From: an uncultured Candidatus Saccharibacteria bacterium | GTDB taxonomy: Bacteria > Patescibacteriota > Minisyncoccia > Phycocordibacterales > DSPV01 | NCBI GenBank assembly: GCA_964617735.1 | Contig: CAZTXT010000001.1 | Coordinates: 138,338 to 202,337 of the forward strand | Reading direction: 5' to 3' | DNA length: 64,000 nucleotides | Shown: piece after piece, positions 1 through 64,000 of the stretch | Layout of the letters: each line of letters opens with the position of its first letter | How positions within the stretch are numbered: position 1 is the first letter of the stretch | Notes under the pieces: generated by a model | The model's input: only the letters and a program-made list of their open reading frames with translations | What the model was told of the DNA's origin: nothing | Databases searched by the model: none | Program-made: the position numbers and the translations under genes

Positions 1-1477
1 ATTTGGTCGCCCGCCATTCTTGGGGAATGGTGAATATGATATCAACGGTGTTATCCGGTATCGTAAATGACACCGGGTTTGGGTCATTGATATCGCGCAT
101 CAGCACGAGGGTTTTCGTCGCGATATCGGGGAGATTTCGGTTGGGATAGATATGGATTCTAACCTCGTCAATCATCTGGGGGCTCCCAAGGACAACCTGC
201 CACCACCACAGCGGAGCGCAATCATTTTTCGTATAGGAAAAGCTGTCTTGGGAGCCGTCTATCGCTTTACTGGCTTCATATGACTTGCCGGTAGTGCTGT
301 CCGCTTGCGCCGTGCTGCACTGGCTGGTAAATGCATTTTGATAGCTTACTTTAGGATCGGGCGGCTGGGAATTGAGGAGAGAGAGCTGGGCGAGATCGTA
401 TTGCTCGTTCCAGGCATCTTCGTAGTCTCCCTGTGCTTCGTTCTGGTCGGCCGCGGTTGCCGAGCGCGCCTGGTCGCGCACCGTCGCGCGCACCGCGGCT
501 GTCTGTATGGACTGCCAGCTACTGGAGCGCAACTTGCTGGTATAGCTATCCCCTCCCGAGGAGAGCTGCGAGAGGCCTTGGGTGAGGACTTGATTGGCGA
601 GCGCGCCGACGACGGCATCAACCATTTCTCCGATCTCGTCGGCTGCTGCAAGCGCCTCGTCGGAAGTTCCGAGCGCGTGGATGAGCTGCTTATTGATGAC
701 ATCGCCGGGGGTATAGATGAGTCCGTTAATGCCATTGGTCAGTGACTTGAAGCCCCCGCCCCAGTCGGCGACCAGTTGGTTGGTCGCTTTTCCGCCCGCG
801 ACCCGGACCTTGAGTTCCGCATCCGCTTTCATGTAGGCTCCGTAGATATTGTTTTCGGGTATGAGAGTCGTCGCGCGCCAGCGATTCCAGTAATTCTTCT
901 TTCCCGCCACATCAATGCCGCCGTTGATGTAGAACTGCATGTTCTCGAGGTTGGAGGCGATCTTGGTGAGGGTGCAGGAGCGGTTACTGCGGGTGCTGTT
1001 TGTGCTCGCGCCGACATAGTTGAGATAGAGCGCAAGGCGTATGTCGAGGCCCAAGGGTGCGAGGGGTTTACAGAGGAATGCAAAGGGAGAGTTGAAAATG
1101 AACTGTCCCGCCAGCGAGTCGCCGATATTTAAAAAGAAGCTCTGCGGGTCGCTGATGAATGCGGGAGCGCCGTTAAAGCCGTTGCCGATCCAGCTGACCA
1201 ATTGGCCGGTCAACTGGCGGAGAATTGTTTTGGCGACCATCCATCCGACGCTGTCGAGCGCGAAATCCTTGAGCTTTTCGAACATCGTCGAGATGCCAGT
1301 TAGCCATTGGTTGGGGGTGTTCGGGATATCGTTAACGGGCACAACTCCCTGGGCTTCTGCGGTTCTCGGTGGCAACAGAAAGAAGGCAGGCGCTACAAAG
1401 CTCAAAAGAAGCGCCGCAACAATGAAAATTCGTGCTTTTTTTGGGATAGAGAAGTTCACTCTTTTCCTCCTCCCCAT
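1..1477 (-). CDS. secreted hypothetical protein, 5' part only (ORF runs off the window start; about 490 aa visible). N-terminal signal peptide MGRRKRVNFSIPKKARIFIVAALLLSFVAPAFFLLPPRTAEAQG. Not in the supplied ORF track because no stop codon lies inside the window.
   Basis: Manual translation of the minus strand stays open from 1477 down to position 1. GGAGG sits 6 nt before an alternative GTG start at 1459. ATG at 1477. Hydrophobic h-region followed by an AEA-like cleavage site. Protein-like composition throughout, whereas the competing plus-strand ORFs (305..745, 776..1132, 1041..1595) are low-complexity. Confidence 0.5.
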   Translation of the reverse strand, partial: MGRRKRVNFSIPKKARIFIVAALLLSFVAPAFFLLPPRTAEAQGVVPVNDIPNTPNQWLTGISTMFEKLKDFALDSVGWMVAKTILRQLTGQLVSWIGNGFNGAPAFISDPQSFFLNIGDSLAGQFIFNSPFAFLCKPLAPLGLDIRLALYLNYVGASTNSTRSNRSCTLTKIASNLENMQFYINGGIDVAGKKNYWNRWRATTLIPENNIYGAYMKADAELKVRVAGGKATNQLVADWGGGFKSLTNGINGLIYTPGDVINKQLIHALGTSDEALAAADEIGEMVDAVVGALANQVLTQGLSQLSSGGDSYTSKLRSSSWQSIQTAAVRATVRDQARSATAADQNEAQGDYEDAWNEQYDLAQLSLLNSQPPDPKVSYQNAFTSQCSTAQADSTTGKSYEASKAIDGSQDSFSYTKNDCAPLWWWQVVLGSPQMIDEVRIHIYPNRNLPDIATKTLVLMRDINDPNPVSFTIPDNTVDIIFTIPQEWRATK

Positions 1478-1579
1478 TATAGTCGCTCTTGAAGCCAAGC
1501 GTCTGTGGATTACTTTGCGCTGGCTTCATCTGAAAGACCGTTTCCCGCTGCTTATGCACTTTTGCTCTCCAGACGCTCT

Positions 1580-2512
1580 TTATTGTGTGAATTGAACGGA
1601 ATGCTGCTTAAAGTAGTTGTTGAGACTGGTGAACTGCTGATCGAAGAGAAGTCCCGTGCTCTGATAGGTGGTGAGCGCGGAGAGCGCGGTTACCGAATCG
1701 GATTGCACCATACTCATCGCATTGACGGTTTCGGCGAGCAGGCTCACCGTATTGACGAAATCGGTATGGAGCATAAGGGCGCTTTGGGGGACTTTCGCCG
1801 TCAAAAGGCTTTTGACGATGGCGCGGTAGTTGTCGGCTCGAGTGCTCAATTGTTTTATGAGGTTGGGGTCATCTTTTTGCAGGGCTGTTTGGAGGATTTC
1901 GATCTCGCTTTGCTGGTTGGGATTGAGGTAGGTGCGCAGAACCCCTACTACATAATTGGCATACGCGTTGATGGACTGTGGACTGTCGTAGACGACGCTG
2001 AACTGGTCTGGTGTGTATTCCGTCGCTGTTATTTTCACTTCGTTTTGCTTGAGGACGTCTTCCAAGGATGGCGGATTGCCGGAGCCGTTGGCCTGTTGTT
2101 GTTTGAGCTGGAGGTACGTCGTCAAGACATCCCTCGACAATTTTTCAGTCGGGGTGAGCTGATGCTCCGTTTGCGCCGGGACCTCCACGGCAGTTTCGAT
2201 TTTGTCGTTGGGGCCTTTGACCAGCGGATCGCGGCCTGCCCGCACCTCGGCGCCATCTGGCGTGCCGTCGCCGTCAGTGTCCGCTTTATGCGGGTCGGTT
2301 TTCCAGAGCGCTTCTTCCCAGTCGGAAAGTCCATCGCCGTCGCTATCCGCTGACAACACTGCATTGGTGGTCGAACTCTCTACTGCGACCAAGGGTTGGA
2401 GCGGTGCTTGATAGGTGACTGCTTTATGGGAGATGGCAGAGACGATGTAGCCTGCCGCCATGATGCAGACGGCGACGAGGAGTGCTAAAAAAACATTTTT
2501 TCGCGGATTCAT
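1580..2512 (-). CDS. membrane-anchored or secreted protein with thrombospondin type 3-like calcium-binding repeats (DSDGDGLSDWEE, DTDGDGTPDGAE)
   Basis: 310-aa ORF. N-terminal TM or signal anchor (VFLALLVAVCIMAAGYIV). Two DxDxDG aspartate-rich loops typical of TSP3 or calcium-binding repeats. Confidence 0.55.
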   Translation of the reverse strand: MNPRKNVFLALLVAVCIMAAGYIVSAISHKAVTYQAPLQPLVAVESSTTNAVLSADSDGDGLSDWEEALWKTDPHKADTDGDGTPDGAEVRAGRDPLVKGPNDKIETAVEVPAQTEHQLTPTEKLSRDVLTTYLQLKQQQANGSGNPPSLEDVLKQNEVKITATEYTPDQFSVVYDSPQSINAYANYVVGVLRTYLNPNQQSEIEILQTALQKDDPNLIKQLSTRADNYRAIVKSLLTAKVPQSALMLHTDFVNTVSLLAETVNAMSMVQSDSVTALSALTTYQSTGLLFDQQFTSLNNYFKQHSVQFTQ

Positions 2513-2543
2513 CCCTGTAGTATAGCAAACCTATCACCCTTGT

Positions 2544-3848
2544 GTGGATTCAAAGTTTGTGCGTGGTACAATTGAGACGATGAAGCCGCTATCTTCACAG
2601 GTGCTTGCCTTACTGACGTTCTCGACGGGTCTTTTGGGTATTTTTATGTTCGCCGCTTCTGCTCGAGCCGATACAGCGCTTTTGACGCAGAACCTTAGAA
2701 TCGGAGACAAAAATCCCCAAGTGCTTATCCTCCAGCGGCTTTTGAATGCCGATTCCTCGACGGCGATCGCAGCCGTCGGGCCCGGATCGCCCGGATCAGA
2801 AACCGATTATTTCGGGGCGCTGACGAGAGCGGCAGTCATGCGATTCCAGTATAAATACCGTACCGAGATTCTCTATCCGGCGAGCATCTACTCTCCGACG
2901 GGTTTTGTTGGTGTCCTCACCCGAGCGAAATTCAATACTTTGCAGGCCGTGCGTTCGGTGCCGGTCGCTACGTCCGCTCCCGTTACCCAAAAGCCGAAGG
3001 TGCTCTCGGTTTCTCCCGCGCGGGTGCGCCGCGGCGATAGTGTAGTCGTCTCGGGCGAGAATTTCACACCAACCGGAAATACGATAACGCTCGGCGATGG
3101 GCCCGTTTCAGAGCAATTTGCAGATCTTCCCTCCCCCGATGGCAAGACGATCACGTTCGTGTATAAGCCGCCGGACATAAAGAATATGACCGAGCCGCAG
3201 GTCCGCTCCCTGCCGCCGAACTCGGTGTCGCAGATAGAGAATCCGGTCAAAGCGGCCGGATGGGATCTCGCGGATGCGCTCGTTCCCTACAAAGATGTTC
3301 ACAGCGAAGCGGAACTGAAGGCGGGGCTCGAGCGCAACGGGCACTCGTTCGATGAGATGTACCATTATTTCTGGGTCATTGTCGAGAATGCGCAAGGCAG
3401 AGGCAGTTCCCACACCGCGCTCCTCCACGGTTTGCGCAGTTTCCCGTTTGAGACGGTCGCCAAGGCAGAGAATAATAATAAGAAGAGCGAAGAGACTCGC
3501 GATACTTCGCTCTTCTCGAATATCCGCAACGGAATTACGAATGCCGCTAGATCCCTCTTTCCCGTCGCCTCCGCGCAGGGCACGGGCGGTGGCATCACCT
3601 CTGGCATCGTCATGGTCTGCACCTGCAGCGAAAGCATCATGACATTCCAATTGGATTTCGCCGGAGGCGGCTCGGGGCTGTATGTCTTTGAGCCTGGTTT
3701 CATCCCCAGCGCTGGTAGCGGCATCGTTGCCGGCTTCTGGCTCGGCGGGTATGAGACCATGGGTGGCGAATGCTCGATCTATTACGGATACGGATGTATC
3801 GATATCCAGGCGAACATACCGCAAAACCCCGTCGGCTACTCGTTTTAG
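2544..3848 (+). CDS. secreted protein with peptidoglycan-binding (PG_binding_1-like) domain plus IPT/TIG-like domain and a Gly/Cys-rich C-terminus. Likely true start at MKPLSSQVLALL (about 2580).
   Basis: Signal peptide after the internal Met. Motif LRIGDKNPQVLILQRLL...YFGALTRAAVMRFQ resembles the PG-binding helical repeat. PKVLSVSPARVRRGDSVVVSGENF resembles IPT/TIG. Confidence 0.6.
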   Translation: MDSKFVRGTIETMKPLSSQVLALLTFSTGLLGIFMFAASARADTALLTQNLRIGDKNPQVLILQRLLNADSSTAIAAVGPGSPGSETDYFGALTRAAVMRFQYKYRTEILYPASIYSPTGFVGVLTRAKFNTLQAVRSVPVATSAPVTQKPKVLSVSPARVRRGDSVVVSGENFTPTGNTITLGDGPVSEQFADLPSPDGKTITFVYKPPDIKNMTEPQVRSLPPNSVSQIENPVKAAGWDLADALVPYKDVHSEAELKAGLERNGHSFDEMYHYFWVIVENAQGRGSSHTALLHGLRSFPFETVAKAENNNKKSEETRDTSLFSNIRNGITNAARSLFPVASAQGTGGGITSGIVMVCTCSESIMTFQLDFAGGGSGLYVFEPGFIPSAGSGIVAGFWLGGYETMGGECSIYYGYGCIDIQANIPQNPVGYSF

Positions 3849-3857
3849 GACGTATGG

Positions 3858-4658
3858 TTAGTTTTTGGGTAGCGGAGGAAGTGCCTGCGCGAGCATCTTC
3901 CACTTTGCGATGGAGACGTCCTCCGCGCGTGCATTCTCGGATAGCTCGAGCCGCTTGAACAGAGAGTGCAGGATTTCCGATGCGGCAAAAACCGAGAGGT
4001 TGCCCATGAGCCGCTTCCTTTTTTGGCTGAATCCGCGCTTGACCACCTCGAAGAAGTGCCCCTCGTCGAGGCGCTTGAAGGCATCTTTGGAGATGTTGCT
4101 GATGGAGAGGATAGCCGAGTCTACTTTTGGTTTTGGAGAGAACGATGCTGCCTCGACGGTCTGTATATATTTCGGCGTTCCGTATGCTTTGACCGAGATC
4201 GAGAGAATGCTCTCTTTTCCACCGCGGCCGCAAATACGCTCGGCAACTTCTTTTTGCAGCAGAAGGACCATGCGCGAGGGCGGGACCGGTCCCGAGAGGA
4301 AGTGCCGGAGGAATTGTCCGGTTATGTAGTAGGGAATGTTGGCGATCACTTTGTAGCCGCCCGACTGCAAGAGCGCTCTCGCCGGATCGAACTGGAGCAC
4401 GTCGTCCGCGATCAATTTCAATTTTTCGGATTCAACCTGCGGTTTGAATTTGAAGGCGAGGAAAAAAACGAGGCGCGGATCTTTTTCGATCGCGATGACT
4501 TCCCGCGCGCAGTTAAGCAAGCTCTCTGTCAATATGCCTTTGCCGGGTCCGGCTTCAAGCACGATGTCGTGCGAGTCTACTACCCCCGCCTCAAGCATGG
4601 CGTCGATAGCCTGCGCTGACTTGAGGAAATGCTGGCCGAGACTTTTCTTTGCGTACAT
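3858..4658 (-). CDS. rsmA: 16S rRNA (adenine1518/1519-N6)-dimethyltransferase RsmA/KsgA
   Basis: N-terminus KKSLGQHFLKS and SAM-binding VLEAGPGKGILT. Length 266 aa, typical of KsgA. Confidence 0.9.
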   Translation of the reverse strand: MYAKKSLGQHFLKSAQAIDAMLEAGVVDSHDIVLEAGPGKGILTESLLNCAREVIAIEKDPRLVFFLAFKFKPQVESEKLKLIADDVLQFDPARALLQSGGYKVIANIPYYITGQFLRHFLSGPVPPSRMVLLLQKEVAERICGRGGKESILSISVKAYGTPKYIQTVEAASFSPKPKVDSAILSISNISKDAFKRLDEGHFFEVVKRGFSQKRKRLMGNLSVFAASEILHSLFKRLELSENARAEDVSIAKWKMLAQALPPLPKN

Positions 4659-4701
4659 ACCGACCAGTCTACTTATTTTGCCTTCTTAGGGAAGGCCTTG
4701 T

Positions 4702-6651
4702 TCAATCGAATTTGATTATTTTCAGGAAGCGATGCGGGTGGCGTTCTTCCGCATGTGTCGTATCTTCGATATCGGAGAGGAATTCGGACGGCACCGAGAC
4801 CTGCCGCGCTCCGAAGATGGTCCGCACGGATGCATGCGATAGGTATACTTTTCTGCGCGCGCGGGTGAGCGCGACGTAGAAAAGCCGCCGCTCCTCTTCG
4901 GCTTCCTCGAGATCTTCCCCGCCCTCCTTCTTTTCGTGCGGAAAAAGGTCTTGCTCGAGTCCGGTAATGAAGACGAAATCGAATTCCAACCCTTTTGACG
5001 CGTGCACCGTCATCAATCGCACCGATTTTTTATCCGCGTCGATCTCATCCTGCTCCGACGAGAGCGAGATGTCGGAGAGCAGTTTCTCGATGCCTTCTTC
5101 GGGAGGCAGGGGATCGTAGGAGAGCGCGACGGTCGCGAGCTCTTTGACGTTCTCAAGCCGCTCGCGGTCGTCTTCGCTGCCGTGAGCGAGGTGCGATTGA
5201 ATCCCGCTTTCTTTGAGAACAAATTTTATGGTCTCCGAAGGTTTTGCAGCGAGGGCTTTCGTTTTGATTCGCGCGAGGAGTGAGTGGAATGCCGCGACTT
5301 TTTCGCGCGCAGAACCGCGCAGCTCGTGCTCTTTTCCGGCGAGCATTTTGAGCAGCGTCAATTTGCCGATGCCGCGCGGCGGGAAGCCCGCCGCGCGCTT
5401 GATATCGCCGCCACTTTCGGGATTGAGCGCCGCTTTGATATAGGAGAGCGTATCTTTGACCTCTCTGCGCTCGAAGAATCGCGTCCCGAGCACCTGGTAG
5501 GGCAGCTGCGCTTCGAGCATCGCCTGTTCCAGCGCCCGAGATTGAAAGTTCGCCCGATAGAGCACGGCGATCGAGCCGGGTTTCGCGCCCGCTCGTATCA
5601 ATTGTGCGATGGTGTCGGCTACGAATGCGGCTTCGTCGTTCTCGTCGTATGCGGCAAAGACCGTTATCGCGTCGCCCGTGGGATTTTGCGTGAACAGATT
5701 TTTCTCGAATCGCACGGTATTCTTTTTTATGACCGCATTCGCCGCCTTTAGGATCATTTTGGTCGAGCGGTAGTTCTCTTCGAGACGAATGATGGTAGTT
5801 TTGGGATAATCCCGCTCGAAGTGAAGGAGATTTTTGATGCGCGCACCGCGCCAGGTGTATATGGTTTGATCCACATCGCCGACGGCAAAGACGTTTTTAT
5901 GCGTTGCAGAGAGTATCTGCACCAGCTCGTACTGCGCGCGGTTGGTATCCTGATATTCGTCCACATGTATGTGGCTCCAACGCCGCTGGTAGCGCTCGAG
6001 CACCTCGGGATGTTTTTTGAAGAGCCGTATCGCCTCGACGAGGAGATCGTCGAAATCGAGCGCATGCTCTTTGCGTAATTTTGCGTCATACCGCTCCCAG
6101 AGCGAAGCGACCAACTCGTGGTAATAATTCCCCCCTTCGGATACCAGCTCATCGGGACTCTGAAGATTCCCCTTATGCCGTGAAATAGTGGAGAGGATGC
6201 GGCCCGGCTCGACGCTTTTCGGATCGATGCCCACTTCCTCCATGACATCTTTGAGCGCCGCTTTCGAATCCGCTCGATCGTAGATGGAAAAATGGCGCGA
6301 CAGGTGCATCAGGGCGCTGTTCTCGCGGATAATGGAGGTCGCGAGCGCGTGGAAGGTGCTGACGAACGGGAATTTCTCTTCCGCTGACGCAGCACTCTGT
6401 CCGGTCAACTCTCCTACCGCCCTCATGACCCGCTCTTTCATTTCGGATGCGGCCTTATTGGTGAAGGTGATAGCAAGAATGGACTCCGGCTCGATTCCGT
6501 TGCGTATTAAGTGAACGATCCGAGCGGTTATGGTGCGCGTTTTTCCCGCCCCGGCACCGGCTAACACCAAAACCGGCTCTTGGGCTTTTACCGCCTCCTG
6601 TTGAGCCGCATTAAGGCCCAAAAGATGCTTTTCGCTGTTTTCAGGAGTCAT
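4702..6651 (-). CDS. uvrD: ATP-dependent DNA helicase, UvrD/PcrA family
   Basis: Walker A AGAGAGKTRTI. Motifs DEYQDTN, VGDVDQTIY, YRS and TVHASKGLEFDFVF. 649 aa. Confidence 0.9.
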   Translation of the reverse strand: MTPENSEKHLLGLNAAQQEAVKAQEPVLVLAGAGAGKTRTITARIVHLIRNGIEPESILAITFTNKAASEMKERVMRAVGELTGQSAASAEEKFPFVSTFHALATSIIRENSALMHLSRHFSIYDRADSKAALKDVMEEVGIDPKSVEPGRILSTISRHKGNLQSPDELVSEGGNYYHELVASLWERYDAKLRKEHALDFDDLLVEAIRLFKKHPEVLERYQRRWSHIHVDEYQDTNRAQYELVQILSATHKNVFAVGDVDQTIYTWRGARIKNLLHFERDYPKTTIIRLEENYRSTKMILKAANAVIKKNTVRFEKNLFTQNPTGDAITVFAAYDENDEAAFVADTIAQLIRAGAKPGSIAVLYRANFQSRALEQAMLEAQLPYQVLGTRFFERREVKDTLSYIKAALNPESGGDIKRAAGFPPRGIGKLTLLKMLAGKEHELRGSAREKVAAFHSLLARIKTKALAAKPSETIKFVLKESGIQSHLAHGSEDDRERLENVKELATVALSYDPLPPEEGIEKLLSDISLSSEQDEIDADKKSVRLMTVHASKGLEFDFVFITGLEQDLFPHEKKEGGEDLEEAEEERRLFYVALTRARRKVYLSHASVRTIFGARQVSVPSEFLSDIEDTTHAEERHPHRFLKIIKFD

Positions 6652-6728
6652 TAGTTCGGCACACTATACCATAGAGCCCTCTCTTTTTTGGTCGGCCAAC
6701 GCTGTCCACAGCTCAACGAGACTTGATT

Positions 6729-6757
6729 GACTTGCACCTTTGCGCAGGAGTATATTG
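6729..6757 (+). promoter_or_regulatory. sigma70-like promoter candidate (TTGACT - 17 nt - GTATAT) in the divergent uvrD/LysM-M23 intergenic region
   Basis: Hexamers and spacing read directly from the sequence. A GGCTCTGTAGAGCC palindrome lies just downstream (6793..6806). Confidence 0.3.
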
Positions 6758-6945
6758 GAAGGGTTCAGGTACGTTCCCGAAATCGTTTAATGGCTCTGTA
6801 GAGCCATATTTACAGAAAATCCGTTTTATCCATTAATCTAGGGCTTATTTTACTATTTCGACGTGACCCAACAGTCCATACAAAACTAAAGTCGGGACTG
6901 AAGGCGAAAAATTCGTTCTCCAAGGCCGTTTTTGTTCCGCGGCTC

Positions 6946-7938
6946 TTGTTTGCGTTCACGCTCGTGACCGTACCGTTTTTTGCGTACGCGGGGATCTTTT
7001 CCATCCTCTCCGGATTCTTCAGCGGCGGCGGTGAGGGAACCAGTGAGATGCAGGAGAACTCACAGACGCTTGCACTCTTGCAGGCGGCAGCCAATACCGA
7101 TCCTGTTTCGTCAGCTCGCGGCGGCGGTGATATCTCTATCGTCGACAACTCCGCGCTCCTCCCCGAGACGGGCCCGAGCGGCAGTCTTGCCGACGTAGAG
7201 AGCGGCACTACCCATAACGGGAAGATCAGCGTTTATATTGTCCGCAAGGGAGACACACTCTCGCAGATCGCGAAAATGTTTGGCGTTACCACTAATACGA
7301 TCATTTGGGGGAACGACATCAAAGGGGGTCTGATCCACGAGGGTCAGACCCTTACTATTTTGCCGGTCTCGGGCGTGCAACATACGGTCAAAAAGGGAGA
7401 TACCGTTAAAAGCATCGCGAAACTCTACAAAGCTGATGCCGACGAGATCGTCCAATATAATGATCTGGATGAAAATACAGCGCTTACCGTCGGTTCAGTG
7501 ATCGTTGTTCCCGATGGAGAGCTTGAGATCATACCGTCGGTTCGTTCGACCGGAAGAACTTCCCCACTGCGCGGTGCCGGAGGCCCTGATTACGGCGACT
7601 ATTATTTGCGGCCGATTGTCGGCGGGGTGCGCACCCAAGGTTTGCATGGATATAACGGCGTCGATCTCGCAGCGTACCGCGGGGCGCCGATACTCGCGTC
7701 GGCAACGGGGGATGTTATCGTCGCCAAAAGTGGCGGGTGGAACGGCGGCTATGGCAATTATGTCGTCCTCAATCACGACAACGGAACTCAAACTTTGTAT
7801 GCACACTTAAGCAGTCTCATTGTAAGCGTAGGACAGTCAGTTGTTCGCGGGCAGGTCATTGGTTTTGAAGGCTCGACGGGCAAGGCGACCGGACCACATT
7901 TGCATTTCGAGATCCGCGGCGCAAAAAATCCGTTCTAA
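6946..7938 (+). CDS. LysM-domain M23 family metallopeptidase (peptidoglycan endopeptidase)
   Basis: Two LysM repeats (YIVRKGDTLSQIAKMFGV..., HTVKKGDTVKSIAKLYK...). M23 motifs HGYNGVDLAA and GSTGKATGPHLHFEIR. N-terminal hydrophobic anchor. The start codon (TTG at 6946) is uncertain. Confidence 0.85.
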   Translation: MFAFTLVTVPFFAYAGIFSILSGFFSGGGEGTSEMQENSQTLALLQAAANTDPVSSARGGGDISIVDNSALLPETGPSGSLADVESGTTHNGKISVYIVRKGDTLSQIAKMFGVTTNTIIWGNDIKGGLIHEGQTLTILPVSGVQHTVKKGDTVKSIAKLYKADADEIVQYNDLDENTALTVGSVIVVPDGELEIIPSVRSTGRTSPLRGAGGPDYGDYYLRPIVGGVRTQGLHGYNGVDLAAYRGAPILASATGDVIVAKSGGWNGGYGNYVVLNHDNGTQTLYAHLSSLIVSVGQSVVRGQVIGFEGSTGKATGPHLHFEIRGAKNPF

Positions 7939-9482
7939 AGATTTTGGGCAAGTTGTTTGGGCCGATAGGACAGCGCTTCCATCACATGTTTGCGGGTAAC
8001 CGCTTGGTCGCCTGCAAGATCCGCAATCGTTCGCGCGAGTTTGAGGACGCGATGATACGCGCGTCCGGAGAGATCGAGTTTTGCCGCCGATGCATTGAAT
8101 TCTCTCCGATCGTCTGGGCTTAACGTAACGAGCCGGTCGAGGTCTTTTGCCGTAAGCTCGCTGTTCGTTCGATATGGAAGTCCGGCGTTTTTGAACCGCT
8201 CATGCTGCCGCTCTCGGGCGCGTACGATGCGCTGCATCACCGCAGCGCTCGCTTCCCCGCGCTTCGACTCGTCGGAGAGCGTCGAATATTCTACAGGACC
8301 TACCTCGACCCACAGATCGATGCGGTCCATAATGGGCCCGGAGATTTTGCGGCGATAGCGGATGAGTTGGGTTTGCGTGCAGATGCAGGGCTTACGCGAT
8401 CCCCAGTTGCCGCAGGGACACGGGTTCATCGCGGCGATGAGTATGAATTGGGCGGGATAGGATGCGAAACCTTTCACCCTCGTGATCGAAATGGTCCTAT
8501 CCTCGAGCGGCTGCCGAAGGCCTTCGATGACCCGATGCTCGAATTCGGGGAATTCATCCAAAAAGAGCACGCCGTGATGCGCGAGCGTTATCTCGCCGGG
8601 CTTCGGCGTCGTCCCTCCCCCGACGATGGAGACGTGTGAAGCGGTATGATGCGGCGAGCGGAAGGGCGCGGTGGTAATGAGTTCTCCCTTAAGGGTCCCC
8701 GCGATCGAATGGATCGCGGTCGCATCGAGTATCTGTTCAAAGGTAAGCGATGGCAAGAGAGCCGTGAAGGCGCGCGCAAGCATGGTTTTTCCGGTACCGG
8801 GCGGCCCGTACATCGCGATGTTGTGCGCACCAGCAGCGGCGATTTCGAGACCGCGTTTGGCGCTCTCCTGGCCTCTGATATCGGAGAGGTCGATGGATGA
8901 ACTGGCGCTCTGACTTTGGATTTTCGTTTTGCTCTGCAGCGGGATTTTTATTTTTTGCGGGGCTTTATCATTCAGATGGGCGATGACCTCGGAGAGGGAT
9001 GTTACGGGAAAGACATCGATGCCTTCAATGAGCGCCGCTTCGCGTGCATTGGCTGCAGGTACGTAGAGTTCCCTAAATCCACTCCGTTTGGCGGCTTTCG
9101 TCAGCGGCAGGGTTCCGGTGATCGGACGCACCGCACCATCGAGCGCGAGCTCTCCGAGAAAGAGCCGGCGTGCAGGATCGAAAACGATCTCTTCTGCGGC
9201 GAGCAGGTAGCCCAACGCCATCGCGAGATCGAAATTGGCGCCCTCTTTTTTAAGATCCGCGGGCGCGAGCGACACCACGACTTTTTGGTTCTTGCTCTTG
9301 GGAGAATCGAATCCGGAATTTTTTATGGCGGATGCGATACGATCTCGCGCCTCCTCGACGGCTTTATCGGGAAGTCCGACGATAGAGAATGCATGCAGTC
9401 CTCTCGAGAGATCGACTTCAACGTCGATGATCGCGCCGTCGAGGAGGGTTGTCTGGGCGCTGTACGTTTTTGCGAAAGACAT
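7935..9482 (-). CDS. comM: Mg-chelatase-like AAA+ ATPase YifB/ComM (competence-associated)
   Basis: Lon-like N-terminal domain. Walker A GPPGTGKT. C-terminal Mg_chelatase motifs. 515 aa. Confidence 0.9.
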   Translation of the reverse strand: MSFAKTYSAQTTLLDGAIIDVEVDLSRGLHAFSIVGLPDKAVEEARDRIASAIKNSGFDSPKSKNQKVVVSLAPADLKKEGANFDLAMALGYLLAAEEIVFDPARRLFLGELALDGAVRPITGTLPLTKAAKRSGFRELYVPAANAREAALIEGIDVFPVTSLSEVIAHLNDKAPQKIKIPLQSKTKIQSQSASSSIDLSDIRGQESAKRGLEIAAAGAHNIAMYGPPGTGKTMLARAFTALLPSLTFEQILDATAIHSIAGTLKGELITTAPFRSPHHTASHVSIVGGGTTPKPGEITLAHHGVLFLDEFPEFEHRVIEGLRQPLEDRTISITRVKGFASYPAQFILIAAMNPCPCGNWGSRKPCICTQTQLIRYRRKISGPIMDRIDLWVEVGPVEYSTLSDESKRGEASAAVMQRIVRARERQHERFKNAGLPYRTNSELTAKDLDRLVTLSPDDRREFNASAAKLDLSGRAYHRVLKLARTIADLAGDQAVTRKHVMEALSYRPKQLAQNL

Positions 9483-9527
9483 AGCGATGCGGATTAGTAT
9501 TGTGCGCTCGGTGTTTGACCGAGTCTG

Positions 9528-9890
9528 TTACTGCATATGCTTCAGACACGTCGTTGCAGCCGGATTTGCTTCCAGTCGTCGCAGGTCAATCGGGTCGCCA
9601 CAGACGCTGCAGAGCCCGTACACCCCTTTCTCGATGCGCTCGAGAGCGGCTTTGATCTCATTGACACGTATCTCGAGTTGTTTGAGGATAGCGGTGTTTT
9701 CTTCGTAGGATTCGATGCCATCCGCGACCTCGTTGGGGTCGGCAGCCATGATATCGAGTTTATCTGGAACCGCTTCCCAGTCTTTCGGATTGCTCGGATT
9801 GATCCGGCCGATGGATGCAAGTTCTGATTCCACTTGCGCACGCTCTTCTTCGAGGCGTGCTTTAAATTTTTCTTGAGACCCTTTTTCCAT
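9528..9890 (-). CDS. dksA: DksA/TraR family C4-type zinc-finger protein
   Basis: Coiled-coil N-terminus plus C-terminal CSVCGDPI...TCLKH four-cysteine motif. 120 aa. Confidence 0.75.
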   Translation of the reverse strand: MEKGSQEKFKARLEEERAQVESELASIGRINPSNPKDWEAVPDKLDIMAADPNEVADGIESYEENTAILKQLEIRVNEIKAALERIEKGVYGLCSVCGDPIDLRRLEANPAATTCLKHMQ

Positions 9891-9932
9891 AATGGTATGG
9901 TAGCGAGTCGAGCTTCAAAATGCAACTGGAAT

Positions 9933-10877
9933 TTATTGTCCCCGTTTCAATTTCTCGAGGATCTCGCCGTAGGTCTTCGCATTGGTCGTGATGACTAACG
10001 TCGAGGGATCGACGAACGAATAGAGGAGTACGATATCTCCCAGTTCATTCTTGACCACGCGCGCGTCATGATTCTTTACCACCGCGTCTTGAAAGAGTTG
10101 CGCGCCAGGATCCGTGCCGAAATACGCGTCAGTGGTGGTGGGAAGTTTAGGCGGGTGTGCAGCATCGGTGAAGAAAGCTTCCCCCGCGTTGCGATAGAAA
10201 TCAACTTCACTCTTGAGCATTCCCGCGTACGCGCTCTGGTATGAGTCGGTCCGGACGATGAGGAAGGGTTGGTTTCCGTCAAAACCTAAAATGCCAAAGG
10301 CGAAGCTTTCATTGAGGGAGCGCAGGAAGGCGGATGAGACGTCGGGCGCGATCTTTGAGAGAAAGCCTTGCGTGTCGAGTGTAGTAGTATTACCCGCCGC
10401 ATCCGCTTCGGTGAAGACGAGCCCCTCGGTCGAATTGAGCCGCAGCGTTGACTGGTCGCGCTCTTGAATCAGGGCATCGAGGATTTTGTGGTGTGAGAGG
10501 CCGGTAAGGCTCAGGGTTTTTATGGTATCGATGGGGATGATGGATTGTCCTGCAACCGTCGCTGTGTTGCCGTTCTCCGGCGCGGGCCTAAGGTAGAGGT
10601 ATACGAGAAACACGGCGATGCCGGCGATCACGATGATGCCCGAGAGCGTCATCAACATCCGTCCGTCCCATCGCGATGGGACCGCTTCTTCGGGAACGAT
10701 GGGTTCAACCGGTTTCTGTTTCAGTTTTTCCTGCCCCTCGACGACCATCGTGGCGACGCTCGTGCGTTCATGCTTGAGCACGTCCGCGACGTCCGACTCG
10801 AAGGTCCGGAGTGCTTTGACGGGTGCTCCATTGGGAGTTTCTTTTTTTTGAGAATCTTCGGCCATGGCCTCTATCAT
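9933..10877 (-). CDS. hypothetical single-pass membrane protein
   Basis: 314-aa ORF with one TM helix (MLMTLSGIIVIAGIAVFLVYLYL) and a large extracytoplasmic domain. No recognisable family. Confidence 0.5.
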   Translation of the reverse strand: MIEAMAEDSQKKETPNGAPVKALRTFESDVADVLKHERTSVATMVVEGQEKLKQKPVEPIVPEEAVPSRWDGRMLMTLSGIIVIAGIAVFLVYLYLRPAPENGNTATVAGQSIIPIDTIKTLSLTGLSHHKILDALIQERDQSTLRLNSTEGLVFTEADAAGNTTTLDTQGFLSKIAPDVSSAFLRSLNESFAFGILGFDGNQPFLIVRTDSYQSAYAGMLKSEVDFYRNAGEAFFTDAAHPPKLPTTTDAYFGTDPGAQLFQDAVVKNHDARVVKNELGDIVLLYSFVDPSTLVITTNAKTYGEILEKLKRGQ

Positions 10878-10944
10878 AACGCAGAACCTGTCTTTGATAG
10901 AAGCCGGGCGTCATCAGGTACCTGATGACGCCCGGGCGTAAGGA

Positions 10945-13137
10945 TTATCGATGTCTGAAACCGCCGCTACGGCCGTCCCGTCGATGCGGCGGACGGTGCG
11001 CTCTCTCGTGAGGCGCCCCGTCGCCTGCCCCCGCAGGCCGTTTGAAGAATTCAGAATTCGCGCTTTTTATCGAAAGATTGATGCGCCCTTTCTCATCTAT
11101 TTCACGCACCATCACGGGCACTCGGTCGCCTTCTTTCACAAGATCGGTGACTCGTTCCACTCTCCAGGGCGCCATTTCTGAAATATGCACGAGTCCTTCC
11201 GCGCTGTAGCCTATTTTGACGAAGGCGCCGAAGTCCATGAGCCGGGTAACTTCTCCCTCAAACCGCTCGCCGGGGAGATATTCGCGGGTCATATCGTGGA
11301 CGATATCGCGCGCCGCCTTTGCCGCCCCGTTCTTTCCCGTGATGAATACCGAGCCATCGTCTTCGATGTCGATCTGCGCGCCGGTCTTCTCCATGATGCC
11401 GTTGATGGTCTTACCACCGGTGCCGATGACCATGCCGATCTGATCCGGCTTGATCTTAAGCGAAAGTATTTCGGGGGCCGAAGGGTTCAATTGCGGACGG
11501 TGCGTCGGAATCTCTTTTTCGATGACGTCTAAGATCCGCAGACGCGCGCTTTTTGCTTTCTCGAATGCTTCGGCAAGAATTTTCAGTGTGATGCCCGCGA
11601 CTTTAACATCCATTTGTACCGCCGTGACACCCTCGCGCGTACCTGCGACTTTGAAGTCCATGTCGCCATGATGATCTTCGGGTCCCTGAATGTCCGTGAG
11701 CACTTTATATTTCTCCGGCGACTGCATCATTAATCCTGATGCGATGCCCGCGACTGCTCGCGTGATGGGAACGCCGGCATCAAGAAGTGCGAGCGTCGAG
11801 CCGCAGACCGAGCCCATTGAGGTCGAGCCGTTCGATGCGAACGCTTCCGAGACGATGCGGATCGTGTAGGGAAATTTTTCTTTGGTGGGGAGCACGGGCA
11901 CGAGCGCTTTTTCCGCAAGCGCGCCGTGGCCGATCATACGGCGGTTCATTCCGCCCATGCGACCGGTCTCGCCGGTCGAGAATGGCGGGAAGTTGTAGTG
12001 ATGCATGAATCCTTTTTTGCCCTGCACCTCCATGCCGTCCACGATCATCGAATCGCCCGGTCCACCCAGGGTGAGCACCGAAAGGATGTGCGTGCCGCCG
12101 CGGTAAAAGATTCCGGAGCCGTGCAGTACGGGCGAGACGCCGCCGGCTTGGACGAAGAGCGGCCTGATATCATCCATTCCACGTCCGTCGGGACGGCGGT
12201 TGTTCTCTATCGCTTCCGCGTGCACGAGGTCGTTCAATGCATCTTCGAAATAGGTCGCCGCGAATGACGGATCGATGTCCGGGTGCATTTCTCTGAACGT
12301 CTCCATCCACTCATGATGGATGGGGGTTATCGAGAATTTTCCGGGTTGTCCTGAAAAGACCGACTCCGCGAATTTTGGCGCGATCAGTTTTTTGAAGAGC
12401 GCGGGTACTTCGGGAGGAATCTCGGGAAAGGCCACTTCCTTTTTCGGCTTCCCCACTTCAGCGATGATGGTCTCCTGAAACTTCTGAAGTTTATCAATAA
12501 TAGAGAGTCCTTCCTCAAGCCCCGAGACCAACACATCCTCGCCGACTTCCTTGCTGCCGACCTCGATCATGTTGACGAGGCCGTCTTTGCCGCAAACCAA
12601 GAGGTCTAAATCGGCATCCTCGGCATTGCGATCGCTGTACGAGGGGTTGATGATGAAATTGTTGTCGTCTTTTTTCTTTCCAATGCGCACGGCTCCGACT
12701 GGCCCGTTCCAGGGAATCTCGGAGGTCGCTAACGCAAGCGATGCGGCTATTACCGCGAGCACGTCAGGGTCATCTTCGGCGATCGAGAGCACGGTGATGA
12801 CCACCTGCACCTCGTTGCGCATCCGGCCGTCGAAAAGTGGACGGATTGTGCGGTCTACGATACGGCCCGAGAGAATCGCTTCTTCGGTCGGTCGCCCCTC
12901 GCGCCGGATGAACCGAGAGCCTAAAATCTGCCCGGCAGCGTAAAAGCGCTCTTCATAGTCAACGGTGAGCGGAAACCAATCGCCATCGCGCGTCTGTTTC
13001 GACATTACGGCAGTCGCAAGAACGGTCGTGTTGCCATAGCGGACGATGCATGAACCGGTCGCCTGTTCGGCGAGGTCAGTAAATTGTGCGATCAGAGGTT
13101 TACCTCCAATCTCAATCGAAAACTCTTTTTTAGTCAT
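10945..13137 (-). CDS. pnp: polyribonucleotide nucleotidyltransferase (PNPase)
   Basis: Two RNase PH domains, KH (GKVIGTGGKTI-like) and S1 domains. 730 aa with an RG-rich tail. Confidence 0.95.
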   Translation of the reverse strand: MTKKEFSIEIGGKPLIAQFTDLAEQATGSCIVRYGNTTVLATAVMSKQTRDGDWFPLTVDYEERFYAAGQILGSRFIRREGRPTEEAILSGRIVDRTIRPLFDGRMRNEVQVVITVLSIAEDDPDVLAVIAASLALATSEIPWNGPVGAVRIGKKKDDNNFIINPSYSDRNAEDADLDLLVCGKDGLVNMIEVGSKEVGEDVLVSGLEEGLSIIDKLQKFQETIIAEVGKPKKEVAFPEIPPEVPALFKKLIAPKFAESVFSGQPGKFSITPIHHEWMETFREMHPDIDPSFAATYFEDALNDLVHAEAIENNRRPDGRGMDDIRPLFVQAGGVSPVLHGSGIFYRGGTHILSVLTLGGPGDSMIVDGMEVQGKKGFMHHYNFPPFSTGETGRMGGMNRRMIGHGALAEKALVPVLPTKEKFPYTIRIVSEAFASNGSTSMGSVCGSTLALLDAGVPITRAVAGIASGLMMQSPEKYKVLTDIQGPEDHHGDMDFKVAGTREGVTAVQMDVKVAGITLKILAEAFEKAKSARLRILDVIEKEIPTHRPQLNPSAPEILSLKIKPDQIGMVIGTGGKTINGIMEKTGAQIDIEDDGSVFITGKNGAAKAARDIVHDMTREYLPGERFEGEVTRLMDFGAFVKIGYSAEGLVHISEMAPWRVERVTDLVKEGDRVPVMVREIDEKGRINLSIKSANSEFFKRPAGAGDGAPHERAHRPPHRRDGRSGGFRHR

Positions 13138-13165
13138 AGGATCTTGTGGATCCGTAGATTTTAGG

Positions 13166-13185
13166 TTTCAAAGTCGCCTTTGAAA
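13166..13185 (-). promoter_or_regulatory. stem-loop in the pnp 5' leader (TTTCAAAG-tcgc-CTTTGAAA), possible RNase III or autoregulatory hairpin
   Basis: Perfect 8-bp inverted repeat about 30 nt upstream of the pnp start. pnp leaders are known RNase III targets in other bacteria. Confidence 0.3.
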
Positions 13186-13306
13186 ACTACCTATCTAAGG
13201 ACCCGCTAATTGATATGCAAAGATGTTAGCATGAAACCCGAAAGTTGACAAATCCTGATATTGATGCAATATACTGTTCAGTTGAACTTCAAAAGAAAGG
13301 AAACTT

Positions 13307-13669
13307 ATGAGTTTTGCTGTTGTGAAAGTCTACGGTACACCTGAGTTCCACAAGAAAAATGTCCGCGTTTTCCTGCAGACACCCATAGATCAATGCATAA
13401 GAAATGTTATGTCGGGATATGTGGAGTCCATGGACGATGCCCAGGGTATCGTTGTGTTATTCATTCCGTCAGTTCAGGTAAATGGAGAGACACGCGAGGT
13501 GCTAATTGAAGCTCATCTTTCTTCCGTAAGACTCTACGAAGATTATGAACATCCGATACGGATGGAACTTTCTAAGTCTATAGCTTCATTGCTCAAGCCA
13601 CACGGGAATTTTGTGGTAACAACTCTAACCTCCCGGATAACAGGCTCTTCCTGTTCTTCAACTCAGTAG
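13307..13669 (+). CDS. hypothetical protein (120 aa) in an AT-rich islet. Good RBS (AAGGA 7 nt upstream of ATG) and an upstream TTGACA box.
   Basis: ORF ends at a bidirectional terminator. Local AT-rich composition contrasts with the flanks. No recognisable domain. Confidence 0.45.
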   Translation: MSFAVVKVYGTPEFHKKNVRVFLQTPIDQCIRNVMSGYVESMDDAQGIVVLFIPSVQVNGETREVLIEAHLSSVRLYEDYEHPIRMELSKSIASLLKPHGNFVVTTLTSRITGSSCSSTQ

Positions 13670-13677
13670 CAATTTCT

Positions 13678-13713
13678 AAAACGGCACCGATTACTCGGTG
13701 CCGTTTTCTTTTT
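13678..13713. terminator. bidirectional rho-independent terminator (ACGGCACCG-attact-CGGTGCCGT, with an A-run on one side and a T-run on the other)
   Basis: Perfect 9-bp stem with T-tracts on both strands, between convergent genes 13307..13669 (+) and 13712..14230 (-). Confidence 0.65.
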
Positions 13714-14230
13714 ACCTGCGTCCGACTCCCAAGAGATATTTACGCGGATTCTCGTCGAGGTCTTGGAAATGATCGGCGGCTTCGATGAGTTTCGCCGAGG
13801 TTGATTTGCCGAATGATACAACTTCCACCTGACAGCCCTGATTCTCCTGAAGGTATTTAACCAAAGGCACGAAATCTCCGTCGCCCGAAATGACGACGAC
13901 GGCGTCGAGTTTAGGTGCGAGCTTTATCGCATCCACCGCGAGCCCGACGTCCCAGTCGGCTTTTTTAGCGCCGCCCGCAAAGACTTGCAGGTCTTTCGTT
14001 TTAGTCTCGATCCCCACTTTCTCCAGTGCCTCGAAAAACCCTTTTTCTTCTCCGCTTTCTGTCGAAATGACATAGGCGACGGCGCGTATGAGATTGCGTC
14101 CCTCAAGCGCGTCTTTGACGACTTGACCAAAGTTAACGCGCGCATGATAGAGGTTTTTTGCGCTGTGGTAGAGATTTTGCGTGTCGATAAAAATGCCCAC
14201 CCGCTGTTCTTTATGTTTGATTACGCTCAT
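13712..14230 (-). CDS. NYN/LabA-like (PIN-related) domain protein
   Basis: N-terminal VGIFIDTQNLYHSAKN and later VVVISGDGDFVPLV are typical of the NYN (DUF88/LabA) fold. 172 aa. Confidence 0.7.
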   Translation of the reverse strand: MSVIKHKEQRVGIFIDTQNLYHSAKNLYHARVNFGQVVKDALEGRNLIRAVAYVISTESGEEKGFFEALEKVGIETKTKDLQVFAGGAKKADWDVGLAVDAIKLAPKLDAVVVISGDGDFVPLVKYLQENQGCQVEVVSFGKSTSAKLIEAADHFQDLDENPRKYLLGVGRR

Positions 14231-14329
14231 GAAAATAAATTTACTTGCTTAATAATACCGTGTTTCTTTAGCAAAACAAAGCTCGCTTTTTAGGAAGCTC
14301 AATCGAGGATCAAATAAGGAGAATGTCTA

Positions 14330-14599
14330 TTACTTCTTCTTCAGTTCAAGTTTGCGGACGATCGTGCCATAGCGGCGCGGATTTTTCTTTTGCAGATACT
14401 GCAAGTGCTTCTGGCGGTTTGCCACCATCGCGAGCAATCCCCTACGAGAGTGCTTGTCCTTGTTGTGTTTCTTAAGGTGAGCCGCGAGCTCTTCGATGCG
14501 TTTTGTCAAAAGAGAAACCTGCACCTCGGGAGAGCCCGTATCCTTATCATGAATGCCGGATTCTTTGATGATTCGCTGTTTCTTGGTCTTTGAAATCAT
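14330..14599 (-). CDS. rpsO: 30S ribosomal protein S15
   Basis: 89 aa. GSPEVQVSLLTKRIEELAAHLKKHNKDKHSRRGLL matches the S15 signature. Confidence 0.9.
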   Translation of the reverse strand: MISKTKKQRIIKESGIHDKDTGSPEVQVSLLTKRIEELAAHLKKHNKDKHSRRGLLAMVANRQKHLQYLQKKNPRRYGTIVRKLELKKK

Positions 14600-14665
14600 G
14601 GTGCATACAGAATAGCACGAAAGCCTGTATTATGCAAGACCTTTTTCAGCATTTTTAGGCAACCC

Positions 14666-15685
14666 ATGTACAGTGGGTGCAGGATACTTTTTGCGATTTG
14701 CTGGTTGCGGTGTCCCTATGCCTGTCGTGTCGCACAATGTTACCATAGCGCTATGGCAAGCGATATCGAGAAGCTCAAACGCCAATTTCTCGAGTATATC
14801 GAGATAGAAAAAGGCCGCGCGTTAAAGACTGTCGAGAATTACGACCGGTATCTCTCTCGTTTCATCGAGTATTCAAAGATAAAAAAGCCTAGCGGTATCA
14901 CTGAAGCTTCAGTGCGCGATTTTCGTCTCTGGCTTAATCGCCAACCCACTCACAACAAGTGGGTCAAGGGCGAAACCTTGAAGAAAAAGACCCAGAATTA
15001 TTATCTGATCGCGCTGCGCGCGTTTCTGAAATTCCTTTCCAAGCGCGGCATCAGCGCGATATCTCCAGAACATATCGAACTTGCGAAAGCTGGTGAGCGC
15101 TCACTTGACTTGATAACAGCCGAAGAACTTGCACGGCTCCTGAACGCTCCGAAGGATGCCGATCTCAAATCACTTCGGGACAAGGCCATTCTCGAGCTTC
15201 TCTTCTCGACCGGCCTGCGCGTATCGGAGCTTTGTTCCCTCACCCGTGACCTCGACCTTTCTGCCGATGAATTCTCGGTACGAGGCAAGGGAGAGAAAGT
15301 GCGAGTGGTATTCCTTTCGTCTCAGGCGAAAGCTGCGCTCAAGCGCTACCTCGCGGCGCGGACCGACGTCGATGATGCACTGTTCGTGAAAGTGAGTTGG
15401 GAGAGGAAGGGTAGAACCAAGGATTTTGCTCTGACCCCTCGCTCTGTAGAGCGTATTGTAAAATATCATGCTAATAAGGCGGGCATCTCGAAAAAAGTCA
15501 CCCCGCATGTCATACGCCATTGTTTCGCGACCGATCTTCTCTCCAACGGCGCGGACCTGCGGTCGGTCCAGGCACTTTTAGGCCATGCCAATATCGGTAC
15601 CACGCAGATCTATACCCACGTAACGGATAAGCATTTACACGAGGTCCACAAAGCCTTTCACGGTCGTGTCAGGAAAAAGGCTTGA
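14666..15685 (+). CDS. xerC: tyrosine site-specific recombinase XerC/XerD family. Probable true start at the ATG at 14753 (MASDIEKLK...).
   Basis: C-terminal catalytic motifs HVIRHCFATDLL and LLGHANIGTTQIYTHV (R-H-R-Y family). N-terminal SAM-like core-binding domain. Confidence 0.85.
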   Translation: MYSGCRILFAICWLRCPYACRVAQCYHSAMASDIEKLKRQFLEYIEIEKGRALKTVENYDRYLSRFIEYSKIKKPSGITEASVRDFRLWLNRQPTHNKWVKGETLKKKTQNYYLIALRAFLKFLSKRGISAISPEHIELAKAGERSLDLITAEELARLLNAPKDADLKSLRDKAILELLFSTGLRVSELCSLTRDLDLSADEFSVRGKGEKVRVVFLSSQAKAALKRYLAARTDVDDALFVKVSWERKGRTKDFALTPRSVERIVKYHANKAGISKKVTPHVIRHCFATDLLSNGADLRSVQALLGHANIGTTQIYTHVTDKHLHEVHKAFHGRVRKKA

Positions 15686-15766
15686 CATATTCCGTATCTG
15701 TACTATAATACTTGTAGGTTTCTCTTAAGACCCGGAACCATCCGGGCGCAACCGTTAGTGTGATCT

Positions 15767-16102
15767 ATGAAAACTAAAACCAGTTCATTGCCGACAATCC
15801 GTATGATGTGGATTGTTCCGAACCCGAACTCACAACTCCCACGGACTGTTACTGAAGCTTCTCTCGAGGAGCTTCATCGTTCATTAGGAGTATTCAAGGC
15901 TTCTCTCTGGATAAGTGGGAAGGCTTCGGGAGGAAAATTCTCCTCCCGGAAATTCCTACCGTATCCTGGCTGCGGTGTTGAAGCCTACAGGGTTTGCTTC
16001 GCTGCAGCGGTGCATGAGAGGGATATCCTCAACATCGTCGAGAAGCACGGTTTTACAAAGTATGTAGAACCTTCCGTTCCTCCACTCCCGGTCGCCGCCT
16101 GA
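15767..16102 (+). CDS. hypothetical protein (111 aa) immediately downstream of the recombinase, followed by a strong terminator
   Basis: ORF with terminator 16118..16155. No recognisable domain. Confidence 0.35.
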   Translation: MKTKTSSLPTIRMMWIVPNPNSQLPRTVTEASLEELHRSLGVFKASLWISGKASGGKFSSRKFLPYPGCGVEAYRVCFAAAVHERDILNIVEKHGFTKYVEPSVPPLPVAA

Positions 16103-16117
16103 AATACGCGCGAAAAA

Positions 16118-16155
16118 GCCCAGTCCGTCAAAGACGGACTGGGCTGATTTTTTTT
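16118..16155 (+). terminator. rho-independent terminator (GCCCAGTCCGTC-aaa-GACGGACTGGGC followed by a T-run)
   Basis: Perfect 12-bp stem followed by 8 T residues. Confidence 0.75.
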
Positions 16156-16181
16156 ATTAAAATCTTTCCGCGTAGTTTGCT

Positions 16182-16967
16182 ATGATAGTGAGCATGAAAC
16201 TTGTCTCATGGAATGTGAATGGAATACGCGCATGCCATCGGAAGGGCTGTTTTAATTGGTTTTTTGAATATCAACCGGATATTTTCTGTCTTCAGGAGAT
16301 CAAATCAGGTATCGATCAGGTGCCAGAAGAGTTGAAAGCTCCTCAAGGATATTTTTCCTACTTTGATAGTCCTAAGGAGAAAAAAGGATATAGCGGTGTC
16401 GCAGTATATTCAAAGACTGAACCTGAAAAGGTTCAATACGGCATCGGTATAAAGGAATTTGACCAAGAAGGTCGTTGCATAGCTTTGAAATTCAAAGATT
16501 TCTGGCTCTACAACGTTTACTTCCCTAACGGCGGCCAGGGACCTCACCGTCTCAAATTCAAGCTAGGATTTTACGACGCATTTCTCAAGCACATCGAGCG
16601 TTTACGCAAAAAAGGTGAAGCAGTGATCTTTTGCGGTGACATCAACACTGCGCATCAAGAAATTGATCTAGCACGGCCGAAAGAAAACGAAAAGAACACC
16701 GGTTTTCTTCCGATCGAACGAGCATGGCTCGATAAAGTCGAGAAGCTTGACTACATTGACACTTTCCGATATTTCTTTCCTGACAAGAAAGGAGTGTATA
16801 CCTATTGGGACCAGAAGACCTTCGCGAGAGAGAGAAATGTAGGATGGCGCCTCGATTATTTCTTTATCACTCCTGATTTACAGGCGCAGCTTAAATCAGC
16901 TCACATTTTTGAAGTGGTTCTCGGTTCAGACCATTGTCCGATAGGGATTGAACTTAGGGATCTATAA
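16182..16967 (+). CDS. xth: exodeoxyribonuclease III (AP endonuclease, EEP family)
   Basis: MKLVSWNVNGIRA, CLQEIK, and the DHCPIGIEL C-terminus. 261 aa. The likely start is the internal MKLVSW at 16194. Confidence 0.9.
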   Translation: MIVSMKLVSWNVNGIRACHRKGCFNWFFEYQPDIFCLQEIKSGIDQVPEELKAPQGYFSYFDSPKEKKGYSGVAVYSKTEPEKVQYGIGIKEFDQEGRCIALKFKDFWLYNVYFPNGGQGPHRLKFKLGFYDAFLKHIERLRKKGEAVIFCGDINTAHQEIDLARPKENEKNTGFLPIERAWLDKVEKLDYIDTFRYFFPDKKGVYTYWDQKTFARERNVGWRLDYFFITPDLQAQLKSAHIFEVVLGSDHCPIGIELRDL

Positions 16968-17212
16968 AGGACATTTATCCACAGAATGTCCTTTACATGT
17001 CCTTTATGAGTCTTATAATGCTAGTCAGGAGTTGACGCAATTCGCTCTCGAAATGCATAAATACTCAAACTGTTCTTTTACAAGAGAGAAGTCACTATCT
17101 CTTTTGCGAAAGATTTGTTCAGAAAGGTGAATACTTTGGGTGTACATATCTCACCCATTCATTTCGGGTATGTGCCCGAGTTTCACATGAAATTTCTGAA
17201 CGGTTCTTTCAT

Positions 17213-17257
17213 ACCGCTCAGAAAGATTTTCCCACTCCTCTTCTGAGCGGTTTTTTT
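17213..17257 (+). terminator. rho-independent terminator (CCGCTCAGAA ... TTCTGAGCGG followed by TTTTTTT) ending a roughly 290-nt AT-rich region downstream of xth
   Basis: 10-bp stem plus a 7-T run on the plus strand. It overlaps the stop codon of the convergent cca gene. Confidence 0.55.
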
Positions 17258-18770
17258 ATTTCACCCAGTATCGATCTCGTATTTTCTTTAGGTTTTTCTC
17301 TTCGGCAGCTTCTTTTTTTGCTTTACCGATGTTGCCGAGATTTTCTAATTTTTTATCGCTCAAAGATGCTAATTCTTTAACCCGGCTTTCAAGCTTCTCG
17401 GCTGTATTGAGCGCCGGATTTTCCATTACATCTTCCAACAAGACGTGCAAAATATGGCCCACCTTAGGTCCCGGTTCGATTTTTGCGATTTCCATTACCT
17501 TCGCCCCGTTGATTTTAAGCATACTTACCGTTATCGGATCATGCATCACCTCTTCCACCATAGACTTGTATTTTCGTAGTCTATACGGATGCTCTTTAGG
17601 CCTTCCTGTTCCAATTCTGTCACAGACGCGCACGTTCATAAGGTCCCATATATTTTCCTTTCCAACGTTCCTCAAAAGTCTGCGGACCGAAGAGAGGGTT
17701 ATCTGATCGGTGTCCGAGAAAAACATATGCCATCGAACCAATGTAACGACTTTTTCAATGGTTTTCACGGGAAACATAAGCTTCGAGAGGATTTTGGCCG
17801 TCATTTTGCTTCCCATGACGTCATGGCCGTGGAAAGTCCAATCTTTTTTTTCCTCTGACCATTTTCGAGCTGGTACTTTCCCTATATCGTGGAAAAGGGC
17901 AGCTAGCCTTACTTCGAGTGACCAGCCATTTTTCGCGGCATGTTGAAGGGTACGAAGTAAATGTTCCCAAACGTCATATGCGTGAGCTTTATTCTGTTTT
18001 ATACCGATAGTTTCAGTAAGTTCAGGGAGAAATATTGTAAGTAAGCCATATTCTTTCAGAAGGATGATTCCATTCATTGGTTGATCGGACATAAGAATCC
18101 GGGCGAATTCGTCCCGTACTCTTTCACGTGAAACTCCTGAAAGATGTTTTGCATTCCTCTTTATTGCTTCTGATGTCTCTTTTTCTATTGAGAAATCAAG
18201 TTCTGTGGAAAGTCTTATTGCTCTCATTATCCTCAAAGCGTCTTCCTTAAATCGCTCATCTGGGTCGCCAACAGCTCGGATAATGCGCATCCGGATGTCG
18301 TCCTGTCCTTTATAAAGGTCAACTATGTGTCCTTTATACCTAGAATGTCCTTTATGCTCGGCGAGCTTTACTGCTATGGCATTTATGGTGAAATCCCTTC
18401 GCTTAAGATCGTCTTCAATGTTGTTGCTGAACGATACCGAGTCGGGGTGTCGCTGATTTGAATATTTTGATTCAAGCCGATATGGGGTTACCTCAACTGT
18501 TTTAGTTGTCTCATCTTCGCTCTCTTCATTGACTACGCCGACTGTTCCATACTCATTTTCATAGAAGGTTTTTGGGAAAATAGATAGTATCTTCTCTGGC
18601 GTTGCGCTTGTCGTTATGTCCCAATCCTTCGGTTTTTTACCGATAAGCATATCCCGGGTGCACCCGCCGATGAGATAGGCCTCAAAACCCTGTTCTTCAA
18701 GGGTTTTAGCGATCTTCGCGACCGCCTCGGGTATGGTGAATAGCTTCTCTTTCATAGTCCCAGTTGGCAA
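17256..18770 (-). CDS. cca: CCA-adding enzyme / tRNA nucleotidyltransferase with a C-terminal HD domain. Probable ATG start at 18755 (MKEKLF...), because the track start is a TTG.
   Basis: FEAYLIGGCTRDMLIG...DWDITT PolyA_pol head domain. HD motif LAALFHDIGK in the C-terminal half. Confidence 0.85.
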   Translation of the reverse strand: MPTGTMKEKLFTIPEAVAKIAKTLEEQGFEAYLIGGCTRDMLIGKKPKDWDITTSATPEKILSIFPKTFYENEYGTVGVVNEESEDETTKTVEVTPYRLESKYSNQRHPDSVSFSNNIEDDLKRRDFTINAIAVKLAEHKGHSRYKGHIVDLYKGQDDIRMRIIRAVGDPDERFKEDALRIMRAIRLSTELDFSIEKETSEAIKRNAKHLSGVSRERVRDEFARILMSDQPMNGIILLKEYGLLTIFLPELTETIGIKQNKAHAYDVWEHLLRTLQHAAKNGWSLEVRLAALFHDIGKVPARKWSEEKKDWTFHGHDVMGSKMTAKILSKLMFPVKTIEKVVTLVRWHMFFSDTDQITLSSVRRLLRNVGKENIWDLMNVRVCDRIGTGRPKEHPYRLRKYKSMVEEVMHDPITVSMLKINGAKVMEIAKIEPGPKVGHILHVLLEDVMENPALNTAEKLESRVKELASLSDKKLENLGNIGKAKKEAAEEKNLKKIRDRYWVK

Positions 18771-18784
18771 AATTTTAGTATATC

Positions 18785-18813
18785 TTTGGCAATTTAGCTA
18801 ATTTTAGCTATGA
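18785..18813 (+). promoter_or_regulatory. promoter candidate for tRNA-Arg (TTGGCA - 17 nt - TATGAT)
   Basis: Hexamers read directly. The -10 ends about 8 nt before the tRNA 5' end. Confidence 0.35.
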
Positions 18814-18821
18814 TTTTTTGA

Positions 18822-18896
18822 TGCTCCCGTGGTGAAATGGATATCACAACAGTCTTCGGAACTGTTGTTCCAGGTTCGAGTCCTGGCGGGAGCACC
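18822..18896 (+). tRNA. tRNA-Arg (anticodon TCG), CCA encoded
   Basis: Manual cloverleaf: acceptor GCTCCCG/CGGGAGC, D-stem GTGA/TCAC, anticodon stem ACAGT/ACTGT with loop CTTCGGA, T-arm CCAGG-TTCGAGT-CCTGG, 3' ACCA. Confidence 0.8.
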
Positions 18897-18947
18897 AGAT
18901 TGGACTTTGCGATGCTCAAAGTAAAGAGAGGATTTCTTTCCTTTGTT

Positions 18948-18975
18948 TTGCAAAGTTATGTTTTGTCCCTATAAT
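18948..18975 (+). promoter_or_regulatory. near-consensus sigma70 promoter for tRNA-Gly (TTGCAA - 16 nt - TATAAT)
   Basis: Hexamers read directly. The -10 ends 19 nt upstream of the tRNA 5' end. Confidence 0.5.
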
Positions 18976-18994
18976 TACAGGGCGATTCGTGAGA

Positions 18995-19065
18995 GCGGGT
19001 ATCGTTTAGTGGTAGGACGGTTCCTTGCCAAGGAACAGGTGGGAGTTCGATTCTCCCTACCCGCA
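18995..19065 (+). tRNA. tRNA-Gly (anticodon GCC)
   Basis: Acceptor GCGGGTA/TACCCGC, anticodon stem GTTCC/GGAAC with loop TTGCCAA, T-arm GGGAG-TTCGATT-CTCCC. No encoded CCA. Confidence 0.8.
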
Positions 19066-19181
19066 TAGGTGTCCTTTAGCTTCAAGAGATCGTTTTGTGC
19101 TTATTTTTAGGGATACATTGAGATCATGTGGATAAGTTTGTGGATATGTGTATAAAGGACAAGAACGATGTCTTTTAGCTT

Positions 19182-19625
19182 GTGGAAATGGATCGGAATA
19201 GTCCGAGACGGGGAGTGTTTCTAAGTAACCTGATTCACGTGGAAAATATCAACCACATCGACGTTGGTAAAAAAGGAGAAGAGATCGCCTGCCGATATCT
19301 CAAGAGCAAAGGGCATCACATTGTCGAACGAAACTTTCGTAAAAAATTCGGAGAGATAGATATCGTCAGTCGAAAAGGAAATAAGGTTTATATTTGTGAA
19401 GTCAAAACATTCGCGTATGATGGTCGAAATGGCGCGGGATCGCATCGGCCGGAAGACAATGTGACGCCATGGAAGTTGAAAAAACTTTCGCGGGTCGTTC
19501 AGATTTATCTGGTAAAAAAGTTCGGTACAGAATTTCCTGAATGGGAATTTTTAGTCGCTTCGGTGGTGTTGGATATGGAAAGGAGGATCGCGAGAATAAA
19601 GATCATCGCTGACGTGCTGGCATAA
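19182..19625 (+). CDS. yraN: YraN/UPF0102 family putative endonuclease. The track start is GTG; the true start is probably further downstream.
   Basis: GEEIACRYLKSKGHHIVERNFR...GEIDIVSRKGNKVYICEVKT matches the YraN (Holliday-junction-resolvase-like) signature. Confidence 0.7.
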   Translation: MEMDRNSPRRGVFLSNLIHVENINHIDVGKKGEEIACRYLKSKGHHIVERNFRKKFGEIDIVSRKGNKVYICEVKTFAYDGRNGAGSHRPEDNVTPWKLKKLSRVVQIYLVKKFGTEFPEWEFLVASVVLDMERRIARIKIIADVLA

Positions 19626-19668
19626 GCTGCACGCAGCGAGGACTATCGATGAGGAGGATTTGTTGCAA

Positions 19669-19739
19669 CGGGCTGTAGTATAGCGGTAGTATATGTGCTT
19701 TGGGAGCATAAGGTCCGGGTTCGACTCCCGGCAGCCCGA
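19669..19739 (+). tRNA. tRNA-Pro (anticodon TGG)
   Basis: Acceptor CGGGCTG/CAGCCCG, D-stem GTAT/GTAT with G-U pairs, anticodon stem TGTGC/GCATA with loop TTTGGGA (G37 typical of Pro), T-arm CCGGG-TTCGACT-CCCGG. Confidence 0.75.
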
Positions 19740-19842
19740 GCGTTAGAGAGGGATGAGCGAGCAATGGGAGTTGCTCGCAACGGGAGGCGAAGCCCGATTG
19801 AGTTCCGCCGAAGGTGGACCAATCAGGGTACTGAACCGGTAC

Positions 19843-19865
19843 GGTTCGACTCCCGGTAGCCCAAG
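19843..19865 (+). repeat. direct repeat of the tRNA-Pro 3' end (21/23 nt identical to 19718..19740), att-core-like
   Basis: GGTTCGACTCCCGG[C/T]AGCCC[G/A]AG occurs twice, 125 nt apart. The second copy has no complete cloverleaf around it. Confidence 0.45.
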
Positions 19866-20309
19866 AGGCGCAGTGAGCGATTTTTAGCGAAAGAGATCGT
19901 CACCAAAATTCTAAGATTTCTGCAACGTAGTGTTGCTGCCACGGTGAGCGCTAGGCACGAATGGAGAGAAAAATATTTTGTGTTGTTTACGCGGCATGGA
20001 ACGTGGGAGGATGTCAGTGTTGCAACCACTCGTGCACTAGAAAAGTTTAGGGGAGAATCGGGCAAATACTGACTGCGCGTATCGGAGCACTCGCCCCTAT
20101 ACGCTGGTTTCGTTTCTGGAGGGCAGGTCAAAGGGTGTTGGGTAATACTGAAGAGATAATCGTGGGGATTTAGAGAAGAAACCATAGCTCATGCAAGTAC
20201 CGTGCCTATAGAGAACGATTCTTATTTGAGTGAACACCTTCTGTCGACCTTAGAACCTTCCGTAGACCTTAAAAAAGAGTAGTATGGTAGCAATCAAATC
20301 AAAAAACGT

Positions 20310-20918
20310 ATGAGACCGGAACGGGCACTTCGTCAGCTTAATGAGTTGAGAACATTGGGAAATACTATGCGTCTCGCCGCGGATGGCTGGAAAGAGCCAT
20401 GGCAGACGCTTATCGCCATTATCATGTCTGCGCGAACGCGCGACGAAGTGACTATTGCAGTGAGCGAGAGGCTTTTTAAGCGATATCCGACCGTGGAGCG
20501 GCTTGCGCGCGCGAGTCGGGGAGTGATCGAGAAGATCATCCGGCCGGTGAACTTCTACCGCAACAAAGCGAAATCGGTCCTCAACTGTGCGCGATCGCTT
20601 GTCACAAATCATCACGGGCGACCACCTGAGACCGTCGAAGAGCTTGTTTTGCTTCCCGGTGTGGGCCGTAAAACAGCGAATGTTTTTTTGACGGCGAGAG
20701 GGTATGATGCAATCGGAGTCGACACGCACGTTGCATACATTTCCCGAGAGCTTGGTTGGACGAAAAATCGCGATCCACACAAGATCGAAAAAGATCTTGA
20801 AGCGCTGTTTCCTCAACATATCTGGAAAGATGTGAACACGACTTGTGTGCAGTTCGGCAAAACGCATTTGAGTAGGAAAAAGAAAAAAGCGTTGTTGATG
20901 CGTATCCGTTCCCTTTAA
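20310..20918 (+). CDS. nth: endonuclease III-like HhH-GPD DNA glycosylase
   Basis: LIAIIMSARTRDEV (helix before the HhH), LPGVGRKTANVFL, and catalytic Asp in GVDTHV. 202 aa. Confidence 0.85.
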   Translation: MRPERALRQLNELRTLGNTMRLAADGWKEPWQTLIAIIMSARTRDEVTIAVSERLFKRYPTVERLARASRGVIEKIIRPVNFYRNKAKSVLNCARSLVTNHHGRPPETVEELVLLPGVGRKTANVFLTARGYDAIGVDTHVAYISRELGWTKNRDPHKIEKDLEALFPQHIWKDVNTTCVQFGKTHLSRKKKKALLMRIRSL

Positions 20919-20926
20919 ATCATCGC

Positions 20927-21754
20927 ATGCAGTTATCTACTGATACAGTTCAAAAGTTTCAGGATACGATCGCGGCGCACTATCGATTGCGCGGGCGGGT
21001 TTTTCCGTGGAGGAACACGCGCGACCCATATCACATTTTGGTTTCCGAAATCATGTTACAGCAAACTCAAGCGGATCGCGTCGTTCCGTTCTTTGAGCGA
21101 TTCATAAAACTTTTTCCTACGGTGGCCTCGCTGGCCAAAGCGAAACCGCGCACACTCCTGCGCGCGTGGCAAGGACTTGGTTATAATCGCCGCGCGCTCT
21201 ATCTCAAGCGCGCGGCTGAAGCGATACGCACAGAATTCTCTTCCATAGTTCCCCGCACAGTGCACGAATTAGAATCTCTGCCGGGGGTGGGGAAGTACAC
21301 CGCCGCTGCAGTCATGGCATTCGCGTACAGTGCGCCGGTCGCATTTATCGAAACGAATATCCGCAGCGTCTATCTCCATTTCTTTTTTAAAAATAAAAGA
21401 TCGGTCAGTGATCGTGCTATTCTCTCGCTCGTCGAGCAAACGCTTGACCGGAAGAATCCCGGCGTCTGGTATCAAGCGCTCATGGATTATGGCGCTCTTC
21501 TTAAAAAAGAGAGCGGCAATCCGAACCAAAGAAGCAAGCACTACGTCAAACAGGGCGTATTCAAGGGTTCTCGACGTCATGTACGCGGGCGCATCATCTC
21601 GTCTGCGCTCGCCGGTCCCTTGACGGCGCTTGAGATGCGGAAGTTACGAGCAGAGCATGCATTTTCTTCGACTCAAGTGGAGCAGGCGATCGCAGACCTT
21701 GTCGCCGAAGGATTTCTGCGGCGCAAAGGCGCTTCATTCGTCCTCTCCGAATGA
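20927..21754 (+). CDS. A/G-specific adenine glycosylase-like (MutY-like) HhH-GPD protein
   Basis: ILVSEIMLQQTQADRV and LPGVGKYTAAAVMAFAY HhH-GPD motifs. 275 aa. The 4Fe-4S cysteine cluster is not obvious. Confidence 0.75.
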   Translation: MQLSTDTVQKFQDTIAAHYRLRGRVFPWRNTRDPYHILVSEIMLQQTQADRVVPFFERFIKLFPTVASLAKAKPRTLLRAWQGLGYNRRALYLKRAAEAIRTEFSSIVPRTVHELESLPGVGKYTAAAVMAFAYSAPVAFIETNIRSVYLHFFFKNKRSVSDRAILSLVEQTLDRKNPGVWYQALMDYGALLKKESGNPNQRSKHYVKQGVFKGSRRHVRGRIISSALAGPLTALEMRKLRAEHAFSSTQVEQAIADLVAEGFLRRKGASFVLSE

Positions 21755-22035
21755 GCCGTCGATTCAAAAAAACTGTCGAACAATTCTCTTGCGAGCATTG
21801 CGGCGCGTTGGTGGAAGGGAATGGATTCACCAATCACTGCCCAATGTGCCTCTACAGCAAGCACAGCGATATCTTCCCCGGTGATCGGGCAAATCCGTGC
21901 GGGGGATTGATGGAGCCGATCAGCCTTGCGCTTAAACGCGACGCATATATCATTACCCATCGCTGTATGAAATGCGGGCAGGAGAAGAGGAATCGTGCAA
22001 GCGAGACCGACCATATTGAGATTTTGCTTCGCTGA
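21751..22035 (+). CDS. RNHCP domain zinc-ribbon protein
   Basis: CEHCGA...FTNHCPMC...CMKCGQ. Start overlaps the upstream stop (ATGA). Confidence 0.6.
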   Translation: MSRRFKKTVEQFSCEHCGALVEGNGFTNHCPMCLYSKHSDIFPGDRANPCGGLMEPISLALKRDAYIITHRCMKCGQEKRNRASETDHIEILLR

Positions 22036-22061
22036 TTTTCTTCAGGTATAGTAGCGGGGTT

Positions 22062-22132
22062 GCGGGTGTGGTTTAGTGGTAGGACGACTGCCTTCCAAGC
22101 AGTAGGCGCGAGTTCGATTCTCGCCACCCGCA
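22062..22132 (+). tRNA. tRNA-Gly (anticodon TCC)
   Basis: Acceptor GCGGGTG/CACCCGC, anticodon stem ACTGC/GCAGT with loop CTTCCAA, T-arm GCGAG-TTCGATT-CTCGC. Confidence 0.8.
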
Positions 22133-22133
22133 T

Positions 22134-22712
22134 CTAAAATCTCTGGAGTTTTTTGCGTAGGTATTTGCCGACCAGATGTTCGGCGAATCCCGCGATGAGG
22201 ATTATGACGACGAGCCCGACCTCGGCGATCCTGATGTAGTGTCGCAGGAGGACGAACGAAGCAGAGAAGCCGATGCCCAATGCCGCGATGATAATGAACC
22301 AGAATCCGCCAGCAATAGCATCCATCCGGATGAATTGCCGGGGCGTGATGCGCAGCTGATGCATGCGGATGAGTATGAATCGGTGGAGAAAGTAAGCGAA
22401 CTTCGATATCGAGAGGGTTGCGAAGGGCCTTTGAACAATCGCCCGATCGATGAACGGCACCATCTGAGTAATTTTGCGGTGAGGGAGAAATGGCTCGATA
22501 TATCCGCCCAGGTAGTACCAGCCGATATCTCCGATCCACATGCCGGCAAGGGCGGTGACAATAACTAGTCGAAGATCGAGGTAGCCCAGTTCGGCAGAAA
22601 AAATTCCCGCGAGGAGCGCTACTTCGCCTTCCACAGCCATACCTACGAAGAGCACAGAGTAGGCCAGCAGCGGCACCTCGATGAGTTTGTTAAGAATTAT
22701 TGATTCCCACAT
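22134..22712 (-). CDS. dedA: DedA/SNARE-associated family membrane protein
   Basis: Multi-TM. VTALAGMWIGDIGWYYLG matches the DedA signature. 192 aa. Confidence 0.8.
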   Translation of the reverse strand: MWESIILNKLIEVPLLAYSVLFVGMAVEGEVALLAGIFSAELGYLDLRLVIVTALAGMWIGDIGWYYLGGYIEPFLPHRKITQMVPFIDRAIVQRPFATLSISKFAYFLHRFILIRMHQLRITPRQFIRMDAIAGGFWFIIIAALGIGFSASFVLLRHYIRIAEVGLVVIILIAGFAEHLVGKYLRKKLQRF

Positions 22713-22766
22713 CTCTGTTCACGATATCAGACCATTATAGAACGTAATCAGGTGAAGCAAAACACA

Positions 22767-22791
22767 AAACCCCTGCGAAAGCAGGGGTTTT
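22767..22791. terminator. bidirectional rho-independent terminator (AAACCCCTGC-gaaa-GCAGGGGTTT) downstream of hup
   Basis: 10-bp stem, GAAA tetraloop, A-tract before and T-rich tract after. Confidence 0.65.
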
Positions 22792-22812
22792 GTGTAAATG
22801 GGAATCAAGAGT

Positions 22813-23085
22813 TTATTTAACCGCGTCTTTGAGGGCCTTAGCCGCGCGGAACTTCGGCACTTTCATCGCCGGTACCGAGATGGTCTCGCCGGTTCGCGGA
22901 TTGCGCGCCTGTCGGGCCGCGCGTGCCTTGACCGAAAAGATACCCAAGCCCGCGATCGATACCTCGTCACCCTTCTTTAGGGTGCTGACAACAGAATCGA
23001 TCACTGCATCAACCGCCTGTTCAGCCTGCACTTTTGTGCCGCCGATCTTCGCATGGACTGCCTCTGCAATTCCTTGCTTGTTCAT
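22813..23085 (-). CDS. hup: HU family DNA-binding protein (true start at MNKQGIAEAV; the track ORF is 5'-extended)
   Basis: MNKQGIAEAV...GDEVSIAGLGIFSVKARAARQARNPRTGETI is the canonical HU/IHF fold signature. 90 aa. Confidence 0.85.
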   Translation of the reverse strand: MNKQGIAEAVHAKIGGTKVQAEQAVDAVIDSVVSTLKKGDEVSIAGLGIFSVKARAARQARNPRTGETISVPAMKVPKFRAAKALKDAVK

Positions 23086-23363
23086 GGTTGTCTTGTTGAT
23101 ATTAAGCTCGTCGACCCTCAAATGCGTGGATTTCGCGTGAAAACCATCGCCTTGTTTCGGAAACAATTATATAACAGGCCATTTTTTAGGCAACACGATC
23201 AACCGAAGCCTCAAATACAGAAACAATCCCGCTCTTCTGTCAATTTTTTCGACCTTCAGGCGATCGTCGCGCGGTTTTTGTGTGGATTATGTCGCAGAAA
23301 TTAGCGTTCGGTCATGGTATAGTGGTTTTAAGAATCATTTTCATAGAAGATTTCATTCGTTTC

Positions 23364-26300
23364 ATGCATCAGATTCCCCGTGTGGTTCGCCTCGTGCTTC
23401 TAACGCTTTTCCTTGCAAGCGGGATTTTAGGTCTTTTCTCTGTAGCACATGCGGATTGTACCCCTACCTATGACAACTATCTATCCTATGCCCCTCCGCC
23501 GTTTCTACCTCGGCCAATGGCAGCTGGCGTATTCAATGAAACCCTTCGCAATTACAATATGGGCGTTGATGGGTATAGCCGCTACCCCGCTTCCTCATTT
23601 CCCTTGGGGCTATTCGACAGCGCCTTAATAGTAGATTCAAGCGGAAGTTTGGGGTACACCTACGTAGATGGTTTTGGAGTGAGCAATGCCAAATACCGAA
23701 GCACCTGCGGCAGCACCAGCATCAGCATTTCTATTCCTGGCTTCCCCAATACCGTCATTGCAGGCGGGCCGACTATCGTTAACGGCTATTCGACGATTTC
23801 GCAATACATAGACAACAATTTCCGTGATACAGGATCTGACATACAATCACACGCGGGTCTAAATTCCCTCTATGCGATTCCGCAGAACTTCCATTTTTCT
23901 GATGATCCGGTGGTCCAGAATCGCTATGTAGACGGCATCATAGACTATATCCAAGCTAACCATTCTTTTCCGGTAGATATTTCATTTACCCCGGATCCTG
24001 ATTCGACGCCGCCGGAAAGCTATCGCTATACCCGCCATGTCGACGTTCCCGCAACGCTTTGCCCGCATACAGCCCTCATCGCGGTCGGAGGTATTTTCTC
24101 GAAAACAACAGACCCTTTTTTCTCGTTCATGCGTAGTATTTGTCCTGACTCAACCATAAGCATCGCGGGTAATGAGAGCGTTCCGAAGATAACCAAGCGT
24201 ATCAAGGAAGCGATAAACGCTCAGCTTCAGGCAGGAAAAGGCGTCTTGGTGGTTGCACACTCAAAAGGTGCCGTCATCGCCTACAATATTCAGAGCTATG
24301 TCTCGGGAAGAGATGTGAGCTTCATATATATCGATCCGCCCTATGCGAATTTTTGGAGCGGTTTGCCGTTTGCATCAAAGTTCAGTAGTACTGGCGCGGC
24401 AATTAAACTTGCAGCTGAAAGTGGTATTGCCACGGACCTACGCACGATAAATTGGACAAATGGCGCGGGTAGCGGTAAGTCCCATGATCCGTGGTCGTAT
24501 CCCGGGTATGGAAATAACGCGCTGCATCTTAAGGATTTGCGTCGAAAGATAATCCTTACGATCGCAGCAGGGGGCTGTACTGATGCAATCTGTTCTCTTA
24601 CCCCTGGAGCCGCAGTGCCTCCGCTCGATGCGCCTCCTACCATCAATTCGATATCGGCGACGCCGGTTATGCCGGGAGATACCATTACCATCGGGGGATC
24701 GGGTTTCAGCACGACTACGAACGGTTTCTTTATTGAAAATGTCGCTGATCCAAGTATTCACTATGACATTCTCTCCTATCAAATGCCGAGTCCCGGGGTA
24801 GTCACTTTTCAAGTTCCTTTTGCCCCTGAATTTCCTTCCGACACCGTTTTCGGAATGTATCGGGTGAAAGTCAACGCGGCGAACAGTGAATTTTCCAATG
24901 AACTGCAGTTCCCCATAGGATCGCTCACCTCGGCTTCGCCGTCCTTGACCTCGGCTTCGCCGAACTGGGCAGCCCCTGGCTCCTCCTTCTCGCTTTTAGG
25001 GTCGGGTTTTGTGTTGCTCAATAACTCCGTAAAGCTCACCAATGCCGCGCTTGGCGATGATTTTGTTGTCTCCAACATTCCAAGCGACAGCACTCAAACG
25101 CGAATAACCGTTACACTTCCGCCCACCATCCCGCGGGGAACCTACAGTCTTCAGGCCCGCTATCCCTATGCAGACTGGTCTACCGCCCTCTCCTTCACTA
25201 TCGCGAGCACCGCACCGCCCTTGATCAATGCGCTCACTCCGCCGACCGCCGCTCCCGGCGGTAGCGTGGAGCTTGAGGGCCGCAACCTCAAGGCAGGAAC
25301 TGTGGTCACTCTTTCTCATACCGGTTCCTCATCGGTGTTGCTTACCGGAAGCTCGTATAGCGGCGGTAAATACTATGAGATCACTTTGCCGACCACGCTC
25401 ACTCCCGGAGTCTATCAAGTCACTGCGAGCACCAGTGGGGGAGGCACGAGCAATACGCTCAATCTAACCGTCGTTGGCCTTCCGACCCTATCAGTCTCCG
25501 CCGTACCGCTCTTCGTCGCGGGCGGAGACATTTCCACCATTTCGTGGAGCTCCTTCAACGCCGACTCATGCCAAGTGTCCATCAATGGCAACGTCGGAGC
25601 GGTACCCCTCTCCGGCACCGCCACGATCAATCCCTACAGCACGGTCACCCTAACCTTCGCCTGCACCGGTATCGGCGGAACGACAACCCGAAGCGTCACC
25701 ATCACGGTTGTACCTCCGCCGACTATTACGCTCACCGCAAATCCGCTCTCGGTCGCACCGGGCGGGAGCTCCAAGCTCACCTGGAATGCTACTGACGCTA
25801 CTAGCTGCACTATGGCTGCAACCGGAGGCGTCACGGGAGGCTATCCGACCGGCTCTGTCTCTTCGTCCGGCTCGGATACCACCGGCGCCCTCTCGAGCAA
25901 TGCAACCTTCACTCTCTCCTGCTCTGGTATCGGAGGCAAAACCAGTGGCTCTCTCACCATCCTCGTCAGCAATAACCCCTCTCCCGTACCCACGGCACCC
26001 ACCGTTCTCTCACCCAACGGCGGCGAGATATGGGTCAAGGGAGCCACCCAGACCATTCGCTGGAGCACGTCCGGCACAGTAACCGACCTCTATCTTCTGC
26101 AGGGCACGACGACCTACCCTATCGCGACTACGCTAGCCGGCAGTGCCTACTCATGGCTTGTGGGCACCGCGCAGAGCGCCTCCGTTGACAAGGGGTATTA
26201 CAGCATCAAGGCCTGTCAGAGTGGCACGACCCTCTGTGATGTCAGTGACGCACCCTTCGCGATGCGCTCGCCGTCGCCGTTTTCAATCGGGAATCGGGTG

Positions 26301-26615
26301 CAGACGATCGATGACGTATCCATTCTCGCCGATCCCGGAGGTGCAGTGCTGGGCGCCCAACCACTCGGCTCCGCTGGCACCGTCATCGACGGCCCCGTCG
26401 CCATCTATGGACAGCCCAACTACCTCAAGATTGATTTCGATACCGGCATTGATGGCTGGATACCAGAAACGTTTCTGGCAAAGTCCTTGAGCACGGGATT
26501 TCATATCCAGAAAACCCGGGCGATCACCACCCGACGATCAGTATCCGGATGGTATCTGGCCGCAGTCGCACAAGCAGTGCGGTTTCTGGCGCAGCGCTTG
26601 CCTCTCGGGCAGTAG
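23364..26615 (+). CDS. large secreted surface protein (1084 aa). N-terminal alpha/beta-hydrolase (lipase-like) domain with nucleophile elbow VVAHSKGAV, then about 5 Ig-like/IPT repeats and a C-terminal SH3b-like module.
   Basis: Signal peptide MHQIPRVVRLVLLTLFLASGILGLFSVAHA. AHSKG matches the A-H-S-x-G variant of GxSxG seen in Bacillus LipA-type lipases. Repeated PPT/PT-linked beta-rich segments (PTLSVSAVPL..., PTITLTANPL..., PTVLSPNGGEIW...). 5'-extended track start at 23280. Confidence 0.7.
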   Translation: MHQIPRVVRLVLLTLFLASGILGLFSVAHADCTPTYDNYLSYAPPPFLPRPMAAGVFNETLRNYNMGVDGYSRYPASSFPLGLFDSALIVDSSGSLGYTYVDGFGVSNAKYRSTCGSTSISISIPGFPNTVIAGGPTIVNGYSTISQYIDNNFRDTGSDIQSHAGLNSLYAIPQNFHFSDDPVVQNRYVDGIIDYIQANHSFPVDISFTPDPDSTPPESYRYTRHVDVPATLCPHTALIAVGGIFSKTTDPFFSFMRSICPDSTISIAGNESVPKITKRIKEAINAQLQAGKGVLVVAHSKGAVIAYNIQSYVSGRDVSFIYIDPPYANFWSGLPFASKFSSTGAAIKLAAESGIATDLRTINWTNGAGSGKSHDPWSYPGYGNNALHLKDLRRKIILTIAAGGCTDAICSLTPGAAVPPLDAPPTINSISATPVMPGDTITIGGSGFSTTTNGFFIENVADPSIHYDILSYQMPSPGVVTFQVPFAPEFPSDTVFGMYRVKVNAANSEFSNELQFPIGSLTSASPSLTSASPNWAAPGSSFSLLGSGFVLLNNSVKLTNAALGDDFVVSNIPSDSTQTRITVTLPPTIPRGTYSLQARYPYADWSTALSFTIASTAPPLINALTPPTAAPGGSVELEGRNLKAGTVVTLSHTGSSSVLLTGSSYSGGKYYEITLPTTLTPGVYQVTASTSGGGTSNTLNLTVVGLPTLSVSAVPLFVAGGDISTISWSSFNADSCQVSINGNVGAVPLSGTATINPYSTVTLTFACTGIGGTTTRSVTITVVPPPTITLTANPLSVAPGGSSKLTWNATDATSCTMAATGGVTGGYPTGSVSSSGSDTTGALSSNATFTLSCSGIGGKTSGSLTILVSNNPSPVPTAPTVLSPNGGEIWVKGATQTIRWSTSGTVTDLYLLQGTTTYPIATTLAGSAYSWLVGTAQSASVDKGYYSIKACQSGTTLCDVSDAPFAMRSPSPFSIGNRVQTIDDVSILADPGGAVLGAQPLGSAGTVIDGPVAIYGQPNYLKIDFDTGIDGWIPETFLAKSLSTGFHIQKTRAITTRRSVSGWYLAAVAQAVRFLAQRLPLGQ

Positions 26616-26681
26616 GGTCGATTTTTCCAATTTAAAACTCCTGCTTACAAGCAGGAGTTTTAAATTTAGATGGTGAGAATG

Positions 26682-28211
26682 TTAGCGGGCGAATTCAATC
26701 GAGCGCGTTTCGCGTATAACGGTCACTTTGATCTCTCCCGGGTAGTGCAGTTCGTTTTCGATGCGCAGTGCGACATCGCGCGCAAGCTTGCTGGCTTCGA
26801 GGTCGCCTACTTCGGTGGGCGTTACGAATATCCTGATCTCGCGTCCCGCCTGCAGTGCATACGCTTTTTCAACGCCGGTGAACGATTTCGCGATGGCTTC
26901 AAGTTCCTCAAGGCGCTTGAGATAATTCTCGACGCTGTCGCGCCGCGCGCCGGGCCGCGCGCCAGAGATCGCGTCCGCGGTCTGCACGATCATGGATTCG
27001 AGCGTTTCATAAGGATACTCTTCATGATGCGCCTGCATGGCTTTCACGACCTCTTCGGATACTCCGAATTTCTGAAGGATGCGCCGCCCAATCTCGACAT
27101 GCGTTCCTTGAACCTCGTGGTCGACCGCCTTTCCGATATCATGCAAGAGTGCTCCCGCCCGCGCGACGGAGATGTTCGCGCCCAGCTCTTCCGCGATCAT
27201 GCCGGCGATGTGCGCCATTTCGACGGAGTGTTGTAGTACGTTCTGGCCGTAACTGGTGCGGAAATGCAAGCGACCCAAGATAGATATCAATCTGGGGTCG
27301 AGATTGATGACCCCCGCCTCGTATGCGGCCTGCTGGCCTTTTTCCTTGATGATCTTATTGATCTCCGTTTCGGCTTTTTCAACCGCCTTTTCTATCTTCG
27401 CGGGCTGGATGCGACCGTCCATGATGAGCTCCTCGAGCGCCACCCGCGCGACTTGGCGACGGATCGGATTGAACGACGAGATCGTGATGGCGCCCGGCGT
27501 ATCATCGACGATGAGCTCTACGCCGGTGATCCGCTCGAACGCTTTGATATTGCGACCTTCTTTGCCGATGATCTTTCCTTTGAGCTCGTCGGATGGGATA
27601 GCGACTGTTGTCGTGAGCACATCAGCGGAGACGGCGTTGCCGAGGCGCTGGATGGCGCTCGTCAGTATTTCTTTCGCGCGTCCCTCGAGCTTTTCTTCGC
27701 CGTACCGTTCCAGTTTTTGCATGCGCATCACGAGATCTTCCTCGCCTTGCTTCTCCATGGTTTTGATGAGCTCCTGCTTCGCGTCATTTTGGCTCAATCC
27801 CGCGACGCGCTCCATCTCAGCGATCTTCTGCGCTTCCATAGAATCGACGCGCTCTTTTATCTTCTTGATCTCCGCGACTTTCCCTTTGACTTCCTCGACT
27901 TCCTTGTCGATATCGAGCTGGCGTTTATCGAGCAATTCCTCTTTCTTTATCAAACGATCCTCCGTTTTCTTGAGTTTATCCTCCTTCTCTTTCATTTCCG
28001 ACCGCGACTCCTTCAGCGTTTCTTCCGCTCGTTTTTGCGCGTCTTCGACGACCCGCTTGGATTCTTCTTTCGCTTCCAGCATCATCTGCTTGATCTCGAG
28101 CTCCATAGAGCCTTTCTTTCCCAAAGAGATGATGAGCCGCAGGTAATAACCCAGCGCGACACCTGCAAGGGTGCCGAGCCCCGTAAGGAGCAGTACTAAT
28201 TTTAATGACAT
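26682..28211 (-). CDS. rny: ribonuclease Y
   Basis: N-terminal TM, long coiled coil, KH domain (GKIIGKEGRNIKAFE), HD domain (LLHDIGKAVDHE). 509 aa. Confidence 0.9.
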   Translation of the reverse strand: MSLKLVLLLTGLGTLAGVALGYYLRLIISLGKKGSMELEIKQMMLEAKEESKRVVEDAQKRAEETLKESRSEMKEKEDKLKKTEDRLIKKEELLDKRQLDIDKEVEEVKGKVAEIKKIKERVDSMEAQKIAEMERVAGLSQNDAKQELIKTMEKQGEEDLVMRMQKLERYGEEKLEGRAKEILTSAIQRLGNAVSADVLTTTVAIPSDELKGKIIGKEGRNIKAFERITGVELIVDDTPGAITISSFNPIRRQVARVALEELIMDGRIQPAKIEKAVEKAETEINKIIKEKGQQAAYEAGVINLDPRLISILGRLHFRTSYGQNVLQHSVEMAHIAGMIAEELGANISVARAGALLHDIGKAVDHEVQGTHVEIGRRILQKFGVSEEVVKAMQAHHEEYPYETLESMIVQTADAISGARPGARRDSVENYLKRLEELEAIAKSFTGVEKAYALQAGREIRIFVTPTEVGDLEASKLARDVALRIENELHYPGEIKVTVIRETRSIEFAR

Positions 28212-28400
28212 GTATACAGCGACGTCGCGTTAGGTCGCCAGTACGGGTCGTGGAAACGATGCGTGTATGTTAAGTTCCAGGCGGGACATGGTCATGTGTT
28301 CCGGACCGTTGAGCTAAAACGAGTCTTCAAAGTTAAATTCCTTTAATGGCGCCATCGTACCGCATTCTTCAGAATTTGTCCAACCTCCACCGCGCCACGG

Positions 28401-28440
28401 GAATTAAAAAGAAAGTCGGGAATCTTATTTTCCCGACTTT
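28401..28440 (-). terminator. rho-independent terminator of clpP (AAAGTCGGGAA ... TTCCCGACTTT) overlapping the stop codon, with a T-run on the minus strand
   Basis: 11-bp inverted repeat spanning the clpP stop. The A-tract at 28405..28411 on the plus strand is a T-tract for the minus transcript. Confidence 0.5.
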
Positions 28441-29024
28441 GACTTATGTATTTCGTCGATAATACCGTATTTTTTCGCCTCCTCGGCCCCCATGAAAAAG
28501 TCCCGGTCGACATCTTTCTCTATCTGCGAGAGGGGCTGTCCGGTGTTCTGCGAGAGGATCTGGTTGAGCTTTTCCCGCATCTTGAGTATCTGCTTGGCGG
28601 TGATCTCGATGTCTGTGGCCTGACCTTGTGCGCCGCCCGAAGGCTGATGGATCATAATCTCGGCATTCGGAAGCGCATAGCGCTTACCTTTCTTGCCAGC
28701 CGAGAGAAGCAGGGCTCCCGCTGATGCCGCCATACCGACGCAGACGGTCGAGACGTCAGGCTTTATATGGTTCATGGTGTCGAGGATCGCGAGCGCGTCG
28801 GAGACCGAGCCGCCAGGGGAATTGATGTAGAGCGAAATATCCTTTTTTGAATCTTCCGAGGCGAGGAAAAGCAGCTGGGCGATGATGATGTTGGCGACGT
28901 GGTCGTCTATGGGGCCGCCGAGAAAGACGATGCGCTCACGCAAAAGCCGCGAATAGATGTCATAGGCTCGCTCGCCAAACTGGGACTTTTCGATGACCGT
29001 GGGGATGAGGATTTGATTGTGCAT
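28425..29024 (-). CDS. clpP: ATP-dependent Clp protease proteolytic subunit
   Basis: [15 protein letters not shown] (Ser), MIHQP (His) and GQATD motifs. 199 aa. Confidence 0.95.
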
Positions 29025-29131
29025 AGGTGTAGAGGTTTATGATTGTAAGTAGGGGAAGTATAGCAGACAGGTTGTTGTTTGACAACAATTAAATCTCATG
29101 ATAATCTAATCATAGAAAGGAGGTGTGTCCT

Positions 29132-29632
29132 ATGCTCACCAAGGCAGAAATTACTCGTCTTATAGCGGAATTGCGACAGAAGGATTGGGAAACACAACTG
29201 TCCGTTTGCGATGGTGATGTCGAGATGGCTAAGTACTACCAAGAAGGAGCGCGCGAAATATTGCATACAAATGGGAAACTCATTGCTTCCGATTTGTATT
29301 CACGTGATCACATTGATGTGGTAGCCACAAGCTTTGGCATCGACTTCGATACGTTGAGCGCCATGGAGATTAATGACGCTGAACTCATCTTTCATGAATG
29401 GTTTCTCAAGAGGGCGACAGACTCAGAAATAAATGAGTTCTATCCTTTGTCGTTCGAACAGGAATGTGAATTCGGGGCCTACGCTGTGAAGTTTGAAAAC
29501 CTTGCTGCGAGAGTAGGGTTCGCAAAGGCTTTTGAGATCATGGGAGAAGAAAATAGGAAAAGGAGAAGGGAAAAAGGCTCCGAAACAGGGTTACCCCCTG
29601 TAGTTCCTAAAACACCCAATAGTCGCGGTTGA
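29132..29632 (+). CDS. hypothetical acidic protein (166 aa) in an AT-rich islet. Start ATG at 29132 preceded by AGGAGG (8-nt spacing). The track ORF starts at an upstream GTG.
   Basis: Strong RBS. No recognisable domain. Composition differs from the flanking clpP and rsmE. Confidence 0.5.
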   Translation: MLTKAEITRLIAELRQKDWETQLSVCDGDVEMAKYYQEGAREILHTNGKLIASDLYSRDHIDVVATSFGIDFDTLSAMEINDAELIFHEWFLKRATDSEINEFYPLSFEQECEFGAYAVKFENLAARVGFAKAFEIMGEENRKRRREKGSETGLPPVVPKTPNSRG

Positions 29633-29683
29633 TCGAGTCCATTTAGAGCCGACGTTAGTCGGCTCTTTTGTTATACTAGAGCG

Positions 29684-30379
29684 ATGCGGCTCCACAATTT
29701 CTTCATCGAACAAAAGCTCAAAGATAAAAAAGAGGTTTTAGTCGCTGACCCTGAAAAGATCCATCAGTGGCTCCGGGTATTTCGGTTCGGGGCAGGAGAT
29801 ACGATTCAGCTCTTAGACGATTCAGGTTTTGAATTTACGGCAGAATTTAAGGCGTTGAGCCCGGGCGGCGCGACGCTTTCGATACTAGAAGCGAAGCACA
29901 ACACTAAAGCTCCATCCCAAGAGATTTTCTTGTTTCAATCCCTCATCAAAAGCGATAAGTTCGAATGGGTTTTGCAGAAGGGAACAGAACTCGGCGTATC
30001 GAGATTTATGCCGATTCTCGCCGACCGGAGCGAGAAAAAGAGTCTCAATTTCGAGCGGGCGAAAAAGATCATCGTTGAAGCGGCGGAGCAGTGCGGTAGA
30101 GGAGAGCTGCCGAAGTTCTATGAGGTGATGAAGCTCGAGGAAGCATTCGGGCAATACGATGCACGAGCAGTCGTGTTTCACCCCGATGCTCCGGCGTTCG
30201 ACAAAAAAGAATTTGTGAACGAAAAGCACCTCGCAGTCTTCATCGGCCCCGAGGGCGGCTGGAGCGACCGCGAGATGCAGCTTTTTGAGCAGAAAAAAGT
30301 CCCGGTGTACTCCTTTAGTCCGCTTATCCTGCGCAGCGAGACGGCCGCTATCGCGATCGCATCGCTGATTCTCCTTTAA
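29684..30379 (+). CDS. rsmE: 16S rRNA (uracil1498-N3)-methyltransferase RsmE family
   Basis: MRLHNFFIE start, PUA-like N-terminus, SPOUT C-terminus (AVFIGPEGGWSDRE...). 231 aa. Confidence 0.85.
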   Translation: MRLHNFFIEQKLKDKKEVLVADPEKIHQWLRVFRFGAGDTIQLLDDSGFEFTAEFKALSPGGATLSILEAKHNTKAPSQEIFLFQSLIKSDKFEWVLQKGTELGVSRFMPILADRSEKKSLNFERAKKIIVEAAEQCGRGELPKFYEVMKLEEAFGQYDARAVVFHPDAPAFDKKEFVNEKHLAVFIGPEGGWSDREMQLFEQKKVPVYSFSPLILRSETAAIAIASLILL

Positions 30380-30463
30380 AGACCTCTTCTTCAGAGAGGT
30401 TTGCCGGTGTATCTGCCTTGTGCTAGGGTGGCGGGAGTTTGAACTTCTACAGAAAGGATATGT

Positions 30464-31149
30464 ATGTCACCAAAGCCGATCAGGGACTACTCCCTCGGAG
30501 AATTCCAGAAACTCAACGACGCCATTTACGGCACCGTCAACAGCATCAACTATGGCAGAGCCGCGATGGTTTCGCGCATGCACCGCTATATCACGCAAGC
30601 CTTGAAGTGCGTCCGTAAAGGCAAAACCGATCAGATGGGGTATTACCTCGCCATGGCATTTTCGTGGTCGCTCGCGTTCGCGAATCGAATGCGCATTGAT
30701 CTTGAGAAAGAGACGTGGAAACGCTTCCCGGGCCTATGCCCCTATTGCGGCACGGTACCATGCTCATGCACCGTACGCGCGATGAGCCGGGCATCCGTAG
30801 ATGTAGGAGAGACAAAACAGCCCGAGACGCTTCGGGAATATCAAGAGATGTTCCGGCGTATCTACCCTGAAAACAAACTGCAGGGCGCTGTCACGCATCT
30901 TGCCGAAGAGGTCGGTGAACTCGATGAAGTGCTCGAGCATTTTAAAGGCACTCATGAGCACAATCACAGTACATCGAAATCGTCACGGAACTGGTCGATC
31001 TCGACACGAACCTGTGCGCCGCGGCATCCTGTCTTGGCTTAGACCTTGCAATCGAGATGGAGATTGTATTCAGAGACGGCTGTCCTAAGTGCCATACAGC
31101 ACCCTGCGGCTGTTGGTATGTGACCGCTGAACTGGCCAGTGTTCGGTAG
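30464..31149 (+). CDS. tandem-domain MazG-like nucleotide pyrophosphohydrolase with two CPxCxTxPCxC cysteine motifs. The reading frame is disrupted near 30955-30975, so either a frameshift or pseudogene, or a sequencing error.
   Basis: Frame 1 (30464..31042) carries HLAEEVGELDEV (MazG EExxE). A -1 frame continues with the expected second helix IEIVTELVDLDTNLCAAASCLGLDLAIEMEIVFRDGCPKCHTAPCGCW up to TAG at 31147. The motifs CPYCGTVPCSC and CPKCHTAPCGC are equivalent in the two halves. Confidence 0.6.
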
Positions 31150-31160
31150 CCTGTTTATCA

Positions 31161-31192
31161 AAACCGCCTCGACGTCGTCGGGCGGTTTTTTT
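31161..31192. terminator. bidirectional rho-independent terminator (CCGCC ... GGCGG followed by a T-run, with an A-tract upstream) between the MazG-like gene and tig
   Basis: GC stem with a 7-T run. Overlaps the tig stop. Confidence 0.6.
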
Positions 31193-32285
31193 ATTTCTGT
31201 TTCTCGAGGAATTCGAGGACTTTCTGTCGAAGCAAGACCCGTTCGACGTAAAGCTTCGCGGCTTCTTTATCGGCGTCTTTGTAATGTTCAAGCAGATGTT
31301 TGCTTTCGCGCTCGATGTCTTCTGCGGGCACGTTCAAGTTCTCTGCACGGGCTATTCTCGGAAGGATGAGCTCGAATTTAGCGCGTTTTTCCGCATTACT
31401 GTGCCACTCTTTGCGCAATTCTTCGCGTGTTTTTCGTATAGTCTTTAGGTACTCGTCCGGTTTTTGACCCATGCGCTCTATATCCTGATTGAACTCTGCT
31501 TCGATCCGATCGAGCTCGTGTTCTATGAGCGGCTCGGGGAGCTCTAAGTCGGTTGCCGCCACGATCTTCTCTATGATCCCCAGTACATGCTTCTCTCGCT
31601 CGCGGGCTTGTTTGTCCGTCTGCAGATCGTTTTTGAGTTTTTCTGTGAAATCGGCGACGGACGCAAAGTTCCCGAGCTTCTTTACCAATGCATCGGTAAG
31701 CGGCGCCGGCTCGGAGTTCGAAGCTTCTTTCTCCGGTCGCGCGGCCCCATCTTGATGCGCGAGTATCTTTCTGATATGCATGAGCGATTCGTCGAGCTCT
31801 TTGTCGCTGACCGAGATTTCCGGTCTCTGTTTGCTATTCTCTCTGGCGGCGAGGGATTTATAGTCTGGCAACGAGATTGTCGGTAGGATCGCGACCTGCA
31901 TTTTGAAGCGCAAGGGGTTGTTGCGCGCGAGCATCGTGATCGAGATCGAGGGTTGTCCGACGAACGTCAATTGTTTCTCTTTGAGCACGGAAACGAGCGC
32001 TTCGTGCACTAGCTCGTCGGCTGCTTGTTCAAGCACTCGCATCTCGCCTACTTTCGAGAGGACAATCGCCTCGGGGACTTTCCCTTTTCGAAATCCTGGT
32101 ACTTGTGCTTCCGCCGAGAGCTTCTTGAGGTGCAATGCATGCGAACGTTCGAGAGTTTCGGCCGGTATCTCTACCTCGAATTCCTTCTCGGATCTCCTGA
32201 CGTCGCGCTCGCTGATGATCGTGTAATCGGGGTAGTGCATATAAGTTTTGACAGTGTATCGGGAGAAGCGTCTTTCGGCAAGCAA
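31191..32285 (-). CDS. tig: trigger factor (short form, 364 aa)
   Basis: N-domain FEVEIPAE...GFRKGKVP ribosome-binding signature. Central PPIase-like region and a short C-terminal arm. Confidence 0.85.
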   Translation of the reverse strand: MLAERRFSRYTVKTYMHYPDYTIISERDVRRSEKEFEVEIPAETLERSHALHLKKLSAEAQVPGFRKGKVPEAIVLSKVGEMRVLEQAADELVHEALVSVLKEKQLTFVGQPSISITMLARNNPLRFKMQVAILPTISLPDYKSLAARENSKQRPEISVSDKELDESLMHIRKILAHQDGAARPEKEASNSEPAPLTDALVKKLGNFASVADFTEKLKNDLQTDKQAREREKHVLGIIEKIVAATDLELPEPLIEHELDRIEAEFNQDIERMGQKPDEYLKTIRKTREELRKEWHSNAEKRAKFELILPRIARAENLNVPAEDIERESKHLLEHYKDADKEAAKLYVERVLLRQKVLEFLEKQK

Positions 32286-32342
32286 CGAAAAACTGCCTGT
32301 CGGCAGTTTTTCGTTGCGTTCGAATCAAGACTCGAAGGATCA

Positions 32343-32639
32343 CTACGGCCCCATTTCCTGCTGCACCGCGTTCATATCGGTATCAACTCCATCGACGGTC
32401 GTTGCATTGAGGTCTGCGGATATATCCTGGACGCTGTCGGTGGATGCTACGGTGGGATTACTTTCCGTGGTCGGTGTGCTGGTTTGAGGATAGGGTTCTT
32501 CACTCTTGTTGAGCGAGCTTCCCCAGAAATACAGGGCTCCGATGATGAGGACGAGGACGATGATGACGATACCCACAGCCGGCCCCGCAGATCGTTTGGG
32601 CATCTGCGATTGCGACGGCATCTGGTTCATTTGATCCAT
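32343..32639 (-). CDS. hypothetical small membrane protein (98 aa, one TM VGIVIIVLVLIIGALYFW)
   Basis: TM helix plus a Thr/Ser-rich tail. No family assignable. Confidence 0.4.
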   Translation of the reverse strand: MDQMNQMPSQSQMPKRSAGPAVGIVIIVLVLIIGALYFWGSSLNKSEEPYPQTSTPTTESNPTVASTDSVQDISADLNATTVDGVDTDMNAVQQEMGP

Positions 32640-32663
32640 TTGTTTTGTTGATAGTTAAGGCTA

Positions 32664-33203
32664 TTACGGGGTCGAGGGAGTAGTGGTCGCGCGAATCGTT
32701 CCCGGCTTGATGGAGTTTATGGTATCAACCAGGGCGGCGTGTGCAGCTTTTATTGTATCCCGTGCGGCGACGATGACGGCGCGCGCTTTCTTGAACTCGC
32801 CTTTTGGATTGTCTGACGTGATGACGGCTTCGACCGCAGCAGTGATGCCGGCAACGGCAGTTTTCGCGTCAGCGATCTTGGCCCGTGCCGTTTGTAATTT
32901 CGCTCGTGCAGCAGAAACGGATGCGCCTTCCGCTGCGAGTTTATTGAGTCGCGTGTCGATGCGGTTCGCGATGTTCTCAAGACGCGTGATAACGGCATTG
33001 AAGCGATTCACGGTCCGGCTCGCAAATTCCCGGATCAGTTTCGTGCGACGCTCGTCAAGTTTTGCCATGACGGCCGCCTTCCTTTCCTGGCGGGTCGTTG
33101 TCGCATGCGTGCTTGATGCTGCATTCGTAGAGAACGCGGCCGCGCTGCTCGCGGTGGAGAGCGTTACGAGCACGATAGCGACGAGGTGATTTATTTTGCT
33201 CAT
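32664..33203 (-). CDS. hypothetical secreted alpha-helical protein (179 aa)
   Basis: Signal peptide MSKINHLVAIVLVTLSTASSAAA. Ala/Arg-rich coiled-coil-like body. Confidence 0.45.
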   Translation of the reverse strand: MSKINHLVAIVLVTLSTASSAAAFSTNAASSTHATTTRQERKAAVMAKLDERRTKLIREFASRTVNRFNAVITRLENIANRIDTRLNKLAAEGASVSAARAKLQTARAKIADAKTAVAGITAAVEAVITSDNPKGEFKKARAVIVAARDTIKAAHAALVDTINSIKPGTIRATTTPSTP

Positions 33204-33376
33204 AGATATTTAATGATTAATAAAGGTGAAAGAATTATATACCTGCTTTCAGAGAATTCAAGCGGTCCGTGAAGAAAATCTGACATTGGATGAATTTTCG
33301 ATGAAGGTCGCTTGCGAAGCAGAGCAAACCGCGCGAATGCGGGGTTTTGCGATAGTGTATAAAGTATCCGTGGTTG

Positions 33377-35416
33377 TTATTTAGCGAGCAAGCCGACGAG
33401 TAGCAGCGCAACGATATTGAGGATTTTGATCATCGGATTGATCGCGGGTCCCGCCGTATCTTTGTACGGATCTCCGACGGTATCTCCCGTAACCGCCGCT
33501 TTATGCGCATCTGAACCTTTGCCTCCGTAGTTTCCCGCTTCGATGTATTTCTTAGCGTTGTCCCATGCCCCGCCGCCTGAAGTCATCGAGATGGCGACGA
33601 AAAGCCCTGTGATGATAGCACCGACGAGAAGTCCTCCGAGCGCAACCGGGCCGAGGATGAATCCGACGATGATCGGCGCGAGAACGGGGATGAGTGCTGG
33701 CAGGACCATTTGTCTGATAGCCGCACTGGTGACGATGTCCACGGCGCGAGCGTAATCAGGCTTCGTTTTACCCTCCATGATGCCTTTGATCTCTTTGAAT
33801 TGTCGGCGCACTTCCGTGACGACTTCTCCGGCTGTTTTTCCGACTGCTTCCATTGCAAGCGCAGCGAAGTAATAGGGGAGTAGCCCGCCGACGAAAAGAC
33901 CGACGAGAACCTTCGGGTCGCCGAGCACGAAACTCAATTGCTTGCCCAGCGCGCTGAATTCCTGTGTGTAGGACGAGAAGAGTACGAGCGCCGCAAGCCC
34001 CGCCGAGCCGATCGCGTAGCCTTTGGTTACCGCTTTGGTTGTATTGCCCACGGCATCAAGCGGATCGGTCACATCTCGAACTTCTTTCGGAAGATTAGCC
34101 ATTTCGGCAATGCCGCCGGCGTTGTCGGTAATAGGACCGTACGCGTCGATCGCGACGATGATGCCCGCCATCGAGAGCATCGACATCGCAGCGATCGCGA
34201 TGCCGTAGAGTCCGGCGAAGTGATACGCGAAGAGAATACCCGCGACGATGGTCAAAAGCGGCAATGCAGTCGCTTTCATCGAGACGGCGAGTCCCTGGAT
34301 AATGTTCGTGCCGTGCCCCGAGACTGACGCTTTCGCGATGGACTGCACGGGTTTAAATTGCGTTCCGGTATAGTACTCGGTGATCCAGACGAGGAGTGCG
34401 GTGACAGCGAGTCCTACAAGCGTGCAGTAAAAGAGGTCGAGAGTTTGATAGATGCCGTTTCCGGTCATGAGGCGCTCGGTTAGGGGGTAGAATGCAATTG
34501 CCGAGAGCACTCCTGCAACAGCCAATCCTTTATACATCGCTGCCATGATATGTTGTGATTTTCCGAGGCGCACGAACCAGGTTCCCATGATCGAAGAGAA
34601 GATCGATATGCCTCCCACCGCAAGCGGGAAGAGGAGCGCATGCTCGGAGTTGAAAGAAGAACCTGCTTGGGCAGCAACTGTCGATGATTCTTTAGCGAAG
34701 GTGAGCGACCCGAGAATGATAGCCGCAATGGAGGTGACCGCATAGGTCTCAAAAAGGTCCGCTGCCATGCCGGCACAGTCGCCGACGTTGTCGCCGACGT
34801 TGTCCGCAATAACTCCCGGATTTCGCGGATCATCTTCGGGTATGCCGGCTTCTACTTTCCCCACAAGGTCAGCACCGACGTCCGCCGCTTTGGTGAAGAT
34901 GCCGCCGCCGAGGCGCGCAAAGACGGAAATAAGCGATGCACCGAATCCAAGGCCGATGAGTGATTTAATATCATGGGTGAGCGCGTAGAATCCAGAGACT
35001 CCCAAGAGCGCAAGACCGACGACAAGAAGTCCCGTGACCGAGCCGCCGCGGAAGGCAAGCGAGAGTGCGGGAGCAAGACCTTCGCGCGCCGCTTGTGCGG
35101 TGCGGACATTGGCGCGCACCGAGACATTCATGCCGATGTAGCCGGCAAGTCCGCTAAAAACGGCACCCACCAGAAATCCCAGCGCGGTTGTGATCCCCAG
35201 CAATGCCCACAGGATAATGAAGAGCACCGCAGCGATTGGGGCGATCGTCCGGTATTGCCGATTGAGGTATGCCTTCGCGCCCTCTCGGATCGCGCCGGAA
35301 ATCTCCTGCATGCGCGCACTCCCCGCGTCCTTGCGGATGACCTGGCGCGCGAGAAAGAGGCCGTAGAGAATAGCGACGACGGAGCTTATAAGGGCGAACA
35401 AAACATACGTGCTCAT
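33377..35416 (-). CDS. hppA: membrane-bound proton-translocating pyrophosphatase (V-type H+-PPase). True start MSTYVLF at 35416; the track ORF is 5'-extended into nusA.
   Basis: [19 protein letters not shown] and [21 protein letters not shown] signature motifs. 16 TM. 679 aa from the chosen start. Confidence 0.9.
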
Positions 35417-35444
35417 AAATGCAATGAAAGAATTTAGTAATGTT

Positions 35445-36635
35445 TTATTGAGTCGGCGCCGCTTTTTCCATTTCCTCTCCCGACGGCGTTTCTTCATCGG
35501 ACGCCGGTTCTCCTTCTGGAGCGTCGGTTGACTGTATATCGATCCGCCATCCGGTCAATTTCGCGGCGAGCCGGACATTCTGACCTCCTTTGCCGATAGC
35601 CAGCGATTGTTGGTCCGGAGTGACTTTGACTTTAGCTTGTTTTTCCTGTTCGTCAATGATCTGGACCGACAGCACACGCGCCGGCGAGAGCGCATCTTCG
35701 ATGAACTGTTTCGGATCAGCGGACCACTCGATGATGTCTATTTTCTCTCCGCCGAGCTCTGACATGACGGTGGAGACCCGCACGCCGCGCTGGCCGACGA
35801 GGGATCCGACCGGGTCCACGTGGCTGTCATGCGAGAGAACCGAGACTTTAGAGCGAGAGCCTGCCTCGCGCGCGATGACCTTGATCTCAACGACTCCCGT
35901 CGCTACCTCCGGCGTCTCCATAGAAAAGAGCTTCTCGAGGAATTTCGGATGAGAACGTGAAAGCTTGAGAAAGACGCCTTTCGGAGTCTCTTCCACTTTG
36001 TAGAGATAGGCGCGGATGCGCTCGCCTTGCTTGTAGCGCTCTCCCGGGATCTGCTCTTCATAGGGGAGTATGGCGCTCGTGCGTCCCATGTCGATGAAGA
36101 GGTTCCCTCGTTCGATGCGCTGGACTGTACCCGAGACGATGTCTCCCTCGCGTTTCCCGAACTCTTCGAGCACGGAGATCTTTTCTGCTTCGCGGATCTT
36201 TTGGATGATCACCTGTTTCGCCGTTTGCGCCGCGATGCGGCCGTAATCTGATTTAGCTTCGAGAGGAAATACGATCTCATCATCGATCTGTGCGTCGGCT
36301 TTTATTTTCTTGGCATCCGGCAGAAGGATATGATGTTCGGAATTGAATCGAATCTTTTCTTCCTCCGCCGCTTCTTTCGGCTCATCCGCTTCCGTCTCGT
36401 CGCCTTCTTCCATGATGACTTTTTCCGGGTCTACGACGACTTTCACTTGAAAGAAGTCTGTTTTCCCGGTATCGGGATCGAACGTTGCCCTAATGATCTG
36501 GCCCTTTTTGCCGTACTCTTTTTTATACGCAGTCGCCAAAGCCATCGAGATTGCCTCGAGGACTTTTTCTTTGGGGATTCCGCGCTCTTCTTGGAGTTGG
36601 TCGAGGACCGATTTGATGACTTTAAGATCGAACAT
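35445..36635 (-). CDS. nusA: transcription termination/antitermination factor NusA
   Basis: N-terminal domain, S1 domain, two KH domains. 396 aa with an acidic tail. Confidence 0.9.
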
Positions 36636-36755
36636 GATTTATTTTTTAAAAAAATAAGCCCGCCGGCAGGCGAACTTCATGGCTCCATAGTACGCGCCAT
36701 TTATTTTTTTGTCAACCCGTTGGCATCAACCCCGTTTCAGCGCCTGCAATAAGAA

Positions 36756-36783
36756 AGAGCCCAAGGATAGATCCTTGGGCTCT
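36756..36783 (-). terminator. rho-independent terminator (13-bp palindrome AGAGCCCAAGGAT-ag-ATCCTTGGGCTCT) after gene 36790..37743
   Basis: Perfect 13-bp stem. A-tract on the plus side equals a T-tract for the minus transcript. Confidence 0.65.
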
Positions 36784-36789
36784 CATTGT

Positions 36790-37743
36790 TTAGGGCGGGG
36801 ATAGCAGTCGCCCTCTAAAGAACAGCGGCCGAGTGAGAATGGTGTTGGTGAACACACTGCTGCCATTCTGGCCGATGGTGATGGGAGAGCCCACGCTCGT
36901 CCAGTTGAACAGATTGCTCGAAGTCTCGATGGCAACTTGTTTGCCCGACATTCCCGTGAATTTTACGTAGTTGACATTGTTTGTCCTCATTTGCGTCAGG
37001 CAAATGAGGGTGGAGCGTAGTTTCGCTCCGGTTATGCCGTCAAATACTTCGTAAATCCCTTTGGGAAAGCTGTACCAGAGGGTAATCTCCCGCGAGTAGC
37101 CGGGGACCGCACAGTCCGGGTCGACCAGACCAATCTGGAAATACAGCACTCCGTCGCTTGAGATCCGAGAACAGCCGACGCCATTGGGTGTCGATACAAT
37201 ACTCCGTTGTCCGGTACTGTTGTTGATGGTGACATAGTCAACACTCGTGACGTCGGTACCTGCGCCGGTTATCGGCATGCACTCCGAGAGTGCCCATGAT
37301 TTCCACGAACACCCGTCGCTGCTCGGATAGAGCAATGATGAAAACGGGATGATGGGTTTCCCCGCTCCGTCGAGTTGTACCGTGAATCCCACCGGGATCC
37401 AATTCTCCACTACGGGAGAAAGGGAGCCTTGGATAGGGAAGTAGAGGAAGTACGCATGGCGACCAGCGTCACTCGTGCGTAGGGCTGTGTTAAAGAGCCA
37501 GATCATGTTGGTCCGTATCACGCTCTCAAGCGATCCCATGCTCGAGTCATAGAGCGCATTGGTGCCCATGCTTGGTCCGGAGAGATTCGACAATTGAATG
37601 TAGAATCCCGTTATTTCCCTTTGGATCTGCCCCGCGATCGCAGAGCGCGAGTTGATGGGAAGCGAGGTGAGCTCGCCGGGTTGCATGGCATCCGTCGTCC
37701 ATACAACCAGGAGCATACTGACGTATGCAATGAATCGTTTCAT
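36790..37743 (-). CDS. hypothetical secreted protein (317 aa)
   Basis: Signal peptide MKRFIAYVSMLLVVWTTDA. Beta-rich. No assignable family. Confidence 0.5.
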   Translation of the reverse strand: MKRFIAYVSMLLVVWTTDAMQPGELTSLPINSRSAIAGQIQREITGFYIQLSNLSGPSMGTNALYDSSMGSLESVIRTNMIWLFNTALRTSDAGRHAYFLYFPIQGSLSPVVENWIPVGFTVQLDGAGKPIIPFSSLLYPSSDGCSWKSWALSECMPITGAGTDVTSVDYVTINNSTGQRSIVSTPNGVGCSRISSDGVLYFQIGLVDPDCAVPGYSREITLWYSFPKGIYEVFDGITGAKLRSTLICLTQMRTNNVNYVKFTGMSGKQVAIETSSNLFNWTSVGSPITIGQNGSSVFTNTILTRPLFFRGRLLSPP

Positions 37744-37923
37744 TTGCGTTCCTTTGGTTGCAGGCCGTCGGCCTTTTGTTTATGGAGAACTTATTCCAGT
37801 TCGACTATACCACATCTTTCATGAATTTTGAATGTGCCCTAACATTGAAATAGTCAGAAAACGCCCATATATGCCCATTTATCAACAGTTTTTCCACCAT
37901 TTTTAGCACGTTCAGTGCTATAA

Positions 37924-38274
37924 TTGCGCGATATGCACATACTGGAAGACCTCCCGCAGTCAAAGGCTTTTTGGATTGCCGTTTGTGCGGCAGTAGGGTT
38001 TTCTCTCGCGGTCTTGGTGGTAGGGATTTTTTCGGGGCCGAGCGCCCTGGTGCCCAAGAGTGGGCGCCCAACGACGGAGACTCCGGTAGACACGTTCGCG
38101 CGGCAGTTTTTAGAGAACTATACGACGAAGCTTTCCAAAGATGAAAGTCAGCGGTTCGCACAGAGTTTTCTGGATACCTCGAAAAAGAAACCTCCGCTCT
38201 CCAAAGCGGAACAAGAAGCGTTCGCTGAAAGTTTTCTCAAGGCTTCGGCGACGAAAACAACGACTACGCATTGA
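37924..38274 (+). CDS. hypothetical membrane-anchored protein (116 aa)
   Basis: One TM (FWIAVCAAVGFSLAVLVVGIF). Lys/Ser-rich tail. Confidence 0.4.
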   Translation: MRDMHILEDLPQSKAFWIAVCAAVGFSLAVLVVGIFSGPSALVPKSGRPTTETPVDTFARQFLENYTTKLSKDESQRFAQSFLDTSKKKPPLSKAEQEAFAESFLKASATKTTTTH

Positions 38275-38302
38275 GCATTACTCATTTATATAATAATTTC
38301 GT

Positions 38303-39277
38303 ATGAAGAAACTCCAGCAAAATCTTTTTGACGCGATAAAAGTCGCGGCACTCGCGGCGGCTCTTACCCTCGGAGCCAATTACCTCTTCGCATGGACCAA
38401 TCCTCCATCGAGTCCTCCTTCAGGTAATGTGGCGGCTCCCCTTAATGTCAGTTCAACCGAGCAAACCAAAGCGGGACCGCTGACTCTTGGTTCGGTTAAC
38501 GGCGGTAATGCTGATGGCGGGAGTACCGTGGGCACCGGCGAGGCGATTTTACGGCTCGGCTCTCCGACCGCATCCGGCGGTCAATGGAACATAAAACGCA
38601 AGAGCTATTATGGCCCGGTCTATGCAGGAGGTATCTATGCGCCTTTCGATTATGAATTTGTCATGTATTACGGTGCTACGCCGGCTTTTTCTGTTACGAA
38701 GGACGGGGCGCTTGGTGTGAGCACTGATGAGCCGAGTGCCGGGTACAAATTTGATGTTAGAAATGGTCCCGCTTTGTTCGAAGGAGGAGCGGCTGTTTCC
38801 AATAGCTTCGCCTATGCCGACGGCAATCAAGCAACGGGCAAGGTTCTCGTTTCTGACTCAAATGGAAACGCAACCTGGGGAGGGTTTAATACCTCTTTCA
38901 TCAAATGGACTACGGTCACGTCGAATATCGGTGCGAGCAGCTACCAAGATACCGGTTTACAGCTGACGGTTACCCCGAAATTCCCTACGGATAAATTCGT
39001 CATCATCGCGAATATCAATGCGAACAACGGAAGCGCGGGCGGAGACTGCACCGTCGGATTATTCAAAGACAGCACGGCTTTAGCTGCGCCATTCGCATCG
39101 TACGACAACGGTGGCGGGGACAATGATGCCTCGACTGTGGGCGTTACCTACGTAGACACGGCAGGCAGTATGGCGGCACGCACCTATATCGTCAGGGGAT
39201 ATAACTGCTATTTCAACGCTTCTAGAAATGGAAATTATACCGGCGCTTCTACCATGACAGTTCTTGAACTCCCGTAA
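38303..39277 (+). CDS. hypothetical secreted protein (324 aa), Gly/Ser/Thr-rich, beta-rich
   Basis: N-terminal hydrophobic segment AIKVAALAAALTLGANYLFA followed by WTNPPSSPP. No known domain. Confidence 0.5.
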   Translation: MKKLQQNLFDAIKVAALAAALTLGANYLFAWTNPPSSPPSGNVAAPLNVSSTEQTKAGPLTLGSVNGGNADGGSTVGTGEAILRLGSPTASGGQWNIKRKSYYGPVYAGGIYAPFDYEFVMYYGATPAFSVTKDGALGVSTDEPSAGYKFDVRNGPALFEGGAAVSNSFAYADGNQATGKVLVSDSNGNATWGGFNTSFIKWTTVTSNIGASSYQDTGLQLTVTPKFPTDKFVIIANINANNGSAGGDCTVGLFKDSTALAAPFASYDNGGGDNDASTVGVTYVDTAGSMAARTYIVRGYNCYFNASRNGNYTGASTMTVLELP

Positions 39278-39289
39278 GCCCTACGGATC

Positions 39290-40546
39290 ATGAAGGTATC
39301 TTCCATCAGCAGGAAGGGTTTAGCTACAACCGCGATAGCCTCTATGTCTGCGCTCGCGGCGTTTTTCCTGCCCTATACTGCTTCTGCGAACATCGATGTG
39401 ACCGGTTGGTCGTGGTCGGAGAACGTCGGCTGGATCATGTTCGGCGCTCCGCAAGGGGGGACGCTCACGCTCTCTGATGCGGGTGCCGGAGAATATTTTC
39501 TCAATGGTTGGGGATGGTCGGAGAACGTCGGCTGGATAGAATTCGGCGCGTTAGCTAACTATCCCAGTGGCAATGGAACGTATTATGGGAATGCGAAGCT
39601 TGATGCAAGCGGCAATTTAAAAGGATGGGCGCGTGCGTGCGCCGGAACGGCGAATGGAGATTGTAACAGCGCAAGCCGTACCGACGGCTGGGACGGCTGG
39701 ATCAGCCTGGGCGGCACGGGCTACGGCACTCCGCAGAACATCGGATACAATCGCCAGAGCTGGTATTCATGGGGTTCAGATGTCATCGGTTGGCTTCACG
39801 TCGGATTCGATCCGTTCACCGCCGACGCAACTGTCGTTCCTCGATGCGGAGGAGGTACCGACAATACCGTTGCCATTTCGTGGAAGCCCCCGCCTCCGCC
39901 CTATGCGAGCAGTGTTTCAAGCTATACCGTCAATGTGAAAGACCAGAGCGGCAACTACCAGACCCAGACATTTGGCAACGGTTCGTCATCATACCTCGCC
40001 CAATTTTCAGGTCTAACGTCGGGGAACAGCTATACCGCCGAGGTCATCACGACCTTCAGCGGAACCTTTGGCACATCAAAATTCTCGCAGGGTTTTTCAA
40101 TTAACTCATGTCCCCAGCCCGTCAATTCCCTTGGCTGTGATTTCCAGTCGGGCGACACCTTGCAGAGCATGCAGCCGGGCAATTATCCCGAGAGCTCCTC
40201 GAACCCGCCAGTCCGGCCTTTGGTCGGCAAACCAGTCCTCTTGACCGTACATATCAGAGGAGGGAATCCGCCCTATCGTGTCGTTTGGACTGATGAAGAA
40301 TTACCCAGTTCGGGGACGACCCAGACGAGCGTGCCGGGAGGAACCTATGATGAAAATACGCAAATTTGGTCCACCGATGACTCTTTTACCCGCATTTATT
40401 CTACGGTCGGCCCCAAAACCATCGGGGCGTATGTCTACAATTACGGCAATAACTCCACCAACCTCGCCAACGCGGATATCACCTGTAGCATCAGCGGCGT
40501 GAGCCGACCGATACTCAAAGCCAAGCCGAGGTTCCAAGATTTTTGA
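39290..40546 (+). CDS. hypothetical secreted protein with tandem Trp-rich repeats (GWSWSENVGWIMFG, GWGWSENVGWIEFG) and an FN3-like domain
   Basis: Signal peptide. Two near-identical 14-aa W-rich repeats plus degenerate copies (GWDGWISLGG, GWLHVGF). ISWKPPPPPY...YTVNV resembles an FN3 strand pattern. Confidence 0.55.
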   Translation: MKVSSISRKGLATTAIASMSALAAFFLPYTASANIDVTGWSWSENVGWIMFGAPQGGTLTLSDAGAGEYFLNGWGWSENVGWIEFGALANYPSGNGTYYGNAKLDASGNLKGWARACAGTANGDCNSASRTDGWDGWISLGGTGYGTPQNIGYNRQSWYSWGSDVIGWLHVGFDPFTADATVVPRCGGGTDNTVAISWKPPPPPYASSVSSYTVNVKDQSGNYQTQTFGNGSSSYLAQFSGLTSGNSYTAEVITTFSGTFGTSKFSQGFSINSCPQPVNSLGCDFQSGDTLQSMQPGNYPESSSNPPVRPLVGKPVLLTVHIRGGNPPYRVVWTDEELPSSGTTQTSVPGGTYDENTQIWSTDDSFTRIYSTVGPKTIGAYVYNYGNNSTNLANADITCSISGVSRPILKAKPRFQDF

Positions 40547-40651
40547 GCGTTTCGGTGAGCGCCGCCTTTGTTTGCCCACAGCCGATGGAAGCGGTTTCCT
40601 GCTATACTGAAACTGCACGCGGAGTTTAGATTTTCTAACGTTGGGGGGCAT

Positions 40652-42400
40652 ATGTTTATCGAAAAAAAACAGCTCAAGGATTTCGTTCTCGATTCCGGCT
40701 TGGTTTCCTCTTCCGATTTTACGAAGGCGGAAAAAGCGTCGGAAACGGAGGGTATTTCGCTCGGCGAAGAGCTGGTGAAAGAAGGCAAGATCTCCGAAGA
40801 CGACCTGCGGCGTATGCAGGCCTACATCCTTGGCATTCCTTTCGTTGATCTACGCAATCAAAAGATAGATTTTGAAATACTCTCGCTCATCCCCGAGCCA
40901 ATCGCGCGCACCAACAACATCGTCGCGTTCCGCAAGAGCGAGGCCGGTCTTGAAGTGGCGATGCTCGATATCTCGGATCTCGCGGCGATCGATTTCGCGA
41001 AGAAGAAAGTCGGTCTCAAGATCTTGCCGAGGCTCACCAACACCGAATCGATCAAGCATGTGCTCTTGCAGTACCAAAAGAGCCTTAAAGCGGAATTCGG
41101 TGACATCATAAAAAAAGAATCCACCTCCATAAAGGCCATCAAAGAGAGTGCCGAAGATGTTTCCGAGAAGGACCTCAAGAAGATGGCGGAAGATTTGCCG
41201 GTGGTCCGGATCGTCGACACGCTCCTCAAGCACGCGATCCTCCAGAATGCTTCCGACATCCACATCGAGCAGATGGAGCATGAAGTCATCGTTCGCTATC
41301 GGATAGATGGCATCTTGCATGACACGATGGTTCTACCCCACCACGTTGGCGCGTCGCTCGTCGCGCGCATTAAAGTTCTCTCGAGTTTGCGTCTCGACGA
41401 GAAGCGTCTTCCGCAGGACGGGCGTTTCAAGGTAGAGACCGAAAGTGAGAAGGTGGCGTTCCGCGTCTCCATCCTGCCCACCTACTACGGGGAGAAGATT
41501 GTGATGCGTCTTCTCAAAGAGAATTCCACCGGCTTTACGCTCGAGGGCTTAGGCTTCCACGGCATGGCGCTCGAGGCTATTCATCAGTGTCTTAAACGAA
41601 CGACGGGGATGATCCTTTCCTCGGGTCCCACCGGTTCGGGCAAGACGACGACGCTCTATACGATGCTCGACATCCTCAACACGCCCGACGTCAATATCTC
41701 CACGATCGAGGACCCGGTGGAATATCAGATGAAGCGCATCAATCAGTCGCAGGTCAAACCCGAGATTGGATTCACGTTCGCCGCCGGCCTGCGCTCGCTG
41801 GTGCGCCAGGATCCCGACATCATCATGGTCGGTGAGATCAGAGACAATGAGACCGCCTCGCTCGCCATCAATGCCTCGCTCACCGGCCACTTGGTGCTCT
41901 CGACCCTGCATACCAACACCGCAGCCGGAGCGATTCCCCGCCTTATGGACATGAAAGTCGAGCCGTTTTTGTTGGTATCGACGCTTGCGGTAGTGATCGG
42001 ACAGCGCCTGGTGCGGCGCCTTGCCAAGGGTAAAGAGAAATATGTCATGTCTAAGTCGGAATTGGAGACGCTTCGGAAATCCGTCGACCTCGATCGCGTG
42101 CTCGAGGTGCTCAAAAAGGAGCAGATCGTCGCCAAAGGCGCCAGTTGGGGAGACATTCCCTTCTATCGGCCTTCGTCAGGGGGAGGAGAGGATGCAGGCT
42201 TCAGCGGACGTCTGGTGATCCATGAAGTTCTGCAGGTCACACCGACCATTAAAAATCTCATTATCAAAGGCGCGACATCCGACGAGCTCGAGGCGCAAGC
42301 TAAGAAAGAAGGGATGATGACCATGCTTGAAGACGGCGTGTTCAAGGCGGCGCAGGGATTGACGACGCTCGAAGAGGTTCTGCGCGTGATCAGCGAATAA
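40652..42400 (+). CDS. pilB: type IV pilus assembly ATPase PilB (GspE family) with N-terminal T2SSE_N domains. Start at ATG 40652; the track ORF is 5'-extended.
   Basis: Walker A SGPTGSGKTTT, Asp box, His box and tetracysteine-region equivalents. 582 aa. Confidence 0.9.
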   Translation: MFIEKKQLKDFVLDSGLVSSSDFTKAEKASETEGISLGEELVKEGKISEDDLRRMQAYILGIPFVDLRNQKIDFEILSLIPEPIARTNNIVAFRKSEAGLEVAMLDISDLAAIDFAKKKVGLKILPRLTNTESIKHVLLQYQKSLKAEFGDIIKKESTSIKAIKESAEDVSEKDLKKMAEDLPVVRIVDTLLKHAILQNASDIHIEQMEHEVIVRYRIDGILHDTMVLPHHVGASLVARIKVLSSLRLDEKRLPQDGRFKVETESEKVAFRVSILPTYYGEKIVMRLLKENSTGFTLEGLGFHGMALEAIHQCLKRTTGMILSSGPTGSGKTTTLYTMLDILNTPDVNISTIEDPVEYQMKRINQSQVKPEIGFTFAAGLRSLVRQDPDIIMVGEIRDNETASLAINASLTGHLVLSTLHTNTAAGAIPRLMDMKVEPFLLVSTLAVVIGQRLVRRLAKGKEKYVMSKSELETLRKSVDLDRVLEVLKKEQIVAKGASWGDIPFYRPSSGGGEDAGFSGRLVIHEVLQVTPTIKNLIIKGATSDELEAQAKKEGMMTMLEDGVFKAAQGLTTLEEVLRVISE

Positions 42401-42421
42401 TAGTGCGGAGAGTTTCTTACA

Positions 42422-43636
42422 ATGCCACAGTTCAAATTCAAGGCGGAAAAACCCAACGGAGAAGTATACGAGGGAAAGCGTTCTGCCCCCGATAAATTCG
42501 CGCTCTATCGTGAAATCAAAGCGGAAGGCGATACAGTCATCTCCACCAAAGAGGAAACAGAGAAGAAATCGATCAAGGTTCCGCTGCTGAATTTTTTCTC
42601 CCGCGTGTCCATGCACGACCGTATCCTCTTCGCTCGTAACATCGGGCTTATGCTCGAAGCAGGCCTCCCGCTCTCCCGCGCCCTCTCGGTCATCGAACGG
42701 CAGACCCCCAAAAAGAATTATAAAAAGATCATCGGAAAGATCGGCTCCGAGATAAGCCAAGGGCGCTCGCTTTCTGACGCGCTTACACTCTATCCCGCGG
42801 TATTTTCAAAGCTATTCGTCTCGATGGTCCGCGCCGGCGAGGAGAGCGGGAGCCTTCCGAAAACGCTGAAATCCATATCGAACCAGATGATGAGCACGTA
42901 CCTCCTACAGAAAAAAGTGCGCGGCGCGATGATCTATCCCGCGATCATCGTCGGCGTTATCATCATCATCAGTTTTCTGATGCTCACGTATGTCGTGCCG
43001 ACGCTCACCGCGGTTTTCGCAGATCTTAAACTTGATCTTCCGTGGAACACCAAGCTCATTATCTTTGCAAGCAATGCGATGAAAGAGCATACCATCCTAT
43101 TTGTCGGCACTTTCCTGATTCTGGCCATCGGTTTTCTTTGGATTCGCAGAGTCCCGGCAGTAAAGCGCATCCTTGACGGAATCGTCCTCAAGATCCCGGT
43201 CATCAAAGGCATCGTGCAGGAATCGAACTCCGCGCGCGCGTCCCGCACGCTCTCATCTCTTCTTTCAAGCGGGGTCGAAGTGGTGCAGGCCATAGAGATC
43301 ACTGCAGACGTACTCCCGAACACACGATTTAGGGGAGTGCTCGACCTTGCGAAAGAGCGCATCAAGAAAGGAGAGCAGCTCTCGGTGGTCTTCGCCGATC
43401 ATACCGATCTCTATCCGGTGTTCGTCGGCGAGATGATCAACATCGGAGAAGAAACGGGCAAACTGGCCGAGATGCTCGGCAACGTGGCCGACTATTATGA
43501 AGAAGAGGTATCGCAGAAGACTAAAGACCTCTCCACAATCATCGAGCCGGCGCTCATGATCGTCATCGGAACGGCCGTCGGATTTTTTGCCGTGTCGATA
43601 TTGCAACCGATGTACTCCATCGTCAACTCGATATGA
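42422..43636 (+). CDS. pilC: type IV pilus inner-membrane platform protein PilC (GspF family)
   Basis: Two T2SSF repeats, three TM segments. 404 aa. Confidence 0.9.
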   Translation: MPQFKFKAEKPNGEVYEGKRSAPDKFALYREIKAEGDTVISTKEETEKKSIKVPLLNFFSRVSMHDRILFARNIGLMLEAGLPLSRALSVIERQTPKKNYKKIIGKIGSEISQGRSLSDALTLYPAVFSKLFVSMVRAGEESGSLPKTLKSISNQMMSTYLLQKKVRGAMIYPAIIVGVIIIISFLMLTYVVPTLTAVFADLKLDLPWNTKLIIFASNAMKEHTILFVGTFLILAIGFLWIRRVPAVKRILDGIVLKIPVIKGIVQESNSARASRTLSSLLSSGVEVVQAIEITADVLPNTRFRGVLDLAKERIKKGEQLSVVFADHTDLYPVFVGEMINIGEETGKLAEMLGNVADYYEEEVSQKTKDLSTIIEPALMIVIGTAVGFFAVSILQPMYSIVNSI

Positions 43637-44103
43637 TCGGCGGTATCCAGAAGAATAATCGCGCCTTCACGATGATAGAAATGCTTATCGTAGTCGCGAT
43701 CATCTCTATTCTCGCGGGTATAACCTTAGAGACATTCTTCACTGCCAACAAGACGCAGGCGCTTGAAAAGGATACCGCGAGCATCAAGGCGATTTTGGAG
43801 CGGGCGCGGTCTCTGACTCTCTCCGCGTATGTCGACCAACCTTATGGTGTCCATCTCCAGTCCGATCGTGTCGTGCTCTTTCGTGGAAGCAGCTATGATG
43901 CGAGCACGTCGACGAATAATGTCGAGATGCTCAATGCAGCGGTCGCCATTTCGGCGCATACCCTCGCCGGGGGCGGCGATGACGTGCTCTTCCAGCGTCT
44001 CACCGGAAAAACGGACAACTCCGGAACGATCACGGTTTCGCTTTTGTCCGATTCCTCAAAATTTTTTACCATTACTATCAACAGTACGGGACTGGTGGAA
44101 TAA
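43633..44103 (+). CDS. prepilin-type N-terminal cleavage/methylation domain protein (GspH/FimT-like pseudopilin)
   Basis: RAFTMIEMLIVVAIISILAGI class III signal sequence. 156 aa. Confidence 0.7.
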   Translation: MIGGIQKNNRAFTMIEMLIVVAIISILAGITLETFFTANKTQALEKDTASIKAILERARSLTLSAYVDQPYGVHLQSDRVVLFRGSSYDASTSTNNVEMLNAAVAISAHTLAGGGDDVLFQRLTGKTDNSGTITVSLLSDSSKFFTITINSTGLVE

Positions 44104-44104
44104 T

Positions 44105-44587
44105 ATGCGCAACGAACGGCAAAAAGGAACGGGGCTCGTGGAGGTAGTCATCGCGGCGGCTATCATCACGTTAGTCGTTTTAGGACTGATGTCGGCATTC
44201 ACCCTGCATTTCAGGATCGGGCTCGATACGTCGGGGCGCATCCAGGGAGCGCTTCTTGCGGAAGAGGGCGTCGAAGCCTTCAAATTCTTGCGCGATGAGA
44301 GTTGGACGAACCGGATCGCGCCGCTTTCGACGGCGACGACGTATTATCTCGCGACTACTTCGACCGGATGGGAGGCGACGACGACGAAAAAGACCGATCT
44401 TGGAAAATTCGTCCGCACTGCGGTTCTCAATTCCGTGAACCGCGACGCAAGCGGGTTTATCGTCTCGTCGGGGGGCACAACGGACAGCGGAACCCGCCAG
44501 ATCGTCATTACCGTTTCGTGGCCGACCGCTTCGGGGACTACGACGAGGTCCATAACAACCTACCTCACCAATCTATACTCAAATTGA
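44105..44587 (+). CDS. prepilin-type pseudopilin (PilV-like). Not listed as a separate ORF; found within 43829..44587 starting at MRNERQKGTGLVEVVIAAAII.
   Basis: GTGLVEVVIAAAIITLVVLGL prepilin N-terminal motif right after the upstream stop (TAA 44101..44103). Confidence 0.6.
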   Translation: MRNERQKGTGLVEVVIAAAIITLVVLGLMSAFTLHFRIGLDTSGRIQGALLAEEGVEAFKFLRDESWTNRIAPLSTATTYYLATTSTGWEATTTKKTDLGKFVRTAVLNSVNRDASGFIVSSGGTTDSGTRQIVITVSWPTASGTTTRSITTYLTNLYSN

Positions 44588-44590
44588 TCC

Positions 44591-45106
44591 ATGCCTGCAT
44601 TAAAACACAAAGGGTTCAGCGTTGTTGAAATGATCATTTATGTGGCGTTGCTCATTCTCTTTGTGATCCTTGTCGTTGACACGATCATCCTTATGTCCGG
44701 TTCGTACCGGAAGCTCACGCTTGCCCGAACTATCGCTACCTCCGCGGCAGTCTCCATGGAGCGCATGACGCGCGAGATACGGCAGAGCACCGACGTCGAT
44801 AACGCCGCAAGTTCGCTGGATACGTCTGCCGGACGGCTAGGACTCTTGACCACGGATGATAGCGGCGCGGCGGAGACCATTTCCTTCGCGCTTGAGAATG
44901 GACGAATCAATGTCTATGAGAATGGCGTCCTCTCCGGCCCGCTGACCTCTGCTTCTGCTAGCACGACTGTGCTGCGGTTCCATCTCTATCAGAGTGGCGC
45001 ATCCAAAGCTATTCAGATACTCATGACGCTGCAAGCGCAGAATGCTTCGGAGACGCGCACCGAGACTTTTCAAACGAGCGTTGAATTGAGGAATTCTTCT
45101 TTCTAA
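44591..45106 (+). CDS. prepilin-type pseudopilin (PilW-like)
   Basis: KGFSVVEMIIYVALLILFVIL prepilin N-terminal motif. 171 aa. Confidence 0.65.
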   Translation: MPALKHKGFSVVEMIIYVALLILFVILVVDTIILMSGSYRKLTLARTIATSAAVSMERMTREIRQSTDVDNAASSLDTSAGRLGLLTTDDSGAAETISFALENGRINVYENGVLSGPLTSASASTTVLRFHLYQSGASKAIQILMTLQAQNASETRTETFQTSVELRNSSF

Positions 45107-45108
45107 CC

Positions 45109-46443
45109 ATGGTTACTACGATCTCGCTTAAAAAGAATAAACGTAAGCAGGGCCAGGTATTGTTGGGGCTGATTCTCCTGTTTTTGTTCATTTCATCAAC
45201 CATCGTGTTCGGCATTACGCGAGCGGTCTATTATCAACTCCGCTCGGTACTCGACTTCGGCGCTTCGCGCTCAAGCTACTATCTCGCCGAGGCGCTCGCG
45301 GAAGATGTGGTGTATCGCCTGAAAGCAGGGTATTCGATCCCTTCGAATACGACACTTGCGATCAGCGGCAACACGGCGACTGCGAACCTCACTGCAACAG
45401 CCAGCGGGCAGGAGCTCATCGCTACGGCGAATTGGGGAGGCTTGTACCGTTCTGTCCGTCTTGAGTTGAGCAATTCATCCGGTGTCTCTTTCTTTTATGG
45501 CGTGCAGGCGGGAAATGGCGGCGTAGTGCTCAACAACAGCTCTCTCATCAACGGAAATCTTTATTCCAATGGGTCGGTCGTCGGTTCCAATAACATCATC
45601 CGCGGAGACGTCATCTCCGCCGGTCCCACTGGTCTCATCAACGGCATCCATGCGACCAGTTCCGCCTATGCCCATACGATAACCAACAGCACGGTAGATA
45701 AGGATGCTTACTATCAGAGTTTTGCGGGAGCGACCTCGTCGGTACAAGTGAGCGGCGCGACGTGTAGCGGTGCCAACACGCACTGTTATCCCGGTAGCGC
45801 CGACCAGGCTACAAGCTCGATGCCCATTCCCGACAGCAAGATCGCCAGTTGGGAGAGCGACGCGGCTGCGGGAGGGAGTGTGACTTGCGTCTCGGGGGTC
45901 TACGAAGTCTCCTCGGACCGGACACTGGGGCCGAAAAAGATTCCCTGTGATCTGCAGATCGATCACAATACGACGCTGACCTTAGGCGGACCCCTGTGGG
46001 TAGACGGAAACGTGGTCATAAAAGGAGCGACCGTTAAAGTTTCAAGTTCGATCGTGGGCAAGACGCTTCCGATCATCGCCGATAAGGTCAGCGATCCGAA
46101 CAACGGAGGGACCATTACGATACAAACGACGAGCTCATTCGCCGGGTCGGGCTCGAACTCGTTTGTCATGTTGGTATCACAGAATCACGCTACCGAGAAT
46201 GGCTATGGGACCCTCGCTATCAACCTCACCCAATCGGGCGACGGTGATCTGCTCCTCTACGCACCCCACGGTGCTATCACGATGAACCAGTCCTCCAACA
46301 ACCTCGGCGAGGTCACCGCCTATTTGCTCACCTTCAACAATAATACCGAAGTGCACTACAGCACGGGTCTGGCACATTTGCTGTTCACGTCAGGGCCGAG
46401 CGGGGGGTATGTGCTATCCGATTGGAGAGAGGTGGTGAACTAG
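45109..46443 (+). CDS. PilX-like or large minor-pilin-associated protein (444 aa), N-terminal TM anchor
   Basis: QVLLGLILLFLFISSTIVFGI hydrophobic N-terminus, Gly/Ser/Thr/Asn-rich beta-rich body, last gene of the pilus cluster. Confidence 0.5.
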   Translation: MVTTISLKKNKRKQGQVLLGLILLFLFISSTIVFGITRAVYYQLRSVLDFGASRSSYYLAEALAEDVVYRLKAGYSIPSNTTLAISGNTATANLTATASGQELIATANWGGLYRSVRLELSNSSGVSFFYGVQAGNGGVVLNNSSLINGNLYSNGSVVGSNNIIRGDVISAGPTGLINGIHATSSAYAHTITNSTVDKDAYYQSFAGATSSVQVSGATCSGANTHCYPGSADQATSSMPIPDSKIASWESDAAAGGSVTCVSGVYEVSSDRTLGPKKIPCDLQIDHNTTLTLGGPLWVDGNVVIKGATVKVSSSIVGKTLPIIADKVSDPNNGGTITIQTTSSFAGSGSNSFVMLVSQNHATENGYGTLAINLTQSGDGDLLLYAPHGAITMNQSSNNLGEVTAYLLTFNNNTEVHYSTGLAHLLFTSGPSGGYVLSDWREVVN

Positions 46444-46463
46444 CAAGTGCTATACTGTAGTAC

Positions 46464-47246
46464 ATGCCTCGGCGAAAAAAAGTAGTGATCGGCAATTGGA
46501 AGATGGGTCCGGCAACCTTAGAAGAGGCCCGTTCCATTTTTTTATCCATCCGGCGAGCCGCTTCCTCGTTCCGTAAGACAGACGTGGTGATCTGTCCCTC
46601 GTTCGTCCAGATGCAGCCGCTTTCGCGGTTGTCGAATCCGAAGCTCCAGGTGGGGGTCCAGGATGTATTTTTCGAGGCAGAAGGTTTTTTCACCGGTGAA
46701 GTCTCGGCGGCGCAGGCAAGGAACGCTGGCGCGCGCTACGCGCTCTGCGGGCATTCGGAGAGAAGGGTATTGGGCGAGAGCGCCGAACAAGTCGCTAAAA
46801 AATTCTCGCTGATTCTTAAGGCGGGAATGACTGCGGTACTGTGCATTGGCGAGCACGAGCGCGACCGCGATGGGAATTTCTTCTCCTACCTCAAAGATCA
46901 GATACTCTCTGGATTCTCGAAGATAGCCCGGCAATCCATTTCCCGGTCCGTGATCCTTGCGTACGAACCGATCTGGGCTATCGGTCGTTCGTCGCTTGAA
47001 GCGATGAAACCCGCTGATGTCCTGCAGACAACCATTTACATCCGCAAAGTCGTCAACGATGCGTTCGGTTCTCGTATCGCGCAGGCCCTCCCGATCCTCT
47101 ACGGGGGATCGGTCACTGCGGAAAATGCCGGTATGATCGTCTCCGAAGGTGGCGTCGATGGGCTTCTCGTTGGAAGACAAAGCCTTGAACCGAAAGGTTT
47201 TATAACGATGCTCAGAAATATCGACAGCGGAAATGTTCTACGATGA
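46464..47246 (+). CDS. tpiA: triosephosphate isomerase
   Basis: VVIGNWKM start motif, catalytic CGHSERR and AYEPIWAIG motifs. 260 aa. Confidence 0.9.
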   Translation: MPRRKKVVIGNWKMGPATLEEARSIFLSIRRAASSFRKTDVVICPSFVQMQPLSRLSNPKLQVGVQDVFFEAEGFFTGEVSAAQARNAGARYALCGHSERRVLGESAEQVAKKFSLILKAGMTAVLCIGEHERDRDGNFFSYLKDQILSGFSKIARQSISRSVILAYEPIWAIGRSSLEAMKPADVLQTTIYIRKVVNDAFGSRIAQALPILYGGSVTAENAGMIVSEGGVDGLLVGRQSLEPKGFITMLRNIDSGNVLR

Positions 47247-48363
47247 TCTCGCTCAGATAGTGGATGCGCCGCTTTGGGAAGGCACGAATGTCCTCTTGCG
47301 GCTCGATCTCAACGTCCCCTGCCAGGGAGGTCGGGTTGTCAACGATTATCGTATCAAGCGGGCGCTCCCAACCCTTCAATTCCTGATCGAGCGGAAATGC
47401 AAGACGGTCATCGTCAGTCATATCGAATCGGAGGGGAATGATACGCTGCTTCCGATATTCGATTATCTCAAAGAGCGCTGCGCGATTTCCTTCGCGCGAA
47501 CGCTCGATGAAGCGCAGCGTGTCAAAGACGGCCTTGCCGCGGGGGGAGTACTCTTACTTGAGAACATCCGGCAAGAGTCCGGAGAGAAAAAGAACGATCC
47601 GCTCCTCGCGCGTCGCCTCGCCGCGCTTGCCGATGTCTATATCAGCGACGCGTTCGCGGCGCTCCATCGAGCGCATGCTTCTATCGTTGGAGTTCCACGA
47701 TTGCTTCCCTCATTCGCCGGTTTCCTGGTCCTCGACGAGGTGCGCCATCTGTCGATAGCGCTTACCCCGCCTCGGCCGGCGGCGTTCATCATCGGAGGCG
47801 GAAAGATCGAAACGAAGCTTCCCTTGGTCTCGAAATTTCTTGATTCCTATGACCAGGTTTTCGTGGGCGGGGCGCTTGCCAATGACATATTCCGCGCGCA
47901 AGGGCTTTCCATAGGCGGGTCTTTAGTCAGTTCGATGCCGATCGACAACGCTATCGTGCACAAACCCAATCTCTCAATTCCTTCAGACGTTACTATATCC
48001 GATGGGACAAAGAGCGCTCTCGTCGATCTATCTCCCCTTGCACCATCGGCGCGCATTACCGATGCTGGCCCCCAAACGAATAATTTTCTGGCAACACTAG
48101 TCAATAAATCCGCGTTCGTGCTGTGGAATGGGCCGCTGGGAGAATATGAGAAAGGCTTTTCCGAGAGCACGGATTTTCTGGCTCGCGCGATCGCCACGAG
48201 CGGCGCTACGTCCGTACTCGGCGGAGGTGATACGATAGCTGCAGTTGAGAAACTCGGACTTTTAGATCGGTTCGGATTCGTCTCCACCGGTGGCGGCGCG
48301 ATGCTCGAGTTTTTGGACAAAGAAACCTTGCCTGGCTTGGAGGTGTTGAGAAAAAAGAGCTAG
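47233..48363 (+). CDS. pgk: phosphoglycerate kinase
   Basis: N-terminal RLDLNVP...NDYRIKRALPT and C-terminal GGGDT-type nucleotide-binding region. 376 aa. Overlaps the tpiA stop. Confidence 0.9.
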   Translation: MFYDDLAQIVDAPLWEGTNVLLRLDLNVPCQGGRVVNDYRIKRALPTLQFLIERKCKTVIVSHIESEGNDTLLPIFDYLKERCAISFARTLDEAQRVKDGLAAGGVLLLENIRQESGEKKNDPLLARRLAALADVYISDAFAALHRAHASIVGVPRLLPSFAGFLVLDEVRHLSIALTPPRPAAFIIGGGKIETKLPLVSKFLDSYDQVFVGGALANDIFRAQGLSIGGSLVSSMPIDNAIVHKPNLSIPSDVTISDGTKSALVDLSPLAPSARITDAGPQTNNFLATLVNKSAFVLWNGPLGEYEKGFSESTDFLARAIATSGATSVLGGGDTIAAVEKLGLLDRFGFVSTGGGAMLEFLDKETLPGLEVLRKKS

Positions 48364-48728
48364 CCTATCGCTTTGCGTATCCTCTCCGCATTCGCGGCAA
48401 GATCGCCCTTATCGCCCTTCACGCTATCGTTGGGGAATACCCAGATGTGGGCGTGCGGCACTTCGTCGCCGATTATTTTTGAAAGTATAAAGTCGGTTTC
48501 AAATGCTTTCTGCTGTGCCTTTGCGATTTTTCGAGCTATCTCGAAATACGCTCCGGCATTGGGTACATCCCAAACCCAGCGGTAGTGTTTTTTCGGGATG
48601 ACTTGCGTGTGCCCAGATGATTGCGGATGAATATCTAAAAACGCGAAGAAATTTTCGTCCTCGTATACTTTGTGGGAGGGTATCTCTCCACGGACGATTT
48701 TGCAAAAAATGCAATTTTTCTCTTCCAT
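48360..48728 (-). CDS. HIT family (histidine triad) protein
   Basis: CIFCKI...HPQSSGHTQVIP histidine-triad motif. 122 aa. Confidence 0.85.
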   Translation of the reverse strand: MEEKNCIFCKIVRGEIPSHKVYEDENFFAFLDIHPQSSGHTQVIPKKHYRWVWDVPNAGAYFEIARKIAKAQQKAFETDFILSKIIGDEVPHAHIWVFPNDSVKGDKGDLAANAERIRKAIG

Positions 48729-48785
48729 AAAGCATAGTATAGCAAAAGAAAAGGCCGACGACTCAAGAGTCGTCGGCCTGTAGCT

Positions 48786-49385
48786 CTATGCCAGAGCTCG
48801 AGCGATGATTCGGATCGCATTGAGCGTGATCCCGATGGCGGAGAGCATATTGAGCATCCCCTGCGACGGGGATTCGTTTTTTACGAAGATCATGCCGTAG
48901 GGTTGCTCATGGATCTCAATGACGGGGAGCACCGAGATATGCTCCGAAAAATTCTTTCGAAGTTCCTGACCCAATGGGCTTATCGGGTCGTTGGCTCCAA
49001 GTAAAAGCCTTATAGTCAGACTGTCATCTTCTATTGACTCCACTTCTTGTAGGGCGATTGCTTCTTTGTGGCAGGTGGTGAGCACGATACCGTAGCATAT
49101 CGAAAACGGATTCTCTTTGATTTGTATCTTGTTGCGCCACATTGCCTGGATGATTGCTTCCTGGATCTTTTGGCTTTGTGAGAGCAGTTCCCTGACGGTC
49201 GCAGTGGCTTGTGTCACTGCATTGTCGAGCCTTCTTGATGTCGCCTCCCGGTGGGCTTTATTTTGCCGTTCTCGTTCCTCCTCGACCCGTATGCGATGGG
49301 CGATGCTCTTGCGAGCTAACTGCAACTGAGAATCGAAGAGTTCATCCACACTAATAACTCGCCTTGTTGTAGGTTTTGTTTTCAT
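48786..49385 (-). CDS. hypothetical protein (199 aa), N-terminal coiled coil plus a C-terminal globular (possibly GAF-like) region
   Basis: No confident family. Confidence 0.45.
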   Translation of the reverse strand: MKTKPTTRRVISVDELFDSQLQLARKSIAHRIRVEEERERQNKAHREATSRRLDNAVTQATATVRELLSQSQKIQEAIIQAMWRNKIQIKENPFSICYGIVLTTCHKEAIALQEVESIEDDSLTIRLLLGANDPISPLGQELRKNFSEHISVLPVIEIHEQPYGMIFVKNESPSQGMLNMLSAIGITLNAIRIIARALA

Positions 49386-49467
49386 AAAAGTCCTTTCTGA
49401 AGCAGTTCTATCTTAATTGTGCTGCCGGGTCAAGCCTGTTTTCACAGCGCAGTGTTATAATTTTCCC

Positions 49468-51165
49468 ATGACCTATCATGTGCGTGAGCCTATTTCCGAT
49501 TCAGCTGGGAGAGAACTAGGTGAGTATCCGGAACTTGTGAGGCATCTTCTCTATTATCGCGGTATTGCTGATGCAGGGCCAGCCAGAAATTTCCTAAACC
49601 CCGACTACAAGAAACATGTGCACGACCCGTTTTTGATGAAAGGAATGGAGACCGCGGTCGCGCGGGTACTTAAGGCGATAGCTGCGAACGAAAAGATGGT
49701 CGTCTACAGCGATTATGACGCCGACGGTGTCCCCGGAGGAGTTTTGATGTACGACTTTTTCAAGAGGATCGGCCATAAGAATTTCACAAGCTACATTCCG
49801 CACCGGCATGACGAAGGGTTCGGACTCAATCACGATGCGATAGAGAGTTTTGCGCACGATGGCGTGAAACTCATGATAACGGTTGACTGCGGGATCGCGG
49901 ACGTTGCCGAAGTCGCGCGTGCAAGAGTGCTTGGCATAGAGACCATTATCACTGACCACCACCTTCCGGGGCCGGATGGGATTCCCGACGCAGTTGCGGT
50001 GCTCGATCCCAAGCAGGAGAGCTGTCCGTATCCGTTCAAAGAACTCTGCGGAACCGGCGTTGCCTTCAAGCTTGTGCAAGGGCTCATTGCGCGTGGCGGT
50101 TTCTCCCTCGCAGAGGGATGGGAGAAGTGGCTTTTGGATCTTGTGGCGCTTGCGACGCTCTCTGACATGGTGCCGCTTATCGGTGAGAATCGCGCACTCG
50201 CGCATTTCGGGCTTCTGGTTCTTAGAAAATCCCCCCGTCCGGGCTTACAGCGATTGCTCCGCAAGGCGCAAGTCGATCAAAAATCCCTCACCGAAGATGA
50301 TGTGGTATTTTCTGTGACACCCAAACTCAATGCGGCTTCCCGAATGGGGTCTGCTGATGCGGCGTTCAAGCTGCTCTCAACGACCGACGAGCTCGATGCA
50401 GACTTTGCGGTAGAGGAGCTATGGCGGTTGAATGACGAGCGCAAAGGAATCGTCGGAAGTCTGGTACGGGAGATAAAAAAGATGTTGCAGGCTCGAACTC
50501 CTTCTGCCGTCATCGTTGCGGGCAATCCTGCGTGGCGGCCGTCTCTCTTAGGTCTTGCCGCGAATTCTTTATTGAAAGAACACGCACGGCCGGTATTTCT
50601 TTGGGGAAGAGACGGTGATGATCAGCTCAAAGGTTCGTGCCGCTCGGATGGTAGTGTCAGCGTTATGGATATCATGACGGAGGCGCGCACTGCGTTCGTA
50701 GAATACGGCGGCCACGCATTCTCCGGTGGATTCACGATTGTACCCGAACAGGTACATACGCTGGAAGAGAGGCTTAGTGCCGCGTGCATGAAAGTTGGTG
50801 CGAATGGAAGCGGAACGCAAGCACTGCTCGCGGATTCTCGATTCGCTCCTGACGAGGTAACCGGAGAGAATTACGAAGTGATACAAAAACTCGCGCCGTT
50901 CGGGCAAGGCAATCCGAAACCCATATTCCTCTTTGAGAATGTGACGGTGAAAAGCGCGCGAATGTTCGGCAAGGAGCGCAATCATTTGGAGATTCAGCTC
51001 CCGAAAAAAGACGGCAAAAACGTGAAAGCGATAAAATTCTTTGCAGAGGGCGAGGGCGCGCGAGTGCCGAAGTCCGGTGCGCGCCTCTCGCTCCTCGCCT
51101 CGCTTGAAAAATCCTCCTTCGGCGGCCGCACCGAGCTTCGCCTGCGCATCGTTGACTTTGTGTAA
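49468..51165 (+). CDS. recJ: single-stranded-DNA-specific exonuclease RecJ (DHH/DHHA1)
   Basis: DHH motifs DYDADGV, ITDHH and DHHA1 GGH. 565 aa from the ATG at 49468; the track ORF is 5'-extended. Confidence 0.9.
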   Translation: MTYHVREPISDSAGRELGEYPELVRHLLYYRGIADAGPARNFLNPDYKKHVHDPFLMKGMETAVARVLKAIAANEKMVVYSDYDADGVPGGVLMYDFFKRIGHKNFTSYIPHRHDEGFGLNHDAIESFAHDGVKLMITVDCGIADVAEVARARVLGIETIITDHHLPGPDGIPDAVAVLDPKQESCPYPFKELCGTGVAFKLVQGLIARGGFSLAEGWEKWLLDLVALATLSDMVPLIGENRALAHFGLLVLRKSPRPGLQRLLRKAQVDQKSLTEDDVVFSVTPKLNAASRMGSADAAFKLLSTTDELDADFAVEELWRLNDERKGIVGSLVREIKKMLQARTPSAVIVAGNPAWRPSLLGLAANSLLKEHARPVFLWGRDGDDQLKGSCRSDGSVSVMDIMTEARTAFVEYGGHAFSGGFTIVPEQVHTLEERLSAACMKVGANGSGTQALLADSRFAPDEVTGENYEVIQKLAPFGQGNPKPIFLFENVTVKSARMFGKERNHLEIQLPKKDGKNVKAIKFFAEGEGARVPKSGARLSLLASLEKSSFGGRTELRLRIVDFV

Positions 51166-51197
51166 TTTCCCCGTAAGATTCTTTACAGGAGTTTTTT

Positions 51198-51446
51198 ATG
51201 ACTGTGAAAGTTTTTGTAGTTCCCCGTTCTAGGCTGAGGCATCCTGAAAGCGAGTTTATTTTGACGACACTGCAGCAGCTAGGTTTTTCCTCTTTCTTAA
51301 AACTCTCCATCGGAAGGCACTATGAGTTCCAAGTATCCGATAACGGTGAAGAAACCGAAGAAAGTTTTCGGAGAAAGATGGAGAAGTTTGTCCGCGATCG
51401 TCTTACCAATCACAACACCGAGGATTTCTCGATAGAAATTGAGTAG
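51198..51446 (+). CDS. PurS-like small protein (82 aa)
   Basis: Size and pattern (MTVKVFV..., ...LTNHNTEDFSIEIE C-terminus) resemble PurS. No other pur genes are in the window. Confidence 0.5.
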   Translation: MTVKVFVVPRSRLRHPESEFILTTLQQLGFSSFLKLSIGRHYEFQVSDNGEETEESFRRKMEKFVRDRLTNHNTEDFSIEIE

Positions 51447-51477
51447 CAGCCCCCGAGGTTTAACTTGGGGGTTTTTA
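51447..51477 (+). terminator. rho-independent terminator (CCCCC-gaggtttaactt-GGGGG followed by TTTTT)
   Basis: G/C stem with a T-run directly after the purS-like stop. Confidence 0.6.
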
Positions 51478-51735
51478 CATCGACGCTCTTTCGTGATAGC
51501 GTCTGTAGAGATGTGAGAAATCCTTCAAAAGGCAAGAAATCAGAGAGAAAAGTAAAATCCGCATACCCGACCTTACCAGAATGCAAATGGCTCACTTGTG
51601 TTCTCTGTGAGCGTAATCCAAGATTCTTTGAGATCGCAACAACTCCGTCACTACGCGCGGAGGTAGCGCTGGCCATTATCACGACATGGATAGGAATGAA
51701 AGGAGGCCGGTTGATCGTTGATCGATAGACGTAAA

Positions 51736-51766
51736 GAACCCCGAGCGCTCGGGGTTCTTCTTTTTT
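51736..51766 (+). terminator. rho-independent terminator (GAACCCCGAGC/GCTCGGGGTTC palindrome followed by a T-run)
   Basis: Perfect 11-bp stem followed by TTCTTTTTT. Ends the non-coding segment 51478..51735. Confidence 0.65.
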
Positions 51767-51786
51767 CACGCTATAATCGTCTCATT

Positions 51787-52476
51787 GTGAATCAGGAAGA
51801 AAGGACAATCATTTTCACCGACGGTGCGTCAAAGGGGAACCCTGGTCCGGGTGGATGGGGAGCTATTATCCTCCAGGGAAGCGGTGTGGAAGAGTTTGGC
51901 GGGAGAGAGGAATATACGACGAACAACCGTATGGAGCTTAGGGCGGCCATCAGCGCGCTGGAACAAGTTCAGAATGCAAAATCAAAAGTAACGATCTTTT
52001 GCGATTCAGCTTACGTGGTCAAAGGCATCACCGAATGGATCGGCGGGTGGAAGAAGAAGGGCTGGATGACATCGCAGAAAAAAGAAGTTGAAAATCAGGA
52101 ACTGTGGCAGCAGCTTGATGAGCTTGCGCAAGGTTTGGATATACAGTGGCAACAGATCGCCGGGCATGCCGATACACCGGGCAATGCCCGGGTAGACGAG
52201 ATAGCCTCGGATTTTGCCGAAGGGAATATTCCCGATCTTTTTTCAGGTCCGCGTTTGCGCTACGGTATCGATCTTAACCTCATTGGAGGTGGAAAAAATC
52301 CGCGCAAGCGCGGGAGCGCCTATTCATATGTCTCGCTGGTCAATGGAGTAGTGCAGGTCCACCAAACATGGGAAGCATGCAAACGCCGCGTCGCCGGTGT
52401 CGCCAAGGCTCGTTTCAAGAAAGCGCTCTCGAGCGAAGACGAGCAGGCGATCATCGAGGAATTTAAGAAGACATAA
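51787..52476 (+). CDS. rnhA: ribonuclease HI (probable GTG start at 51787; the track ORF 51718 reads through the upstream terminator)
   Basis: IIFTDGASKGNPGPGGWGAIIL, ...TNNRMEL..., C-terminal extension. A TATAAT box lies just upstream. Confidence 0.85.
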   Translation: MNQEERTIIFTDGASKGNPGPGGWGAIILQGSGVEEFGGREEYTTNNRMELRAAISALEQVQNAKSKVTIFCDSAYVVKGITEWIGGWKKKGWMTSQKKEVENQELWQQLDELAQGLDIQWQQIAGHADTPGNARVDEIASDFAEGNIPDLFSGPRLRYGIDLNLIGGGKNPRKRGSAYSYVSLVNGVVQVHQTWEACKRRVAGVAKARFKKALSSEDEQAIIEEFKKT

Positions 52477-52509
52477 AAGGACAGGCCCTGTCGGACCTGT
52501 CCTTGAGTA

Positions 52510-52866
52510 TCACTCTTTATCATAGAGTGCCTTTTCGAGTTGGTATTCCTCGTAACTGTTTTCTGTCTCGCATCCCGTGGCGATGTTGAATAGTATCTCT
52601 GCCCCTATCTCCGTAAGCCATAACCCCTTGTACCGTTCATCATCGTGCGGGTTGGACAGATAGGAATGTTCCTTGAGCCATTCCCTGCGCTCGCGCGTCG
52701 CTTTCACCAGCTTCTCCATCAATTCTCTGTGCTGTTCGCACAGTCGAGCATCGTTTCGCTTCCGTATCGTGGCGACGCCGTACGTGACGATAAAGATGGT
52801 CAGAATCTGCAGTAATAAGACATAATAAAAGAACATAAACACCTCCGTGAAAATGCTACCATACAA
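52510..52866 (-). CDS. hypothetical small membrane protein
   Basis: N-terminal TM (FFYYVLLLQILTIFIVTYGV) plus a charged helical tail. Confidence 0.4.
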   Translation of the reverse strand: MYGSIFTEVFMFFYYVLLLQILTIFIVTYGVATIRKRNDARLCEQHRELMEKLVKATRERREWLKEHSYLSNPHDDERYKGLWLTEIGAEILFNIATGCETENSYEEYQLEKALYDKE

Positions 52867-52871
52867 GAGCC

Positions 52872-54533
52872 ATGCGCGAGAAGTGGTTTGAATGCATCGT
52901 CATCGGATTTGTCGCTGGAGTTTTCGCGCGCTCGTTTTTACCCGTCGGTTTTTCAGTGATCATTTTCCTACTCGTCATCTCTGGCACGAGTCTCATATAT
53001 GGATCGCTCTTTTCGCTCACTTCGAAACGCGATTTGTTCGCCCTCATCATCCCGCTGGTACTCTGCGCGTTTGCTGCCGGAGCGATCCGCTACGAGCTGT
53101 CGGAGCCGCGGACGCACCTGTTAACGCCCTATGTCAACACCACGATAGAAACCGAAGGTTTGATCGTTGCCGAACCCGATGAGCGTGAGAATTCGGTCCT
53201 CCTTACCGTTGAATTGCCCAAGCACGAGCGGGTACTTCTCATTGTCGATCGTTTTCCTCCGTATCGATACGGCGACCGGATAGCGATCTCTGGTGTCGTC
53301 AAAGAGCCCGAGAATTTCGATACGAATACGGGCGAGGAATTCGATTATCGTTCGTACCTTGCTAAAGACGGCATTTATTTTGAATTTATCCGCCCGGTGA
53401 TAACGCTTTTAAGTCGCGACGAGGGCTCTCCCCTCGTCGCGGCGCTCCTTAAATTCAAAGCGGCATTCTTGCGTCGCGCTGCCTTAGTCATCCCTGAACC
53501 GGAGAACAGCCTCCTCTCGGGCTTGGTGCTTGGGGAGAAGCATGGGTTGGGGAGCGACCTCACTGATGCGTTTCGAAAAGCGGGCCTGGTGCATGTGATC
53601 GTACTCTCCGGTTACAACCTTACCGTCGTCGCGAAAGCCATGCAGAGTTTCTTTCTCTATTTCTCTTTCATTCCACGCGGCTTAGCTACGAGCGCAGGAG
53701 CGGTCGGTATCATCCTTTTCACTATCATGTCCGGTAGTTCCGCTACGGCGGTGCGCGCCGCCATTATGGCGCTCATCGCGCTTCTGGCGAAGGTCATCGG
53801 GCGCGATTACGACATCCTCCGCGCCCTCTTGCTCGCAGGGTTTGTCATGGTTCTGCATAATCCGAAAGTGCTCACTTTCGATCCGTCCTTCCAGCTTAGT
53901 TTTCTCGCAACCCTAGGACTTATTTTTCTCTCTCCATTCTTCGAACGATGGCTTCGGTGGATCCCGAAGCGGTTTGGCTTGCGCGAGATCATCTCCGCGA
54001 CTCTTGCGACACAGCTTTTTGTTTTGCCGCGGATCATCAACCTCTCCGGTGCGGTTTCGGTGGTAGGTATCCTTGCGAACATCCTCGTCCTCCCCTTTAT
54101 TCCGGCGACGATGGGATTGGGCGCTCTTGCAGGGTTCTTAGGCTTTCTATCCCCCGCGCTCTCGATGCTCTCCGCGTATCTTGCCTATTTCCTTTTGCAT
54201 TACGAGATCGGCGTCGCGAAGTTTTTCGGCGGCCTTCCATTTGCGTCGATAGCGCTCCCGCATCTGCCCATCTGGGTCGTCGCGATAAGCTACGGGGCGC
54301 TCTCACTGTGGATCTTTCGTCTTTTCGGATCGCTTGCAAAAAGGAAAGCTCCTGCGTATGCTCTCCGCCAGAGCAAAGTTCGATTCAACGGAAACCACAA
54401 CGAAAGGAACATCGATGATGCATCAAGTATCCGACCCGGCTCCTCTAAAGACGCGGGGCAAGACGAAAGTGCTCACGCGAGAAGCGTTGTACACGATCGC
54501 AACGGCCCATCCTCCTCCCGAGATTCATCTTGA
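52872..54533 (+). CDS. comEC: ComEC/Rec2 DNA-internalisation channel (competence domain only)
   Basis: Multi-TM. ComEC competence-domain motifs (LSGLVLGEK, IVLSGYNLTVV). 553 aa. The MBL domain is absent here (see 55390..56256). Confidence 0.8.
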   Translation: MREKWFECIVIGFVAGVFARSFLPVGFSVIIFLLVISGTSLIYGSLFSLTSKRDLFALIIPLVLCAFAAGAIRYELSEPRTHLLTPYVNTTIETEGLIVAEPDERENSVLLTVELPKHERVLLIVDRFPPYRYGDRIAISGVVKEPENFDTNTGEEFDYRSYLAKDGIYFEFIRPVITLLSRDEGSPLVAALLKFKAAFLRRAALVIPEPENSLLSGLVLGEKHGLGSDLTDAFRKAGLVHVIVLSGYNLTVVAKAMQSFFLYFSFIPRGLATSAGAVGIILFTIMSGSSATAVRAAIMALIALLAKVIGRDYDILRALLLAGFVMVLHNPKVLTFDPSFQLSFLATLGLIFLSPFFERWLRWIPKRFGLREIISATLATQLFVLPRIINLSGAVSVVGILANILVLPFIPATMGLGALAGFLGFLSPALSMLSAYLAYFLLHYEIGVAKFFGGLPFASIALPHLPIWVVAISYGALSLWIFRLFGSLAKRKAPAYALRQSKVRFNGNHNERNIDDASSIRPGSSKDAGQDESAHARSVVHDRNGPSSSRDSS

Positions 54534-54709
54534 GGGCGAGAGAACGTTTCGGGTCAATCAGATGGTGAATGATCCGGCCATACAGGCGTTTTTGATAGAA
54601 CACCGCCCCGGCGGTGTCATCAATATCAAGGGCTGTCTGCCGGCGTTCCACGGTTAAGCCATATGGGGTAGATCGAAAAGCGGCCTCGCAGGATGCGAGG
54701 CCGCCCTTT

Positions 54710-55309
54710 TTATTCTCTCGCGTGCTCGAAATTTCTCTCGATAACGCCCCAATTCACGTTTTCAAAAAAGTCTTCCACGTATTGTTTTTTCCCGCTCGGT
54801 TGATAGTCCGCGATGTACGCATGCTCCCACATATCGAGCGCGAGCACGGTACGGGTGTCAGGCAGTTGACCGAGGTGTTGCTCGTCATGCCAGAAGGTAA
54901 TGAGTTGTTCTGATACGGGATCATAAACGAGCTTTGCCCAACCGATACCGCGCGTCAACGCCGTCGCTTTGAATCGCGCGAGCCAAGCATCAAATGACCC
55001 CCATTCTTGCCCGATCATTTCAAAAAGCGGTGAGTTTTTTGAAATTGATTTAGGGCCTTCTTCGAGAATTTTGAAATAGAATTCGTGGTTGCGTATGCCG
55101 CCGAATTCGAAGCTGAAACGACGCGTGATCTCTGAAAGCGAATATTTGCCGCCTTCATCAGCGGTCTTTCCGTACTGATCTATCATCGTCAAGATAAGAT
55201 TCGCGTTCTTCACATAGCCGGCGTAGAGCTTTAGATGTTCCTCGATATTTTTCTCCGAAATGCCTTTGAGCTTCGGAATGTTGAACTTCTGTTCCTCGAA
55301 TTTTTTCAT
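54710..55309 (-). CDS. sodA: Fe/Mn superoxide dismutase
   Basis: H-x3-H N-terminal ligands and the DMWEHAYIADYQ C-terminal signature. 199 aa. Confidence 0.9.
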   Translation of the reverse strand: MKKFEEQKFNIPKLKGISEKNIEEHLKLYAGYVKNANLILTMIDQYGKTADEGGKYSLSEITRRFSFEFGGIRNHEFYFKILEEGPKSISKNSPLFEMIGQEWGSFDAWLARFKATALTRGIGWAKLVYDPVSEQLITFWHDEQHLGQLPDTRTVLALDMWEHAYIADYQPSGKKQYVEDFFENVNWGVIERNFEHARE

Positions 55310-55389
55310 CGTTGTCTTTATTTAAATTTTCACTCTGATAATGCCCCGCTAAAGTATAGCAAATCGACTTGTAGGGTATACTTTCTTCA

Positions 55390-56256
55390 ATGAAGAATCT
55401 TAAGCAGCGCGCACAGTGGTGGCTTCTCGGTTTGCTTGCCGTTGCCGCCCTTTTCGCTTTCTACGTCTCGCATGCACAGGATAGTCGGGGGCTTCTGAAA
55501 GTCTCTTTTCTCGACATCGGCCAAGGGGACGCTATTTTTATCGAAGCGCCCAACGGTAGGCAGATCCTCCTCGATGGCGGGCCGGGGAGTTCTGTTCTGC
55601 GACGGCTTTCCCAGGTTATGCCGTTCTATGATCGCTCGATCGATGCGCTTATTGTCTCAAATCCGGACAAAGATCACTTCGCGGGATTTCTGGACGTACT
55701 CGATCGCTATACGGTGAGATATATCATTGAACCGGGGACTATCAGTACCACCGCGGTCTACCATGCATTCCGCGCGCTAGTGCAAAAAGAAAATCTGCCG
55801 ACGTTTCTGCTTAGGACGGGGGATCGCATCGTCTTAGATCGGAAACGAGGTGTGGTGCTCGATGTGCTCTTCCCGGATCGCGACGTATCCGAACTTTCCA
55901 TAAACGACGGGTCACTGGTCGCGAAGCTCTCTTACGGAAACACATGCGTGATGCTCATGGGGGATTCAACACAAGGTGTTGAAGAATATCTCGTGCACCT
56001 CTTTGGGCCACAGCTTCAGTGCCAAGTCCTCAAAGCCGGACATCACGGCTCGCGTACATCCACGTCGCCGGTCTTCGTCGCCGACGTCAAGCCCACTTTT
56101 GCCGTCATCTCCGACGGATTGAACAATAAATACGGACACCCGCATCAAGAAACTTTGGATACGCTCAAGAAGTTTAACGTGCAGATTTTGCGCACCGACG
56201 AACTCGGTACCATTACGCTCGCAAGCGACGGTCAGGATTTCTGGGTCAAAAAATAG
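55390..56256 (+). CDS. MBL-fold metallo-hydrolase (ComEC C-terminal beta-lactamase-like domain encoded as a separate secreted or membrane-anchored protein)
   Basis: Signal or TM N-terminus. DIGQGDAIFIE, NPDKDHFAG, KAGHHGSRTS motifs of the ComEC-type MBL domain. 288 aa. Confidence 0.8.
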   Translation: MKNLKQRAQWWLLGLLAVAALFAFYVSHAQDSRGLLKVSFLDIGQGDAIFIEAPNGRQILLDGGPGSSVLRRLSQVMPFYDRSIDALIVSNPDKDHFAGFLDVLDRYTVRYIIEPGTISTTAVYHAFRALVQKENLPTFLLRTGDRIVLDRKRGVVLDVLFPDRDVSELSINDGSLVAKLSYGNTCVMLMGDSTQGVEEYLVHLFGPQLQCQVLKAGHHGSRTSTSPVFVADVKPTFAVISDGLNNKYGHPHQETLDTLKKFNVQILRTDELGTITLASDGQDFWVKK

Positions 56257-56295
56257 GAGCTCCGAAGGAGCTCCTAGTGTTTTCGTTCGCAGATT

Positions 56296-56814
56296 TCAAA
56301 TGGAAGTGGGTTGTATCGAGCAGTCGAGGATCTGTGTGCGATCTTTATCGAACGTAAGGCTGCACATGATCTTTTCTCCCACAAGCACGTGGGGAAGATA
56401 TCGCTGTTCTTCGTTCGCCATGTTCTCATAGGGGACATTTTGGAATGAGAACCACATCGGATTCCCCATAGCCAACGTCCTTTTGGGCCTTCCCATCCAG
56501 TGGCGGCAGGTAAGCACGTGTAGTTTGAGAAATGGCCTCCCATCCTCTTCCCGATGCTCGACCACCGCCTGTCGCCGCATATGTTTGATTTCTGCGGCGA
56601 TGCCGCCTTTTTCTGCAAGCGCTCGCAGCGCGCCGTGCTCCGGTTTCTCATTTGGTGATATCGGCAGGCGATACCCGACCCATAGTCCCTCGTGCTGACC
56701 CTGCAGATTGTAGGCGAGGGCAACCTCTTGTCTTTGTTTCTTGATGCGTATGAGGAAAACCAGTACTTCGTGAGTTATTTGTTTATTCATAAGGTGCAAG
56801 TTTCTGTGCGGCAC
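56296..56814 (-). CDS. NUDIX-fold protein with a degenerate Nudix box (likely start at MNKQITHEV)
   Basis: VLVFLIR...EVALA...GLWVGYRLPISPNEKPEHGALRALAEKGGIAAE follows Gx5Ex7REUxEExGU but with REL-EE replaced by RAL-EK. Confidence 0.5.
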   Translation of the reverse strand: MPHRNLHLMNKQITHEVLVFLIRIKKQRQEVALAYNLQGQHEGLWVGYRLPISPNEKPEHGALRALAEKGGIAAEIKHMRRQAVVEHREEDGRPFLKLHVLTCRHWMGRPKRTLAMGNPMWFSFQNVPYENMANEEQRYLPHVLVGEKIMCSLTFDKDRTQILDCSIQPTSI

Positions 56815-56847
56815 TCTACACCTTTTCCCTGTATGCGCAAGTATTAC

Positions 56848-56883
56848 AAAAGCCGCCTTAAAATTTTAAGGCGGCTTTTGCTT
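56848..56883. terminator. bidirectional terminator (palindrome AAGCCGCCTTAAAA/TTTTAAGGCGGCTT) downstream of rpmB
   Basis: 14-bp perfect palindrome flanked by an A-tract and a T-tract. Confidence 0.7.
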
Positions 56884-56895
56884 TGTTTTTTATTT

Positions 56896-57138
56896 TTATA
56901 TAACGCCGGCTTTCTTGAGGGTCGCGTAGGCGCCGTTCTTCTGTATCGTTTTGAGTGCCTTGGTGGAAATAGTGAGTGTTAGGAATTTCTTGAGCTCCGG
57001 CACGTAGATACGCTTTTTCTGCAAATTCGAATACTTCCGGACCATGCCAGTCGGATTGAACTGGGTCGCGCGCGTCCGGTTGCTGTAGCCACCGCCGCGT
57101 ACCGAGCCTTTTTTGAGGATTGGGCAGACTTTTGACAT
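56896..57138 (-). CDS. rpmB: 50S ribosomal protein L28 (start MSKVCPI at 57138)
   Basis: MSKVCPILKKGSVRGG...RTRATQFNPT...KRIYVPEL matches L28. 80 aa. Confidence 0.85.
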   Translation of the reverse strand: MSKVCPILKKGSVRGGGYSNRTRATQFNPTGMVRKYSNLQKKRIYVPELKKFLTLTISTKALKTIQKNGAYATLKKAGVI

Positions 57139-57224
57139 GTGTTTGTTGTGAAAAGTTGTCGGGTAGTGCACCAAAACCAACACAAAGCACTACCCGACGG
57201 TGCATGGACCCAAGGAGGTTTGGG

Positions 57225-57887
57225 ATGCAGGCGCTATGCTATCATAAGAACTCACCTATGCCAAGTACCAGTGCACTCGATGTCATCTTTTCGGTTGCGG
57301 TTTTGATCATGTCCGTTGTGGTGCATGAGGTCTCCCACGGTTATGCTGCATACCTTCAGGGCGATCCCACGGCGCGCCTGCAGGGCAGGCTGACCCTCAA
57401 TCCTCTCAAACACCTCGATCCGATGGGCTCGATCGTTATCCCCCTGGTTTCTTATGCCCTTGGAGGTTTTATCATCGGGTGGGCGAAGCCCGTTCCCTTT
57501 AACCCTTACAACCTGCGCAATCAACGCTGGGGCGAACTTCTCGTCGCGATTGCCGGGCCGATCTCGAATTTCTCCATCGCTCTCGTTTTTGCGCTTCTCA
57601 TCCGACTTTCCGTCGGATACGCGATTTTGCCGCTATCTTTTACCACTATCGCTGCTACGGTCGTTTTGGTGAATTTGATGCTTGCTGTTTTCAATCTGAT
57701 ACCAATCCCACCGCTCGACGGCTCAAAGATCCTCTTTAGCGTGCTCCCACTGCATCTGCGCGGGGTACGCGTATTTCTGGAGCGCTACGCACTCCTCCTC
57801 GCGCTGCTCTTTATTTTGGTCTTCTGGCGTTTTCTGTTCCCGATCGTCCTGTGGCTCTTCGTCCTTTTGACCGGTCTGAATCTCTAG
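57225..57887 (+). CDS. site-2 protease / peptidase M50 family membrane metalloprotease (start at 57225 with AGGAGG 8 nt upstream)
   Basis: HEVSHG HExxH motif inside a TM helix, second ligand region NLIPIPPLDGSK. Multi-TM. 220 aa. Confidence 0.75.
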   Translation: MQALCYHKNSPMPSTSALDVIFSVAVLIMSVVVHEVSHGYAAYLQGDPTARLQGRLTLNPLKHLDPMGSIVIPLVSYALGGFIIGWAKPVPFNPYNLRNQRWGELLVAIAGPISNFSIALVFALLIRLSVGYAILPLSFTTIAATVVLVNLMLAVFNLIPIPPLDGSKILFSVLPLHLRGVRVFLERYALLLALLFILVFWRFLFPIVLWLFVLLTGLNL

Positions 57888-57954
57888 CTTATTTGCCTAT
57901 TCTCCGTATCCCTGCTAATATCTTTTTCTGCTTGTAACTACTGCAAGCGAACGA

Positions 57955-58395
57955 ATGCCGACGATCAATCAACTCATAAAACGAAAACGCCGGAGCCTTG
58001 CGCGCAAACCGAAATCTATCGCATTGCGTCGCAGTTTCAACGTGATCAAAAACCGGCCGAAATTCTTTCCGGCACCTTTCAAGCGCGGCGTTTGCACTAA
58101 AGTGACCACAAAGACGCCCAAAAAACCGAACTCGGCTATCCGCAAGATCGCGCGCGTCCGCTTGACCAATGGCATGGAAGTCACCGCCTACATTCCCGGT
58201 ATCGGCCACAACCTCCAGGAGCACTCGGTAGTTCTTTTGCGCGGCGGTCGCGTTAAGGATGTTGGTCTTCGCTATCAGATCGTCCGTGGCAAGCTCGATG
58301 CGGGAGGCGTTGACGGGCGCAAGAAGGGTCGTAGTCAGTACGGAGCGAAAGCAGGAAAGCGTGCTGCTCAAGCGGCAACCCCGGCATCATCATAG
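57955..58395 (+). CDS. rpsL: 30S ribosomal protein S12 (with an N-terminal roughly 15-aa insertion and a C-terminal extension relative to E. coli)
   Basis: MPTINQL..., [36 protein letters not shown]. 146 aa. Confidence 0.9.
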
Positions 58396-58405
58396 TTAGC
58401 TAGAC

Positions 58406-58873
58406 ATGCGACGCAAACTCAAAAAGAAACCGATCATTGAGCCCGATCTTCTGTACAACTCCGAGCGAGTCTCGAAGTTCGTGAACTATTGTATGGGTAA
58501 GGGAAAGAAGAACACCGCTCGTGAGGTGGTATATGACGCACTCAAGGTGATTAAAGAAAAGACCAAGACCGAGCCGCTCGAAGTTTTTGACGCGGCTCTA
58601 CGCAACACGGCCCCGAATATGGAAGTCCGTTCGCGCCGCGTCGGCGGTGCCAACTACCAAGTTCCCATTGAGGTTCGCCCCGAGCGGCGCTCGGCGCTTT
58701 CAATGAAATGGATCATCGACGCGGCGCGCTCGAAGAAAGGCAAGCCGATGCATATCAAACTCGCCGATGAACTCATCGCCGCCTCAAAGAACGAAGGCGA
58801 GGCGGTCAAGAAACGCGAGAACGTGCACAAGATGGCCGAGGCCAACAAGGCCTTTGCCCACTTTGCTTGGTAG
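58406..58873 (+). CDS. rpsG: 30S ribosomal protein S7
   Basis: 155 aa. ...VRSRRVGGANYQVPIEVRPERR... S7 signature. Confidence 0.9.
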   Translation: MRRKLKKKPIIEPDLLYNSERVSKFVNYCMGKGKKNTAREVVYDALKVIKEKTKTEPLEVFDAALRNTAPNMEVRSRRVGGANYQVPIEVRPERRSALSMKWIIDAARSKKGKPMHIKLADELIAASKNEGEAVKKRENVHKMAEANKAFAHFAW

Positions 58874-58906
58874 CCTGGTGTATATTAGGATTGCAATAAC
58901 CGCCAA

Positions 58907-59419
58907 TTGGCGGTTATTTTATTGTATGTATACTTAAAAGTTATGAAGCACGTTTGGAAAATGTGGCGTCTGATGATTTTTATATCAACACTCCAACCTC
59001 TTTATGCCAGAGCAGGCACAAGGTTCACTGACGAACCGTCTTTAAGGGAGGAAGAAATAATTAGTAGAGCTTTGTTGAGGAGCGGCCAATCAATTGAAGT
59101 CGCGAGACATCACGTAGCCTTGCAGTATTCGAAGAACCGAGATCCCAACAGTATTAATGAAACTCAGGATCTAATTGATGATTGCATTGCCTCAGGGTTT
59201 CTCAATGTCCATGAACTTGAGGGTGTTCGTGATGGAGTTTTTTTATCCATATCGCCTGAAGGCAGGAAATTTTTGAGCTTCTCCTATTTTTTAAGATTTC
59301 TGTTTTCTGAACTGGAAGTCGTCTTTCGTTGGTGGTATACGGTTTTTACTTTCATTCTTGGACTCTTATTTAAGGATCTGTATCAGATAATGATCGCACT
59401 TTTTTCTAAATTATTTTGA
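58907..59419 (+). CDS. hypothetical protein in an AT-rich insertion between rpsG and fusA: putative winged-helix-like region plus C-terminal hydrophobic segments (probable start MKHVWKMW at 58943)
   Basis: AT-rich. Middle region ...[22 protein letters not shown]...[16 protein letters not shown]...[13 protein letters not shown] is wHTH-like. C-terminal FSYFLRFLF...[11 protein letters not shown]-like. Confidence 0.45.
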
Positions 59420-59501
59420 AACAAATCCCTGTCGACTTTGCTTTTCCCGACAAGTTCATGTATTCTACAGAAACGCTTTCAGGCGGATTTTTTATTCTCA
59501 A

Positions 59502-61643
59502 ATGAATCGCGACTATCCATTAGAAAAAGTCAGGAATTTCGGAATTATCGCACATATCGATGCGGGGAAGACCACCACATCTGAGCGTATTCTTTTTTAC
59601 ACAGGTATGACGCACAAGATCGGCGAGGTGCACGAAGGCGACACCGTGACCGACTGGATGGAGCAGGAGCGCGAGCGTGGCATTACCATCACGGCGGCCG
59701 CCATCACCTGCTTCTGGAACCCCACCTACATGGGCTCGGATACTTCGAAAAAGTGCCGATTCAATATCATTGATACTCCGGGACATATCGATTTTACCGT
59801 TGAAGTAAAGCGCTCTTTGCGTGTTCTCGACGGAGCGGTCGTCGTATTCGACGGCGTTGCGGGCGTTGAGCCGCAATCGGAGACGAACTGGCGCTATGCC
59901 GACGAAGGGCAGGTGCCGCGTCTTTGTTTCATCAATAAAATGGACCGCATGGGCGCGTCGTTCGAGAATTCCTACAAGTCCATTTTGGAGCGCCTCAACA
60001 AAAACGCCGTCCGCTTCCAGATGCCGATCGGCCTTGAAGAGCATCACGAAGGCGTTATCGACCTTCTGCGTATGAAGGCCTACCAATTCGAAGGTTCGAT
60101 GGGAGAGCGGGTACTAGAGATTGATATCCCGGCTGATCAGATGGAGGAAGCGAAGAAGTATCATCACGAACTGGTAGAAAAGATCGTCGAGCACGACGAT
60201 GCGCAAATGCACGCGTATCTTGAAGGCAAGGAGATTCCCCTCGAAGAGCTTAAAAAGACCGTGCGCAAAGCAGTGGTCGCGAACAAGATGTTCCCGGTAT
60301 TCACGGGCTCCGCGCTCAAGAACAAGGGCGTCCAGCTGGTGCTTGATGCCGTCGTTGATTATCTTCCCTCGCCGCTTGATATTCCCTCGATAAAAGGTAT
60401 CGATCCGCGGACGGGAGAGCCGCTCGAACGGCATTCTTCGGACAGCGAGCCGTTCTCGGCGCTGGTCTTCAAATTGCAAACCGATCCCTTCGTCGGCCAG
60501 CTCAACTTCTTCCGCGTCTATTCAGGGGCTGTCGAGGCGGGTTCATATGTATACAATGCGACGACGGGGAAGAAAGAGCGGCTCTCCCGCATCGTCCGTT
60601 TGCAGGCCAATCAGCGCGAAGAGGTCAAGAAAGTATTTGCAGGAGAGATCGCGGCGGCTGTTGGCCTCAAAGAAGCGAAAACATCGCATACCCTCTGCGA
60701 CGAGGACAAACCGATCATCCTCGACCCCATCAAGTTTATGGAGCCGGTCATTAGCTTGCGCATCGAGCCGAAAACGAAAGCGGACCAGGAGAAAATGGGC
60801 ATGGCGCTCAAACGCCTCTCTGACGAAGACCCGACATTCCGCATTTCTTCGAACCAGGAAACCGGCGAGACCATCATTTCCGGCATGGGAGAGCTCCATC
60901 TCGAGATCATGGTGGATCGCATGAAGCGCGAATTTTCCGTAGAAGCCAATGTCGGCAAACCGCAGGTAGCCTATAAAGAGACTATCCTCGGTGAAGCGGA
61001 GGCGGAACATAAATACATCAAGCAGACAGGAGGCCGGGGCCAATACGGCCACGTCAAGCTCACCCTGCGCCCCATGAAACCGGTTGAGGAAGGCGCAAAA
61101 ATCCCCAAGAACGTCAAGCGCTATGAGCATTTCGAGTTCATTGATTCGATCAAGGGAGGGGTTATCCCGCAGGAGTTTATTCCGGCTGTCGAAAAAGGCG
61201 TCAAAGAAGCCACCGAGCGCGGTATTTTGGCCGGATTCCCGGTCGTTGATGTCTCCTGTGAACTCACCTTTGGTTCGTACCATGACGTCGACTCATCCGA
61301 GATCGCCTACAAGATCGCGGGCTCACAGGCATTCCAGGACGCAGCCAAGCGCGCGAAGCCGGTGCTTCTCGAACCTATCATGAAAATAGAAGTCGTGGTG
61401 CCCGATAAATTCGTCGGCGATGTAACCGGACACCTGTCTTCCAAGCGTGCGTCCATCGAAGATGTTGGCGAGCGCGGAATGAACAAAGTCGTCTCGGCAA
61501 AAGTGCCGCTGGCGGAGATGTTCGGATACACGACGGCCCTGCGCTCGATGACCGAAGGCCGCGGTTCTTCGACGATGGAGTTCGATCACTACGAAGTGGT
61601 ACCGAAGAATGTGGCGGATGAGATCATTGCCGCGAAGAAATAG
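59502..61643 (+). CDS. fusA: elongation factor G
   Basis: G1 [10 protein letters not shown]3 DTPGHIDF, G4 NKMD, full five-domain length (713 aa). Confidence 0.95.
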
Positions 61644-61781
61644 ACGCTGCCAGCTTCCATAAGGGTAGGGAGGGCGGCGCTCGTCGCCTGTGGATAACTT
61701 TCTTGCATTGAGGTCAAGTCGATTGTACACTTCTTCTTGCAGGTTTCCGACCTGCAAGAAATAAAAGACTTCTCAAAAATG

Positions 61782-61820
61782 GCCGAATGGCACACAAGTG
61801 CCAGTCGGTTTTTTATTTTT
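61782..61820 (+). terminator. rho-independent terminator after fusA (nested hairpin GCCGA-[TGGCAC-acaa-GTGCCA]-TCGG followed by TTTTTT)
   Basis: GC-rich stem-loop followed by a 6-T run. Preceded by a second 9-bp hairpin at 61736..61758. Confidence 0.6.
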
Positions 61821-61858
61821 GAGATGTTTTTTGTTATTAATCGTTAACTATTAATCAC

Positions 61859-62848
61859 ATGGATTTTCTTTTCAAGGATCTTGAGGAAGTTGCAGGAGAC
61901 CTTTCAGCGTCGTTCGACCAAGCGGTCAATGAAGCGGAAACACTCTGCCGGCTCGAGATCAAAGACCGACATCTCGAGGAGTTCGCCGGATCGATGGCGG
62001 TGATGCTTTTAGGATTGTTCTCGGTCGCGGCGTATGGGTTCCCGCCTTCGTACACCTCCTCGTCGGCTGCAGCAGCAGTGATTGAGACACAACTCTCACC
62101 CTCAAGCACTCAAACCGTAGAGGCCTTGGAAGCGAGGATCCACGAGCTTCAAACAAAGATCGCCCAGATCAAGCTCAATGCGAATTCTCTGGAGGCGGCT
62201 CAACATCCTCCCCAAATGGAGAATTCGCTTAAAAAACCCGGATTTGTCTGCCGCACCTTTCATGACGACCTATCGCTTGGCGCTCATGGCGAAGACATCG
62301 CGGCGCTCAATCTGATGCTCGGAAACGGCGGCATCAAGACGGGGACCAGCAGCGACTCCACCTTTAGTGAGGATACTGCTGCCCGCGTCGTCCAATTCCA
62401 GAGAGAGCACGGCATCCGCCAGACGGGTGTCGTAGGCCCGGCCACGCGCGCCAAACTCAATGAATTCGCCGCCTGTGTAACGGAGAGGAGCCATGCTACC
62501 TCGACTCCACCAGGGGCATTCCCCGATTCTGTGAAGAAACCAGAACACCCTGACGGTTACCTCCAGCCCACTTCCTCATCAGCGGTGATGGTGAAGCTCT
62601 ATGCGAAGCCTACCGTTGTGGTCTCTGAAGGAAGTTCGGGCACGGTTACTCTCTATTGGGGGTCTCGGAATGCTACCGTCTGTCACTTCGAAAAGGCCGA
62701 GTTGCCGACATCGGGGAGCATAAAAGTATCGATCACTAAGACTGCTACGTTCACGATATCGTGCACCGGCTCGTCGGGAAGCGCCGTGTCGAACGCGGTA
62801 ACCGTTGGCTTCAAACATGTTGACTCGACGCAATCGGCACCCCAATAA
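61859..62848 (+). CDS. peptidoglycan-binding (PG_binding_1-like) domain protein inserted between fusA and tuf (alternative start at 61994 gives the signal peptide MAVMLLGLFSVAAYG)
   Basis: LGAHGEDIAALNLMLGN...FSEDTAARVVQFQREHGIRQTGVVGPATRAKL matches the PG-binding helical-pair signature. C-terminal Ig-like beta-rich segment. Confidence 0.6.
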   Translation: MDFLFKDLEEVAGDLSASFDQAVNEAETLCRLEIKDRHLEEFAGSMAVMLLGLFSVAAYGFPPSYTSSSAAAAVIETQLSPSSTQTVEALEARIHELQTKIAQIKLNANSLEAAQHPPQMENSLKKPGFVCRTFHDDLSLGAHGEDIAALNLMLGNGGIKTGTSSDSTFSEDTAARVVQFQREHGIRQTGVVGPATRAKLNEFAACVTERSHATSTPPGAFPDSVKKPEHPDGYLQPTSSSAVMVKLYAKPTVVVSEGSSGTVTLYWGSRNATVCHFEKAELPTSGSIKVSITKTATFTISCTGSSGSAVSNAVTVGFKHVDSTQSAPQ

Positions 62849-62927
62849 CCATCAAAAACAAATGAAATGAACGAAACAAAACTTCTCTGTCCACCACAAG
62901 CCTACCTTATGCTTGCGGCTCCGACAG

Positions 62928-62958
62928 CGCAAAAATCCCCCTACTGGGGGATTTTTGC
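62928..62958. terminator. rho-independent terminator (AAAAATCCCCC-tact-GGGGGATTTTT)
   Basis: Perfect 11-bp stem including A/T tracts. Bidirectional geometry. Confidence 0.7.
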
Positions 62959-62975
62959 TTCTCCGCACTTCTATA

Positions 62976-63004
62976 TTGCGTGAAAGCTGACCTTCTGGTA
63001 TCAT
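62976..63004 (+). promoter_or_regulatory. promoter candidate for tuf (TTGCGT - 17 nt - TATCAT), followed by a leader stem-loop GAATTGAGG ... CCTCAATTC (63080..63115)
   Basis: Hexamers and spacing read directly. Confidence 0.4.
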
Positions 63005-63145
63005 CGTTTCTACCGTTTACGCTTTTCCCCGCTTAGGGCGGAGGGTTAAATGTGTTCGCGGAGTTTAGCAGTTGCGTATCCGTGCGAATTGAGGAAAAGT
63101 TTTCGCGCCCTCAATTCACGCTGATACCTAATATTTTTAGAAACC

Positions 63146-64000
<855 letters not shown>

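Follow-up and report, generated by a model that had tools for sequence, protein, structure and literature searches.

Interruptions of the rpsL-rpsG-fusA-tuf cluster in a Paceibacteria genome: variable spacers, a peptidoglycan-binding gene and a putatively acquired winged-helix gene

In this study, we show that the rpsL-rpsG-fusA-tuf (str) cluster in a stretch of 64,000 nucleotides of DNA, hereafter called the window, retains the order and the strand of its four translation genes, and that the adjacency required of a single-unit str operon is lost. One non-translation gene lies in each of two spacers, 628 bp between rpsG and fusA and 1502 bp between fusA and tuf. For these genes we show in which order they stand, how they are composed, how they are distributed among relatives, to which families they belong and which fold is predicted. 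The interrupted cluster is real, yet fairly ordinary for Paceibacteria. Taken as a whole, it probably consists of three separately signalled units with hot-spot spacers, one of them holding an old peptidoglycan-binding gene and the other a recently acquired gene, ORF170. According to the mechanism we propose, the Paceibacteria str 'operon' would be made of three adjoining units, rpsL-rpsG, fusA and tuf (continuing into the S10 genes), each separately promoted and terminated. As each unit would have its own signals, the two spacers would tolerate extra DNA, and both would be hot spots at which accessory genes are gained, lost and swapped across the lineage.

Gene order and predicted transcription signals

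The source genome is placed as a Ca. Taylorbacteria-like member of the Paceibacteria (Parcubacteria/CPR) by its EF-G, which shares 88-90% identity with that of Ca. Taylorbacteria/Paceibacterota MAGs. The closest relatives in our comparison, designated L089, L090 and L092, have an EF-G 88-90% identical to that of the window, and the window tuf is 89-93% identical to tuf of L090 and L089. The window rpsL is syntenic with the succession M50 peptidase-rpsL-rpsG of relatives. The ORF listing and Pfam gave the following order of genes:

57955..58395, + strand: rpsL, ribosomal protein S12, 146 aa (Pfam PF00164, E 1.3e-30), with a Lys/Ala-rich tail at the C-terminus
58406..58873, + strand: rpsG, ribosomal protein S7, 155 aa (Pfam PF00177, E 2.2e-59, full length)
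58943..59419, + strand: ORF170, the inserted AT-rich gene, 158 aa (170 aa for the open frame from TTG 58907; ORF listing, family alignment)
59502..61643, + strand: fusA, EF-G, 713 aa (Pfam GTP_EFTU, EFG_II, EFG_III, EFG_IV, EFG_C)
61859..62848, + strand: ORF329, a PG_binding_1 protein of 329 aa, predicted to be membrane-anchored (Pfam PF01471, hydropathy)
63146..64000, + strand, running off the window end: tuf, EF-Tu (Pfam GTP_EFTU, E 3.6e-63)

Between these genes, scans, folding and comparison with relatives point to the following signals:

58895..58918, + strand: most likely the intrinsic terminator of rpsG, a perfect 24-nt palindrome, AATAACCGCCAATTGGCGGTTATT, then TTTTATT (terminator scan; inverted repeat 100% complementary)
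58907..58934, + strand: promoter-like site of ORF170, TTGGCG-16-TATACT (promoter scan, 9/12)
59438..59501, + strand: predicted fusA promoter and leader (sequence pattern common with relatives)
61781..61820, + strand: predicted intrinsic terminator of fusA, a 12-bp interrupted stem, then TTTTTTATTTTT (terminator scan, fold)
62929..62958, both directions: predicted bidirectional intrinsic terminator 3' of the PG-binding gene, GCAAAAATCCCCC-tact-GGGGGATTTTTGC (scan, fold)
62976..63004, + strand: promoter-like site of tuf, TTGCGT-17-(TGG)TATCAT, with a TGn extended -10 (read from the sequence)

The palindrome behind rpsG, which the sequence-only reading had not listed, folds at -15.7 kcal/mol (z -3.8), and a terminator hairpin is likewise found 35-45 nt past rpsG in L090 and L092. 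Since its 3' arm holds the -35 of ORF170, the palindrome is a candidate operator as well. The fusA promoter is composed of a -35 TTGCTT (59438-59443), a 17-nt spacer and a -10 TATTCT (59461-59466); the leader forms a small hairpin, ACGC...GCG, and has a U-run, TTTTTTATT, between this hairpin and ATG 59502. This pattern is kept in L008, L009, L010, L012, L013, L016, L018-L021, L046, L089, L090 and L092, independently of the size of the rpsG-fusA spacer (57 to 2510 bp), and the leader hairpin is weak in the window (-5.7 kcal/mol, z -1.2). Downstream of fusA, the hairpin 61781-61810 with its T-run reaches -18.2 kcal/mol (z -4.2), and the region around it (61767-61836) shares 80% identity with the matching place in L089. 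The bidirectional terminator has a 13-bp perfect stem (-23.7 kcal/mol, z -6.5); over 38 nt it shares 92% identity with the DNA after the L092 homologue of ORF329, and it is conserved in L089 as well. The promoter-like site of tuf is absent from the scanner list because its score, 8/12, falls just under the threshold; tuf promoters are clear at the equivalent place, 100-170 nt 5' of tuf, in almost all relatives.

All these signals were predicted from the sequence, and in total the scanner counts no more of them than in shuffles. Within that scope, three proposals of the sequence-only reading hold: two non-translation genes lie within the cluster, predicted hairpins stand on both sides of the PG-binding gene, and a predicted promoter of its own precedes tuf at 62976-63004, where it matches the position of the relatives' promoters. 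On these predictions, rpsL-rpsG, fusA and tuf would be transcribed separately. Internal signals of this kind have a precedent in streptococci, for which attenuator-like terminators have been reported between rpsG and fusA (PMC2965389).

Variable spacers and the gene between fusA and tuf

The comparison set comprised about 84 Paceibacteria relatives, and the rpsG-fusA gap was counted in 62 and the fusA-tuf gap in 51 of them. Of the former, 23 of 62 measure 300 bp or more, and of the latter, 38 of 51 measure 500 bp or more; 14 further relatives have no tuf within at least 3 kb. The cargo of the relatives' spacers is heterogeneous: 102 of approximately 133 gap ORFs are singletons, and the Pfam matches include toxin-antitoxin modules, pilins, reverse transcriptase, PDDEXK, PG_binding_1, surface proteins and further families. 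Even the three closest relatives differ, with an rpsG-fusA spacer of 1115 bp and two hypothetical ORFs in L089, a gene-free one of 415 bp in L090 and one of 2510 bp with a membrane protein and a TA-like pair in L092. The exceptional character that the sequence-only reading had implied for the interrupted cluster is not supported: most genomes of the lineage vary at both junctions.

The PG_binding_1 domain of ORF329 covers aa 144-200 (nt 62288-62458) and spans profile positions 2-57 of 57 of PF01471 (E 5e-10; 39.8 bits, where the cut-off is 23). It is preceded by a hydrophobic stretch (aa 42-60 by hydropathy), a transmembrane segment or signal anchor, and by a helical linker, and is followed by a beta-rich C-terminal part with no family match and a poor AF2 model. 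AF2 places a three-helix bundle at 145-156, 171-183 and 194-203 (pLDDT 67-82), and the remainder of the model is unreliable. The N-terminal hydrophobic anchor suggests export. With the alternative start ATG 61994 (M46) the N-terminus resembles that of the relatives, and the N-terminal alignment suggests this start.

In the sequence-only reading, ORF329 was the second of two interruptions of the operon. The composition of ORF329 is native (GC 0.555, GC3 0.62), and PG-binding genes occupy the same slot, directly 3' of fusA, in L089 (a 1085-aa protein, 33.5% identity over 182 aa) and L092 (648 aa, 32.6% over 132 aa). ORF329 and its counterparts have the N-terminal half alone in common, i.e. the TM and PG-binding region, and we regard them as positional orthologues by virtue of position and of the short conserved non-coding flanks. 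A PG-binding gene follows fusA in 7 genomes, including L014, L020, L022 and L023. The spacer between fusA and tuf would hold a long-resident gene for a predicted membrane-anchored peptidoglycan-binding surface protein. In the closest relatives its positional orthologues are PG_binding_1/PKD proteins of much greater length, and in the window genome the variable C-terminal part of the protein would have been shortened.

Such recurrence before tuf in several genomes could also be taken to mean that both inserted genes are ancient and fixed in a lineage-specific extended str operon, co-transcribed and translation-linked, with ORF170, for example, as a regulator of fusA. Both genes are on the operon strand, and ORF170 lies just 5' of the fusA promoter, has a predicted DNA-binding fold and is without a strong terminator of its own. 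We nevertheless hold this to be quite improbable: strong predicted terminators stand on either side of ORF329, tuf directly follows fusA in L090/L091 with 260 bp between them, almost every genome has a spacer content of its own, and ORF170 is foreign in composition and occurs in none of the approximately 84 relatives' str loci.

The AT-rich gene between rpsG and fusA

The rpsG-fusA spacer (58874-59501) has a GC content of 0.387 as compared to 0.525 for the window. ORF170 (GC 0.384, GC3 0.39) is the lowest in GC of 63 long ORFs (mean 0.523, sd 0.040), which confirms the AT-richness that had been noted for this segment. Other low-GC genes of the window (0.43-0.44) are of housekeeping type, and low GC alone is therefore no proof of transfer. 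The open frame 58907..59419 exists as described from the sequence alone, but the true start is almost certainly ATG 58943, giving 158 aa, and not TTG 58907 (170 aa): the TTG codon is part of the palindrome, and it is from the ATG onwards that the family members align. The predicted -10 ends 8 nt 5' of this ATG, and from that geometry the mRNA is likely leaderless or near-leaderless. The same arrangement of -10, 6-8 nt and ATG is found 5' of five family members in other contigs.

A word-indexed search with ORF170 matched itself alone, on one contig. An exhaustive phmmer search yielded some 10 proteins that match ORF170 in length and align with it over their whole extent; four residues are invariant, identity is at most 32%, and the contigs of these proteins have 28-42% GC. 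ORF170 is hence no orphan, as had been supposed, and belongs to a rare but real family. The alignment-based AF2 model (pLDDT 79.8) has a recognisable fold, in which a helix-turn-helix is followed by a beta-hairpin wing, as in winged-helix proteins. The predicted protein has a basic amphipathic helix at the N-terminus, a winged-helix core (~aa 55-110) and, towards the C-terminus, a hydrophobic helix of membrane type (~aa 113-157). None of the 11 family members gave a Pfam match at E<=0.01, curated wHTH families (MarR PF01047, PadR PF03551 and others) included. ORF170 most likely serves as a regulator or accessory factor that stems from a mobile element, is tethered to the membrane and would bind DNA; it probably stands outside the translation machinery.

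It is very improbable that ORF170 is no gene at all and that a chance open frame runs through an AT-rich regulatory spacer made of the rpsG terminator and the fusA promoter region. The AT-rich segment as such, a GC3 that is not elevated over GC1, the lack of a visible Shine-Dalgarno sequence, the lack of a match in Pfam, PHROGs and PADLOC, the self-match of the word-indexed search and the gene-free spacer of L090 at the same place would all fit; the end-to-end family with its invariant residues, the confident model and a promoter-to-ATG geometry conserved in unrelated contigs speak against it. Slimmer still is the chance of an assembly or binning artefact, i.e. a chimeric join in a MAG. The assembly is indeed of the MAG-type CPR kind, the protein occurs on one contig only, and GC changes abruptly at both edges. 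However, the rpsG terminator on one side and the lineage-typical fusA promoter on the other are intact, with the edges exactly in between, ORF170 is complete and has its own promoter, a 560-bp chimeric insert is unlikely in a 675-kb contig with syntenic flanks, and real insertions occur at the same junction in relatives.

No trace of ORF170 was detected in L089, L090 and L092, nor in about 1 Mb of str loci from the approximately 84 relatives. Atypical composition and absence from the site in close relatives, two signs of horizontal transfer, are thus both present. Together with the low GC of the contigs that carry its homologues, they support the earlier view of a recent insertion, where 'recent' is relative, as the nearest sampled relative is 90% identical in EF-G. 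Across relatives, the synteny check proposed earlier separates the two genes: the PG_binding_1 gene, of normal composition and shared at the same slot, matches the lineage-wide arrangement that the sequence-only reading had named as counting against it, and ORF170 is absent. What we infer is that the units are transcribed separately, when and in which direction ORF170 was acquired, and what its product does. The first spacer would hold a recent acquisition of ~560 bp at 38% GC, with a dedicated promoter and a leaderless gene of 158 aa. Its product would be a tail-anchored winged-helix protein of a rare family otherwise found beside IS1595 transposases and a serine-recombinase island, on low-GC CPR-like contigs.

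Five genomic contexts of the family were informative. An IS1595 transposase adjoins the family member in L084 and L087/L088, and a serine recombinase in L085. In L084 and L087/L088 the divergent family members are convergent with IS1595 DDE transposases that are 46% identical to each other, and in L087 imperfect inverted repeats bracket gene and transposase. These contexts would suit ORF170 as the passenger left behind by an IS1595-type transposon that had entered between rpsG and fusA and later decayed. We consider this rather unlikely, given that the family members in L083 and L085 are not beside a transposase and that the flanks of ORF170 revealed no target-site duplication, inverted repeats, integrase, transposase/recombinase remnant or tRNA. 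A 14-nt direct repeat was rejected as an insertion mark; it corresponds to C-terminal codons of rpsG and the -35 of fusA.

Scan and fold found no clear terminator between ORF170 and fusA, and read-through into fusA is therefore possible. Placed directly before the fusA promoter, ORF170 may read through into, or its product bind near, an essential translation gene.

The tuf leader and comparison with known systems

Between its promoter-like site and its start codon, tuf has one further predicted element:

63082..63121, + strand: tuf-leader hairpin with the apical-loop motif UUUUCGCG (fold)

The consensus loop of this hairpin family is (G)UUCUCGYR. In 12 instances from relatives, pairing within a sequence amounts to 9.9/11 as against 5.2/11 between sequences, and a descriptor scan placed 8 of 44 matches in the 0.5% of sequence just 5' of tuf. 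Rfam 15 gave no match at gathering scores, and none relevant at E<=10 over 58850-63160. A hairpin of ~11-20 bp with free stem covariation and a kept loop may be the signature of a protein-binding autoregulatory leader; in this speculative reading the ligand would likely be a ribosomal protein or EF-Tu. As a tentative proposal, Paceibacteria might have a specific tuf (tuf-S10) leader RNA, and ORF170 might represent a new leaderless, tail-anchored winged-helix family on CPR mobile elements. If confirmed, the hairpin would be a regulatory RNA for a phylum with almost none known.

A highly conserved bacterial gene cluster would be modular in CPR/Paceibacteria: it appears split into separately controlled units with spacers as landing pads. 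Binning, the extraction of phylogenomic markers and operon prediction should allow for variable spacers where they draw on str/S10 synteny in CPR. Fixed flanks with variable cargo offer a simple comparative frame for young genes in unculturable organisms, and a previously unrecognised small protein family now has a predicted fold and a genomic lifestyle.

Compared with the classical str operon (rpsL-rpsG-fusA-tufA; E. coli and most bacteria), the four genes are alike in order and orientation, and S10 genes come after tuf in Paceibacteria relatives too. In contrast, two unrelated genes break the cluster in the window, terminators are predicted after rpsG and fusA and separate promoters before fusA and tuf, and the spacers vary in most genomes of the lineage. 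These spacers resemble integration hot spots or variable 'islets' between core genes in their fixed flanks, in cargo that differs in nearly every genome, in the enrichment of TA modules and mobile-type genes and in a GC below that of the flanks. Unlike usual hot spots, they sit within a gene cluster that is among the most conserved in bacteria, and have no associated integrase, att site or tRNA.

As in other PG_binding_1 proteins (hydrolases, endolysins, CPR surface proteins), the domain of ORF329 scores above the Pfam threshold, and through it the protein matches PHROG endolysin families. Like its CPR relatives it bears a membrane or signal anchor at the N-terminus; it is far shorter than its positional orthologues (329 aa vs 648 and 1085 aa) and, unlike hydrolases and endolysins, carries no detected catalytic domain (NlpC/P60, amidase, lysozyme). 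ORF170 differs from known winged-helix domains (MarR/PadR/SarA-type, kleisin C-WHD, TubR) in lacking sequence-family membership. As compared to the MarR type, the dimerisation helices give way to a transmembrane helix at the C-terminus and a basic amphipathic one at the N-terminus, and DNA binding is predicted from the fold. Leaderless regulators exist on mobile elements, e.g. lambda cI transcribed from PRM. ORF170 resembles them in the -10 placed 6-8 nt before the ATG, the small HTH-fold product and the link to mobile elements; unlike lambda cI, it has a membrane anchor and no defined operator, and we do not attribute a repressor role to it.

Gene order and composition of the str cluster

The window comes from a small CPR genome. 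Its EF-G shares 88-90% identity with that of Candidatus Taylorbacteria/Paceibacterota MAGs and 60-79% with that of other Paceibacteria, and three proteins of the region were found on one NCBI contig only. Genes of known family were assigned by ORF listing and Pfam, and the cluster reads as follows.

57120-57887, M50 peptidase gene
57955-58395, rpsL
58406-58873, rpsG
58895-58918, terminator-like hairpin directly 3' of rpsG: a perfect palindrome of 24 nt with a T-run after it (-15.7 kcal/mol, z -3.8)
58907-59419, open frame of ORF170, the AT-rich gene, without Pfam match
59502-61643, fusA
61781-61810, terminator-like hairpin followed by TTTTTTATTTTT (-18.2 kcal/mol, z -4.2)
61859-62848, ORF329, with a PG_binding_1 domain at residues 144-200 (E 5e-10, exceeding the Pfam cut-off)
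62929-62958, terminator-like hairpin with a bidirectional 13-bp stem (-23.7 kcal/mol, z -6.5)
from 63146, tuf, running off the window

The sequence-only reading had described a str operon interrupted by two genes, an order that is accurate, and terminator-like hairpins do lie at the two places around ORF329 to which it had assigned terminators, the hairpin 3' of rpsG being additional to its list. No tRNA or Rfam family was detected in the region. The GC content of the rpsG-fusA spacer is 0.387 as compared to 0.525 for the window. The GC deviation of ORF170, which had been proposed as a check, is marked: its GC of 0.384 and GC3 of 0.39 are the lowest among 63 long ORFs (mean 0.523, sd 0.040). 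ORF329 is of normal composition (GC 0.555).

Two further details were noted. A strong 12-bp hairpin in the fusA 3' untranslated region (61734-61760, UCUUGCAGGU...ACCUGCAAGA; -17.4 kcal/mol, z -5.9) precedes the real fusA terminator and lacks a T-run on either strand. S12, of 146 aa, carries a Lys/Ala/Gly-rich C-terminal tail past the Pfam domain (window 58330-58395), and its alignment with most relatives ends at about residue 132-137.

Variable junctions in related genomes

In 80 species-representative loci around fusA, we located rpsL, rpsG, fusA and tuf. Among 62 loci, the rpsG-fusA gap is 300 bp or longer in 23, of which 16 reach 500 bp or more; in 11 further loci no rpsG lies within 2 kb. 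For fusA-tuf, 38 of 51 loci have a gap of 500 bp or more, which in 20 of them extends to 1 kb or more; 14 further loci have no tuf within 3 kb. The great majority of the gap ORFs have no relationship to one another (102 singletons). According to Pfam, the cargo between rpsG and fusA comprises pseudopilins, ORF6N, reverse transcriptase, PDDEXK and DUF2283 proteins. Between fusA and tuf PG_binding_1 is commonest, besides toxin-antitoxin pairs (YafQ/RelB/Phd/ParE and HepT/NTase), APH and assorted metabolic genes.

The nearest loci illustrate this variability. L089 (EF-G 90%) has two hypothetical ORFs 5' of fusA and a 1085-aa PG_binding_1/PKD protein 3' of it. L090/L091 (89%) show a gene-free rpsG-fusA spacer of 415 bp, with 260 bp from fusA to tuf, and L092/L093 (88%) carry four genes 5' of fusA, including a toxin-antitoxin-like pair, and encode a 648-aa protein 3'. 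In this lineage the str cluster is thus split as a rule, with variable cargo, and the view of the window's arrangement as exceptional is not borne out by the synteny comparison, in which the gaps vary in most relatives. Ribosomal-cluster cargo is not confined to the str junctions, since L090/L091 (9983-13078), from a Ca. Taylorbacteria relative, have a gene for an 873-aa surface protein of Ice_binding/SpaA type inserted into the S10 operon, between rpsJ and rplC. A search of the literature on str-operon synteny in Patescibacteria returned nothing relevant.

A third variable junction lies between the M50 peptidase gene and rpsL. It spans only 67 bp in the window (57887-57955) and holds an LDcluster4 gene in relatives (L089 3001-3600; L092 372-2410, there together with an NAPRTase gene).

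Origin and nature of the two intervening genes

ORF329 had been taken for an insertion of comparable status to ORF170. Its native GC, positional orthologues and conserved flanks do not support this. No close full-length homologue was found among 5.8 billion proteins. ORF329 aligns to the gene directly 3' of fusA in L089 (33.5% over 182 residues) and in L092 (32.6% over 132 residues), the alignments running from the membrane anchor through the helical linker to the PG-binding domain. The non-coding flanks are kept as well: 61767-61836 and 62867-62960 are 80% and 75% identical to L089, and the terminator at 62923-62960 matches L092 at 92%. A profile search revealed same-strand PG-binding genes 3' of fusA in L014, L020, L022 (two copies), L023, L089 and L092. 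Together, the alignments, the conserved flanks and the recurrence of PG-binding genes after fusA show, at the level of sequence, that ORF329 is no recent insertion but a positional orthologue that goes back at least to the ancestor of this sub-clade.

The PG_binding_1 domain is the only recognisable part of ORF329; no catalytic domain was detected, and the variable C-terminal part is short compared with relatives. The AF2 model is poor (pLDDT 48.5) and reliable for the three-helix PG domain only. The called start at 61859 may lie too far upstream, the relatives starting at a hydrophobic segment equivalent to Met46 (ATG 61994). ORF329 is read as a putative membrane-anchored, cell-wall-binding surface protein. 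The window holds at least one paralogue, since the ORF329 profile also matches a 434-aa PG-binding-domain protein at 2544-3848 (E 1e-18).

ORF170 had been called an orphan, and a word-indexed homology search indeed retrieved the query only. Exhaustive HMMER search of 1.84 billion representatives corrects this: it gave 12 matches, two of which were discarded as low-complexity false positives, leaving ten genuine relatives of 86-182 aa (most 150-180) that align over the whole length at 26-32% identity. Residues C81, F86, G107 and F110 are invariant in the family. Comparisons with PHROGs, PADLOC and Pfam were all negative. The predicted start is ATG 58943, giving 158 aa, because the family alignment begins there and the TTG frame opens inside the palindrome. 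A -10 element, often with a TGn extension, lies 6-8 nt before the ATG in the window and in every family member examined (L081-L085); in the window the promoter-like site is TTGGCG-16-TATACT (58907-58934). Four of L081-L085 share conserved upstream DNA (AAAAGGGGnTTTTTGGTAnAAT). So short a distance from -10 to ATG implies leaderless mRNAs, and for the same reason the longer N-termini called in the family proteins P0018, P0019 and P0023 are probably mis-annotated starts. The 24-nt palindrome overlaps the -35 of ORF170 and could act as an operator in addition to terminating rpsG.

The relatives are located in contigs of 28-42% GC. Two divergent family genes are convergent with IS1595-family DDE transposases (L084 1874-3057; L087 7527-9879 / L088), and in L087 imperfect inverted repeats (CCCTAACACCACGTATAT / ATGTACGTGGTGTAAAGG) enclose both family gene and transposase. 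This suggests that the family travels as transposon cargo. Another relative (L085/L086) lies in a block after a large serine recombinase, and that in L083, a Paceibacterota MAG, adjoins RNase Y. PHROG matches of neighbouring genes in L085 and L087 were marginal (E ~2e-4, spanin or Sie-like) and were not used as evidence of phage origin.

Recent insertion of ORF170, as first proposed, is supported by its GC, the lowest of the 63 ORFs, and by its absence from the three closest relatives; nor was it found in about 1 Mb of relatives' str loci. The insertion site shows no scars in the form of repeats, transposase remnants or tRNA. A 14-nt direct repeat (58855-58868 / 59430-59443) might have been a target-site duplication, but this was dismissed, as the first copy consists of conserved rpsG codons (HFAW) and the second of the conserved -35 region of fusA. 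In our reading, ORF170 is a recent acquisition predicted to encode a mobile-element-associated, membrane-tethered winged-helix protein.

Elsewhere in the window, 13300-19700 is a lower-GC block (ORFs 0.43-0.44) with genes for an ExoIII-family nuclease, CCA-adding enzyme, a UPF0102/NERD protein and tRNAs Arg, Gly and Pro; it also holds a tyrosine recombinase (XerC/D-like) gene of normal GC at 14666-15685. Since housekeeping-type genes are also low in GC, composition by itself is only weakly indicative of transfer in this genome.

Predicted separate promoters and leaders of fusA and tuf

Upstream of fusA (59438-59501), TTGCTT and TATTCT are separated by 17 nt in the window, and a small ACGC...GCG hairpin and then TTTTTTATT come next, before the ATG. 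This layout recurs in at least 14 relatives (L008-L010, L012, L013, L016, L018-L021, L046, L089, L090, L092), whether the spacer is 57 or 2510 bp. A clear predicted promoter lies 100-170 nt 5' of tuf in nearly every relative, and the window's TTGCGT-17-(TGG)TATCAT (62976-63004) occupies the same place. A terminator hairpin shortly 3' of rpsG is also present in L090 and L092. We infer from these signals that transcription of the str cluster in this lineage proceeds in separate units, which would be why insertions between the units are not lethal.

In fusA and tuf leaders a small GC hairpin close to the promoter, with TTTTTATTT after it, is recurrent; many tuf leaders (L024, L025, L026, L027, L029, L036, L042) have a similar hairpin and U-run after the promoter. 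The element resembles a leader terminator (attenuator) or an A/U-rich translation enhancer. Genomes with such leaders lack Shine-Dalgarno sequences at fusA/tuf.

The tuf leader contains in addition a long hairpin (63082-63121) with apical loop (G)UUCUCGYR (motif 63101-63108), found also in at least 12 relatives (L002, L003, L006, L015, L026, L027, L029, L032, L033, L038, L041, L043, L060). Stem sequences differ wholly among leaders, covarying freely, while the loop is kept. Pairing holds at 9.9 of 11 positions within sequences versus 5.2 of 11 between them, a statistic that is ascertainment-biased, the instances being hand-picked by eye. No structure emerged from RNAalifold on a MAFFT alignment, in which differences in loop length put the stems out of register. 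A covariance model from five instances recovered its own seeds and one new tuf leader (L003) and missed the other hand-picked instances, including the window's. As this model was too sequence-specific, a descriptor scan with shuffled controls was used, a test independent of the picking by eye. On both strands of 977 kb it gave 44 matches, 8 of them within 200 nt 5' of tuf (0.5% of the search space) and one more at the end of a contig, where tuf would be expected; the shuffled controls yielded 11-20. The hairpin is enriched about 35-fold just 5' of tuf. It has no Rfam match, and a survey of ribosomal leaders includes no tuf leader (PMC7247131). We regard it as a candidate for a new cis-regulatory or protein-binding RNA of Paceibacteria.

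The results provide a well-documented case of hot spots inside a core cluster; they also place a rare uncharacterised family in a genomic context and assign it a predicted fold. Among known systems, streptococci have been reported to carry internal attenuator or terminator elements between rpsG and fusA (PMC2965389).
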